Part shown: piece by piece, positions 1 through 64,000 of the stretch
Numbering within the stretch: the stretch's first letter is position 1
Layout of the letters: each line of letters begins with the position of its first letter
From: Fimicolochytrium jonesii
Taxonomy: Eukaryota
NCBI RefSeq assembly: GCF_025526975.1
Contig: NW_026515668.1
Span: 558,001 to 622,000, forward strand
Direction of reading: 5' to 3'
Length of the DNA: 64,000 nucleotides
The notes under the pieces: generated by a model
The model's input: only the letters and a program-made list of their open reading frames with translations
Told to the model about the DNA's origin: nothing
The model's database searches: none
Made by a program: the position numbers and the translations under genes

Positions 1-2
1 GG

Positions 3-591
3 GAGCAGGAGGCAACTGTGAATGAAGAGAAGCGTTTAGCGGCTACGGTGGCCTTGATTAACTACGAGACCGAGGTGGTGCCGCGTGGAAGTTACTACCG
101 TGACAACCTGCACAAACTACGAAAGAACCCCGCTTTCGATGGTAACTTTAGCTGCTTTCGCAGATGCCGACATCGCACATCCGTTTATTGAACCTCATTG
201 TAATCGATCAGGCATTCCAAGATCTGAGCTCGGGCAGCTTACCAACTACCTTCACTTTCGGGAGGGGTTCAACATCAACAGAAAGACACTACTCGAGCGA
301 GCGGGCGCTTTTGACGAGAGCATTGATATCTTCGAGAGTATTTCCGGGGACAGTCCGAAAGGTGCGTGCCATCGCCACGCAAATGGCAAGCGCGCTTTGT
401 ACTGACGAAAGTCAATGGTGATCTCTCCAGGTGTCTGGTCATGCCAAACCGAGCGAATGGGGTCCGTTGTTATCCTGCGGAATCTGCTGTGGCCGGGCTA
501 TACATTCTTTCATAGCTCCAGTCCGTCTCGCTGGGGATCAATGTACTTTGGAACGGGGCAAAAGAACTTGAACGTTGGGTTCATGTTGTAA
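3..591 (+). CDS. RSPH9: Radial spoke head protein 9 (3' part; 5' end outside window; two introns ~142-211 and ~362-430)
   Basis: Spliced translation reads EEKRLAATVALINYETEVVPRGSYY...NPAFDG|IPRSELGQLTNYLHFRE...KTLLERA...SPKG|VWSCQTERMGSVVILRNLLWPGYTFFH...YFGTGQKNLNVGFML*. This matches the conserved RSPH9 C-terminus (IIPRG, YFHFRE, LRSLLWPG, YVGTGEKNMDLPFML). Confidence 0.9.
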
Positions 592-747
592 AGCGCAATA
601 GATCATTCACATTCATTCAGTCACAATACATGGATTCAACGTGATTGTATCGGCACCTTTCTATTTGCTACATACTTGCTCTCAACTAGCGACTACAACT
701 CCAAAAGCAAAGTCCTTCAATGGTCTTCCAGATTCCATACGTACGAC

Positions 748-3700
748 CTATTCATCATGAACGTATCCTTCCAAAACCCCTTTTACCACACGGTCAAGAA
801 TCTCGCATACAAGGTGCTGGTTGAGTTCCCGATGTTGCAGCATATTGAACAAGCGTGTCATCCCGGTGACAGCATTGTACTTGCCGACAACCCGGGACAC
901 ATTATCCAGACCCACCGTCGAGTGTATGAATAGATTCTTCGCCTCCCTTTTGATGTCTGCAGCGGTGGGTACTGGGGTATGCGCGGTAGTTGAAGTAGCG
1001 GACGATGTCGCACTCGTGGCAACCTTGTTCGCCTCTCCCGCCGTGGGTGAGCTCGTAGTTGCCTTGCTCGCCGGAGTTGCCGAGTCCGCTTTGTCGGCAT
1101 CTACGCCGTTCGGCCGAGGTGAGGAATACCAGATCCCTTCGGGCCAGAACATGGTGTCCACCTGCGTGATGTACGCCGCAATGGTTTCCTCAGAGGTTGC
1201 AGCTGCAAGTTTCTGCTGCAAGGCAGCGGAAATGGTTGCCCCATATGTTCGTCGCAGGATCGTTTTGGCGAGATGCAAGCCCTTCTGCCGCATCCACTGC
1301 GCCGGGTCCGACAGTGCAAATACTTCTTCGACTGTTCCGAAGATGCATTCCAGTATGGTCTCAACCTCTCCCGGGGTCAGGATGGGTTTCGCCGCGGTAT
1401 TAGACGCTTTAGGGTTCAGCGGCCGGCCAGGACTAATATTGGGCGTGCCTGAGTTGGTGGGCGGTCGAACAGGCGAAGAGGATCTGTTTGTCGGCATGGA
1501 CAAGACGGTAGAGGTGGCCGTTGTCTCCGAGTACTGGGTCGCTGTGCCATCGAGCGACGTGCGACCTTCTTCTCGCGATGGTCCTAGCTTTTCTTGCGTT
1601 TCGCCCACTATCTCCGAGAGAGGAGCTAAAGTCGCCAAATCTTTGAGGGACGAAGCCCGCTCCGGGATGCGTGCATGTTTGTCTTGAGGAGTCGCCAGCT
1701 GGTCGAGGGATGTAATGGAATTCCGTGCTCTAGGTAAAGTGCTGACAGCGCTATCAGCGGCCTTCATGACCCCTTGTGCGACACCAGTAACCGCGGCGTT
1801 AACCTCGCCGGCCACAAATGTCGCCGCACGCAAGGGGGTAGCCACCGCCACCTTTCGTAAAAGACTGCCAGCTGACTTGAAAGTCCCGAATACTTTCGAT
1901 GCCGCCTGCGCCCTGGCGGTGCTTTCCTCTCGCTGCACATTCTCAGGCTTCAGGAATTCTTGCAGCGTCCCCGACTCGCAGATAGCAGCGTCCGGAATCA
2001 CCATTCCCGCCCAACGCTCCAAGTCTCGGGCGACTTCATCCCGATTCTGCTGACTTCTAATTCGATTGCGCTTCGGAAAGGCAGCCTTTCGGATTTTCGG
2101 AAAGAGGGGGAGGAGTTCATCGTTCAGAGACACGAAGTCTGAATATGACTTAGTTACCATCCACCCTCCACCGTTCAATCGCTCGATCTGAACGATGAAT
2201 TGGATGCTTTTGGGATCCATTCCTCCTCCAAAGGGAAATATATTCTTTTCACCCGTATCCAGTTCCGGATTCGTGTTATCGAAAATGTTAATTTTGATAT
2301 CGCGGAGATCAACGGCTAGCAGAGTCTGCTGTTCCGCTTGGGTCACGAGATCCGCCAGTTCTTCCACTTGCGTCTGCAGTTGCAGTTTCGTACTTGCAAG
2401 ATCAGCTAGTTGGTCCGGGTCAGTGGACCTTCGCATAAGAGCATCGACGTGCGACACTTGTTCGCGGAGATTATCGATAACGCTTTCAACAACGCTGATA
2501 TCCCCAGTGTTTTCGTTTTCGAGCTTTTCCAGAGCCATAGCGGCAGCATGGATTGACTTTGCTACTGTGTCCTCTGCGTCGGACTCGACGGGCTTACCTC
2601 CGGCCAGGCCTTCAGCGTCGCCTACGGCTTCAAGCACGCTCAGGGTTGGCACTCTGTCATTGAACGTTTCCAGTCCATTCACCTTGCTCCCCACACTGGA
2701 GGAGGTACTAGTTTCCGAAGCCTCCGATGCCCGCGATCGAGAGCTCGCCGAATGGTCCATTTCGATTCCATCGTTTGCGGTGTACGGCTTAGTAGCAGCG
2801 TCCGTTCCCCGGGCAGGGGAGGAGGCTGCCACAGACCCCGGATTTGATGCCTTCCCCGGCTGCGCATCCAACTGCTCAGGAACCTGTTTTGGCTCAATGT
2901 CGAGTTGCGCAAGGTATCCCTTGAATTGTTCACTCTCTTTGAAACCTTCTAGGTATCTGTTCCTGATAATATGCAAGATTTGCGTTTGCACAGGCTTCAG
3001 AACATCCGCGTCCGGCTTCTCCGCAACTGCTCGCGTAACTTTTGCAACCATCTCCGGAGCTTGCAGATCGACGTAGTCCGGAGATTTCTTGTCCAAGAAC
3101 CGTTCCAGAACGGATTGAGCATCCGCTCTGAGACTTTCGCAAACCGAGGCCTCAGAGTGGGCCGGCTGACCAGTCAGCTCCAACTGCGCGAAGCGGTTGT
3201 AGGAGTCAATCATAATAAACAGCTGGACATATTTGAATGCCTTGATGGTGTTCATGTATTCCATGAATTCCACCAGTGCATGGTTTTTGATCAGGATATC
3301 GTCGGGGCTCAGGTCGCTCTTTGTGATTGGGGTGGATGCTCCGGTGAGACTGTCGATGTCCACCACCTCTGGGGCCGACAGTGTTACTTCCAACGCTAGC
3401 TCGGCGTTGGTAACGCCGGCGAACCGCGTTTCCGATGTGTCCACCTGTCGCCAGCCTTTCAATGGCTGGGTGGCCGAAAGAGCGTTGAACGGGATGTATA
3501 CGCTTCCAATTATATCATCTGCGACTTCCAGTCAGTCCTCTGCGATGTGCAATGCTTTGTGCCACGGCTTCTCAACCTACCCTTGATCATCCGACTTTCC
3601 ACAATGTCAATAACAATCCCGTCGACACCGCTAGTCTCTCCGCCTTTCCTATGACTGCTCTCCTCGTAAGCCACCACCGTGAGTAATGCAACTAACACAC

Positions 3701-4998
3701 GTTCCCACACTCACAATTGGAACTCCTCCATCCAGATTGGACTTGATTCCGCGCTGATTCGGCGAGTTTTCTGCACTTCTGTTCCACACAACACCGAGCA
3801 ATATAGCTCGTTCATCCCAGCTATCGGCAGTCGTCTTGCCTCAAGAACTGCTCACCCTTAGCCCCAATCGGTGACATTGAAGTAGCATGCGGTACGCACC
3901 TTTCACGCACACCTCGGTTCCCGCAGATTGGCTTGTCTTTACGTCGCTCGTGCGTTTTCGTTCCGCCTGCTTCCTCTCAGCCTTCTCCTGCGACTTCTTC
4001 AGGTAGTATACGATCTGCGCGTTGATCCAGTCCGGATTGCTACATAGATCCACGACGGGCAGAAGTACCGAAGTTGCGACTATTTCATGCGCGAATTCGA
4101 AAACGATCGGGGAACGGTCCGAGCGCCGCAGGAGCTTTACGCAAAGCAACATTGACAAGCCGCGTAAATGCTCTATCACCTTCCGTCTGGTAAAGTGGCG
4201 ATTGAAAGGAGACGATGTGTTCCTAGTCAGGTACTTTTCGATATCCAGGGAGCTCGCTTCGAATTCGCGGTATTCTCTCTATAGAAAAAGTAACGCATGT
4301 GAGCAATCTACCTCCGCTCAGAACTGCACCATTGTGTTGAGTTTTCACCATATGTAATACGGCACTACGGCACATTGGCACAATGAACTGCGACGTCAGG
4401 TTCACGTTGCCGAGAGCCGTTCCAAATTCAATACAAGCGTGATTCAGGCTTGTCTGAACGGCTTGGGGGAAGGCGGGACTTCCAGAGTGATTGATGAGGG
4501 AAAACCAGTTCTCAATGAAGTCCCGGGCAACATGTCCAATGAGTGTATGGAGCGCAGAGCTAACGGATGGGGGTAGATTCCGCTTTCCCTCGTCAAAGCT
4601 AGAACTCTTGTCCGCCACAGATCATTAATGAAGGCCGACTCAAAGCGCAACCAAGACGGGATCGATACCTTATGCTCGAAAGGATGGGGTATCTCTGGCT
4701 GACTCCGCGACGAGCGGCGTAGAAGGGAATGATGAAAGACCCCTCTGGAAGACTCTGCCCAAACCATGCCCAAGAATACGGGTACGCCAAAGCCCACTGC
4801 AATAACAAAAAGCCGAGGAGACAACACAAATGCCAGCGCCAGGAGCGACAAGTTGTCTCCAATAGCGGGCGGTAGAGCGTCCCGCAGCTGTTGTCCTTTC
4901 TCTTGAGCGAGTTGCAGCGTGGTTTTCCTCCCAGTGAGCGGTTCCTCAAGTGGCTGCAAGCTTTGGACCATGTCAGGATGTGCTAGTCCGCTGTCCAT
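748..4998 (-). CDS. Mdm1/SNX13/14/25-type sorting nexin: N-terminal TM, PXA, C2, RGS, PX and Nexin_C domains (multi-exon)
   Basis: Hydrophobic N-terminal segment (LLALAFVLSPRLFVIAVGFGVPVFLG). PXA: LIGHVARDFIENWF, EIVATSVLLPVVDLCSNPDWIN. RGS: FMEYMNTIKAFKYVQLFIMIDSY, YLEGFKESEQFKGY. PX: WMVTKSYSDFVSLNDEL...FPKR...LQEFL. Nexin_C: QWMRQKG, FWPEG, RLFNMLQHRELNQHLV. Stop at 748. Confidence 0.85.
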
Positions 4999-5014
4999 GG
5001 GAGAAATTAGAGTC

Positions 5015-5245
5015 GTGATTGCTTTTCCAACGGAAAAAGTGAGTTCCTGACGCCGATAGGGATTTCGTATGTGTTCCGATCGACTTTCCCTGTCCAAGGG
5101 TGGGAATCTTTCAAGAGGGTGACGGCTACTATGCCGCTCAACGCGTGACGCTTGTGATTGCTTTTCGCAACGGAAAAAGTGAGTTCCTGACGCCGATAGG
5201 GATTTCGTATGTGTTCCGATCGACTTTCCCTGTCCAAGGGTGGGA
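5015..5245. repeat. Direct repeat of ~91 bp (5015-5105 and 5154-5245) just upstream of the sorting nexin ATG
   Basis: gtgattgctttt..caacggaaaaagtgagttcctgacgccgatagggatttcgtatgtgttccgatcgactttccctgtccaagggtggga occurs twice, differing by a 1-nt indel. Confidence 0.95.
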
Positions 5246-5247
5246 TG

Positions 5248-5383
5248 ATAGAAAAAGTAACGCATGTGAGCAATCTATCTCCGCTCAGAACTGCACCATT
5301 GTGTTGAGTTTTCACCATGTGTAATACGGCACTACGGCATATTGGCACAATGAACTGCGACGTCAGGTTCACGTTGCCGAGAG
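5248..5383. repeat. 136-bp copy of 4281-4416 (intron plus exon piece of the sorting nexin gene)
   Basis: Base-by-base match at offset 967 with 3 substitutions seen. The copy includes intron sequence. Confidence 0.95.
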
Positions 5384-5915
5384 TCTATGCTATGGGTGGT
5401 GGCTGGGGAAAACAAGTCTCGCTTGCAGTAAGCACTACTAGTGCCACCTGAGGAAAGGCATTTGGTTGATATTCGTATTCCACCGAGTACAACAATCCTA
5501 CCGGGTTGGAATCCTACGCTCGAAGGACAAGATTCGAGCTGTCGATCGAAGCGAAATCGAACTCTACAGGAGAGGGCAGGAAGATATCGCCCGTATCGTA
5601 CGCCAAAACAGACAAAGCGCTTTACTGGGTCAGAGCGCCGTCAACCCTGACTATCGCCACTTAAACTTTTTCAAGGTGGTGCAGAACGTAATTTCCAGGC
5701 TACAAAAATGTCGGGGCTTTGAGGCCAACTATGCTTCGCTACCTATTCTAATGAATGTCAAACGTAGGAGGAGGATAACCGATGCACCTATGGGTCCCTC
5801 TCCAAGTGCTACTCGGTGGAATACGAATATCAACCAAATGCCTTTCCTCAGGTGGCACTAGTAGTGCTTACTGCAAGCGAGACTTGTTTTCCCCAGCCAC
5901 CACCCATAGCATAGA
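5384..5915. repeat. 106-bp inverted repeat (5384-5489 / 5810-5915) around a 320-bp spacer
   Basis: tctatgctatgggtggtggctgggg...attccaccgagta is the reverse complement of tactcggtggaatacg...cccatagcataga. Confidence 0.95.
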
Positions 5916-8900
5916 GTGTGGCTACCCGGCCCGAGGCGGTCACTGTTGTGGTCGCAGCTGTGTTGGTCATTGTAACAACGCGAGTGGTCGGCTGGGCAGT
6001 GGCTGTAGTGGTAACGGTCGCCGTCGAAAGTGTCTGCGTGATCGTAGCAAGCGATAGTGTTTCAGTCACCGTGGAAAGAGTCTGAGTGACCGTCGAGAGG
6101 GTCTCGGTCACCGTGGAAAGCGTGTGGGTGACTGTAGCTACGGCCAGTGTCTCAGTCACCGCGGCAGTAGACAGAGTCGACGTCTGAGTGACCGTAACTG
6201 GGGACGGTGTGAAAGTAGTTGTCTGAACTTCCGTGGACGTCACTGTAATCGTGCTGACCGGTACGGTCGAGGTGACCGTATCAGTTTCGTGGACAGTCGT
6301 CGTGGCGCTCGATGTCTCGGTTTTTGTGGTAGAATCCGTGATGGCCTCCGTCTCGGTATCTGTGACGGTATCCGTGGCGGTTGTCGTCGTGGTCGACTCG
6401 GATGTAACGGTAACCTGAGCCGCCGTAGTCGAAAACGTAGTCGTCTCGGTCTGAGTAACATCGTGAGTCGAAACACTCGTTTTCGTGGTCGTGATAGATT
6501 CGATGCTTGTCTCGGTAGTTGTCGCTGTTGCGGTCGTGGTTGATTCGGATGTGACTGTGATCGCCGCCGCTGTAGTGGAAAAAGTAGTTGTCTCGGTCTG
6601 AGTAACGTCGCGGGTTGAGACAGTAGTTTTCGTGGTCGTGTCAGATTCGGTGCTGGTCTCGGTTGACTTTTCGGTAGTGGTCATGGTCGCCGTCGTGGTC
6701 GATTCAGATGTGACAGTGATTGCCGCCGCTGTAGTGGAAAAAGTAGTTGTCTCTGTCTGAGTAACGTCGCGGGTTGAGACAGTAGTTTCCGTGGTCGTGT
6801 CAGATTCGGTGCGGGTCTCGGTTGACGTTTCGGTAGTTGTCGCGGTTGCCGTCGTGGTCGATTCGGATGTGACTGTGATCGCCGCCGCTGTAGTGGAAAA
6901 AGTGGTTGTCTCCGTCTGGGTGACGTCGCGGGTCTTGGTGTCCGTGGTGGTCTCAGTGGCAGTGGCTGTTGCGGTAGTTATCTCGGTTTCTGTGTTGGTA
7001 TCTGTAGTGGATGCGGTAGTCGTCTCGGTGTCCGTGGTGGTCTCAGTGGCTGTGGCGGTAGTGGTAGCAACACTGATCGACAAGCTGACGGTGGTTTGAG
7101 TGGCAGTGGTAGATTCAGTGACGGTAGCCGTTTCCGTCTCCGTGTCGGTAATCGTGGTGGATTTGGTGCTCGTGTCGGTAACGGTACTAGCGGGCGCCGT
7201 AGTTGTGGTAGTCGATTGGCTGACTTCTACGATTGTAATAGCTCCCGCGGTGGTGGTGCTCGTAACCGTGGTTGGCTCCACGCTGACGCTAATCGAAGTG
7301 ACGGTGGAGTAGCTCGTGTAGTAAACGTTATCCACTTCAGTTGATATCAGGGTCTCGGTGCTGGTCAAGTATTCAGTATCAATGTCAGTTTCAGTCGACA
7401 CCGAAAGAGTTGTTGTCACCGATGTCACCGTTGCAGTCGACGCTTCCTGCGTCGTGGTCGTTGTCGCGGTTTCAGTAGTAGTGGCGGTGGACGTTGCGGT
7501 ACTAGTAGCCGTGGCCGTGGAGACGCTCAGCGAAACCGAGGTCGAGATTGTCGTGGTCGTCGACGTGACTGTCGACGCCGGGGCCGTAGTGGTTGTAGTG
7601 GATGTCACCGAAACGAGGCTTGTAGTAGGGACCGTAACCGTCGATGCGGGAGCAGTTGTGGTGCTGGTAGCCGTGGAAGTGGAGACCGAAAGCGAAACCG
7701 AGGTTGAGACTGTTGTGGTCGTCGAAGTGACTGTCGAGGCAGGAGCGGTAGTGGTTGTTGTGGATGTGACTGAAACGAGGCTTGTCGTAGGGACCGTAAC
7801 CGTCGATGCAGGAGCGGTGGTGGTGCTGGTAGCCGTGGAAGTGGAGACCGAAAGCGAAACCGAGGTTGAGACTGTTGTGGTCGTCGAAGTGACTGTCGAG
7901 GCAGGAGCGGTAGTGGTTGTTGTGGATGTGACTGAAACGAGGCTTGTCGTAGGGACCGTAACCGTCGATGCAGGAGCGGTGGTGGTGCTGGTAGCCGTGG
8001 AAGTGGAGACCGAAAGCGAAACCGAGGTTGAGACTGTTGTGGTCGTCGAAGTGACTGTCGAGGCAGGAGCGGTAGTGGTTGTTGTGGATGTGACTGAAAC
8101 GAGGCTTGTCGTAGGGACCGTAACCGTCGATGCAGGAGCGGTGGTGGTCGTGGTACTAGTGGAGGCGGTGGTGGTGACCGAGATCACTGTGCGTGTGGAA
8201 GCCGAAGCAGTTGTCACCGAGATCACCGTGCTAGTTGATGCCGGTGCCGTTGTAGTAGTCGTCGTGGTGGAAGTCGTGGAAGTTGTCGTCACCGGGAAGA
8301 TATTCGGGGGGCAGGCCTGGATCATGTCTATCGTGGCATTGTAGAACAGCTTGGTCTTGGTAGCGGCATTCCCGGTCGAATCAAAAATGTCTGTAATCGG
8401 GAAGACACGCATCCAGTTGTTCCGCAAAAGCATCTTTGCTTGTAAGCTGTTTCCCAACGACGCCTGCTTGAGTGCCAAGTAGGTAGTGGAGGCTTCGAAG
8501 CCTGTGTAGTCAGTGTTCATGTAATTGAGATCGGGGTGACCGTACTGGTACACGGCGGTATTGGTGTTATATTGATCCGCCGAGGCGCTCGCTGAATTGG
8601 CAAACATGGCATTGTACCGGTTCCACGACGTTTGCGGGAGGGCCCAGCTAGCTTTGATCTGCATCGAAGGAACTAGCATGGAAAGCCTGACGTTGTTCGC
8701 ATACAACAGCTCGGTGGTGTTTGTGATTTCGTCAATAAACGCCTGGTCCATCGACAAAGCGGAAGCAGAGTTACGATAGTACTGGTAAGTCGGAGGATCA
8801 CCGTAGGTGGCTGAAGTTGTATTCCAGAACGTCTTGGGGCTGAAGTTAGGTTCCCAATTGGCTTGCTGGTTATCCCAAGAGCCGGTGTAGATGTCGGTGG

Positions 8901-9701
8901 AGTTTCCGTTGGTACCACAGTTTGCTGTGACGGCACTATAGGTTCCGGTGCGATTGGTATATGGAACGCTACAGAGACCACCAGTGCTTTGCACCATTCC
9001 CGGCTGCAGGTAGGACGACAAGGTCGGATAATCGGAGTCTTCGTCCGTAAACATGACAATGGTCTTTTGCGCGCCAACTGTTTCAAAAAGGGCGTCAGAA
9101 ATCTACCAATGCTGGTCGCAGGCGTCCACATCGCAACGCCAAAACGAGAACAACTCACCTCGCCAGCGCAAGTAGCAATTCGCAGAGGTAGTAACAGTGT
9201 TATAAGACAAACAATCGTTTGTGAAATCAGCACCCTCGTTGCTGTTCAAGGCAACACGGATCGCTTCCAATCCGGCTTCCTGTCCATTACGACTGCATCC
9301 AATAGCACCGATTGACGCCGCAGTCACTGTAGCGTCGGTACTGAAAGGTTGGACCAGAGAAGGCCGTCCTCCGAACGCAGCGACTGCGAAGCGAACATCC
9401 GTCATATTTTTCGAATTGAGCACACTGGTGAAGGACGATACTTGTGCAGATAGAGCGTTTGTGTAATCACACTAGTTATGCGGACACATTTCATTAACAA
9501 AATCCCAGAACACATCGACTCCAACAGCCTCGACTGATCGACGACAACGAGACTCACCATACTGCTCGATCCGTCAACCAGGAACAATACATCCAACGGT
9601 ACACCATTGCTCCCACCATAACAGGTCTGAGCGTTGACAACGGTTGCTGCAAGTCCAAGTCCCACAAAGGGCGCGGCCCATTTCATCCAAGTGTCTCTCA
9701 T
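5848..9701 (-). CDS. Secreted or surface vWA-domain protein with Thr-rich mucin-like stalk; no TM or tail (possibly 3'-truncated); introns ~9557-9472 and ~9158-9078
   Basis: Signal peptide MKWAAPFVGLGLAATVVNA. MIDAS motif DVLFLVDGSSSM, followed by VRFAVAAFGG, QEAGLEAIR and LRWR-VGAQKTIVMFTDEDSD. About 800 Thr/Ser-rich residues follow CPP. Paralog of 52825-57609. Confidence 0.8.
6400..6930 (-). repeat. Coding tandem repeat, ~147-159 bp, about 4 copies
   Basis: The unit RDVTQTETTTFSTTAAAITVTSESTTTAT... recurs; agtaacgtcgcgggttgagac is at 6601 and 6760. Confidence 0.85.
7500..8150 (-). repeat. Coding tandem repeat, 162 bp (54 aa), about 4 copies
   Basis: ggagaccgaaagcgaaaccgagg recurs at 7681, 7843 and 8005. 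Unit TTTAPASTVTVPTTSLVSVTSTTTTTAPASTVTSTTTTVSTSVSLSVSTSTATS. Confidence 0.9.
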
Positions 9702-10330
9702 CTATCCTATGCGATCTATGAAGATGAATATGTGTTCCGGGTAGGTATGCTCTACTCTACAAGGTATGACCTATGCAGGATGTACGTCCTCTGTAGCTCA
9801 CCGTTGGCGAGGTGGTATAAACTGGTATCTTTCGCCGAACGAGAAGCTAAGGAACGTACCGACGTGAGCCAGAACATGCGGCGTTCAGGCAAAGCTAGTA
9901 TATGAGCCTGCCGACTCAGCCTTCAGTTTGCTGCTCATAGATTTGCAATCCTAGCCCTGCCAAACTTAGCAACGTGCAGGCTCTATTTCAGGCTCGCAAG
10001 GTTAAGCGATTGGTTTACATCGCTTTTGTTGCAACGGACAAAGCGTAAACAAGGCCCATTTCCGATGCCTCTCAGCGGAATACGACAGCGCGAGCTGCTC
10101 ATGAATACGTGATTCAAGCTAACCCTAACTCGTACCCTAAACAGTCGCATTCATGCAGTCATTCTCCGGCCCATCTTTGATCTCTCTCGAATCTCCACGG
10201 CCGATCCCCAGACACCCTCCGCGACAGCTATCCTTTCGTGGTTTTTGAAGTCGCAATCGAGTGCTCTGCTTAGAAACTGTGCGTCTGTGTGCTTACAACC
10301 GCTGCGGGCTCCTTTGTTGATGCAAAGAAA

Positions 10331-12184
10331 ATGGTTACAACTCTCGGTGACAATGCCAAGGGGGAGTTTTTGGAGACCGCCATCATATTGCAATTCGAGA
10401 TTGGTATGTGCAACTTGTGCAACGTACAACAGTCGTCGAAGTCGTGCATACCCTCGTTGTTATGCACCCTGTGGAACTGGGAAGCAAAGCCGGTGGAAGA
10501 TTGAGACTTCAAATACAAGGCTCTTGAAACGAGGAGACGACCGGAATGTCCCGCAAGGGGGAAGTTGGAGGAGGGGGTTTGGCGGCCACTGTCCTAACTA
10601 ACCGGATGCTCCGGGCCTGCTACTTCGGCCATTAGGTAGAGAATTCGTGGACAACGTGCAGCCTGTGGCATCGATAGACTTCCACGCTTCGGGGGAACTA
10701 TGCATTACGTCGTCTGGAGACGACTCGCTAAGGCTGTATGACGCAGTCAATGCCACGTAGGTGTTACCCCTCGGTGGTAAAAATACTCCAAAAGAGTCTT
10801 GGTGAAAGTCGATAATGCTTACCGGTCTCTCGATTCGCAAACTTTCTCAGGGCGAAAACGCATCTCTACAGCAAAAAATATGGTTGCAACCTAGCACGCT
10901 TCACTCACAGCCGGTCCAGTATCATCTACTCGTCAACGAAAGTCGACCATACCATTCGATACCACTCTCTGCATGACAACAGATATTTGCGATATTTCGA
11001 AGGGCACGAGGCACTGGTGGTAGATTTAGAAATGAGTCCGAATAACGACACGTTTCTGTCATCGTCAATCGATGGGGAAGTTAGGCTTTGGGACTTGAGA
11101 ACGCCAAATTGCATGGTGAGGAAACTCCCGTCTCAGCGGGCCTTACCGCTGGTCGTCATGTCTCACCGCTTCGTCGTGCGTCGGCAGGGTCTAGCAAAAT
11201 CGATACAAAGCGGACGCACCTCGGTTGCATTTGATCAGTCGGCAAAGGTTTTTGCGACTGTGGTGGGGAATAAGTTGAGATTATATGATGTGGCGCAATA
11301 TGATGTGGTGGGTACCGTTCGCCGTTGCGAGGTATGTTGCATGAGTTCTCAGCTTTTCCGATTCAATAGGGTCCGTTTGGCACATTCGAGATTCCACTCG
11401 ACTCAAGAAGCATTGTAACTGGCGTAGAGTTTGCGAATGATGGAAAAGACATCCTCGTTTCAACGTCGAGCGATACACTGTATCTCATCAATTCGTTTGC
11501 GAAAGCAAACGAAAACCCAGTGAAGTTCAAATTAAAGGGGCATTCAAACAAAAAGGGTGCACTTATTCGAGGAACTTTAAGCCCAGACGCAAAGTTTGCC
11601 TCTTGTGGTGCGTCACAAACCTAGTGCAGAGTCGCATATGAAACGTATGTCTTACATACTCCTTTGCATTCAGGATCCGATGATGGCACAGTACATTTTT
11701 GGGAAACTGAAACGGGAAAACATATTGCTGCCCTCAAAGGAACGGAAAGGGCCGACGGGATGAAATGGAATCCCAAGTATATGATGTTCGCGACCGCGAG
11801 TGAACAATTGGTAAGTCTACCCACGGCCAGCGGGTTTTTCCCAGCGACTATCCCGATTTCTGTCACCCGAGTTCTGCATGAGCGTTTGCGGACTTTTGTG
11901 CAGACCTCCAAGTGGAGGAAGTCGAATATCAACTCCATTCGGGGCTCGTCACTCGAGACGGCGGCGTGCTTCCGTGTTGCCTGTATCAATGTTCAAGTCG
12001 ATACAGGCGATTTAGGAAGAACTTTTATCCGATGCCGCGGTTCTTGATATACGATGCTGTACATGTCATTTGATAGCACCGGAGCGCCGCGAGGATCCCC
12101 AGCTCCCCATCTCATGTATTCCTTGTTCTCCTCATTTTCCCGCATCAGGCTTTTTGGTGTCTCCCAGCGGACAGGAACGCATGA
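10331..12184 (+). CDS. SWD2: WD40 protein Swd2/WDR82 (COMPASS / CPF subunit), multi-exon
   Basis: Spliced: LQFEIG|REFVDNVQPVASIDFHASGELCITSSGDDSLRLYD; YSKKYGCNLARFTH; DHTIRYHSLHDNRYLRYFEGH; FLSSSIDGEVRLWDLR; WNPKYMMFATASEQL|AFWCLPADRNA*. Confidence 0.9.
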
Positions 12185-12390
12185 GGCGTGCGATCGATAG
12201 ATTCGATACTGCATTGACGGTATCGCGAGATTTGGTTTGCTATCTCGCACAAGCTGCGGCGTAGCTCTATTTTGAATCTTCAGGAATGATGCAGTCTACG
12301 AAAAGCCCAACTATGTACAAATGAATGTTCCCGCAATACATCAGGCTGCCTTCCTGACAGACCCGGCGAGACGGTAGAAATGTGAAAAAG

Positions 12391-14972
12391 TCACGTTGGC
12401 TGGACTTTTGCCTTCGTTTTGCCGGTTCTCCGGCTACACCATCGCCAGCAACCTGGGCTAGAGCGCTTGATTTTGGGACGGTCGTCTTGTGGCCGAATAC
12501 CGGGGACGGAAGTCGCGGTATTCACTGGTGGTATAATCTCTTCTTCGAGCAAGCGGTACACGCCGTACACCGGCTTATGGTCGCTGTCAAAAATGCTAGG
12601 GCAATCCGTGTATGCTTCGACTTCCACTGCACGGTTTTTGCCGGCGCCGAGGGGGGCCGGCAGATTGGTATCCAGCGACGACGGCTCGGCCCCGAGCAGC
12701 GATGCCGTCCGCAGCGGGTCGGGTGGGCGATGTTCAGTCGTTGCTCGTATGCTTCGTTTGGTGGTCAAAATACGAGTGGAAAAGAGGACTCGGTCTGTAT
12801 AACTAGGCATCCGTTGTTTGCTTGAACTGTCATACCCAGGTGTGGGGCCGGATGCATCTGGTTCTGTAGTTGTCAAAGAAGAGGTCTCATCGGTTGTTGC
12901 CGTCGTCACGGGAGCCAGTACCGGCGTCACCGGAGTTCGTGGTGTTGAAGAAAGCGGCGTCGATGGCTGGGATGCCAAACTGAGCGGCACGTTGTATTTG
13001 AAAGTTGGCTTAAACGTGATCTCCGCTTCGGAGTACCCGGGGAAAATGATTCCAGATGTTTGAGCCTTTCTAAGCTCATCATGGATGAGGAATGGCTGAC
13101 AAAATGGGTGTGAAGAGAGAGAAACATAATAAGTGGACTGTCATCGACAATGCCGTTGCAATGGGGAAGAGAGATGGACATCCTGGCGCTTACCCTGATG
13201 TCCGCCGGTTCCTCAGAAAGCAAGGCCCTCGCCCAAGCAGTTGCCCCTGGCCCGAAGTCCGCACGATAGTTAAGGTCTCCCATCCAGAAGATATAATCGA
13301 ACCGTTGAGCGAGACTGAGTGGTTGGCCTGCTGGCACAAGATAGTCGATACGTCGACCGTCAGCTACCAGGTATCTTTTCAAGTCACATGTTTCCCGACC
13401 ATTGCGCACCTTTTTCTAGGTTTTGATCGCCTGAGAGCAACGTCTCGTTTATCTTGTTCCAGTCGGCGTTACGCCGATCATATGCTGGACGCCCCTCATG
13501 CGCTGCAAAGAGATTACCGCAATTGAAGCCGTGTAAGGAGAGCGACCTGGTTGAGAAAATGAGCATTGAAAGACGACGTAAAACACACCCATAAGATGCG
13601 CATTTACAAATGCGACAGAACGACCCAGAAATCGAAACGACGCCCCGACCGCGCCTTTTGCGCCGTTCATGTAAACCTTCAGTTCGCTTGTTTGGATCGC
13701 TTGTATCTGGTCGATGTACGCCCTCTTCACGAATATTGCAAGATGTAGTCCCACTAGCGTCTTCGTCACCGCCAAAGCGTAATCCTCCTCCCTTATGTAT
13801 CTTCGCATTGCTTTGATCCATTTCAATCGTTCTTTAGGTTGCCGAATCCCGGCGATCTCTAAGCGTTCCTCGCACTCCTGCGTTCCGATCGCTATGAGGT
13901 GGCAATCTTTTTGGGGGCCGATGGCCAAGAATGATGATAGATCGACTGTCCGGGACGGAACCCGCGCGTTCATATTCCATGTCCCTACAAAAAGACGAGG
14001 AGTCTCCCCACGTGGCTCAGGCGGCGACCGGGGCGTGTTGTAATGGAAATGTGCTTGTAACGTTGTGAGTGCACTGTGAGATTTCGCCCGGAGGGTGTGG
14101 GATAGCTTCCCTATGCTGCGGTGAATGTTTGAGGCGGAACGGAAGTGGCCCTGCGTGGGGTTTAAAGCTGCGTCTGGTCTTAAGTATGCTGCAGATGGCT
14201 GCAGATGCTTGTTGTCCTCATGCGTCTCTTCTGGAGGTGGGTCATTAGGAAGTGCCTTGCTATCTTTGGTCTGGTCTCCCGCATCACGTAGCTCCTGCAT
14301 ATCTGTAGTTGTAATAACCATTGGCGGGCGTCGCGGGTTGTGCGTTCGTGGTCCAATAGGAGGGAGTGGTAGGAGAGGTTGCCGGGGGACCGAGAGACCT
14401 GTTAATAATATTCAGAACAGAGTAAGTTCAGCAAGAACTTCCGTCGTCTGCTGTTGTTGCACGCAACCTTCTGTGTTGGCTGTGCTCGCCTCATCAGTGG
14501 TCCGATCCCCGGAATGTAGCCATTCATTGGGGATGGATGAAGGTTGACTTTTGGTTATTTGACGCTTGACTTGAACCGCCGCGTACGCCGGCAATGCTGC
14601 TCTACCCGCATGAGGCTCTGGCTGATGCGTTGCTTGTGGGCCGGTCTCCTCTGCATGCTGTATATCTTCTTCTATCGGGATAGCGGCTGTCCGGTGGACC
14701 TCCGTTGGCACCACTTCGTTGGACGCTGGTGCTGTTCTCTCGTTCAGTGATCATTCCTACAACTGTACTGGCACGGTGCTAACCCTCCCACCTTTCATTG
14801 ACCACCCCTCTGATTTTCGAAATAAGTTCCATATAGATGAGTAGAATGATTTGAAACGACTGGTTGGCGGCATTTGAAGCTTGGCGATGGACTCTACTCT
14901 CGAAGGAGTAGGTGGCCGTATCGAATGTAGTAGAGTGCTCTGTGAACTGAAGTTATTGAGATATTCGGCCAT
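12391..14972 (-). CDS. Inositol polyphosphate 5-phosphatase, INPP5E-like (5' exon structure uncertain)
   Basis: IPPc motifs LFVGTWNMN, IAIGTQEC, KGAVGASFRFLGRSVAFVNAHL, FDYIFWMGDLNYR, YDSSSKQRMPSYTDRVLF and SDHKPVYG. Confidence 0.85.
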
Positions 14973-15812
14973 TTTGCCAAGGAGAGTAGTACAAGGTGGA
15001 AGAATTGATTGGAGAGGGTGAAGATGTGCGGGCCGTACCTTTTGAAGCCTGCAGCCAAACCGGGCTTTTCCTAGACAGATCGTCGATTCGCATGTAGAAG
15101 GTTTCCAAGAAACAACGAAGCTGATGTAACTCGCAGCCGAAATATATCCTACCGGTGTAAATGTCCGGACGCGAATGAAGCTTGTTTCACGTCATTCCAG
15201 GATTCTTTTTCGGGTCCGAACATACAGTACCTTCTCGAATCTCCGCTCACGCGCTGTCAAATTCCTGTCATTTCAAGGCCGTTAACGCCTGAGTTCCAAA
15301 TGGCATGTATTGTAGCTGAGGACTGGGTATGCTATGACGAGAAGATCAGAAATCAGAAAAGGAAGAAAATGGGGGAGGAGGAAAAGGTCTATTACACCAA
15401 TAATCTAGGGGAGAAACCAGATGGTAGACGAAAAAAAAGAATCGCAGTGTGAAAGTGGGATGAATTCAACAAATCTGGGCCTAGGCGGATGTTGAATAAT
15501 GAAACGTAAGAGATCCGCGGAGGGAAAGTGGTGATGGGATGTGAACAGGGGAGGCAAGAAATAAACTGACAGGGAATAGGTGCTACATGACTAAATACAA
15601 TGGGGACTGGGGTAGGGGACAGGGTGAAAGGGATGTACTATGCACTGGTCAATTCGATTCCGTTCCCTTTCGTGAGTCACGGCATTTGAGCTCAGATCAG
15701 GCAGTCTCAGACCAACATGGCTTTGATCGCGTGGCCGACGGCGACCGATGAGATTTCCGTGCGGTTCCATAAGCGCTAGCCGACGACGACCGTGTTGCAC
15801 CGGGGCGCGTGA

Positions 15813-18800
15813 TCATTGAATTTGACGACGGACGGCATCGCGAGCCCATTTGGCGGTTCTCCTCGTGTCGAGGTCGAGAGATTGGTCGGTCTTGACGCTG
15901 CGGAGGAAGCTTTGGATCCATTCGGCGGCGAACATGGGACGGAATGGTCCCGGAGGGAAAGTGTCCGCGAGATCGCTGAAAAGGAAATGAAAATTGAGCT
16001 GAGGTTTATTCTGGAGCCGCAGTCGATAGGACCATACCCAATGAGCCCAACGAGCCCGCTGGTGACCTCGACGGTTCTCTCGGATTCGGCAACAGCCTGT
16101 GCGAAGGCGAAGATGTGGGGCGCAGCTCGGGCATCTGCCAGGAGTTGGGCTGTATATCCAGCGGGGAATTCGTCAGGATTCAGCCTTCGAGTGCATTCTG
16201 GAAAACCAGCAACGCGAACTTACGTTTGCCCGCGGTTTTCAATCCCTGTGTGATCCCCACGTACGCTTCGATGATGCTTTCCCGCAATTTGCTTCCATAG
16301 TCCAAGTCGTATTTCTGGAAAAGGAATGTGGGTTAAGATTCTATAGCGCGGCCAATGTTGCCACGATCTTCTGATCGACATACAATCGCGGTATCTGCCA
16401 TAGCTCCCGCCTGCTGTAGGATGGCCATTGTCAGATAAAGGTACGCCTCAAAGTGGGCGCCAATAGCAAGAGCAATATCTCCGAATGTGGAGAGGATTGA
16501 GGGCTTGACGCTCTTGTCCAGGTTGGCATTCTGGAGAACGACGAAAGAATTAGTGAATTGGCCTCCCAGAACGGGATTTACTGACATCAAGCATACCTGC
16601 AGGCCCGCCATCAAGAGGTTCATGATGGGCTCGCAGTAAGGTAGGAACTGCTCGCCCAACGCACGGGTGAGATCCCCCACGACGCCTACAGCGATCGAAC
16701 ACATCTATAGAAAACATGAAACAGTGAGTGGGTGGATTTCGAAGGAAGGTACCGCGGCGTACACCTACCTGGGGTTCCTCAACATTCTGCAGGGCGGCGA
16801 ACAGTTGCGGGGCAAATGCGTCCATGTACCGTAGGAAGTGACTTTCCAAAGCTATCATGCGGTTAGTGATCAGTGTACAAGTACGAAGGGTAGTTTGGTG
16901 ACGCCAGAACGTACCACCAGTCAAGCTGCTGATCGCGAGGAATGTGTCCTCCATCACGGTCGACGACCTAGAAGCGGATGTCATCACAACGAGAAGGGCT
17001 TGCATGGCTTGGTCGGCCAGGGGTATGACTCCGGCTCCAAGACGGCGAATGCATGCTCCGAGGATACCGCATAGATTCGATTGCAACTCATAATGGTTTT
17101 GCCGGTCATCCTGGGTCAAAAGCTGGTTTTGCATCTGGATGGTTTGTTGCAGGCGATCCAGAATCAATTCCGATAGAGTTTTCACTGTTGGTAAGCAGTC
17201 CTGAGCACAGTTGCGGACCAGGGAGGATTGGGCCTCGTAACAGCTCGCTTTGAAGTTGGGATCGGTAGAGCTGTCTGCGGCACTGCTTGTCGCCTCGATG
17301 ATAGTCGGGAAGAAGGAAGACAAGACATACGTAGGTTCACCGTTCCCGCGAATGCTCTCGCCAAAGTTCATGAGAGACCATGCACAGTTCGAAGCGATCC
17401 GCGGCTTCTCCCTCAGCCCTTCCAACAAGACCGAAATCACCGGTTGAATGAATTCGGGGCCGATGGCCTCAGGGTGAAGCTCGCAGATACGTCCAAGGGT
17501 CCACGCCGTCGAGTCTTTTACTTGGTCCTTTTCATCCTTCATCAACGGGATGAGGACCCGAAGAGCTTGCGCTACAACGCTGGTCAGGCCCTCTGGGCTA
17601 GGCCCCTCCAGGACGGATCCGAAAGCGGTCACTGCCGCTTCTCTGTGCCGCCAATCAGCGCCGGTAATGTGCTGCTGAATGTACTTCAGAATTGGTTCAA
17701 TCACCGCATCATGGGTCGCTTGCGCGAGGAGCGACAAGCATGTCGCGGCGGCCATGGAAACGTTCCAGTCGTCCTCATCATCGTCCTCCTCCTTCTTGGT
17801 CATGAGGAACCATAGCGCATCTACCAACTCCTTGACGAATACCGTAGCAAAGCGGAAATTTGGTCGCTCCGTGTCGTCGTCCTCATACGCGTTCTCTTCC
17901 TCGATATCGATCTCCACCTCGCAGACTGTCGACCAGAACTCAACGGCCTGCAGAGCGATTTCCTCCGTTTCGCTGGTCATTCCCCAAAGGGTCAGCTGGC
18001 TGAGTGCTTGTTGCATGTACTGCTCCATGTGTTCGTAGTAGAGGGACATGATCTTCACCAGGCACTCAAACCCAGCAACTTGCACTTCTTCCGGCTCTGT
18101 CTTACACGCTTCACAAACGACTTGCATGATGAAATTCCGCTCGCCGGCGTGTTCGAAATTACTCTTCACGAATTCCAAGGCGTTCAGCAATGCGTTCAAA
18201 GCAGTTTCACGGAGTGCAGGGTCGGCTTGGGGAGTGGCTCCCGAGCAGACCGCCGTCAATATAGGGTTGGCGTATTGCGTAAGGACGTTGGGATCGACAG
18301 CCTCACAGACAAGACCGATTGCCTTCAGTGTGGCCTTTTTCAGGTCCGTGTTGGCCGCCTTAGCGGGGTTTGTGACGTTATCCAGCATGATGGGCATAAG
18401 GTCTGGCCATTGATTTTGTGGAAGCTCGACTTCAGCGATGGCTTGGATAACCTATACGGGGAGTAGCGCATTGAGCTGAGAACTCGAACAACTCAGTTTG
18501 CTTTCAGACATACCTGGGTGGCACCATTTGATGCGGACTTGGCGGGACTGTTCAACACATTCAAAGCCTGTTGTGAATCGGACTACAGGTGAGAAGCTGA
18601 ACTGGCCCTGGCCGATTCTTCCAACACGAGACTTACAGCTCCCTTAACGGCCGTCCGCATCCCAGGGTCCGAGGCAAGCCAGCGGCTCGCAAGCTGCTCC
18701 TTTTTGAGAGGATCCTAATCCCATTGGTGTGATGTTAGTTACAGATCCACAAAGTCAGCGCGCTATAGACCTTCGATGAGTACCTTTGCAGAGATGGCAT

Positions 18801-19122
18801 TCTTGATCAGAAGTGCCGCTGCAAGACGAACGTGCTCCTTGGTCTGCTCATTGGCGAATTCTGTGCACATCAGGGACAGGAACCTGGGCTGTACAGTCAC
18901 AAGATACGGTAAGCAAAGAATCATTTCAGAAACCAAAGGCAACCGTCTGCACGTACAAAGTCCTGGTCCGCAAGGCCATTGAGATGGGCCTCCGCCTTCT
19001 CGCGTTCCGCCCCCACTGGAGAAATACCATCGGTTAATAAGTGCCCTGCGCCAAAAAAAAAGGCGCAAGATCACCGCAATATTACCATTGAGAGTGGCTT
19101 CCAGAATCTCAGTCAAACTCAT
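15813..19122 (-). CDS. KAP95: Importin subunit beta-1 (karyopherin beta), multi-exon
   Basis: IBN_N-like start (VRLAAALLIKNAISAK); ERNFIMQVVCEA; LQAVEFWSTVCEVE; EDDDEDDWNVSMAAATCL; WRHREAAVTAFGSVLEGP; VKPSILSTFGDIALAIG; ends AKWARDAVRRQIQ*. Confidence 0.95.
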
Positions 19123-19620
19123 AGCTGCTTCTGTTGTTGCTTTCCGTGTGTTGTTTTGAGAGAATGAAACCTGTGAGCCCAAACTATCAGGATTTTACAC
19201 CGACAGGGATTGGGTGAGGAACTTAGCATAAGGTTTCCGGTGATCTCGGACATGGGAAAACGACGGAAGGCCGGTAATTGCTTTTCCGGAAGCCGAATCG
19301 ACCCATACCTGAGACTCTCAAGCCGAAGCGACGGTTCTTTCCTTTTGCTGGACTGGTGAATAGGAGCCCTGCCAAATGCGATGTCGACAGCTATGTGTGT
19401 TTGGTGGGAAGAAAGATGTGCGGGGGTCAGGGATAGCAAAGGCTTGATCAATCGACCGAGTCCGGCTATCCAGACTTCAATTAGATGCACGTGCAGTCAC
19501 GGGACGAGGGCTCTTGTGGGGTTCCGCTGCAACCCTGGCTGCAACCCGATTGCTTGCTCCTTCGTGACGTCCACAGCTCGAACAACCACCGAAACAAACT
19601 CAGCACAACAACACACCACA

Positions 19621-20352
19621 ATGTTCGCCAAAGCTGCTTTGCGCTCTCAAGCTGCCCGTCTTGTGCGTGGCGACGGTCCCGCCGGACCATGGGGTCCTAT
19701 GAGCTTCGCGTAAGTTTCGGTAAAGCAGAGCGGGAGCGCGGCATCAGTCGTGTTGGGAAATCCGGTCGCAGGGGATATCTGGGGTTCTCGACAAATTGTT
19801 GTGTGGGGAAGTGGATATCCGGTTTGGATTGGGGGTTCTGTGGAACAGTTCGCTGCGACGAAAATTAGCTACGTTTTCTGCTTTGGAAACGTTATCATCG
19901 CGGAAAGGGCTCAACTCGGAAAGGATTACGTCTTCTGCTTTCATTCACGGCGGCTAAAACTGGTGCTCTTTTTTATTCGAAACTCCGTTTAGTGGAAACA
20001 ACTGGCGCAAGTACGGTGTAAGTATCAATACGGGCTCTTACTTTCGCTCGTCCGTTTTCCTATGCCATTCTACGAAAAGCAGCCTGTACCGCAGAGTTTC
20101 TCATTCTGAGTGTCTTTCCCACCTTCCGTTTAGGCCCTTCCGTTCTCCGTCAGCAAGCGCGGAAAGTTCCTTTTCTACTTCTGGACCGCAGCGATTATCG
20201 GATTTGGATTGCCATTCGCAAGTATGTGCCAGTCGTGGAATTTGGATAATCGATCGTTGGGAACTCATAGATTTCACTTTTCAGACACGGAATGGAAGCT
20301 GGCTCCTTTGCGCGAGGCTAAGCGCAAGGAACTCGCGGCCGCAAAGGAATAA
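19621..20352 (+). CDS. COX8: Cytochrome c oxidase subunit VIIc (yeast Cox8-like), 4 exons including a ~25-nt microexon (19993-20017)
   Basis: Mitochondrial presequence MFAKAALRSQAARLVRG, then spliced GNNWRKYG|ALPFSVSKRGKFLFYFWTAAIIGFGLPFA... The LPF...GF..PF pattern is typical of COX7C. Confidence 0.7.
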
Positions 20353-21010
20353 GAGACCCTTGCGAGATCACTTCCTGTGCTCATAATACCTTGAAATATA
20401 TTCCGAAACATCCACGTTATTCAGTGCTTGGCCACCAGAGGAACAGTTGGCGAAACATTTTGCTGCACATCACATCAGACGGGACAAAATTGGATCGCAT
20501 TGGAAGGGTGCCAACAATTCAGTATTTACAGGGGATGCCTTCAATAGGCAGAGGAGAAGAGATGATACAAGAAAAGGGAACGGCAAAGGGAAAGGCGCCG
20601 GGAGGAGAATGACGAGACGAGGAGGAGTGGGAAAGCAGGCTTAGCAGGCAAGGGAAACCCCGGCAAAATGGCGAGGTGCACCATTTGGGGATAACGCCTC
20701 GGTTTTTGCTTTTCCCCGCTGTTGCGAGACACGTGCTCAATCGGGGGTATTCGCGGGATTTGGGTGAGCAGCAAAAGGGTACGAACGTAACCAAGAAGGC
20801 GATCGAAGATCGGAGTACAAGTGGCGGTGGTGGGAGCACGACAGACTTCCAGATGGGAGTGATGTTGGGAACCTGCTTGGAGGTGATCATACTGGCATCT
20901 TGCGAACACGGGCGAGGAGATTGCGTTGGAATGGTGCAGCTGGTCGGATGGTGTATGGAAACGAGGCGGAAAATTTTGGTTGGGTATGTGCGACGAGTCC
21001 GTCCGTCTGT

Positions 21011-22280
21011 TCAGACATTATCCGCAGAGCCAGGCAATAGTGGAGTGGTCTCGTCTGCGGAATCGGTGGTGGGACAGGTGTCGTGTTTACATATTGGGCA
21101 TGTCCGCTTTCGTTGCGTCAGCCATCTGAGAGCAAGGAAAGCCGGTCAGCCTCTTTGCAAGATCTCGCATATACCAACAAGGTCCAACTCACTTGTCTAT
21201 GCACTCCTTGTGATACTCATGTTTACAAAGCAGTATTCTCAGCTCATCGCCGTCCTGGAAGTCGTCCAAACAGATTGCACAATCAGTGGGGTCATTTTCC
21301 TTGCTAACTTCGGTACTATAGATTTTGACTGGCAGATTGAGCACAACGGCGAGTGGAGCCAGCTCCTGTTGCCGTCTGACGTATTGCCGATAGCTCCAAA
21401 TCAGATAGAGAGCTATCATGACTGCTGCTGGGCTGAGTACCTGCGGTCGCCACAAGTTAGAAAACTGAACCTCCTCCAACACGCAAAGTTTCACACGTAC
21501 TGTAACAACAAGAATCTCCAACAATGGCACGTCCGTTTGTCCTGGTAAGATCACAATCTCCACGCCTCTTTGGCCCCCGATGTCAGCCTCCTCCAGCAGT
21601 GAGTGATAATCCGTGAAAGTAATAAACACCGACGGAATAGTTATGTCGGAAACATTCTCGCTGGCGAACATGGTGATCAAGGGAGAATGTGGTACGTTGT
21701 CGCCTACGACCACCGCTTTGGCTCCACTGCTTTGCATTGCGCGTACTTTTTGTACGAACGAGCAATCTCTGTTGAAAATGGTGCCAGCAAGATGAGAATA
21801 ATAGCCTAAGTTTGAGACAGTGTGCTGATATAGATGACGAACTACTTACCCTCTTTGCACTATTGCGATCCAATTCGGCAGAGTTACCCCTGGGACCTCA
21901 ACGCAACCTGAATTCTGCTCATGTCGTCCAGTGAAAGCCACCAATGTAGGCCCCTGTACCCGCTCATCGCCTTTTGCCCGTCCAAGGTGACTCCAGTTCG
22001 ACAGAGGGAGCACCACACCGAATATGCCTTCCTCAGGAACTTGTGGGCCGAACGCCGCTTGGCGGTCTGGGCAGGTGTTGTTATTCCGCAAAACAATGAT
22101 TTTCCCTTCTGCGAAGATGCTGGCGCCTCCTAACCCGCTGCCGTAGGTAGGGACTGGTGGGTTGAAGAAACCCGGGGAAGACGGAATATTGTGCGCTAAT
22201 ACGGCAAGTATTTGTAGACAGAGGAGTGTTTGAAGGAACCATCCTGGGTGGAGAATCCTCGGCGCAAAATTTGACGGCAT
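21011..22280 (-). CDS. PA-TM-RING-H2 E3 ubiquitin ligase (RNF13/RNF167/RMR-like)
   Basis: Signal peptide; PA domain (AAFGP, WIAIVQRG, QSSGAKAVVVGDN, ITIPSVFI); TM helix; RING-H2 CAICLDDFQDGDELRILLCKHEYHKECID|KWLTQRKRTCPICK; C-terminal ETTPLL dileucine motif. Confidence 0.9.
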
Positions 22281-23488
22281 GGCGAGAACGTGAAATGGGG
22301 TTGGGTTTGGGTTTTTGTTGAACCTCCTTGGAAAGGAGAAGTGGTAGTTTGGCAGTGGGGTAGCTCAACCTTCGATAAGGATGAGACCGAAACAGGAGAA
22401 CGAACTTGGATGCCCTTTTGTCCAAAAGGCTGCGTGCTCACACGAACCTCGAGAATCCTGTTGAGACATCGAAAAGAGTCAGTGCGGATCTCCTGCCACA
22501 TGTGGCATCGCTCAGCATTGCGACCCCGGACTCTCACCAGAGGCTCGTTTATGAGACAATCGAGGCTGACCTCCAAAACACCGATTCAATACAGTAAGAG
22601 GTGAGCAGTCTATCTACGACACCAAGGAGCTTTTTCGCCGCTGCTACCTATATACGAGTGCCAGTCCTATGATACAGTCTACTTACGTTGTGCCGATCGC
22701 CCGTGAGTCTGTTTTGCAAAATGTTCAAGGGGAGAGGAGATGCAAGTCACAAATCACGTCCGATATTGGGATTCGGCTGATTGGGGCCGTCGTCATCGCG
22801 TGCCGTGACTAATTTCCAGAACCATAACACCCCATACAGTACGGCTGGCTTCCGACTTTCTCGGCCGACGATGGGCTGCAGCCTGCAGAGCATCGAGCAG
22901 ATCCTACGAGACATGCGGGTCGCTTGCTCCGCTAGAGATGGATAATGGTCCAAAACCGAGACAGACGTTTTTGGTCGGAGACATCCCAGAAACCTCTCTA
23001 TATCTTGGAAGAGTCGTAGTACCGGAGCAGTCTTACTACACCCCCAGTCTTCAACCCGTATACGCTCCTATAAATTGAGGGAATTGTCAACGCTACCCCA
23101 AATTGCTAACGGCGCTACCGTCCACTTTACACTATAATAAGCGACGTAAACTTGATGACTTTTTGGGTAACCAACCTAGTACAGTACACTGTACCATAAC
23201 AACACGCTCCGACGGCCTTCGAGCCGGTTAGGGCTGGGTGTTACTAACCTTAATCCTAACCCTAACTGGGGCACTTGACAGTTAGAGTATGTGAACTTGA
23301 GTACGGTATGTGCCTACCGAGGGATTAATCCAGATCCAGACCCACGGTTCGCATTGTCCACCAAATGAGGTCAAACGCGTCGGCCCGCCTTGTGACGAAC
23401 CCGCGTGAGGACGCGCCGCATACTACATGCACAGAGGAGAGGAGAGGCCACTTTCAACCGAAACTTCCCTCTGTGTCCACGAACGAAA

Positions 23489-24579
23489 ATGTCGATCGAG
23501 ATAAAGAAAACCTCTAACGGGGTGCTCCCCGATGAGATCCTGCAGGAGCTGCTGTCAACAGGTATGTTTCCAGGCTGAAGTTCACTCAGCGATATTCTGT
23601 TGGTGCCATGCGAGAGAATTGCCTAACTCACGTTTCACTGTGCGAATTGAACAGGTCGCTTGTCAACGGAGCTCGAGAAGGAGCTGTTTAGGCTTGCGAC
23701 AGAAGGTGTAGTATCGCTTCCTTTGCGATTTGTGCACCTTCGGTTTGATACTCGACTCGTGCACCTCCCAACTCTAAAATTCCCGCTTCTCACTTTTGCA
23801 GCGAAAAACTGCTCGTACAGCCCATACAGCAAGTTCCGTGTCGGTGCCGCTGTGATCGCCAAGTCCGGAAATGTCTACCTCGGTAGGTACCTCCTTCTGT
23901 GGTCAGTTCACGTTGTCCGATTCTCATCATCTTCCTTCTGTCATTTTCTCCCCAGGTGGGAACGTGGAGAGTGCGTCCTACGGAGCGACCCGATGCGCAG
24001 AGCAAACAGCATTCCAGAAGGCCGTGGTATGTGGGATATCAGGCTCAAAATCTGCAGTCCTCCAGCAACACGGACAAAGGATGCCAAAAAGGAATGGGCA
24101 AGTGAGGCAGGGCAGATTATCTCACACGAAGATTCCAACCCACAGAGCGAAGGAGAAAGACGGTTCTTGGTCGTCGGAGTCGCCACGTAAGTTAGCGCTA
24201 AGGCACGAGTCGCCACATCACTTCTAGAATCACCATGAGTTGACCTTCTATTCCAGTGATACCGACGCTTTCATATCACCTTGCGGCATCTGTCGCCAGT
24301 TCATGGTGGAATGGGGAAAGAGTCTGATGGTGAGTGTAAAGCAAGGGAGAATGTCAAGGGAAGGATGGATCAGTATAGGCCATTATAGGAGCGGCCGGAA
24401 CAGCACAGCGCAACCGTATCTGGCGTTGAAACCAATGAATATCAACTCAAATCTTTGTGTACCTCATCCACCAGGTTTACAACTTCAAACCAGACGGAAC
24501 CTTCCGCAAGTACAAGCTTAGTGAATTACTACCCGATAGCTTCGGACCGGACGATCTGGAAAGGCCGCGGGGCGAATAG
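23489..24579 (+). CDS. CDD1: Cytidine deaminase (homotetrameric type), multi-exon
   Basis: YSPYSKFRVGAAV, GGNVESASYGATRCAEQTAFQKAV, ISPCGICRQFMVEW and LSELLPDSFGPDDL. Confidence 0.93.
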
Positions 24580-25006
24580 ATGAGGGAGTCCCTTTCCTAG
24601 CTTTCTCGTCTAGAGTCTACCATAGACGATGGCTTACCCAAACTTGCTGCCTCACTCACGCCCTGGCACTCTGTGTGAGTCCATCGATGGCTTTAGTGAA
24701 GAAGACATGGATTATTCCTAGACATCATCAAAGGCAGACATTCACTAGATGTAGAGAATAGAGCATTTACCCCGATTCTCGCCAGCTTGTTCGACGGTTC
24801 CCCCATCGTAGTCTTCACTCTATGACGGTTCAACAGATGCAGGAGTTTATTGAAATTGAAAAAAGTGGCAAAAACGGATGGACTACTAAATAAACAAAAA
24901 TATACGATGTATGGATTCCGCCCCACGTACACACCGACAACAAATATAGCCCTATCACCCGGCGAGCTTGTGCTCTCACAGGAAAATTATCGTTGAGGCT
25001 TTTCCA

Positions 25007-28000
25007 TCAAAAAGCAGGCGCCACGTCTCTCGCTGGTCGAGGACGTTCTGAGTAAGACGACGCAACACTCCCCATCCGAGAATGCCCTCTCGACTCGGGC
25101 AGTTTCTGCTCGTAAGCGGAAAGCTGCTGCTTTGGGATGGTACTCGAGGATGCATCGATTTCAGCTTCATAGACACCCAAAGGTTCCACCTCATCGTCGG
25201 TGGGAAAGTCCTCGAGCACTATGTCCGCCGATGCATCAACATTGGCTTCGTCGACTTTCACGGATGCCGCACCATCGTCCTCATCGTCGGTTGGGAAGTC
25301 TTCGAGCACAATGTCCGCTGATGCCGAAAGGCTTTCGGGCATCCGTTCATCACCCTTCACCGCCTTGTTGTTGGCATCTCCAGGATTCGGCGATCGCGAA
25401 GGGCTCCGCGCACCGGACCCCACCGACACATTCCTGGACGGCACTTTGAGCGAAGCGTTCTCCGATGTCCGAGATACATTCCGCGATGCGATGGAATCGA
25501 GCCTTGGCGGGGGCATTGGTTCCCTCACTCCAATATCCTCATCACTCGGCAACCCTTGCCCATTCGACCACCGGCTCGCATCCCCCAAATCCCCATTTGA
25601 CTGCGGTGCATCCACCTCCGTGTCCAGCGCGGCCCCGACGTTCTGCAGCCAGTCCGACACGCTCCCGAGGTTCAAGCCGGTGCCCAGTGACAACCGTAAC
25701 AAATACTTGCTCTGTTCCGGGCTCTGCACCGCTGATCCGGCCAACTCTTCAGACGAGTTGAAGGCCCCGCTGGACTTCAGCGACGCCATGTAGTCTTCGT
25801 AGATGGTGATGACGCGGAAGAGGCGGCCGTAGACGCCCTGGAGGTCCTCCTGCTCGCCTTCGTCGACTAGCTGCTCTTCGTCGGCGGCGCGCATGAGGAC
25901 TAGATTCTGCGCGTGGAGTTGTTGGAGGGCTGTGCGGACTTCTTTGAGGGATTGGATGGAAAGATGAAGTTGTTCGTAGTGGTCGATTACTGCTGTGACT
26001 TCTTGGATACGTTCGTCGAACATTTCTCTATTTTCGGAACGGCCTGTCAGTACAGGAAGTGTCTTACTGAATCGATTAGTGGTTGAGCAATCGTACCTGC
26101 GCTGCTCATCTGAAAGGAAGCCCAAAGCGACAACCTCTCCGCCACCAACTTTCTGGAAATGCCGCCATTTGGTCTTCATCCACTTGGAGAAGTCCTGCTT
26201 CCGTTTCTAGTTTTTACCCGATGGTGAGACAATTGGGAACCACGCAAAACACTTTCCACTCGACAATCACCAAGCTCACCAGGTTATTCGCTAATCGCGC
26301 CCTTTGCACCAGATCATTCGTCATATGGCGCATCATCCTATGATCCTCGGGTGTGATGAGCGGCTGCACGGCTCGAATCGGCTGCAAAAGTCTCGGATCC
26401 AGTTGCATTGGCATCGTCTGATTCGTGAAAGAGTGATCTGGAAGAAAGAGACTCAGCTCAGGACGTTTGCACAGGTACACTGAACGCGATCGCCGAGTTT
26501 TACCTCCATTCTCAAGTCCCTTTGGCTCGAGACAGGCCACGGTGGATTTCACTTCGTAAGCGCTTTCACGTAAGAAGGGTGTCGACTCTTTCCCGATCCG
26601 TAGCTTTGATCGATTCTTCTTCTCTTTGATGCACTCGTCGAAGAAGAGAACCTCGTAATCGCTCTCGGGCCGTTCGACGCGGTCCAAGATGAATTGGGCG
26701 AATGCTTGTGTTTCCGAGAATTGGATCATAAATGGCTGCATGTGATGGACGTCATGAGCTTCGGAGTACGTTGACCAAGCAAACGAGAGGCACATACCCG
26801 GGTCTCCTTATCAGTGGCCGCCATGAAATCCTCCTTCTTGAACCATTCCTGACCCAGCTCATCCACATCCAATTGTTCAAATTCCCCCGGCTCCAGATCA
26901 TCTCCGTGACCTCGGGTAATCACCCGAAGCTGCTCGGCGGTCGCGACGTGTTGACGGTAATGGCGTAGGAGGGAGGTGAAGAGCTTGAGGAAGGCGAGCT
27001 GGATTTTGTGTTCGTCGAAGTGCGCGGGACATGGGTGTGCTTCGGATAGTGGCAAACAGGCGGGATGGATTCGGGATTGACACACTGGAAAGTGATGTTA
27101 GATTCTCGTCCTCAACCGGGAAGGCAGACTCGTCAGATCTCACTCACCGTCGCATTGCATAATCGTAGAGTTTTCGCCGTCTCCCAACTCTTCCTTGCAG
27201 AGCGAGCAGGTCGCGCCAACCTCCAAGCTAATGACAGGACTAGCAGCAGTAGATACTGTAGAGTGTCTTCTCCGGCCGAAAGTGCCTCCTTCGGCGCTCG
27301 CATCCGGCGTCCTTGACGGACTGGCTGTATCGCCAACCGGCCCATCAAACCTTCGTGCGCGATTCACTCCCTTCTTCAGCGAGAACACCCGAGGAAGTCT
27401 GCGAATTTCCGCCGCATTCCTCGAGGCTGTGGACACCCTAACGACAGGCACATCTCCACCCGCCTGGCCCTCAAACCGGTCATCATCCCCGCCATGCTCC
27501 ATCCCCAACCGAGACTGCGAACTATCCGCGCTTCTTCTCCCTCCACTCGTTTCCGACCGCATATCCTCGCCGCTACCCGGGCTCCACGGACTCCGCACTG
27601 ACAGCGTGTAAAACGCATGTCCTTCTTTTCTCCGCAATGGGACGCCCTGCATCCCGCTGCCTTCTTCTGGCAGACCGTACATGTTGCCGCCGTATTGGGA
27701 GTAGTTGCTGAAGGCGGTGGAGGTGGTGATGGAGGATGATGTGGTGGATGCGCCTGATATGGAGTTGCGATGGTTGGAGTTTGTGATGTTGAGATTGGAA
27801 GGTCGAGCACCGTGGGAGTTGGAAAGTGTGCTGAACTTTGAGGAGAGACTTGTGGTGGAACCGGAAGGCCTCATGGACTGCGAAATTGTATTAAAAACTT
27901 AGGGAATGCCATAGAAAAGAAAAATATCCAAAGCATTGCAGACCTTTTCCTCCAGCTTACTCGACGCTCGACTCGACTTGAACACGTTCCGTAACCGAGG

Positions 28001-30584
28001 AGTGAACCCCGGCTCGGACGAACTTGACCCTCCTGGCTTCTCCAAGCTCCCATACGATCCAGGGGCACCCTGTTTCTGATCCGAATGAATCCAGCATTTA
28101 GGTTCCATATCACAACCTGTCCCTGCAAACAACGCTTGACCCACCTCACTTGCGCCCGAGCGATTAGTGCTTGTCAAACTTCCCTCCTCGTCAATCGACT
28201 GTCGCCTGTTATCTTTCCCAAGTCCCCACCACGTACTCTGCGTCGTTGTCTCTGTAGTCGCAGTAGAGGAACCGCTTGATACGCTCGCGTTCTCGGCCGC
28301 ACCTGAGGCTGGGGTGACCTGATTGGTCGAAAACGTCTTGTTCAGTCGATCCAACCATGCCGAGCCCATCCCGGACGGACTCGTCGGCAACGACCGTCTC
28401 TTTGCTGACGCTGATTCAGGCGTCTCGAGATGCGTGTTGTGCTGTCTTGCAAAACGGCTTCGGGGTGTTTTCAGCGGCGCCGTCGCACGTGTGGACTCGC
28501 AGGATCTTGGGGGATGTTTGTTGAGTGGCAGAGCGTACTGCGAGGTCATGGGGACGCCTTTGTCGAGGCGGCTGTTTACACGGTCTGGAGTTGGCAGACC
28601 TGGCCCTGGTCGACCAGGACTGGGAAATGGGATGTACCGTCCGGTGGCTTTCTCTAACCGCGTGACGAGCTTCTTTCGTTCTTTGGTGGGAAGGGTGAAT
28701 GGAGGCGCACCTATCTCTATCGTATCGTTATCCAAGTCAACGACGTTAACCTGTCGACAGAAAGGGGGGTGAGAAGAAAGCCACGGATTCAAAGCGGGAA
28801 AATGTCTTACATCTGGCGGCTTCCATTCATCCTGCATATCCGAAGTAAAGTACTCTCTCTGCACTCCGATGATATACGGCATAGGCGCCTGCAGGTAGCT
28901 CATAAGCCGCGCCGGCAGCACGGGAATCAGGATATGTTGCCACGAAAGAGGAAAGAAGAAGAGGCAGAGCGACTCGGACGCCAATGTGAGCATGGACAGG
29001 TGGGAGGAGAGGAAGATAATCTTTTGCTCGGAAAGCGCGATCTCGAAGAGGGTCACAATATTTGCAATGGAAAGGGTGCGGAAAAGCGGATATAGCGAAA
29101 ACTGGAATGGTCTCATGTTTAGCAATCCGAAAATTGAACGGCATGACGCTGGCATAGAACGCCCTTACATTTTTGAGAAGAGATATGGTATTCACAGGTG
29201 GTCTCGAACAATATAGAGTCAGCTGACCGACATGAAGGCTGATTTCCAGTTTCCCTGGCGGCGGGAGCGGTATTTCGTGGATAAGATTGATCACAAACCT
29301 GAGACCGAGGTGTTAGCATCCAGCTAATGGATCCAATGAGCAAGGATTTGACCTACCTCTCGAGCGGCGCGATCACCTTGTTCTGTGGACACTCGTCATA
29401 ATCTCCGCGCATAACACGTACAACCTCACACAGCCAATCCTTTAGAAAGTCATGCCATGGCCAATGACTCAATACTCCAATGCTCCTCGGGACGTAGACG
29501 TTCTCCACATCGACCAGGAGACTGGTGAGCGGCGCCAGCAAGTCCCTGTAGAGCTTGACCTTCTCTTCCACGTCTTGCAAGGTGTTGGCAGTGGCGAGGG
29601 CTGGGGATCCGCTGGTGATGGAGGATTTGCGTGATTCAGCCTCACGAATACCTAAGCTGTGAGGGTCGGAGATACCCATTCGGGCGTGGAGGAGAGCTTC
29701 CTGCTTTGCGGCTAGTTGGGAACGAATGTGCTGGATGTACTCGAGATCGGTTGATCCCTGTTTTCAGCCGCATGAGCCATCTTTCGCAAACGACGACGCA
29801 GGAATGACCGGCCTACCAGAGCGCTGCTCCTCATGTCCTGAGCGATGCTCTCGATCTCGGCCGCATGATTCGAGTGGAGCCGCTCGTACGTGGTCACCGT
29901 CACGCCATACAGCTTTTGCCCGGTTTCCTCCGTGATAACCTGCATTGGAACGTCTCTTGAGCTGAAAAGTTCCAGTTGAAAGACCTCGGATGATGTCCGC
30001 GGAAAAGTCACATACGAATGAATGATACGTCTCTGGTGGGGCGCCGTTGTCATCATGACAAAGGTGTATGTTGTCCGGAAAACAAAACTGGAATGCACAG
30101 AGTGGATGAGAACGGTACAAAAGAGTCAAATAGGCGAAGAGGTACACAATCGTAAGAGCCTACCATGGACACGAACGCAGGGAATTTCTCCTTCTCCGAG
30201 TAGTCTGTACTCGGGTATCTGCAGAGCACTTCTGGTCCGAACCTCCAATCCAGTGGATGTGTCCGCTTGTTCAACTTTGCTGATGCAGAGAGAGCCTGTC
30301 AGCATTTCTGACTTTGTATAAAACGTGCTAAAACTATGGCGCTCGGCCAACTGACCTTCCGGCAAAAGCATCGGCGATGCCGCATCCGATAACGGTGAGG
30401 CGGTGCGCTCCTGGAATTCATCTGCGGATTGTCTATTCCTATCCCCAGCCATTGACCCATCTTCAAGAACTCGACGATCGACCAACTTTGTCGTAGGGTT
30501 GAGACCACACTGGAAAAAGAAGTCTGCAAACCGCACAGGTGTCTGAAGCTGCACAGGCATAGCAGCCGACGATGGCGATGCCAT
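25007..30584 (-). CDS. DENN-domain Rab GEF with C1 zinc finger, multi-exon
   Basis: uDENN: FADFFFQCG, PEVLCRYPSTDY, FCFPD, ITEETGQKLYG. DENN: YVPRSIGVLSHWPW, EIPLPPPG, ALSEQKIIFLS, WQHILIPVLP, APMPYIIGV. C1: CSLC...CD|VCQSRIHPAC...C. dDENN: FLKLFTSLLRHYR, FSETQAFAQFI. Confidence 0.9.
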
Positions 30585-32557
30585 CGTGACTGTATTGTTT
30601 CTCTGGAAAGTCTATATGATGGAAGACTGGAAAAAACTTGGCAGACCAGCCATTTTCCTCTTAGGTGTTTTCATATAGCACGGATCGAGAGTGTATTTCT
30701 AGCCTAAATTTGAAGACGGAATTTGCAATATAAAGTGCACCGACAACCTTACGCGCGCGCGTGGTGACACATCACTTTGACCATCACTTTGATCAACTGC
30801 GCCACTTCAAACCATGTCACCGAGGAATGTGGCGGAGGGAATATGGGTGGATAGTACAGTATCGCCATTGAGGAAAGATATGCCACTTGGACGTCTCCAG
30901 TAAAAAAGACCGAACCCGGCAGCAAACACGGAGATTAGGACATCAGCGAAGCTGTTAGAGACCGAATCCTGCGTGTGCTCTTAGCGCCTCGATTTTTTGG
31001 ATGCATCTCAGCGTCGGTGGATTGTGGTCCCACAGATTCACTGCTTTTGAGGGGTCTCAAGCCCAACGACAACACGGCAGGGGTATATCTATTTACCGTC
31101 GATTTACGGCAGTACATACATTGGTTACTCCGTCCGCCTCGTTGCCACTCGATGCTTGACGCAGCATATGTGCAGCCTATCGGAATGTATACAGCAAGAT
31201 GCGGGCTTATAAGGCCATCGAAACCGACAGTGTATTGGAGTGTTGGGTTGTAGCAGTTGCTGGAGACCGTTGTTGCGACACTGGCCCGTGCCTATACGAA
31301 AGAAGACATGGATGGGACTATGGCCTCCGTGGGATTTAGAGAAATGGATAGATGACGAGGTGAGATTATTTCACATGACCATCTTTTCTCATTGAGCTAA
31401 CGCAGATATCTCACCACTCTCGCGGAGGGCTTTGATTGAGAACTGCTATCCACTTGGAAACGCTGTACTCGTGCCCTCGACACTGTATATGTAATGCTTG
31501 AATCTTTAGTTGAATCTACGTGTCCCGCATTTTACCTGAGCGCGGAGTTTGAGGCACGGGCATTGGTCTTATAGTCGTCCAGGCGTCCGCAGCCGTTTCT
31601 ATAAATGCTAAGACATCGACAGACCACAAACTGGACGGACCCGATCGCATTTACAAGCTGCTTTGCGAGCGCGATGCATCTAGCAAACGTCCGACTTTGG
31701 GCCTTGACTTCCTGAACGGGAGTTCGCCAGTGCGGACGAAGGTTCGTTGGTTGCAGCACATCAGATATGCGATCCTCTTTGCATCCGCAGGGTGGATTTG
31801 CAGATATGAACCCGACCTGTCGCATATCCTGGACGGAAAACCAACATATGGAGTAGCGAGGCTGAGGAGTTGACGCGTAATAATGAGTCAGTGACGGCCT
31901 GTGTAACCTGACCGCTTTGGCTTGGCTTAACTCTGCGCAGCAACTTTTGCAGATCATCGACCTCCGTCAAAAGCCTCCTTCTTGGCGACGGGCGCACACT
32001 TGGCCCCCGATATCTTGTCTCGCAGGTCGGCGACTCTGCGGCGTCGCTCAATTGTTGGTGCGTATGTAGTATGGCGCAGAACAGGGGGAGGAGGGTATAA
32101 AAGCTGAAAGCTAGGAAATAAATCCCATGCGCACTCGCTTGCGATATCTTATTTCATCAGCCTCCCATTTTTCGTCTGCGCGAGGAGTAGATTGGATTTG
32201 CGGAGAGTTCATCGTCCTTCTCCTGTGCTTTCCTTCCATCAGCGAGGGCACATATCCGTCTCCTTTGCGGCTCTCAACTCAAAACGGGTAAAGCCAACGG
32301 TAAGGCGAGGATTGCAGGCTGCATGTGCAGCGGGTACCAGAGCGGGTACCGCGTGTGCGGCTTCCCAAATCATTGACACAACTGAAACTGCGTATAAAGA
32401 GCCTCCACCCGATCCTAATTTCCCAACCCCACTCACAGCACCTTTATCGGCATCGAACGACTCCACTCCCTAAGTGCAGGTCCAAGTCTGCTGCCGTGGG
32501 TCTCAACCCTCGCATACACCGCTTGTACATACCACCACCTTCCGTGATCGAGCAGCG

Positions 32558-33830
32558 ATGCCCGGCAGCTCCTCGTCCACGATGTGGCGAAACGCCCTCC
32601 TGCTATGTACCCTCCTCGCAGTCTCGCTATCCTTCGTTCCAACCGCAGCAAGCTTCGCCGTCTCACTCAACTCGCCTCGTGTCTCCAGCCGGTTTGCGCC
32701 GTCCATCGAAGACGTGCGTCACCGCCTCGCCAGGCGCGCAGACGATTTGAACTGCATACCATGTGCGAGGCCGACGGCGGGGCCACCGGTGTGCATTCCT
32801 CTGCCTCCAGGCATGGGTCCCGGTATTCCGCCACCGAACCCGCGTCCGATCCCTACGGGAAGTGCGCCACCACCGTCGTCTTCGCCCGGCCCGACGACTG
32901 CGAAATCCATTAAGGCTGCTGCTGCTGCTGACGTGAATGGTACTGATATTCCGGATTCGGTTCTTGCCTTCAACAGTGAGTATCTGGCGTTACTATTTTT
33001 CACCTACCGTGGCTAATGATTGACGTCTTTCGCTTGCAGGCAAACTCCGAACCGTTAACGTTTACAACGCCATCGGGGCCATCATCTTAATCATTACCGG
33101 ATTACTGTTCATCTTCAGCGGTCATAAGCTATTCAAGCTGATCCTCTTCATCGCCGGTTTCTACACGGGATCCGTCCTCGCATTCATCATTCTCTCCCAA
33201 ATCGAAGCCAAAGGCCACTCCTTCGGCGACAGCCGCTCAATCATCTTCCTCGTAGTTGGCGTCGTCCTCGGTCTCATCGTCGGCTCGCTGTTCCAATGCG
33301 TGTGGAAGCTAGGCTTGATCGCCATCGGCGCCATCCTCGGCTTCACATTGGCCATGTTCGTCCTCTCACTGGCAAAGAACGGTCTCATCAGCCAAGGCAC
33401 CGGCCGCACGATCTTCATCATCGCCCTGACGATCATCGGCGGCGTGTTGGTACTGTTCTTCGAGAAGCCTATCCTTGTCCTCGGCACAAGCGTCGGCGGA
33501 GCGTTCGCCGTCATGTTTGGTGTAGACATCTTCACGAAAGTCGGGCTCGTCGAAGCTTCCCAGCAGTTCCTAGCCGGCAACGCGCTATATGAGCCTGATA
33601 AGTGGGTGTATGTCGAGCTCGCCGCTTGGGCCATCCTGGCTGTTGTCGGGATCATCGCTCAGTGGAATGGTCTGCGAGGAGGAAAGTCTCACCACAACAA
33701 CCACAAGGATGGCTTCGGCGGAGCGCGCAGCGTGGGTCCCGCAAAGCCCGTAAAGGCGAAAGGCACACCAGAGGAGAAGACTGGTCTTAGGGCTGAGTTT
33801 GAGAAGATCGTCGTAAAAGTGAGGAAGTGA
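32558..33830 (+). CDS. TMEM198/TM7S3-like (DUF4203) multi-pass membrane protein with signal peptide and Pro-rich N-terminus; intron ~32976-33039
   Basis: GAIILIITGLLFIFSGHKLFKLILFIAGF and ILVLGTSVGGAFAVMFGVDIF match the DUF4203 pattern; about 7 hydrophobic segments. Confidence 0.8.
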
Positions 33831-34162
33831 AACCAATGTCATAAATGCTGTAAATGCCCTCGTCAGCGTTGCGTAGGCCCTTCGCCATTTTGTATCTAGC
33901 CTTGTTTATGCATGGGTCATAGCCTTTTTCCCCCCAATCCTCCACATATACCGCTTCCCGGAAGCTTTTTTTCATCTGCCCTGGCATTTGTTAGCCGCAA
34001 TAAGATGAAAATTTCATTGATAGTCCGTGCTCAAATGTTCCGATTATGTGGAAGGTGCAATCCGTATATTATTGTGTACCGTCAGAAGAAACAAGCCAGA
34101 ATCACGAGAAAAAGAAACACCAAGATCCTACGTCGGGCATGTATCCCATCCATGTTCCTCCC

Positions 34163-35739
34163 CTAGTACGCCGTCGGATTCTTGGGCCATTCAACACCAA
34201 ACCGCCGGGTTGGCAATGCCTCCAAAAAATCAATCAATGCTTTCTTGCTCTCTGGCACGAAGTAGAAACTGGCGCCGCCCTCCGCCTCATATTGAGGTTG
34301 CGAGCCGGTGCGAAAGCTGGCGCCGCCTCCCAAGGCACCCTCAACCACCTTTTGCCATCTGAAGGCCCCATTCATCATTGTGGGGGGCGTGCTGACGGCC
34401 ACCCTGACATTATCAGGGTCGTAGCATCTTGTCATAGATTTTACTCCGCTCAGAAATTCAAGGGCAGCAACTGGACCCCCGCTTCGCAGGGCTTCAATGC
34501 TGTGGACCCGGACCACACCTGTTCTCGGGTACGCAGAAAGGCGCAAATGGCTGATGACGGCGAGGCCTGCTTCGACGGTGATGTTGGGCCCTGGCCGGTC
34601 ACCAGAGGAGTTAGGAGTGTCGTCGAAGGTGTCTGTGCAACCCTCAACGAGGAGGGCACCGTCGAGCGTGGCTCGCTTGTTGAGGTCGACACGGGGGGAA
34701 ACCGGCACGTCGATGCGTTTGTGGGGACTCGCCGAGCGAGGTCTTCCGGCGGGTCGTTCGGCAGGTCGTGCGGGCAGGTCGAGCTCCCGGGGGCGAGGAG
34801 GGGAGACGATGCGTTCGCGTGTGACTTTGACGGGTGAGGTACGCGACATCGGGGTGCTAGTGCGTTCGCGTTTGACCGGGGAGATGCCTCCAAGTTCCAT
34901 TTTAACAGGTGAGAGTCTCTTAATCGGGATGCCGCCGAGGCCTGCGAAGGCGCTCAAGGCCAGGCGGCTTATCTGAGGTTTACCGACAGCTAAAGCGACC
35001 GAGCGGGGTGCCTCTTGCAGGCGGGCTGGAGCCAAAGGCGGCCCGTAGGTCTTGTCGACAGGTTCAGCAGCTGGCGAAAGGCCCCTAGGAGGCGAAGCTT
35101 CTCTCAGCCTGTCGCGTTTAGACGACCTTGGGACAGCCTGAGTTACGGTGTACCTCGGCCCTGGGTCGTTGACGGGCCTGTAGCTGTCGACTTCGTGCCT
35201 GCCTGGTGGGTATCGATCGGATCCTCGGCGGCGGCGACTAGGTGAGCGGCTTGGCCGCCGATCGCTGCCACTACTCTTGGGTCTGTAACTATCCTCACGA
35301 CGCATAGGGGGCACCCACTGCGGCGCGTGGAAGGGATGGGGGCGTCGTTGTCGTAACTGTTCAGAGTATGGATCGAAACGAGCCGGCGTCGCAGAGCTTG
35401 GCCAGGCTTCTGAGCGAGAACTAAGGTGCCGAGGAAGGGTAACCAAAGTGAAGGTCGCTTCCTGCAGTTTTCCTGGCAAACAGCGAGGAAGTTTCACCTG
35501 TTCCTGTTCAAGTTCCCGCGGGGGTCCCTGTCAGCAAAAGTTGGGCAGAAGGGAATCCAAGCTTGCCTGTCCCAGCAATAATAGTGGGTTTCCGTTTCGT
35601 ACACAAGCCTACGCTCGTTTGCCATGACCTTTGCTGCGGGAAGCTTTGCGTTCAGAGAGTCAAAGCGGGTCTGAAGACACCGGCGCACAGCCTTTTGCAA
35701 ACGGGGGCCAGTTTGGATGGAGGGGATTGACGGGGACAA
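34163..35739 (-). CDS. Hypothetical protein with Arg/Ser/Pro-rich middle and a globular-looking C-terminus
   Basis: 444-codon ORF plus an upstream 81-codon ORF that is probably joined by splicing. Two DSYRP motifs and several SP motifs. No family recognised. Confidence 0.55.
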
Positions 35740-35958
35740 GTGACAGGCGATCCCTTCGTTATCCCCACAACTGTCACATCAATGGGAAAACAAGCTATCC
35801 ATATAAACTATGTAAGTCTCACGTGCCGTATTATTTTTGATTCGGATCTTCTCCCATTTCCGTGTTGGGAAACCTGGGGCAAAACCTGTAATCCCGCAAA
35901 CAACCCACGGCAACAACAGTGCAAAAAAATCATTGGAAAGGCAGAGAGAGATAGCACG

Positions 35959-36587
35959 ATGCCACATCCATTACTACGTAAGTGTCCGTCCTTCGGAAGG
36001 AATGAGCCCCGTCTGGAGGTTTACGTGGATGATTCGAGTCGAATTGCTCGTCCGTCGCCCATGTGCACCCGCTGGACAATCCCTTGCCTCATCACCCACT
36101 CACGAATGATGCTTCTCCAGCGGGCCAAAAGCTCTTCTTCCCAAATGTCGTCTTCCGCCTCCTCCGCTCCAACCTCCCCCCTCAGCAAGCCGTCTTCAGG
36201 TGTCCACCACATCTCAACAAAATCGATATCAAAAACATCCTCACAGACCTCTACGACCTGCGCATCACCGACGTGCGCACAATGAACTACCTCGGCAGGC
36301 TGCACAAGAACCGGAGGCGGGAGCAGGTCAGGGCCGCCGCTTATAAGAAGATTATCGTGACCATGGAGGACGATTTCGTGTTTCCGCCACCGCCAGAGAC
36401 AAAGGCGGGGCCAAACACACCGGGATCTCAAGCTGCTGAGATGCCGAAGCCGTCTGGGTTTGGGAGGAATTCGGCGAATACCAACAGGCATAAGATAGAA
36501 AAGGGGCGGCCGAAGGGTGTTGGGCCAAATGTGCAAGCATGGAAGGAGGAGCAGCAGCAGAAGAAGGAACAGGAGAAGGACGCATAA
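35959..36587 (+). CDS. MRPL23: Mitochondrial ribosomal protein uL23m; intron ~35978-36120
   Basis: MPHPLL|PGQKLFFPNVVFRLLR...AVFRCPPHLNKIDIKNILTDLYDLRITDVRTMNY...YKKIIVTMEDDFVFP. Confidence 0.88.
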
Positions 36588-36796
36588 TGGGTCCGGAATG
36601 GATGGTGTGGTGTGCTTGCAATCACCATTCGCTCATATCTAGCGGGGCATCTGCTAGATCATCGAGAAATGCGTTGCCTTTGTTTTGGGAACGATCGCGT
36701 GAAATGTATGTATTTACTGCATTGGTCCATAGATGGGCTGTACATGTATCTTATTGGGAATCACCCCGGGCGAGAAGAGGAGTGTCTAGAAATCTA

Positions 36797-38763
36797 TTAC
36801 CGAACGGTTTCGGTGAAGTTGCTGGGGAACAAGCCTTTCCTCCGTTTGCCGTTTTCTGAGCCGAGGCCTTCCCACCATCTGCGGAACAAGGGACGTTAAG
36901 AACGATTGGACACGCAAAGACAGTTGAACGGTGGTCTTACCCGTCATCGTGTGTTGCAATGACAGGAATCAGCTGTCCTTTGCCGATGCTCAGTTCTTCA
37001 GCAGCTTGCGCTTGGTAGTCATATAGCACACGCACTGCAGGGGCAAGATTGCGTAAGTCAGGGTGTCGCATTTGCCCCCGTGATCAAAAGGAGAATTCCA
37101 AAAATACCAGAGAACAGAACAGGCATGCTCTCAGGCACAAGATACGGGTCATATTGGAACGTCGAGTCTCCCAGAGCTGGTTCCGCCGACGCGGGGCTCT
37201 TTGGGTCGTGACTAGCCGGTGATAGCTGCCCGTTGGATTGGGATTGCTTCGAGGAGGAGCTGTCCCGCCTCAAATCGGTGTTCGCGTACATTCCGCTGTA
37301 CGGTGCGGGTGCCAGATCTATGCTGCCGGATGCTGTGTCGGGACCGCGGGCTTCGCTGTTTCTTCGGCTGCTGTCTGAGGCGCCGGTGTAGAAGTTGATA
37401 TATTGGAGAGGCTCTACATGGAAAACAGGGTATGAGTTACCGCGCTTATGTCAACTGAATGTACCAAAGCTTGGGCTTACGGGGAATGACGGAACCTGTG
37501 CTGCTCCTATCCAGGAACTGCATCAGATCCTTCTCGAAGTCACATGCTTCCAGCGATACTCGTACTCGCTCGCACGCCTGCACGGAAGATGTGTAAGTCA
37601 TCAGTCAGGAATCTGACGAGCGAAAGTAAGAGTGCACACACACACCTCATCATCCGCCACGCAGACCCCTGATAAGAAGTTAGCGTAGTTCCAGACATTT
37701 CCGCGCAAAAAGTGGAACCGGTCTTCTTCCAATTTTTGGCATTCCTATGAAGCGAGCTAAAGAGTTGAGCTAATTCCATTCAACCCCGAGCCAACAGCCG
37801 GCCTTACTCACCGTGCAAGCAGTCCGGAAATCATCCACCCATTTGCGATGAATCTCGGTCAGCTTGTCAACACCGGCTAGGTAGTCAGCATCGGCTTGCT
37901 TGGCCTGAGCCTGAGTTTTCTGGAGTCTAGCTTTCGTCTGAGAGGTACCAGTATGAGCCAACGTTCGTTCACACTAATATCCAGGGAAAGAAGAGCACAT
38001 CGTACCTTCTCCGCATCTTTCGACGCAGGATCCGGCCTCATTTGCGACAGCTGGGCTGCCTCGGTGCATTTACTCTCATATCGTTCCTTGCATTTCATGA
38101 CAGTGGCGACCTGCGCCGCTTTGGCTTTTTGGTGTTTCTCGACAATGGCGTTGTGCTGCATCGAGGAACGAGAGTATCAGGTATCCGCTCCATTCACTAG
38201 CTGTATTCAACCCTGATTGCAAAAGGCGCCGACGTCGGGCGCTTACGTTCTTCCTGATAGCGCTCTGCGTCAACACGAAATCCGACAACGGCTTCTCCAA
38301 CTTGACGCGAATCTCTTGCGCAAGCTCGATATGGGCCTTGGCCGATTTGTCAATCTCATTCTTCACCACATCCAGCGCTTCACGCAGCGTCCTACAAAAA
38401 GATAACGAATCCTTCCATCAGCAAAGCCATTTCCGGAGATCCCGTCAACCAGTCCACTTCCCAACGCGTCGTCCAGCCCCGTCAACGCACCCTATCTCCT
38501 CCTTCGGGTTGAACTTCGCAGCAAGTTTCGCCATCCGCTTGCCATAATCCTCCTCAATCGCAGCCCGTTCCTTCAGCATGAGGTGCAGCTCTTCACACAC
38601 GTGCTTGCCCTGCTTCATACGGCCCATCAGGACCTCTAGGCCTTTATCATTCTCGCCCTGAATCGATGTCAAAAAGCGGTTAGGCCGTGCGAGCCAGGGC
38701 TTGGCAGCCATAGAAGACTGAGCAGCGTACCCAGAAACTCGTATAAAATGCAGGTTTCTCCAT
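36797..38763 (-). CDS. F-BAR plus SH3 protein (Cdc15/Hof1/PSTPIP family), multi-exon
   Basis: FCH: FYTSFW|GENDKGLEVLMGRMKQGKHVCEEL...ERAAIEEDYGKRMAKLA. SH3: VRVLYDYQAQAAEELSIGKG...DDG|WWEG...KGLFPSNF. Confidence 0.9.
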
Positions 38764-39520
38764 TTTGGCTGACGTTCTCTGTTGAATGTAATTATTGTTT
38801 CGCGCGAGCTTTTCGTTTCGTCAGAGATCAGCGTGTTGTAGGGCCCGGCGCGAGTGGGAGAAGTGCGCTATGTGCAAACAAGACGCCAAGTAGAACCGAC
38901 TGCCAATGTGCCAGCCTATTATAGATATATCGACGAAAAGGACAAGAGAGCGGCAATGGATGGAAGCGAATGTTTTAAAAGTGCATTCAGGGCGCCTTTT
39001 GGTCCCGGTTCCTTGGCTTTTGGCAGTGACACTGGGGGTCGCACGGAATGGATTGCGGACGCGAGACGAGACTTGCGGCCGCTCAATATCTCCCTTTCCT
39101 TATGAGGATCTTTACGTCAACACATCGACTCTACCCTCATATACAATACAGGCTGATGCCGAGCTATTAATATATTTGTATTCACCACAGTCGGCATCCT
39201 CGTCTCCGTGAGAGGAAGACGGTCAAATCGCGCCTCACGCGTCCTCATATGGAGCTGGAGTTGCTAGTTCCGTCAGGCCTCGCAGTTCGTATCAAAATGG
39301 CACAGGAAGAGCTTGTTGCGAACGATGCGAATGAATTCAAAATATAGGTCAGATATCCAGTGTCGAGATGGTCTTCGAGATACAAATGGAAGGCCACTAG
39401 CTCCCGTCACTTCTTCTTAAATACACGAAGTCTCTAAAAGGATTATGTCTTCCACTTCTCCGAGCTCTCTCTTGCTCTTTCTTTCTCTTAAGTTTTTGTC
39501 AATGTGTCGATAAAAGATGT

Positions 39521-40966
39521 TCACATGTGGATGTGGCCCGAGATAGCCTCGGCATGAGCCACCCTGCCCATCAACGCAACGTGGTCCGCCACGTTCTTCA
39601 ATGATAACCGGGCGTTCTCGCTTGCTTGCGCGAAGTGGTGCGTGACGTACTTGATACCCGTCTCCGCCGAGAACTCCTTGACGTACGGAATGCACTTTCG
39701 TAGGTTGTGCCTTGGGACGCGAGGGAAGAGATGGTGGATGGCTTGGTATTGAAGCCCCCCGTGGAACCAGTCCAAGTACCACGGGCACTCGACATCCATT
39801 GTTGTGCGCAACATCTTCGCAGGGAAGGTTTCGTCCTTGCCGAGGTCCTCGAAGGACATCGAAAAGTGAGACATGTTGATCTGGATGTGGAGGAATACGG
39901 TACTCATGTGCGAAATGAGGATCCACATGAGTTTGTAGCGGATACCGGGTATCTGGTATACAACGGTGCCGAGCCAGGTGAAGTAGGAAGCCATCAAAAT
40001 CATCTCGGTGGACCGCTTCTTGTAGTTGGGCTCGGTGAAGAGGAACTGCCACGAGAGGAAGTAAAGGAGGAAGCGTCCAAAGAGCAGCACGATGTAGTAG
40101 TAAAGATGTTGGAAGGGGATCAGCAACTTTGCAACGTCGTCGAAGACAATCGTCCTGTTGTAGTAGGACGAGTAAACGTCGTTAAGGAAGCGCTTCGAGA
40201 GGGCGAAGAACGGAAGTTGCTGGATATCCGGATCGTGCTCGGGGTGGTTGGTGGCGATATGGTGCACATAATGACTCTTCTTCCACCAACCAATCGATAG
40301 ACCACCACAGAAATCGCCAAGGAAAACACCGATCCTCGCGTCGGTCTCACGATCGTGCGTAATGCCGTTGTGACCAGCGTCGTGGGCGGTGAAGGCAGTC
40401 TGATGCCAGAAAGAGCCCATGAACAAGGCACTTAGGGCGTAGTGCCACCACTGGCTGCCGTAGACGATCAGTAACACTGATGAAGTCCAGCATGTGGCAT
40501 ACTGGATAGCATGCGCAACATAGTACCACATGTTCGTCTCGAACAAGCCGGCAGCTTTGATCTTGTGTTCCAGTTTCTTGTAAGCTACGCGGATGCGTTC
40601 CTTCTCCTTCAGCACAACCTTTTCTTCGTCGGTCGGTGGTTCGGTAACGAGCTCCCCAACAAAGTACCGGGGGAGACGTTCATCAATCACCCATCGAGGG
40701 TGCAGGCCGTTGATTTCATCCGTGGCGTCGCAGCCGGCCATGTGCTTCACAACGAGTTCGCCTCCCGGGTGGAACTTCAGGAATGGTGTAGCATTGTAGA
40801 CTTTGCCTTCGTAAATAACAAGGGTTTCACCGTTGGCTACACGCTCGTCGACGGCACGCTTAGTGATGACCTTTGGTGGTGGAGATACACTTCGGGAGCG
40901 GTCACTGCCCGAGTCGGCGAGGTGGAGCTTCGAGTCATGACGCTTGATAAGACGGGGCTCTTCCAT
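39521..40966 (-). CDS. SLD1: Cytochrome b5-fused front-end desaturase, probably delta-8 sphingolipid desaturase (intronless)
   Basis: HPGG heme motif and His boxes HDAGH, HYVHH and QAIHH; TNHPEHDPDIQ is typical of fungal SLD. First in-frame ATG is at 40966; the ORF track starts at a TTG. Confidence 0.88.
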   Translation of the reverse strand: MEEPRLIKRHDSKLHLADSGSDRSRSVSPPPKVITKRAVDERVANGETLVIYEGKVYNATPFLKFHPGGELVVKHMAGCDATDEINGLHPRWVIDERLPRYFVGELVTEPPTDEEKVVLKEKERIRVAYKKLEHKIKAAGLFETNMWYYVAHAIQYATCWTSSVLLIVYGSQWWHYALSALFMGSFWHQTAFTAHDAGHNGITHDRETDARIGVFLGDFCGGLSIGWWKKSHYVHHIATNHPEHDPDIQQLPFFALSKRFLNDVYSSYYNRTIVFDDVAKLLIPFQHLYYYIVLLFGRFLLYFLSWQFLFTEPNYKKRSTEMILMASYFTWLGTVVYQIPGIRYKLMWILISHMSTVFLHIQINMSHFSMSFEDLGKDETFPAKMLRTTMDVECPWYLDWFHGGLQYQAIHHLFPRVPRHNLRKCIPYVKEFSAETGIKYVTHHFAQASENARLSLKNVADHVALMGRVAHAEAISGHIHM

Positions 40967-42936
40967 ACTGGGCAAAGATCGAGAAGACTTCGAGGGTATC
41001 GATACGCTGATAGTAAGCACGGCAATTGAAACGAGGAGGCTGGTAAGCAAGAGGACATTCACCCTCGCGGTAGGTCGCAAGCCGAGACACCGCAATTACT
41101 GACCTCGAGAGCGCTGTGAAACCAATGACGAGTGGATATGTTGAAGCACGTTCAAGCGTTACGCACGAGACGCCCGACGCGAGAAGATACCCAAGCTGAA
41201 ACTTGCGACCGAACAAATGGACCCGGGAGTGTCTCGAAGTCGAGTGCTGTGCCAATGCCTATGCAAGAAAGGGGCCCTGCTGAACGAGCCGAGACTTCAA
41301 AAAGTGCGGCCGCTTATATACAGGGTGCGTAGTATTACCCCAATCCGCTTTCGTCCATATGGTTTGTTTGGTAGTCGCACACGGGCCTGAGCTGGATCTG
41401 GAAGGCGCGTTGGGCCGCCAAGCAAGCGGCCCAAGCAATATGTCGCATCCCCATCAGCTCACACATTCAACTAACTTTAGCACGCACAACGCGAGAACGG
41501 GCCATGGGAAGGGCCGCTACCGGAGCCTCGTAGCTATGCCCCCACGGGCCTACCAACCCTGCGGCCCCAGGGCACCCTCCGAGGGCACTGCCTCACGAGC
41601 TGAGAAAATGATCCCATACCATCACCCTGAGTCGGGCCAGTTTTTGCTGGGCCCCGGTATACGAGATCACGTTTTCGTCTACCGCTTCCGCGGATCAGTC
41701 TCGATCGGCGATTAACATACATACGGAAACATCGAGGCGCCGAAGGTCCGAAAACATCGCCCGCAACCGCTGACGATACATAGTGCTTTCTCGAAGAACA
41801 TATAAACGTACTCGGTCTTCCGCCTGACAACCGATGCTCAATAGTGCGACCACCAGCTTATCTTGGTGATTTACATGCGGGTGGAAGAAGGGAGGTTTTC
41901 GGGGTGCTGTCGAGTGATGATTGAGGATGCTTCGTCTTCGCGATGCACCGAAGGAATCATGAGCTTGGACCCTTTTCCAGTATTCGGCAGCGTCGATGCC
42001 ATCTCAAGTTTCTCCACGTATCCAGAGCGCTCATAAGTGGCTGCGTTCATGGCAGAGGCAAAACCTTTGCATTTGCAGCAGGTGCGGAAATCAAAGACGA
42101 CTGAACTGCACGAATACGACAGATTTATGTCGGTAAACCGTCGTTCTCATTTGGAAGAAGGGCCTCACGACATCGCGAGGAAGCTGCACCCGCTAGAGTG
42201 CAGTTTAGCCGAGTTTAAGGTTACGCGTGAACTTAAATAGACTCAAGGTTAGGTTATGGTTATGGTAAGTCACCGGCCCCCTGGTTAGGATTAGGGTTAT
42301 ACGGTTAGGATAGGGTTAGGGTGGGTGGGGGCTTGCTTAAGGAAGGGGTCAGTAATTTATTGAAAATAAATATATTATTTAAATGGTGACCCTTAACCGG
42401 GTACCTTAAATCCGAAAACCCACTACAGTAAACTGCACCCTTACCGCTGCACCCCTGTGATGAGGGCACGATGCTCGCGGGAGTGCTGATATGTGGACAG
42501 TGTGCGATGCGCCTTTCATGTGCACTCAGCGCTTCAGAGCTTCTGGACCAGGATCTCTAAGAAATTCGTGCATATAACGATCCTCGGAATGCAGTTTGGC
42601 TGCAGGCCAATAGCCTTCCTTATTAAGAGTGTTGATTTACGATGGCATAATGAACCTTTTTGGGCTGATCCAAAGCATCCGATCTATCTGCATCCCAAGA
42701 GGCGGGACTTGGATACGTCTGGCGCAATGTCTAAGGGGTTCCTTCGAACAGAAACGCTCGCACAGTTGAAGGACTTCGTCAGACTTTTGAAGCACGCGTC
42801 GATATCCTGCCCTACACGTGGGAGAATGTGAGAATTTAGGAGAATTTACCCACATGGAACCATAGAACGATGACTGGCCAGGCCAGTGTCAGTGTCCCTC
42901 GCACTACGCACTTCCTGGGGGATCCTCAGCGGAGAT

Positions 42937-44502
42937 ATGTCTTATGGCATGCAACAGGTATTGCCGTTGTATTCCGATGGAATGCCGAGTACTTTGCCGC
43001 CATCGTTGACTATTCTTCTCGAACACGCTAGTATTTGCGCAGATATATGCCTGGACAGTGTTATCTCGGCTATACAAGCTGTTCAAGTTTTTTGCTCGCT
43101 TCATAACCGGAAAGTCTGAGTTGGTGGGTTCGCAGTGGGAGATCATGAGTATTTGTGTAGCCATCGCTGACTTTGCCGTGGAAGGATAGAGGCGCCTCTG
43201 CGAGCCGGCAGCGCAAGCTCGGGGATCAAGGAGCGATTCTATCCCTCTTGTAGATCTCCCGCCGCAAAGTCGACCGTCTTCAAGTAAAGACGCCACGAAC
43301 GAGTCCTTCTTAGCAGCCCCGAGAAACGAACATGTCAGCGGATACCTAGTGTATCGCGTAGGTGTGGAAACCAAACCGAGCAAATTGCCGGATGGCGCAT
43401 GATGAACGCAGGTCTGACTGGGAGCGGCTATGTCCTGTATTAGAATGCTCGCTGGCCGCGTCAACGCAGCTGATTGGGGAGTGGCGGGACATGCAGCGGT
43501 TCGATGACGATGGTGAACAGGCGATCGAGTCAGTTATGCGGAAGAAGGGGTTTTCTACACATGGGGGTGCTTTCACGTAAGATAAGGATTACTTGGGCGA
43601 CCGTGACCTACTCGGCGGGTCATCTGTTGAACCGATTTGCCTTAGGTCCCCGGCATCTTCGAACTTCCGCCACTGTGTCCGTGAGATTCGAGCAAGCTAC
43701 GCTGTGGTGGATATATTGCAAAAACGGGCTGCTACAACGTTCGATAGCGGTGATGCACAGCATGAGAAGATGTTGCTTGAGGTAGGATCCTCCGTCATCA
43801 AGAAGGTGGATTATATGGACAAATCTCACCATACGCTATGAACCACTGAACATACAGTTCTGGAGGTTGGCGAAGCCAAACGAAACCTTGAGGAACCGCA
43901 TCTCGGACCAGTGGCAGACGATAGGGTTCCAAGGGAAGGATCCTGCGACAGACTTCCGCGGCATGGGCCTTCTGGTGAGGGTCCGGAATTGTACCCTGTG
44001 ACGAAATTCTCTACTAACATTTCGCTACCGCAGGGTTTGGACAATCTGATATACTACGCGCGACATCATCCCAAGTCGTTCCAGCGAGTCTTGGAGATCT
44101 CGCATCACCCTACTGCATGGTAACGCACACAGACTGGAATCTGGAACCTCGCGAAGGTGAACTCATCCGCTTTTCCTTACATCGACTCCCAGGTTCTCGA
44201 TGTCCATCGTGGGAATCAACATCACAGGCTTTGTGTTGGAACTCGCACGAAAGGGAAAACTCCAGCTCTTCTTCTATACGTTCGGTTCTTCGGAAAATAC
44301 GTTTGGAGAGGTCTACTCTTACATCTTCGACGGGTTTGCACAATTCTGGGATGCGCAACATGGGATCACCGTAATGGACTTTAGTCGGATGTTCAAAATG
44401 TTCCAGGGAGTAGTGAAGTTAGACATCGCGACAATGAGGCGGCCAACCTTACTTGGCTACACGGAAGAGGAAGATGGCGGGGAGGAAAAGAAAAGACTTT
44501 GA
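42937..44502 (+). CDS. ELMO-domain protein (ELMOD, ARF/ARL GAP), multi-exon
   Basis: LFKFFARFITGKSEL; FDSGDAQHEKMLLE|FWRL; QWQTIGFQGKDPATDFRGMGLL|GLDNLIYYA; SIVGINIT; ITVMDF. Confidence 0.88.
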
Positions 44503-44692
44503 AGCTATCAACGGTCGCTTCAGTGAACGAGCTGATCCAAAAAGAGGTATTGCATTCTTTGTAAGAGATACTGTAGATCAACAGAGACAGACGTAGGTCG
44601 CGGCCATCGTTTCCTGTAATCTGTCAAAATTGCCGTTCTGTGCAATGCGCGCCGGGCCATTCGAGTAAATCACTTCGCCGCCTAAAGGATTT

Positions 44693-46979
44693 TCACCTCG
44701 AATGCGCCGCCTCTTCAGCCAGATAGTACGAGTGGTAGACTGCAAAGTGGTCGGGATGGTGCGGCTGTCGTTGATCATATGACTTGTCGTGCTGTAGAGC
44801 CGATCGACGAACCGTCGTGGCTTGAGCGATCTCCGCTGCGACCCTGTTGTTTTCCCTCCGATACGACGTTTGATGTGCGGCTGCCACTGCCTCCGCTGGT
44901 GATAGGTGTGTTTTATTTCCCGCTATTGCGTTCGTTTGTTGCGTTTGTTGTATGTTATGCAACGTAACCATATGTGCTTCGAGACTAAGACGGGTGACCA
45001 GGTGTGAGTCTTGGTAGAAATGTGAGGGGAGGTGCACTACAAACCGTCGTACCTTTGTTGTGACCGGAAAGAACGCATGCAGGACGGGCATTCCAGCTGG
45101 ATCTGGACCCCCGTGTCGGGCGAAGTTGAAGGATCCAGGTCGGGATGCGCCGACTCCATGTGCCCGAGATACCCTTGCGGGGTTTTGTATTGCTTCCGGC
45201 ATGCTATTGGCCAGATACGGGCGTTAGCAGACCGGATCAACTGATCACCAGTCGACAGGTGATGAGCTCTCACCAGTGCATTTGTATATTCTGACGCCCG
45301 TGGCGAAGTCCTGATCATGTGATGTTTCGTCGATGATGTGGGCGGCCCATGCCTGGGGATTCGCGTAGATTTGATGACATCCCGAAACTAATTTCATGCG
45401 TTAACACGGTTTCCCATAAGACGCTGGCAAGCTCTGCACCCTGCGGTGGCCTTACCAGCACACTTGTATGCTTTCAAGCCTGTAGCCGAGTCGGTATCGA
45501 CATAGTGACCGGCCATAGGTTCCATATCGGTATGCGACGTCTCAATGATGTGTCCCGCCCATCCCTGAGGAGTCCTAGAATTGAGGAGCCGGCCGGAAGT
45601 CAGTTTCTGTGCTGGAAATGGCTGACTGGCTTGCGGGCATCTCGAAACCGAAAGAATAGGGCCGCCACATTCTTCGTAACCTACCTGTAACTCCGACGGC
45701 ATCCGGAAACTGGTTGATGCATCGTCGTTAGCATGATTACGAAAAGACAGGGAACTTCCAGCTCACATCGTAGTACCAGCGCATTTGTAAGGCTTGAGCA
45801 AGGTGGGTGAAGATGCTTTCACAGTTTGTGCAGATATCGGCTCCATATCCGCATGCGCCGTCTCGATATGCCCACTTAGCCCTTGAGGTGACTTGAAAGA
45901 AGATGAACATACTGGTATAGCAAGCTATTAGTTACATTCGCCTGCTGCGGTCCGAAATTTGAAAACACACTTCCTTACCAGCACACTTGTATGCTTTGAC
46001 TCCTGTGCCTGTGTTTCCTTCGACGTTATGACCAGTTGCCTTTCCTTTCGACAAATGATATGCTGCAAGAAGGAAAAACATGTCAGAGAGCGTCACCCAG
46101 CTCTAGAACAAAGATGACCTGGCCATACCCAATCCATTCGCGTTCTTATATGCCTTGTCGCAGCCCTGTACATGACGCCAGAGAGGAAGGTAAGGATGCG
46201 TGCCCCGAATGGGATAGGGATACTTTTCTATCTAACCTTGTAGGGACAAGTGAAGGGCTTCTCGACTTCAATATCTGGTTGTTTCTTCGGCGTTACTGGT
46301 GTGGGTGGCCTACAAGCGTCGTGGTTCTTCTCGATGTGATAGGCTGGAAGCAAATCGTTCTAAGTATAATCTCCTAAGGCAACGGCAGCTGGCCAGTCGA
46401 GCGGCCAATACCTAGCCCATTCGAGTTCTTGTAACTTCTATCGCAGCCCTTTATGATGCACTTATAAGGTCTGGGATCGTCCAAATCCATCGGCTGCGTC
46501 GAATGCGACACTTGACTATGGTATAGAAGCCCGTTGAGCTTTTTGTATTTCTTCTCACAACCATCGACGATGCAATGGTAAGGCTTCCCATTCTCGTCGT
46601 CCTCTACTATTCCGTCCATGAGGGGTATGTGCTCTCTCGGCGCGGCTGCCTTCTCCGGTGTGGTCCCAGGTGTTCGACTTTGTTCCCCATGAACCAACGT
46701 TGCGACTCGAATTTGCCAAGGAGATGGCGTGTAGCCGAACTGACCGACTGGCCCTTGACCAGGGGACAGCTGAGGGCCTGCGGTACGTTCATGAGGGGTC
46801 CCCTGTGCTGCGTTGACGGTGCGTGGTCTCCGTGCTTCATCAAGCAAATGCGTCAAAGCATTCTGTTCCCGTACGTCGTGTGTCACTTTCGCCCGCTTGG
46901 CATTGTTCTCAGACTCCTCCCCGCTCGGCCTCTTTCGGGAACTTGTTGAAATAAAGTGTCCCTCCTCGACGGGCGTCAT
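44693..46979 (-). CDS. Multi-C2H2 zinc finger protein (Sfp1-like finger type); ends approximate
   Basis: KPYHCIVDGCEKKYKKLNGLLYHSQVSH, RPYKCIIKGCDRSYKNSNGL, KPFTCPYK|GCDKAYKNANGL, further KAYKCA fingers and CPSCMRSF; NLS-like KRAKV. Confidence 0.8.
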
Positions 46980-47563
46980 TCTTCAAGAGTCCTGCAGGTC
47001 GCGGTGTTGTGGGGAATTGTGGGGACGTCCGCAGGTCACACGGAGGACTTCCTCCCTTTCTCAGATAGAATGCTACGACCAAGCCTGACAAGCAGGAATT
47101 CAAGGCCAAAGTATGCACAGTGATATGTGATCAGGGAGGGGTCTTGTCGAGTGCGACGATGCGAGGGAAAGAAAAAAAAAATTCGACTCGGAGACGCGAC
47201 CCGACGTGCCCGGCTTCACAGGGTGACAAACATATGCGACTGCCCTACTAGCGACCACATAAGGGTCGGCGCGTGGAAAGAGTGTGGATTACGCTGAGGA
47301 ACAATCGGCAAAAAGCAACGACACTTTTTTTTTCAGAATGCATTTTTGTCTAATGTCACGTGAATAGAAGAGTTAATATCAAAGCCAGCTTTACTCGCCG
47401 CTGCAAAATGGCACTCCGCTTCAACATCTTTCGAAGCGCAATCGCAATTTGACCTTGAAAACAGGAACATACGTTTTCAAAAGAGAAGGCCGTCGGACAC
47501 TTCAGCAACCTCAACGAACTTTCCGCCTTCTGAAACCCCAATCTAACGTCAAACCCCCACGCA

Positions 47564-47914
47564 ATGTCCGCCCCAGTCCACGACCCCACCATCGCCATCA
47601 CCTCCGTCCCCCGCTTCTCCCCCGTCGCCCTCCGCTCCAACATCTCCACCCTCCAATACGCCCGCTCCTCCCTCGCCTTCCTCTCCGGCGCCGCAGCAGG
47701 CATCCTCGGTCTGCAGGGCTGGCTGCACGGCTTTCTCTTCTACGCCGCCTGCTCGCTGATCATGTCGATCTCGCTGTGGGTGAAATCGGGGTTCGCGCCA
47801 ACGAAATTCTTCCCGACGGCGGAGGCGGTGTGGACGAGCGAGGTGGCGGGGAACGCGTTTAGTTATTTGCTGTTTTGGACGTTGGCTTATGGGCTTGTGC
47901 ATGTCTATGATTGA
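47564..47914 (+). CDS. EMC6: ER membrane protein complex subunit 6
   Basis: N...RSSLAFLSGAAAGILGLQG..GFLFY and FSYLLFWTLAYGLVHVYD*. Confidence 0.93.
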   Translation: MSAPVHDPTIAITSVPRFSPVALRSNISTLQYARSSLAFLSGAAAGILGLQGWLHGFLFYAACSLIMSISLWVKSGFAPTKFFPTAEAVWTSEVAGNAFSYLLFWTLAYGLVHVYD

Positions 47915-48539
47915 GTTTGGGACGAAAATGTGGACGACGAATGCTACAAGGCTGGGCGATCGAAATGCACTTAACGGATTTTATGCTTACACTCGGCACA
48001 CGGACGATCGGCACATCTGATACAACCCACGAACGACCGCGATTCACCAAAGACCGCATTGTGAGCTATTTGGCTGCGAGATAGAACGAGAAAATGGCCA
48101 AAGTCGAGCTTCCTGACGTCGGCTGTTTGCTATCCTGCGCGCACATCATACCCAGCGGCGCACCTTTTGTAAATAGATCTTTTGACGAGACGCTTGACGC
48201 ATCTTCGAATATACCGGGGCTCTATGGCTTGGTACAATTAGCCACTGAGTTTATGTCAATTCCTGACGAGACATCTGATTGGCGGACGAGCAAACGTCGA
48301 TTCCCCACACGAGGGAGCCAGAAAAGCGCATACACACATCAACGCAAGGAGCAGACTATCACCGAAACGGAAGAGTTTCCCGCGTGTTTCTCATACTTAC
48401 ACAAAATTAGAAACACAATCGCTGTCTGCGCCAAGCGCACGACCAATAGTTACACCTCTCACACCGGAGACCTCCATAGAGGGGCTCCCAACGCCGCCGC
48501 TACATAGATGTGGACATCTGCCATCCCCCGTGTGGCACT

Positions 48540-49682
48540 CTAGTACATCCTTGATGGGTAAGGCTGGATACTGCTGATGGGCAAGGCGGACTCGATCGCA
48601 GCAATGTCGAGGCCGTTCTGTTTCGCAACTGGACCTGTTGATGGAGGGGGTCAGAGTCTCAAATCAGGTACTGAGCAATACAATCCAAGCTTACAATCAC
48701 GATGGGCGAGTAGCAACGTCTTAAGGTTGAGGATCTCTTCTCGCAACTGTGTGGCTTGACTTTGCAGCGCTCCGTTGTTATCGGTGAGATGATCGACCTT
48801 AGCTTGCAAACTTTGCAACCACTGTTTCTTCTTTTGACGACATTTGAGAGCCGCTGCAAAATGATCCATAGCTTATTAGCACGCAGTCAAGCGTCATATG
48901 CACATCGTAGTATGAACTACATACCCTGACGATTTCGTTCCAAGAACGTCTTCCGCTTCTCTTCCGGGTCCATATCATCATCAGATTTCTCTCCCTCCTC
49001 ACCGTCGCCCTTGCTCGACGAGCCAGATGTCTTCGACGGTTCCGAGTCCGCCTTTTTCTTTGTGCCACCATTGTTATGCCGTTTGCTGCTGCTAGACTTT
49101 GAAGGCCTCCCTGGCGTTTCCACTGTCTCCGCGGCAGGCATCTCATGACCTCGCCCACGTTTCTTAGATGTCTTCGTGTCGCTCTTCCTTGCTGCAGACT
49201 GTTTGTTCGGGAGCAGTTCCTCTGCAAGCCACTGAGTAGCTGTCGGAGTGGGAGGAACCGGTTTTCTCGACCTATCGGTATCGTTCCGCATATCTAGCAA
49301 CGCAGCGGCAGCTACTTGCGGCGATGTCGGTTCGTACGCAGCGCGGGATTGGTCGGGCCTCATCGTTTCGTGAGGCGCTTCAGAAAGATACGGTGGTCTG
49401 TGTTGGTCTGGCGGCATGTACATCATCGCTTGTGGATGCTGGTGTGGTGCGGACATTGAGTACTGTTGCGTCGGATCCGGCATAATGTTCTGCGGGAGGC
49501 CGGGATGCACAGCAACCATAGGGACCGTTTGCTGATGTGGTATTTGATCTTGGTAATTGTATGCAGGAGGGACCATTCCTCGAGGTATGTCGGACGCGAC
49601 ATGAGCCACTGGACCGCGCGGAGCCGGATGCACAAATTCCATTGGCCGGTGAGGTTGCATATCGTGTGATGGTAACGGATGC

Positions 49683-49713
<31 letters not shown>

Positions 49714-50308
49714 GGTGCTGGTGATGGGGATCGTGGAGACTAATGTGCTGTGATGGATTCGGATGCAGTGGTAGGCCCAGAGACGCTAGCGTGGCACTCA
49801 AAGGTGTGAGCATTCCCATTCCTCCTGGCCCTGGGGTGAAACCAGTCCTGAAGCCATAGTTGTCCGGAGCTCTCGACGTGGGTATCAGTGGGGGAAGAAT
49901 AGGGTTGGGACTGGACGCGAAGCCGGACCCGCTTGGCGGCTCAGCGCGCTTGCCCTGCTGTTGAGCGGAGAAGCTGAATTCGAAAGGATTTGGTTCTGCC
50001 TCCAGATTCGACGACGGTGTCAGGCCTGTCACAAACCGATTTGGCGTGGTAGCTATCGTCACTAATGGAGATGGTGAGATGCCGGGAGGGAAGTCCAACA
50101 GAGATTGCCGTGCCGAAGGAAGGGGGAGAGTGAAAGAACCAGGCGTCCCACGCGATTCTGCCATGGTTTTCGCTGGTGGAGATAGCCTGGGCAGCGGTGA
50201 GACTATTTTCGGAGTATTCACGCTCTTCGCAGCAGGCGCAGGTGAAGGATTCCTCCCCGGAGACCCATCCCGTCGGTACTCAGAGCCTGAACGAGCGACA
50301 GCAGCCAT
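48540..50308 (-). CDS. ATF1: ATF/CREB bZIP transcription factor (Atf1/AtfA-like), 2 introns
   Basis: LEAEPNPFEFSF (Aft1_OSA-like) and RTGFTPG (HRA-like); bZIP EEKRKTFLERNRQ|AALKCRQKKKQWLQSLQ...LKTLLLAHRDC|PVA. Confidence 0.88.
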
Positions 50309-52623
50309 CGCGCTAAGGTCTTGCTGAACAGTGACAACTTTCCACAATCTGCAAGCGTCTAATGAGCGAGATGAAGGTTGAGGGTCGGCTTTTCGAAGCT
50401 TCGTTTTAACTGTGTTTCCGGGAACACGCGAACAGTCAAGTGCGAACGTTCTCTGGGGAATCAAACGGTAAGTAGGTGGAACGGCCAGAGCCAAAACGTT
50501 CACGTCCCATTTCCCCAAAAAGAGTGCCATACTGGGTAGATTGCACCAAACGGTGTTGATAGACACAGTCTTGCTAACCCGTCGCTCCTGGACAGGCGTG
50601 GAGTAGCTTAATATATGGTGACCGCTGTTCGAATGCCGGTAGCCGTCCTTCGCTGACAAATGCACGTCGTCGGCGCTGCGTAGCGATGCATTCAAATAGG
50701 ATGGGGAGTGTGTTGTGAGGGCCACCGCTGTTGTCGGTCCAAAAAACGAGAAGATATTGCTCAATGCAGATTGGAGTTTGCTTGTGGGAGTATGGTGGTC
50801 TGGACAAAGAAGAATGGGAAAGAGTCCTGTGAGAAAACCTGAAGGGACCGCGTTTGGCAGTGACGAATGACGACAGCGTCCCCAGCACCAGCACAGGGCA
50901 GTCGTGCCGTCTGCCACTGGTTGTCGTCTTGCATATGGCAACGGCCAGGGATGGACAACTTCACAAACGCAATGCACAACTCGACCAAGGTGACTGCATC
51001 TGCACAGGACCACCATTTCGCGGGCTCTTTCAAAGGTGGGTGCGCTTACCGTCGACTACCGACTGCGGCGCTTGAAGGAGCGGGAAACTCCGTTACGGAC
51101 GCACGGTCCCTATGATGTGTGATACTACTGGAGAGCGGAGAAGTGGAGACGGAGGTCGAGTAAGGGGCGGGGAGACCTTTCTTGGTTGTTTGGCACGGTA
51201 TCTATTCCAGACCGAGAGGCTAAAGCGACCTATTCCAGTCTTGCGTCGAGGAAAAAGGAGAACGATGACTGTCTCCCTTTGTTTGTCGCTGATGTGCGCC
51301 GAGACCGGGGAAGACAGAAAACCAGGACAGTTAGATATCTGACCGGTACAAGAATTCCCGAGCCGATATACAGTACGCAGACGCTCGTCATGTACAGTAC
51401 TGTACTGTCCAGTATAGTATGTATTTTCTTCCGGAAAATGCCTCCTGTCACGGATATTGTCGTATCGCCACGTTCCTTCAAACTTCCACTTGTCCTTGTC
51501 AAAAGGGGCATGACGCAATATCGGCATGGTGTTTCGGGCATGATCGCCACGGGCGCCTAATTAGGAGGCGCCATCCAAGTTCCCGGCTTTAGGTTCCAAC
51601 TTTCCCATTTTAATGACAGCCATCCGAAATCCCGCGGCCGCTGTCAGTCTCGACTCGATTGTCAGACTGGACTTGATCATTCAGGATTATTATAATCCAG
51701 AAAGCCATATCGGCCAGACTGGCATCGGTGTTGGAAAGGTTCCGGCGGCAGTGTGGTAGATCGTTCTCACGGTATCAGGCAAATCATTCTGAAGGGTTTG
51801 AATCAATGGGGGGAGGTCGGCATTGGCCGCGGCGCCAACTGTGACGGCATGCCAAATCCAAAGAGTGGGTTTGCATTGAAAGGCCATGACTTTTTGTTGA
51901 TTCTCTTGAGACGTGAGGGAGACAATAATGGGCTTTTAGCGAAGGGATAAGCAGGTCCAAGCTATTAGATCCTCTATATACTGTATATATAGAGTGTGAA
52001 CCCGTCCATACAGCGCGATGGCCTCAAGAGGACGGGATGACACATTGCTTTCAAGATCGAGTTGAGTCGAGGATGATTATACTCCGACGCCGAGATGCAC
52101 ATCATCCACTTATCTGAGGATGCGGGACAAGGCCAAGGTATGGCGGCAACGAAGGCTGGTGCGGATAGAGGAGTGTATCGAGGCTTTGAAATGCAGGAAC
52201 CACATCACAGGAGACGGCATTTGGGGAATCGAGACTGGAGGGACGGTCGGCAGGGACGCCAAGCGCATCAAATGCGAAAAGCATTACTACAAGCTTCCAC
52301 TGGAACCGCTAGTTGCACGTTCCCGCTGCGTTCGCTTACTGCCGTCGCCGCTGCTCGACGTCGATCCGACTGAGAGAGGATTCGGCTCTCACTGTACACG
52401 TTTGAAAACGATCGTTCGGATGCAGAGATACGAACCTTTCCCATTTGGGGAGCGATGTTCGAGATCTGGTGGAGAGAAGGTTGGCTTGTATCTGCTTGAA
52501 CCCGTTGCACATGTTTGCAGTGGGTTCATTGGCCCTACACCGATTCATTAGCACTCGAATCAATGCATCGCCAAACAATTTTGTACTAATAGATCTCAAA
52601 TGGCAAATGGGAAACGTTCTTAT

Positions 52624-52725
52624 TGCGGAAGGAAACACCAAACGAGATTACGAACTACCAACTTATAAGAAGAGTGCGGAAGGAAACACCAAACGAAATT
52701 ACGAACTACCAACTTATAAGAAGAG
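52624..52725. repeat. Tandem duplication, 51 bp x2 (one mismatch)
   Basis: tgcggaaggaaacaccaaacga[g/a]attacgaactaccaacttataagaagag occurs twice, downstream of the vWA receptor stop codon. Confidence 0.95.
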
Positions 52726-52824
52726 AACGCAATCAGCGTGGTAAGAGTAGCAGACTACATGCTACAATAAAAGTCAACGAGCTCCTTGAGCTATAACTAT
52801 GACTGAAGGGAAATGACAATGATC

Positions 52825-55800
52825 CTACACCGTCGTCGATACCCGGGGTTGGTACAGAGGGTTCTCGTGGGCCTGGTGAGGCTGCTGGTAGAGCGGGTTG
52901 CTCTGAGCATTGCTGAACGCGTTCTGGGCCATGGTAGCGTTCCCGAACCGGCCAGCGAAGGTGCCCGACTTGTAGAAGAACATACCGGCACCGCCGATAG
53001 CAGCGATACCAGCAGCGCTAGCCGCAGCGACACCCACGTAGGTTCCGGTGCTGCCGCCTCCGGTGGGACCGGTGCTCTCAGTGGCAGTAGGAGCTGCAGA
53101 GCTGCTTGAGCTGCCCGGGACGTCAGAGGTTGGGGTGGGTTCAGCGGAGGTGGTAGGAGTAGCGATCGGGGTGGGAGTTGGCTGAGCAGCGGCCTCGGTG
53201 CTGCTAACGGACACCGTGGTGCTCTCACTGGTCGAGGTCGAGGTCGAACCTGCGGTTGTGGAGGTCTCACTGGTCGAAGTGAGGATTTCACTACTGGTCG
53301 AGGTAGAGGTAACTTCCTCGGTGGAGGTCGATGTCTCCGTCGAAGACACACTGGTAGACGTGGAAGTAGGCTCCTCAGAGGTAGACGATTGAGTGGAGCT
53401 CGTGGTCGGCTCAACGGAAGAGGAGGTGGTTGTAGGTTCAGCCGAGCTCGTGGACGATTCCGCAGTCGAGCTAGTGGTCGGCTCTTCAATGGACGAGGTC
53501 GTTGTCTCGGTCGAAGACACACTGGTAGACGTGGAAATAGGCTCCTCAGAGGTAGACGATTGAATGGAGCTCGTGGTCGGCTCAACGGAAGAGGAGGTGG
53601 TTGTAGGTTCAGCCGAGCTCGTGGACGATTCCGTAGTCGAGCTGGTGGTCGGCTCTTCAATGGACGAGGTCGATGTCTCGGTCGAAGACACACTGGTAGA
53701 CGTGGAAATAGGCTCCTCAGAGGTAGACGATTGAATGGAGCTCGTGGTCGGCTCAACGGAAGAGGAGGTGGTTGTAGGTTCAGGCGAGCTCGTGGACGAT
53801 TCCGCAGTCGAGCTGGTGGTCGGCTCTTCAATGGACGAGGTAGAGGACTCGGTCGAGCTGGTAGACGGCTCCTCCGTCGAACTGGTAGATGCCGCTTCAA
53901 TCGAGCTTGTAGACGGCTCCTCGGTTGAACTGGGGGTGGGCTCCTGGTACTCAGGTTCCTCGGTGGAGCTCGTGGCCGCCTCCTCGGTCGAGCTGGTGGT
54001 AGGCTCCGCGGTCGAGCTGGTGGTAAGCTCCTCGGTCGAGCTGATGGTAGGCTCCTCGGTCGAGCTGGTAGACGGCTCCTCCGTCGAGCTGGTGGACGCC
54101 TCCTCAGTGGAGCTGGAGATTGGCTCCTCGGTCGAGCTGGTGGTAGGCTCCGCGGTCGAGCTGATGGTAGGCTCCTCGGTCGAGCTGATGGTAGGCTCCT
54201 CGGTCGAGCTGGTGGACGCCTCCTCAGTGGAGCTGGAGATTGGCTCTTCAGAAGAGGTAGACGTCGGCTCTTCAATGGAGGTTGGTTCCTCAGTCGAGCT
54301 AACGGTAGACTCCTCGGTCGAGGTAGAGCTTGGCTCCTCAGTGGAGCTGACAACCGGCTCGACAGTGGAGGTGCTAGTTGGCTCCTCGGTGGAAGTGGAG
54401 GTCGATTCTTCGGTGGAGGTGCTAGTTGGCTCCTCGGTGGATGCGAACTCTTCAATGGAAGTAGAAGATGGCTCCTCCGTGGAGGTTAACTCTTCCGTGG
54501 AAGTCGAGGTTGGCTGTTCGGTGGAAGTCAACTCTTCGGTAGAGGTTGGCTCTTCCGAGGAGGTGGCGGTGGACTCCGCAATGGAAGTGGAAGTCGGCTC
54601 CTCACTGGACGTGGACTCCGTCGAGGTCGGCTCAGCGCTAGATGTGGACTCCTCCGTAGAAGTAGGCTCGGCGCTAGACGTGGACTCTTCGGTGGAGATA
54701 GGCTCCTCAGATGTCGAGCTAGTGGAAACTTCAATCAAGCTTGGAGTCGGTTCCTCAGAGGTCGAGGTAGATGTGGGCTCGTCGGAAGTGGTCTCGACAG
54801 AAGTGGAGGAGGTGGTTGGCTCCTCAATAGACGAGGTAGAGCTGGTTGTGGGCTCCTCCGAGGAAGACGCAGTGGGCTCCTCCGACGTGGTCTCGACGGA
54901 AGTGGAGGAGGTGGTTGGCTCCTCAATAGACGAGGTAGAGCTGGTTGTGGGCTCCTCCGAGGAAGACGTAGTGGGCTCCTCCGACGTGGTCTCGACGGAA
55001 GTGGAGGACGGCTCCTCAATAGACGAGGTAGAGCTGGTTGTGGGCTCCTCCGAGGAAGCCGAGGTAGAAGACGTAGTGGGCTCCTCCGACGTGGTCTCGA
55101 CGGAAGTGGAGGACGTGGTTGGCTCCTCAATAGACGAGGTAGAGCTCGTTGTGGGCTCCTCCGAGGACGTGGAGGTAGACGAGGTAGTGGGCTCCTCAGT
55201 GGAGGACGTCGACGGTGTTGCGGGCTCCTCCGATGAGGTAGAGGTGGACGACGGCTCCTCCGATGAGGTGAACGTGGAAGACGTTATGGGCTCTTCAGTT
55301 GAGGACGTCGAAGTGGTAGTAGACTCCTCAGAAGACGAGGTAGAGCTTGTGGTGGGCTCAGCGGACGACGTCGTGCTTGTAGAGCTTGTAGTGGGCTCGG
55401 CGGACGACGTCGTGCTTGTAGAGCTTGTAGTGGGCTCGGCGGACGACGTCGTGCTTGTAGAGCTTGTAGTGGGCTCGGCGGACGACGTCGTGCTTGTAGA
55501 GCTTGTAGTGGGCTCGGCGGACGACGTCGTGCTTGTAGAGCTGGTCGTGGGCTCGGCGGACGATGTGGTGCTTGTAGAGCTGGTCGTGGGCTCGGCGGAC
55601 GATGTGGTGCTTGTAGAGCTTGTAGTGGGCTCGGCGGACGACGTGGTGCTTGTAGAGCTGGTCGTGGGCTGGGCGGACGATGTGGTGCTTGTAGAGCTGG
55701 TCGTGGGCTGGGCGGACGATGTGGTGCTTGTAGAGCTTGTAGTGGGCTCGGCGGACGACGTGGTGCTTGTAGAGCTGGTCGTGGGCTGGGCGGACGATGT

Positions 55801-57609
55801 GGTGCTTGTAGAGCTGGTCGTGGGCTGGGCGGACAATGTGGTGCTTGTAGAGCTGGTCGTGGGCTGGGCGGACGATGTGGTGCTTGTAGAGCTGGTCGTG
55901 GGCTGGGCGGACGATGTGGTGCTTGTAGAGCTGGTCGTGGGCTGGGCGGACGATGTGGTGCTTGTAGAGCTGGTCGTGGGCTGGGCGGACGATGTGGTGC
56001 TTGTAGAGCTGGTCGTGGGCATGGCGGATGATGTGGTGCTTGTAGAGGTTGTAGTGGGCGCGGCGGACGACGTCGTGCTTGTAGAGCTTGTACGGGCGGC
56101 GGACGAAGTAGTGCTTGTAGATGTAGAAGTGCTCGTGGACTTAGACGTAGAGGTTGACGATGTAGACGACGTCGTGCTGGTTGTGCTCGTGCGGGTCGAT
56201 ACACTAGTGGAGGACGACGTAGTACTGGTGCTGGTCGAGGTCGAGGTCGAGGTTGACGAAGTAGAGGACGTAGACGTAGATGTGCTCGTCTTGATCGGGG
56301 TGGGACTAGGAGTAGGAGTCGGGATGACCGACACAACCGGGGGGCAGTATTCAACCATGTCAACGGTGGCTTGGAAGAAACTGTCAATGGCCTGAAGACC
56401 TCTGACCGGGTCGATCAAGTCCTGAATCGGGTATAATCGCATCATTCCGTTGCCCGCCAAGACTTGAGCTTGCAGAGAGTATCGGAACCCGTTGTTGACC
56501 AGGTTGTTATACGTCTTCTGCTGATCGAAGTTGCTGTAGTTGGCGCTCTGGCTAGCGGACTCTGGGCTTCCGAACTGCAGGATGGACGTGTGCGAGTTCG
56601 TGTTGTCGATGTCAGAGTAGGTTGCGGCAGTCTTGTGTGTGGCATTCCAGTACAGCGAAGCTCGATTGTACGAGGAGATCGGGTTAGCGGCGTTCGCATT
56701 GATGTCGGAGCGCATCAACATGTTTAGTTGAATGCCGCCTTTGATGATGAGACCGGCGACGAGATCAACCTCAGCTTGGTATGCGGCATCCAGAACAACT
56801 CGGTCCTTGGTCGCACGAACGTACTGAGCGTAATCGCCGGTAATACCACCAGATACGGGGTATGAGGTCCAGAACATCCTATTGTCAAATGTGGGCTCAA
56901 TCGTCAAAGATGAGCAGGCGTAAGAAGTCTGACCGGTGGAGGAGACCAGCTTGTAGTAGTAACTCGCGCAGAGGGCATTTGCCGTGGTCTGGCCAGACAA
57001 GCGATAGCTAGCTTGAGTGGGAAGGTCGGAGTCTTCATCGGTGGCCAAGATGATTGAGCGAGTTGCATTGGCGCGCCACAATAACGAGCATTGAGCGCTG
57101 GTATAACCGGTTCCGCAAGCCTTGCCGAGCAGCGGGTCATTGACTAAGGACATCCGAAGAGTCTCGAATGCAGCCTCTTGACCACCCTTGGTGCAGCCAG
57201 TAGCGTCGAGAACATTTTGAGTGGCAGCCGAATCGGACTACGATTGGAAGAATGGTACATCAGTGATTTGTGACTCGATAACCTTTCTACGAGGCTAACT
57301 TACCGTGAAAGGCTGCACAATAACGGGGTTTCCGCCGTATAGAACGATACCAAAGCGAGCGTCCGTGGTGTTGGCGGCCTTCAACCGCGCAACGAAGGTC
57401 GCCATACGCTTGGTAATGACATCGATGTAAGGGCACATAGAACCACTAGCATCAATGACAAACAGGAAATCGGTCGCCCCGTAGCGCGAAACGGGACGGG
57501 TGGTGCAGTTCTGACCAGTTGTTGTTGCAGCCTGAGAGGCGGGGACCGTCAAGCAGGCTGCTGCGACCAAGGCTGCTTTCGTCCAGCCCATTGCGAATGG
57601 AGAACGCAT
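52825..57609 (-). CDS. Type I membrane vWA adhesion-receptor-like protein with Ser/Thr/Glu stalk and double-NPxY cytoplasmic tail (integrin-beta/Sib-like); intron 57303-57238
   Basis: Signal peptide MGWTKAALVAAACLTVPASQA. MIDAS motif DFLFVIDASGSM, then QEAAFETLR and LWRANATRSIILATDEDSD. Stalk of about 1100 aa. TM YVGVAAASAAGIAAIGGAGMFFY. Tail ...SNPLYQQPHQAHENPLYQPRVSTTV*. Confidence 0.85.
53330..53840 (-). repeat. Coding tandem repeat, 171 bp (57 aa) x3
   Basis: cgaagacacactggtagacgtggaa recurs at 53341, 53512 and 53683. Confidence 0.9.
55340..56100 (-). repeat. Coding minisatellite, 39 bp (13 aa, SSTSTTSSA[Q/E]PTT), roughly 19-20 copies
   Basis: gtgcttgtagagctggtcgtgggctgggcggacgatgtg and variants are repeated head to tail. 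Confidence 0.92.
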
Positions 57610-57791
57610 GTTTTTGAAGGGTATAGATGGTATCTGTTGGTGAAGGTGCGGGTTGTGGTGATTGAGCCGATTTGTAGAGAGGGGGTATAAGTCCTCGCTA
57701 CTCTTCGGTAGGCAAGCTTGTCACAGTAGCGTATGAACGTAAAGGAACTAGAGAGGAAGGCCAACAGCACGAGGGCGGCAGGGAACAAGGC

Positions 57792-57798
57792 TTATATA
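57792..57798 (-). promoter_or_regulatory. Putative TATA box (TATATAA) of the vWA receptor gene
   Basis: TATATAAG on the minus strand about 180 bp upstream of the ATG; motif match only. Confidence 0.4.
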
Positions 57799-58450
57799 TT
57801 GTGGACTATCCTCACGACGCCCTTTTTTTCGGTAAACAATGCCTCCATTAACAAACCTATATCGAGGTCATTAGCCACAGGCGATAAGGTAAACCTTGGA
57901 CGAACGCTCAAAAACTTGCCCATTTTAGGTTGATGGCCTATTTTTGGACTCTTTCTGGCTTGCGACGGGGTTATTTATGTCAGCATTCCGACAGCGCGTA
58001 AATGACACTTCGACAGCTTTCAACAAGTAACCCCGTGCCATCAGAGATTCCGATCCCTCGTGACCTGGTTCCAATGCTCACCATCCAGGAATCCGGCAAG
58101 GTCGCCTGCCTGGCAGTAGGTCAAAATTGTTCGCTATACATTGTTGCGAATGCGTGTACAGGCCTTAAACGGCCTAGCTTTCTAGATAGAACTGCCCATG
58201 ATTGAAGATATTGAAAGCATCGGAGGCACGCTTTTCCATCATTCACACACGACGGGAGCGCGAACATAATTTCGAGGATGATGTGTTATAATATATAAAT
58301 GATGTAAAAGAATGATGTGAAATTGATGGCGCGGGGGAAACTTCCTATGTACGCCAGATACTCCGAGCGAATACGCCAATGATAAAGTGAGAGAGTGATT
58401 CGCAATTATGGGAGATCGTCAGTTGGGGCGATTCGGGAGTTCAGCTCCGT

Positions 58451-60306
58451 TCAAGCGCCGAATTTGTCGAATCGCTGGAATCTTGTGTTATAGAACGACT
58501 GGCCGGCTACCGTCCCATCTGGCAGTCGGATAACGCCCGATAACACGTACCAGGTGCCCGATTCATCACCATTTGACTAAGGAGGAAAATGACGAGGGAA
58601 AGGTTGTTAACGTGGACAGCCTGATACGCACAAACAGCGGAGAAAAAACTCACGTCTGATGGCCTGTTTCCCAACCAGCTTCCGACCTTGGCGCCGGTCT
58701 TGTCAAACACAATCAGGCGATTTTCTTGGCCGGGGGCGTAAACATAATCTCCAACCACTTGAAACTGGCCAAAGCCGACGTCGGCAGGGACCGGAATCTC
58801 AACGCCATCTAAAAGCTGCAGGGTGGCGAGGTTGATTTGCTTGAGTTTCCGAGCACCCCCAATTGTCGTCAGGACCCAGTTAGCACCTTTGTCGTCTTTC
58901 GTGAGGTATGCTGGGGAGCCGGTGACATTCACGAAGCCGAGGTATTTGCCGGTAAGAATGTCGAACTTGAAGATTCGTCCGGCTTGACAACTATTGCCTA
59001 GGAGCAACTGCTTGGCCTCTACGTGCATTAAACTGGCAAACGAGCACCAATTGCTGATGTCGGGGATGTCGTTCACGTTCACCTTTCCTTGGTTGCCAAA
59101 CATGGTGATCGGCTCGTTGTAGTAAGTGCGTTGTTCGAGATCGCCGTTCGAGAACAACGTGGTCACCACTCCATCATGGACAGTAAATCCGCTGATGCCG
59201 ATGTATTTGCTTTGCACATATCCATCGAAGATTTGCTCTGGTTCTGCCGCGCCGTAGGATGCGTATCGGGCCACCGTCTTTTCGTACGCCACGTAGACTT
59301 TTCCATCTTGCGCGACTAGACTGGAATCCGAGAAATCCTGGTCTACGGTGTTGACTGGCTTCCACATGTCGACGAACTTGAGGGTGTTGTTAACAGTGAA
59401 CTGCTGCGTTGCGATCTGGGCCGAGTCCCCGAATTCGGCACGAATCGTCACGGTATGGACGCCATTGCTCAGCTTGCCGGTGTTGATGGCAAACGCGGAT
59501 GTGAATGCGACCGGCGCTTGAGAGTCCACAAAGCCGACGAGGGACTGGGGGTCAGAGGAGAGAACCGGTTGGAATTCAATGACTCCCTCGACGTTCGTGG
59601 TGGGCTGGTCTGGTGTAAGAGCGAGAGCGAAGGTTTGGCCCGAGCTGGTGGGAGAGCAAAAGCAGGATTAGGCGAGCTAGACAGAAAAGAAAACATCGAC
59701 CATGCAATAGGGTGTGCTTACCCAGGGGTACTCGTCTGGGCCGGGGCAGTGCTCGTCGATGAAGGGGTGGGGGGTGCAGTGGCGGTGGGTGCGAGGACAG
59801 GGTAATCCACAGGGACGACATAGTTCTGCCAGGTGGTGAGCGAACTAGCCTTTCATCTTCCTTCCGCTTTCCCTTCTTCTTCCTACCTTTCCGTTGTTGT
59901 TATCCCAGAACGTTCCCTTACTTGAGTCGTACCGAACGGCGTACACGACGTTTGTGGGATGTAGACCGTCGGGAAGGACGACGGTCCATGCGAATTCCTT
60001 GGTGTCCTTGGCGAACCTTGCGTCTACATCAGCAACCGTCTTCCAGTTGTCGACGCTGAAGTGCACCTTCACTTTCCCATCCTGGATATCTGCCGCAGCA
60101 TCAAAGGTGTACACCCGCGCCTTGCCGGTGAAGTCGATTTGCTTGTTCGGATAATTGTCGATTGCCACGGCTGCTGGCGCGACGACTATGACGGGCTGAA
60201 GAGGAGTTGGATCGACGACGTCCCCGGGTTGGATGTTAGCGGTCGGAAGGGCGGAGATGAGCGTGGCGCACGCCGCAAGGCCAAAGGCGAGGAGGTTGGC
60301 GACCAT
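58451..60306 (-). CDS. Secreted protein: CBM21 starch-binding module, Pro/Thr linker, Ig-like domain and beta-propeller-like region (3 introns)
   Basis: Signal peptide MVANLLAFGLAACATLISA. CBM21: KVHFSVDNWKT...YAVRY...FWDNNNGK|NY. Ig-like: INTGKLSNGVHTVTIRA...FTVNN. Propeller-like: GRIFKFDILTGKYLG, NRLIVFDKTGAKVGSW, RFQRFDKFG*. Confidence 0.75.
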
Positions 60307-60375
60307 GTCGAGGGATGTAGAGCGGACTCGGCGGACTGGTTCGGGGCGAAAGGAACCGGATGGACATCCGGTCGC

Positions 60376-60383
60376 TTTTTATA
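60376..60383 (-). promoter_or_regulatory. Putative TATA box (TATAAAAA) of the CBM21 gene
   Basis: Consensus TATA box about 70 bp upstream of the ATG at 60306. Confidence 0.5.
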
Positions 60384-62121
60384 GCCCGGCGCTCACAGCC
60401 TGAGCGGCACCCTGCCCAGCAACTCGCAATCGATGTCGCAATCGATGAACCGCCTCGGCGATGCCACAACGTTCACCTGCGAATTCCTTGCGGCGGAGGG
60501 GTATTGAAGATGGCAAGATTGATCTTTCCTCGGATACAGAGACATCCCGGTCTTTTTTCTCATAAATCCTCCTTTGGAATCTTGCATGCTGGCATATTGT
60601 TGCTAGTGTTGATGCCCCATCCGTTGGTTGGCCAAAAACAACAACGGTAACGAGCCCGCTAGCGGCTGCAGCCGATGGTTATCTGCATCTCATACAACTC
60701 TTCAACTTTCTGATGTTTTCGGGAACCACCACCATGACCGTAGGACAAAATTATGTACATGCTGTGTGGATATCGATGGTGTACATACTGTACGAGGCCA
60801 AGTCCAGGCATCAGCGTCGGAGTGCATACAGCAATTTTTTTTTGGTTTCCTCGCCGGTCTACGAAACCGGAGTCTGAGAGCCGCATGTCCCACAGTCCCA
60901 GTGCCGTCGGCGGTGCAGTTGTGTAACCTTGTAATTAACATTGGCTCCCAGGGTGTATGGAAATGGAGGCCGGAACTTTTGTACCACGCGAACCGTTGAA
61001 CGAGGCTTGGTGTGAAAGGACGGTGGAATCTGGATAATCCTGCACACGGGTGGACAGACTTCTCTTGGATCCATTTTCGCAGAGACTGCACCGATATCAT
61101 GGCCAGGCGTAATCGTTCAATTCAGACTCGGTCTTGACTTTGAACACCCTATTTGTGATGTAAAGATAGGAGAAGTCCGTCAGCATTCTTCGACGTCTTC
61201 CAAATAATGCTGATAATGTGCACCTGCCCATGTGTCGTTCCACTCGTCATTCCTTCAAACCTGTTGACTGACGACTTGAAGACGTCGGAACTATTTGGTC
61301 GACTAACAGTCAGATCGCTAACGATAAACCACCACACCACATCACAGTAAACTTCAAACGCACAACACAGCGGGATAGTTACCTTAACGCTGCTCGATGC
61401 CGTGTTGGATATACGAAAGGACACTCGTTAAGACAGAGTACAAGCTCGCACTGATGTAAGTAGAAGCGATGTTCCCGACTGAGGGGGGGCCGACGGGGGT
61501 CGCCTTGTATACTCGCGGGCCTGCGCTCCTCCGGTGCACGGATTTCCATTGCGAATCGCGAGTGTCGTCCATGCCGCCGTTAGTGATGAAAATAAAGTTA
61601 GGAGCTTTGTGGCTCAATCAAGGCTTGATTAATGAATTCACCTTGAAAGCTTGAAATTGAGCTGCTGCACGCTGCATGCATGCAGGCGGGATGGGCTGAT
61701 CGGTCATTTTGGCGTCATTTATTCCATCCGCCCGCATCATTGCAATCGATCGCACCTCTCACCCACTCCCCCCGGGGCTTTGAGTCCGTGACATACGGAA
61801 CCTTGAGGCTTAAGGCTCATGCATAGTAGGTACTATGCGTAGGAGGTGTGATGACAGACGGGCTCGGTGTGAGTGAACCACTAGTGGGGCAGCGACACCT
61901 GCAGTTGTTGAATGTGAGAGGAATGATGTAGGCCAAGCGTCTCTTGATTCCCAGGGAAGAAACATGTTCCCAGGCAAGCGACACGTCTCTACATTTGACA
62001 TTGCAAGAATAGCCCTGTTACTGACGCAGCATGCATCTGAGAAGGGTTCTACATACATATCTATCGTGAAAGAGATTGCTAGAGTACTTGACGCCGTGGT
62101 TCTCGTCAAACAGGGGTACGC

Positions 62122-63410
62122 TTAATTCCTGGCGTGGGTCCAAGACATGAGCATCTCGTACACCGCCATCACTGTGTATTTGCGATTCTCCGCTTCTTGG
62201 AAGACAATGGATCGGTTTGGGTTGTAAAACACCTGGTTTTGGACAAGTGGAGGTCAGCCACGGCACTGTGTTGCAATATGCACCACCACGCAGGATGCGA
62301 ACGCTCACCTCGTCATCCACCTCCTCAATCTTGCGCGGCAAGCAATGCATAAACTTCCAATCCGGCTTACCGCCCCCATCTTTCACCATCTTCTCAGTAA
62401 TCCTAAACCCATCAAAATCCTTTATCCGCTTCGCCTTTTCGCTCTCTTGTCCCATTGACACCCACGTATCCGTGATGACAAAGTCGGCGTTGCGCACGGC
62501 CTCCCGCGGGTCCTTTGTGAAGTGAACGGTGCCCTTCTCCGCCCCGCCCGTGGCTTCGCCAATGGCAAAGTTTACGACATCTGCGTCGCAGTTGTAACCT
62601 TTCGGTGTAGCAACGGTGAGCTCGATGGGACCTAAACGCGGTAGCGAGACGAGAAGGGAGTGTATGATGTTGTTGGCGTCACCGATCCATGCTACCTTCA
62701 ACGGCGGAAGGAGCGGTAAAGGTAGATCGGAGGAGGTGGGTTGAGTGAGGGCATTTGGCAGGCTAGACTCGTAGAGCGTCATGATGTCGGCGAGGGCTTG
62801 AAGCGGGTGATATTTGGCGGTGAGCGCATTGATGACTGGGACGGAGGAATTCGCTGCGAGGATCTGTTTGATGTGAGAAGCTGCACTATAAGCCGGAGAC
62901 AACATACATCAAGGAAGAGCATACCTCGATTTCCTCATGCCCTCCCATCCGGGCCAAAATCACGTCCACCATGCTGCTGACAACAATCGCCGTGTCTTTC
63001 AAGGGTTCCCCACCTCCGATCTGGATGTCTTCCTTCCCCAGAAACATCGAATGCCCTCCATAATAAGCCCAGCCGGTCTCTGCTGACACTCGCGTCCGCG
63101 TGCTGCGTTTCGTAAAGATCATCCCCATTGTGCGACCAGCCAGCGCCTGTTCCCTCGACCGCGCCTCGGACGGATGGCTGCGAATGAGTTGTTTCAGTTC
63201 CAGGGAGCGACGGATCAGCTGCAGGATTTGCGGCGTTGTAAAGTCTCGAAGCGTCAGAAAGTGTTTGGTGTTCGCGAAACTAGGGGACGCATGGGGCTCG
63301 TCGTAGTAGTTTAGGGAGGCTGCTGCTTGGGATAAAGGACGAAAGCGGACTGCTGTGCATGTCGCCTTCAAACATTCCACCGACTTTCGTGTTGCCACTC
63401 GGCCTATCAT
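62122..63410 (-). CDS. ARG3: Ornithine carbamoyltransferase with probable mitochondrial presequence, 2 introns
   Basis: KHFLTL, FTKRSTRTRVS, VPVINAL..KYHPLQALAD, AWIGDANN, TDTWVSMGQE, FMHCLPRK.EEVDDE|VFY and VFQEAENRK. Confidence 0.95.
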
Positions 63411-64000
63411 ATTGCTGGTGCTCCTTCTGGGATATTGGGTTGCGATGTCGTCTGCGAAAGTTCCCACGGTAGAAGAGGACCCAATGACGTGAGCACGTTG
63501 AAATGGGATAGCTCCCCATATACTATCGACACTGAGTCCACATACCTGTAAGACCTTTGCTATATATTACAGTATCTGGACGATGGCGGGTCGTCCGTCC
63601 GCAGCTCTGTCTTTATCAATGACGAGCTCTCAGTATACCGATGTCTCGGCCGTGCGTGGGGTCTTTTGAAGCGAATTTTGGGCGACGTTCCAAAGCGCGC
63701 GTCCCAATGACTCGATGATTATGGGGAGATGTGATTCATCGCATATTCGTCGGTCCTCATATCCATTTGCTTGAGTTGCTGTTGCAAAAGGTTGCGAGGA
63801 TGGATTCCCCACACATTATTGCATGTAAGCGGTCACCCTGATGAGGGTGGGGAGTGGGGGCGACGAGGAAGGATGATGTTCCAAGTCCAAGATCATCCTT
63901 CCCTTCCGAAAGCAAACCGTCGACTTTGAATGACAGGAAATGTTCAATGTTCTTTGATTAGTTCCATCTCCTACCCCTGAGAGTGAGACTCTCGGGCATC

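Follow-up and report, generated by a model that had tools for sequence, protein, structure and literature searches.

The window examined here is a 64,000-nt stretch of the Fimicolochytrium jonesii genome, in which positions 52825..57609 hold a minus-strand gene with one 66-nt intron and a spliced product of 1572 aa. The original prediction listed a signal peptide, vWA motifs, a stalk, a transmembrane (TM) helix and a double NPLY motif, all of which are found in the sequence; the span it gave includes the intron, which it left unmentioned. The splice model is supported by homologue alignments that run gap-free across the exon junction. Signal peptide and TM calls were made from hydropathy and sequence alone. 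The features are:

57304..57609, minus strand: exon 1 (aa 1-102), with the start codon, the signal peptide and the first vWA strands carrying DxSxS
57238..57303, minus strand: intron, 66 nt, GT-AG (GTAAGT...CTGAT...CGTAG), with in-frame TAG stops
52825..57237, minus strand: exon 2 (aa 103-1572 plus stop), with the remaining head, stalk, TM and tail
57529..57609, minus strand: predicted signal peptide, about aa 1-27 (hydropathy; homologue N-termini are alike)
56341..57507, minus strand: vWA head, aa 35-401 (Pfam VWA_2, E 3e-5; homologue model; fold searches)
57439..57453, minus strand: MIDAS D53-x-S55-x-S57 (head alignment)
57175..57177, minus strand: E123, putative fourth MIDAS ligand (from motif order rather than coordinates; Glu as in beta-I domains)
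57037..57039, minus strand: D169 of TDEDSD, putative fifth MIDAS ligand (head alignment)
53044..56340, minus strand: S/T/E/P-rich mucin-like stalk, aa 402-1500 (composition; in-frame tandem repeats)
52972..53040, minus strand: predicted Gly/Ala-rich TM helix, aa 1502-1524 (hydropathy and sequence)
52828..52971, minus strand: cytoplasmic tail, 48 aa (sequence; sub-cut-off Pfam Integrin_b_cyt match)
52888..52899, minus strand: membrane-proximal NPLY, aa 1549-1552 (sequence; homologues)
52852..52863, minus strand: membrane-distal NPLY, aa 1561-1564 (sequence; homologues)

Fourteen frames were scanned in the window; neighboring genes encode a sorting nexin, importin beta, a desaturase, OTC, DENN, PA-RING and CBM21 proteins and others, and no adhesome link was seen among them. 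A second copy of the family (a paralogue) lies in the same window; it ends without a TM and has a rearranged 3' end. A soil metatranscriptome contained 6% of the sampled words, one 193-nt contig at 56283-56475 with 4 differences, and a 32-nt partial piece; since the contig reaches neither the intron nor the TM, it is not counted as expression evidence.

The head carries DASGS at aa 53-57, GGQE (continuing as AAFETLR) at 120, WRAN at 156 and ATDED at 167. MIDAS residue D53 is present in 10 of 11 eukaryotic heads, the exception being an N-terminally truncated row, and S55 and S57 are present in all 11; across 17 aligned heads E123 is invariant and the D169 position is Asp in 16. The DxSxS...E...D set is conserved with a spacing that differs from the ITGB consensus, and the probable roles of E and D are read from motif order. 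A profile built on the central E...TD segment failed to separate alphaL from beta8 (E 0.4-1.6). The head also has family-specific inserts and 8 Cys, which would probably pair as 35-400, 59-117, 143-152 and 192-210. Searches of PDB sequences by phmmer with two head pieces and with the tail gave no relevant match, and atlas feature matches (0.87-0.93) to phage, bacterial and integrin-beta vWA clusters serve as leads only.

Beyond the head, the stalk (aa 406-1497) is composed of 35% S, 31% T, 14% E and 8% P, and is built of tandem repeats whose periods are multiples of 3 in 22/22 rows (39 nt x20, 99 nt x4, 171 nt x3). No Cys occurs beyond aa 400, and the protein lacks PSI, hybrid and beta-tail domains as well as an EGF/Cys-rich stalk. 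The TM helix has 8 small-xxx-small pairs, with strict GxxxG at its N-terminal edge only; in 3 of 6 homologues there is no GxxxG. The tail reads NPLY-x8-NPLY, the sole double-NPxY match in a six-frame scan of the window. When this tail was shuffled 10,000 times, 4 of the products contained two NPx[YF] motifs (p = 0.00041 over 100,000 shuffles), and the shuffle probability was at most 6e-4 per tail for the six tails tested. Pfam Integrin_b_cyt aligns colinearly with the tail, 20 residues falling on profile positions 25-44, at E 5e-4 and 20.1 bits, below the cut-off of 23.4.

The locus had been proposed to encode an integrin-beta/Sib-like receptor. The vWA/MIDAS head, TM, NPxY pair and beta-I-like fold bear out the likeness; membership in either group does not hold. 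The protein is neither an integrin beta nor a Sib, because ADMIDAS, SyMBS, hybrid, PSI, EGF and HDRKE are missing and bacterial vWA proteins are much closer in sequence. The family shares with integrin beta a head for which the beta-I fold ranks first, the DxSxS...E...D order and an NPx[YF] pair colinear with Integrin_b_cyt, whereas it lacks ADMIDAS DD, NxDxPE SyMBS, hybrid, PSI, EGF, beta-tail and HDRKE (integrin beta criteria from section 9 of 10.1101/2020.04.29.069435). At the ADMIDAS (SxxDD) the window protein has SMCPY, and DD is absent at those positions in all 11 eukaryotic heads; at the SyMBS (NDxPxE / NxDxPE) it has GGQE, and none of the 11 family proteins examined contains NxDxPE. 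The LLxxxHDRKE motif is absent from the window tail, and HDR[KR]E from all 36 TM-bearing members checked. None of 11 single heads scored above the PF00362 (Integrin_beta) cut-off; two multi-repeat relatives exceed it by summed scores only, and no single stretch does. The full amoebozoan stalk pattern had 0 matches in 11 family proteins.

SibA-SibE are likewise type I single chains with a vWA domain, a Gly-rich TM and two NPxY motifs, in a host with talin and without integrin, as described in passages of PMC9197732 and PMC12686525. In contrast, the window ectodomain consists of only head and mucin stalk, with its own head inserts and TDEDSD signature. PF24909 (vWA_SIBA-E) matched 2 of 11 heads weakly (best E 0.002, 18 bits vs a 27-bit cut-off) and gave no match over five bacterial genomes, where controls were likewise silent. 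According to 10.1101/2020.04.29.069435, Sibs are reported only from dictyostelids. TRAP/MIC2 also combine an I domain on a single chain with an extended stalk, a TM and a short tail, but TRAP has an alphaI-like I domain and a TSR domain, for which the window protein shows no Pfam match and no Cys beyond aa 400. To our knowledge, TRAP has no NPxY pair and no talin link. The N-terminal Cys of TRAP/MIC2 is described as bonded to the end of helix 7 in a passage of PMC7351488, and the predicted Cys35-Cys400 link may be its parallel.

The fold of the head was modeled for a homologue that is 51% identical to the window protein (pLDDT 74.5). In a search of 48,161 representative chains, the top 7 matches were integrin beta-I or pactolus domains (Z 16.3-17.2, rmsd 2.6-3.7, 185-200 residues aligned); the best non-integrin vWA folds lay about 1 Z lower (PitA 16.0, Rpn10 15.9), and the TRAP I domain scored 13.6 vs 17.2 for beta-I. 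In the comparison with beta-I, Sib and generic vWA domains that was suggested originally as a check of the head, beta-I folds rank first by a margin of about 1 Z, with PF00362 and PF24909 below cut-off.

A profile search found family members in chytrids, aphelids, an anaerobic gut fungus, Fonticula, Thecamonas and Chromosphaera. Named fungal and aphelid members are from Geranomyces, Rhizophlyctis, Irineochytrium, two Synchytrium, Chytriomyces, Polychytrium, two Amoeboaphelidium and Pecoramyces; the named non-fungal members belong to a nucleariid (Fonticula), an apusomonad (Thecamonas) and an ichthyosporean (Chromosphaera). As judged from these sequences, the family predates fungi. Batrachochytrium and Spizellomyces, both of which have talin, gave no member among the named matches (23 proteins looked up by name). 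No relative was found among 87 pattern matches to the exon-2 head in a metagenome scan or among 47 matches of a viral scan, and a literature search found no description of the family.

Among 154 matches classified, a TM was detected in 45 and none in 109, the latter including the named models of Geranomyces, Rhizophlyctis, Irineochytrium, Chytriomyces and Pecoramyces; many of the 109 are evidently fragments. At least one NPx[YF] occurs in 39 of the 45 TM-bearing members and two in 31, NPxY being absent from 6. Non-conservation of the NPLY pair had been named beforehand as evidence against the receptor; 36 of the 45 retain an NPx[YF]...Nxx[YF] pair, with a spacer of 8 (21 members), 7 (12), 10 (2) or 11 (1), Leu at motif position +2 in 31/36 and 32/36, and the first motif 20-29 residues beyond the TM. 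It is conceivable that the motifs are vestigial or fortuitous and belong to a generic vWA mucin that has no cytoskeletal link, as the 109 TM-less models and sporadic bacterial proteins with the same head and no such tail might suggest; the per-tail shuffle probabilities and the retention of the pair from chytrids to Fonticula make this very improbable, and conservation largely refutes it.

Stalks differ completely among members, from mucin-like to Cys-rich, and many are much shorter than that of the window protein. Fonticula, Thecamonas and further protist relatives have Cys-rich stalks, with 7-21 copies of a DxCGxC core in five proteins, which fits the earlier suggestion that a mucin stalk stands in place of integrin legs. 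The long stalk also invites a different reading, in which the protein serves walled stages (cyst, germling, rhizoid) as a mechanosensor of the wall or coat, comparable to fungal signaling mucins, its head anchored in the cell's own wall and its tail signaling to the cortex, with no outside attachment. A S/T stalk of about 1100 aa could span a wall, and passages of PMC5042518 report that talin-type scaffold transcripts peak in germinating spores, and that vinculin in Bd is higher in sporangia than in zoospores. This reading is improbable, however, given the many members with much shorter stalks and the inclusion of Fonticula, Thecamonas and Amoeboaphelidium in the family. Feeding or crawling stages of these three organisms are wall-less. 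The conserved MIDAS, moreover, indicates an acidic ligand, following the account in part of PMC7351488.

In trees, the window gene is joined first by Geranomyces and next by Rhizophlyctis; deep support is low in these unrooted trees, and therefore no direction of transfer is claimed. Outside the family, the head is most similar in sequence to bacterial vWA surface proteins, which are 26-29% identical over the head length. These TDEDSD-type proteins share the GLEAIR, TDEDSD and SLQAQVL motifs, whereas they lack the Cys set and the NPxY tail and have shorter inserts. Their hosts are sporadic (Verrucomicrobiota, Planctomycetota, Vicinamibacterales), with 3/401 and 1/301 positive genomes sampled from two phyla, seed genomes included; one protein has a PEP-CTERM-like end. 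The family profile scores four bacterial heads at 177-192 bits vs 12-16 bits for integrin beta chains; the split into "eukaryote-type" and "bacterial-type" heads is imperfect, the second class including protist members and fragments. A head of bacterial origin joined to a tail that arose convergently in fungi was considered, and is weakened by the Fonticula, Thecamonas and Chromosphaera members, which have the same head and NPxY tails. At roughly even odds, the family could be a third talin-coupled receptor lineage beside integrin beta and Sib. Such a lineage would descend from the apusomonad-opisthokont ancestor, would have outlived integrins in the fungal line, and in aphelids and chytrids would have replaced the Cys-rich legs by a mucin stalk; it would explain why zoosporic fungi kept talin and would provide integrin-like mechanical adhesion without an alpha chain.

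Fungi are reported to be without integrins while basal fungi retain talin and vinculin, according to passages of PMC5042518. Talin with a PTB/F3 domain (PF02174) is present, among the matches listed, in at least 8 of 13 named host species. Close relatives that have it belong to Geranomyces, Rhizophlyctis, Synchytrium, Polychytrium, Amoeboaphelidium and Fonticula, while Rhizoclosmatium globosum is reported to have no talin. The chytrid and aphelid F3 domains are 58-70% identical to that of zebrafish talin-2a and keep the RRWAA and YIDII stretches, which we take to form the NPxY pocket. Co-folding of talin F2-F3 from Geranomyces, as a stand-in, with the window tail scored 0.57 vs 0.16 for the best control, a result that the tool rates as weak; runs shared at least 86% of contacts, with a partner pLDDT of at least 53. 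In a benchmark, the mark was reached by 51/78 solved and 2/108 mismatched pairs; scores of 0.60 or lower were given to only 5/78 solved pairs, yet to all 4 passing mismatches of 180. The co-fold score may also reflect memory of solved talin-integrin complexes. An aromatic residue five places before the first motif, presumably the position of the talin-contacting Trp in beta3, is not conserved (1 of 36 tails).

Some other protein with a FERM or PTB domain could instead recognize the tail, for example Myo22 or an adaptor of endocytosis or recycling; the window protein would then be a surface adhesin or capture receptor that serves trafficking or filopodial transport and not talin force coupling. 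NPxY is described as a general PTB-domain ligand in part of PMC9197732, and Myo22, a MyTH-FERM myosin and another possible tail reader, is reported from some chytrids in passages of 10.1101/2020.06.12.142943. The talin co-fold, for its part, is weak and cannot separate family members. FxNPxY is an uptake signal in which the aromatic lies two places ahead of the motif. Such an aromatic is rare in the family, however (2/36 first and 5/36 second motifs), Myo22 has a scattered distribution among chytrids whereas most of the named hosts have a listed talin, and the near-fixed membrane distance and 7-8 spacer agree with the colinear Integrin_b_cyt match. Another reader is unlikely, if the least unlikely of the alternatives to talin coupling.

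We favor, with a probability of about 70%, a single-chain, talin-coupled adhesion receptor that works like SibA; the conserved NPxY pair, the talin of close relatives and the beta-I-ranked head model support the adhesion-receptor interpretation given originally. The part in zoospore attachment or crawling that was proposed with it is no more than conceivable, published transcript data placing talin-type scaffolds highest in germinating spores (PMC5042518). The same paper reports that in Orpinomyces C1A the scaffold genes peaked in germinating spores and did not rise on attachment to cellulose, which speaks against the talin-coupled reading. In this talin-coupled receptor, a divalent cation would sit at the MIDAS, through which the head would attach to acidic surface groups, and O-glycosylation would stiffen the stalk so that the head could extend past the cell coat or wall. 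Talin F3 would bind the first NPLY, and the twin-NPxY tail would recruit talin and couple it to actin, as in Dictyostelium SibA. There would be no alpha subunit and no classical inside-out activation, the HDRKE helix, hybrid, PSI and EGF legs being missing. A predicted disulfide joining the N-terminal Cys35 to Cys400, where the last helix ends, might allow the head to open under tension, as described for TRAP/MIC2.

What anchors talin and vinculin in basal fungi that lack integrins is posed as an open question in a passage of PMC5042518. The family described here is a specific, conserved candidate receptor for fungal talin, with a short tail, and probably supplies the receptor that had been missing for the talin that these fungi retained after integrin loss. 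If the tail binds talin, talin force coupling would have persisted in fungi by way of a receptor other than an integrin, with a bearing on the relationship between integrin beta and Sib, and the family would offer a molecular handle on surface attachment and crawling in zoosporic fungi and aphelids.

The putative receptor gene (52825-57609, minus strand) is resolved by its splice model into two exons, and the spliced product of 1572 aa has a hydrophobic N-terminus:

57609-57304, minus strand: exon 1 (splice model)
57303-57238, minus strand: intron of 66 nt, GT-AG, with in-frame stops (splice model)
57237-52825, minus strand: exon 2 (splice model)
aa 35-401, minus strand: head
aa 1502-1524, minus strand: Gly/Ala-rich transmembrane segment (TM)
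48 aa, minus strand: cytoplasmic tail, with NPLY at aa 1549 and 1561

The vWA head, Ser/Thr/Glu stalk, Gly/Ala-rich TM and two-NPLY tail of the original prediction are all present in the sequence. The stalk (~1100 aa; S 35%, T 31%, E 14%, P 8%) consists of tandem repeats, all keeping frame, and tail shuffles put the chance of two such motifs in the tail at 0.04%. Pfam matches to exon 1 (VWA_2, E 3e-5) and to the tail (Integrin_b_cyt, E 5e-4) both fell below the cut-off. A near-perfect direct repeat of ~50 nt was seen by eye just 3′ of the stop codon (window 52625-52725). The surrounding genes are ordinary eukaryotic ones:

748-3531, minus strand: RGS-PX sorting nexin
16550-18451, minus strand: importin beta
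39521-41095, minus strand: cytochrome b5-fused fatty-acid desaturase
59845-60378, minus strand: secreted CBM21 protein
62018-63566, minus strand: ornithine/aspartate carbamoyltransferase

The window also holds a paralogue (5848-9701, minus strand) that shares the head (DGSSSMC, GQEAGLEAIR, TDEDSD) and has two predicted introns, a Thr-rich stalk and, by splice model, 1228 aa ending without TM or NPxY. This end may be mis-assembled or rearranged, because the 3′ end sits in a 106-nt perfect inverted repeat. The duplications clustered at window 4301-5915 suggest local rearrangement or an assembly artefact:

4301-4416 and 5268-5383: direct duplication, 116 nt
5015-5105 and 5154-5245: direct duplication, 92 nt
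5384-5489 and 5810-5915: inverted duplication, 106 nt

Word-seeded searches gave 4 and 10 matches, with Geranomyces, Rhizophlyctis, Irineochytrium, Synchytrium, Chytriomyces and the aphelid Amoeboaphelidium among the names. A profile of 11 head sequences, searched against 1.84 billion representatives, gave 136 matches at E ≤1e-30. The 143 new proteins from the best 150 listed and 12 earlier ones were examined (n = 155); one had no scoring domain, leaving 154 classified. Names looked up for 20 of the new matches included Synchytrium microbalum, Polychytrium and two Amoeboaphelidium species. A TM C-terminal to the head was detected in 45 of the 154; many of the other 109 are visibly fragments or bacterial. 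Among the 45, at least one NPx[YF] occurs in 39 and two in 31, and the predicted pair is kept as NPx[YF]...Nxx[YF] in 36. Its spacer is 8 residues in 21 tails, 7 in 12, 10 in two and 11 in one, the first motif lies 20-29 residues from the TM, and the +2 position is Leu in 31/36 first and 32/36 second motifs. In the six motif-less TM members the tail is 1-37 aa long, and several of these tails look truncated.

Stalks differ widely. They are Cys-rich in Fonticula alba (tail NPLF-x8-NPLF), Cys-rich/EGF-like in Thecamonas trahens (NPLY, then NAIH) and almost nil in Chromosphaera perkinsii (NPMY-x8-NDIY); pAdhesive_15 domains or multiple heads occur in some members. The chief argument for a functional tail is that head and tail stay constant while the stalk varies freely, and a tail without function is very improbable. 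The family is real and conserved. The Pecoramyces ruminantium member (P0141, Orpsp1_1 model) shows, as modelled, five vWA repeats and no TM; its relatives P0142 (JGI), P0144 and P0145 have two or three vWA domains, pAdhesive_15 and a complete NPLY-x8-NPLY tail. The missing-receptor question was posed in this same organism, Pecoramyces (Orpinomyces C1A). P0005 (JGI) is near-identical to P0004, the homologue modelled for the head, up to the first NP, where its tail departs, loses both NPLY and ends in CTIL, a CaaX-like motif; this may be a chimeric assembly or an alternative end.

An AlphaFold2 model of the P0004 head (51% identical to the exon-2 part of the window protein; pLDDT 74.5, pTM 0.80, inserts <50) retrieved integrin beta chains first in Foldseek (E 2e-6; Mfa5 4.5e-6). 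A second structure look returned beta-I or pactolus domains in 50/50 rows, from a PDB crowded with these. An unbiased search over 48,161 representatives again put beta-I or pactolus domains in the top seven places (Z 16.3-17.2), a modest lead since PitA (16.0) and Rpn10 (15.9) come right after, followed by alphaI (~14.3) and TRAP (13.6). In domain profiles, no single head reached the cut-off of PF00362 (Integrin_beta) or PF24909 (vWA_SIBA-E). D53, S55, S57, E123 and D169 are conserved in beta-I-like order; alphaI domains have Thr in place of this Glu. Cys59 and Cys117 occur in 11/11 of the first eukaryotic and 0/6 bacterial heads. By the definitions of 10.1101/2020.04.29.069435, the heads checked carry neither ADMIDAS nor SyMBS. 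Most heads retain Cys35 and a second Cys where the last helix ends; PMC7351488 describes a like link in TRAP/MIC2.

By sequence, the head is much nearer to sporadic bacterial vWA proteins (177-192 bits for four) than to integrin beta (12-16 bits); these bacterial proteins turned up in 3/401 and 1/301 sampled genomes, seeds included. Bacterial surface proteins with the family's TDEDSD-type head lie on three bacterial stretches, L118:3-1418 (+), L119:3761-5161 (+) and L120:3887-4900 (+), the last with a PEP-CTERM-like end. In head trees that were unrooted, weak in deep branches and built without true integrin or Sib rows, the window gene clusters with a JGI protein and Geranomyces (99/97 in one tree, 99 in another), then Rhizophlyctis, and Fonticula with five Cys-stalk NPxY proteins (support 95). 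The source organism is thus probably a chytrid close to Spizellomycetales. Bacterial rows fall together on one side of a branch (99/97 with 6 rows; 93 with 13, ten of them called bacterial from architecture).

Talin was fetched from metagenome contigs by a short motif and its relatives searched. Among the 120 of 2949 matches listed, full-length talin with F3/PTB was found in Geranomyces variabilis, Rhizophlyctis rosea, both Synchytrium species, Chytriomyces hyalinus, Polychytrium aggregatum, Amoeboaphelidium protococcarum and Fonticula alba, which make up at least 8 of the 13 named family-bearing species. Chytrid and aphelid F3 domains are 58-70% identical to zebrafish talin-2a. Spizellomycetales and Rhizophlyctis talins have an altered loop at the site of the animal activation-site Leu (L325); the altered loop fits tails that lack the HDRKE helix, which was found in 0/36 tails checked. 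Co-folding Geranomyces talin F2-F3 with the window tail scored 0.57 against 0.16 for the best control (contact agreement ≥86%, partner pLDDT ≥53), rated weak by the tool. In its benchmark, which covers pairs other than peptides, the mark was reached by 51/78 solved and 2/108 mismatched pairs, but scores ≤0.60 take in only 5/78 solved pairs and all 4 passing mismatches of 180. Resemblance to solved talin-integrin complexes may drive this score. A different FERM/PTB protein, for instance Myo22 or a trafficking adaptor, is unlikely to be what reads the tail, and the FxNPxY form is rare (first motif 2/36, second 5/36). In A. protococcarum, the receptor P0014 (MIR68_004457) and talin P0034 (MIR68_004558) are probably on one contig because their tags are ~100 apart and contig sizes equal (1,152,983); this proximity is likely incidental.

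In the literature covered, mostly open-access papers, no description of such a receptor in fungi and no mention of six locus tags was found. The family is apparently undescribed, although a preprint's ITGB supplementary table might include the Thecamonas protein. Orpinomyces scaffold transcripts, according to PMC5042518, are highest in germinating spores and do not rise on cellulose attachment, which speaks against the original emphasis on zoospores. A wall mechanosensor of walled stages is quite improbable. The named matches include no Batrachochytrium or Spizellomyces member; the family may therefore be neither the sole chytrid receptor nor a universal one. By its design the family would work like integrin beta and Sib, and it belongs to neither. 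The window protein is probably (roughly 0.7) a single-chain adhesion receptor, in which the MIDAS head would bind an acidic ligand, the stalk, presumably glycosylated, would serve as spacer, the small-residue TM might cluster, and the proximal NPLY would bind talin F3 and so link to actin.
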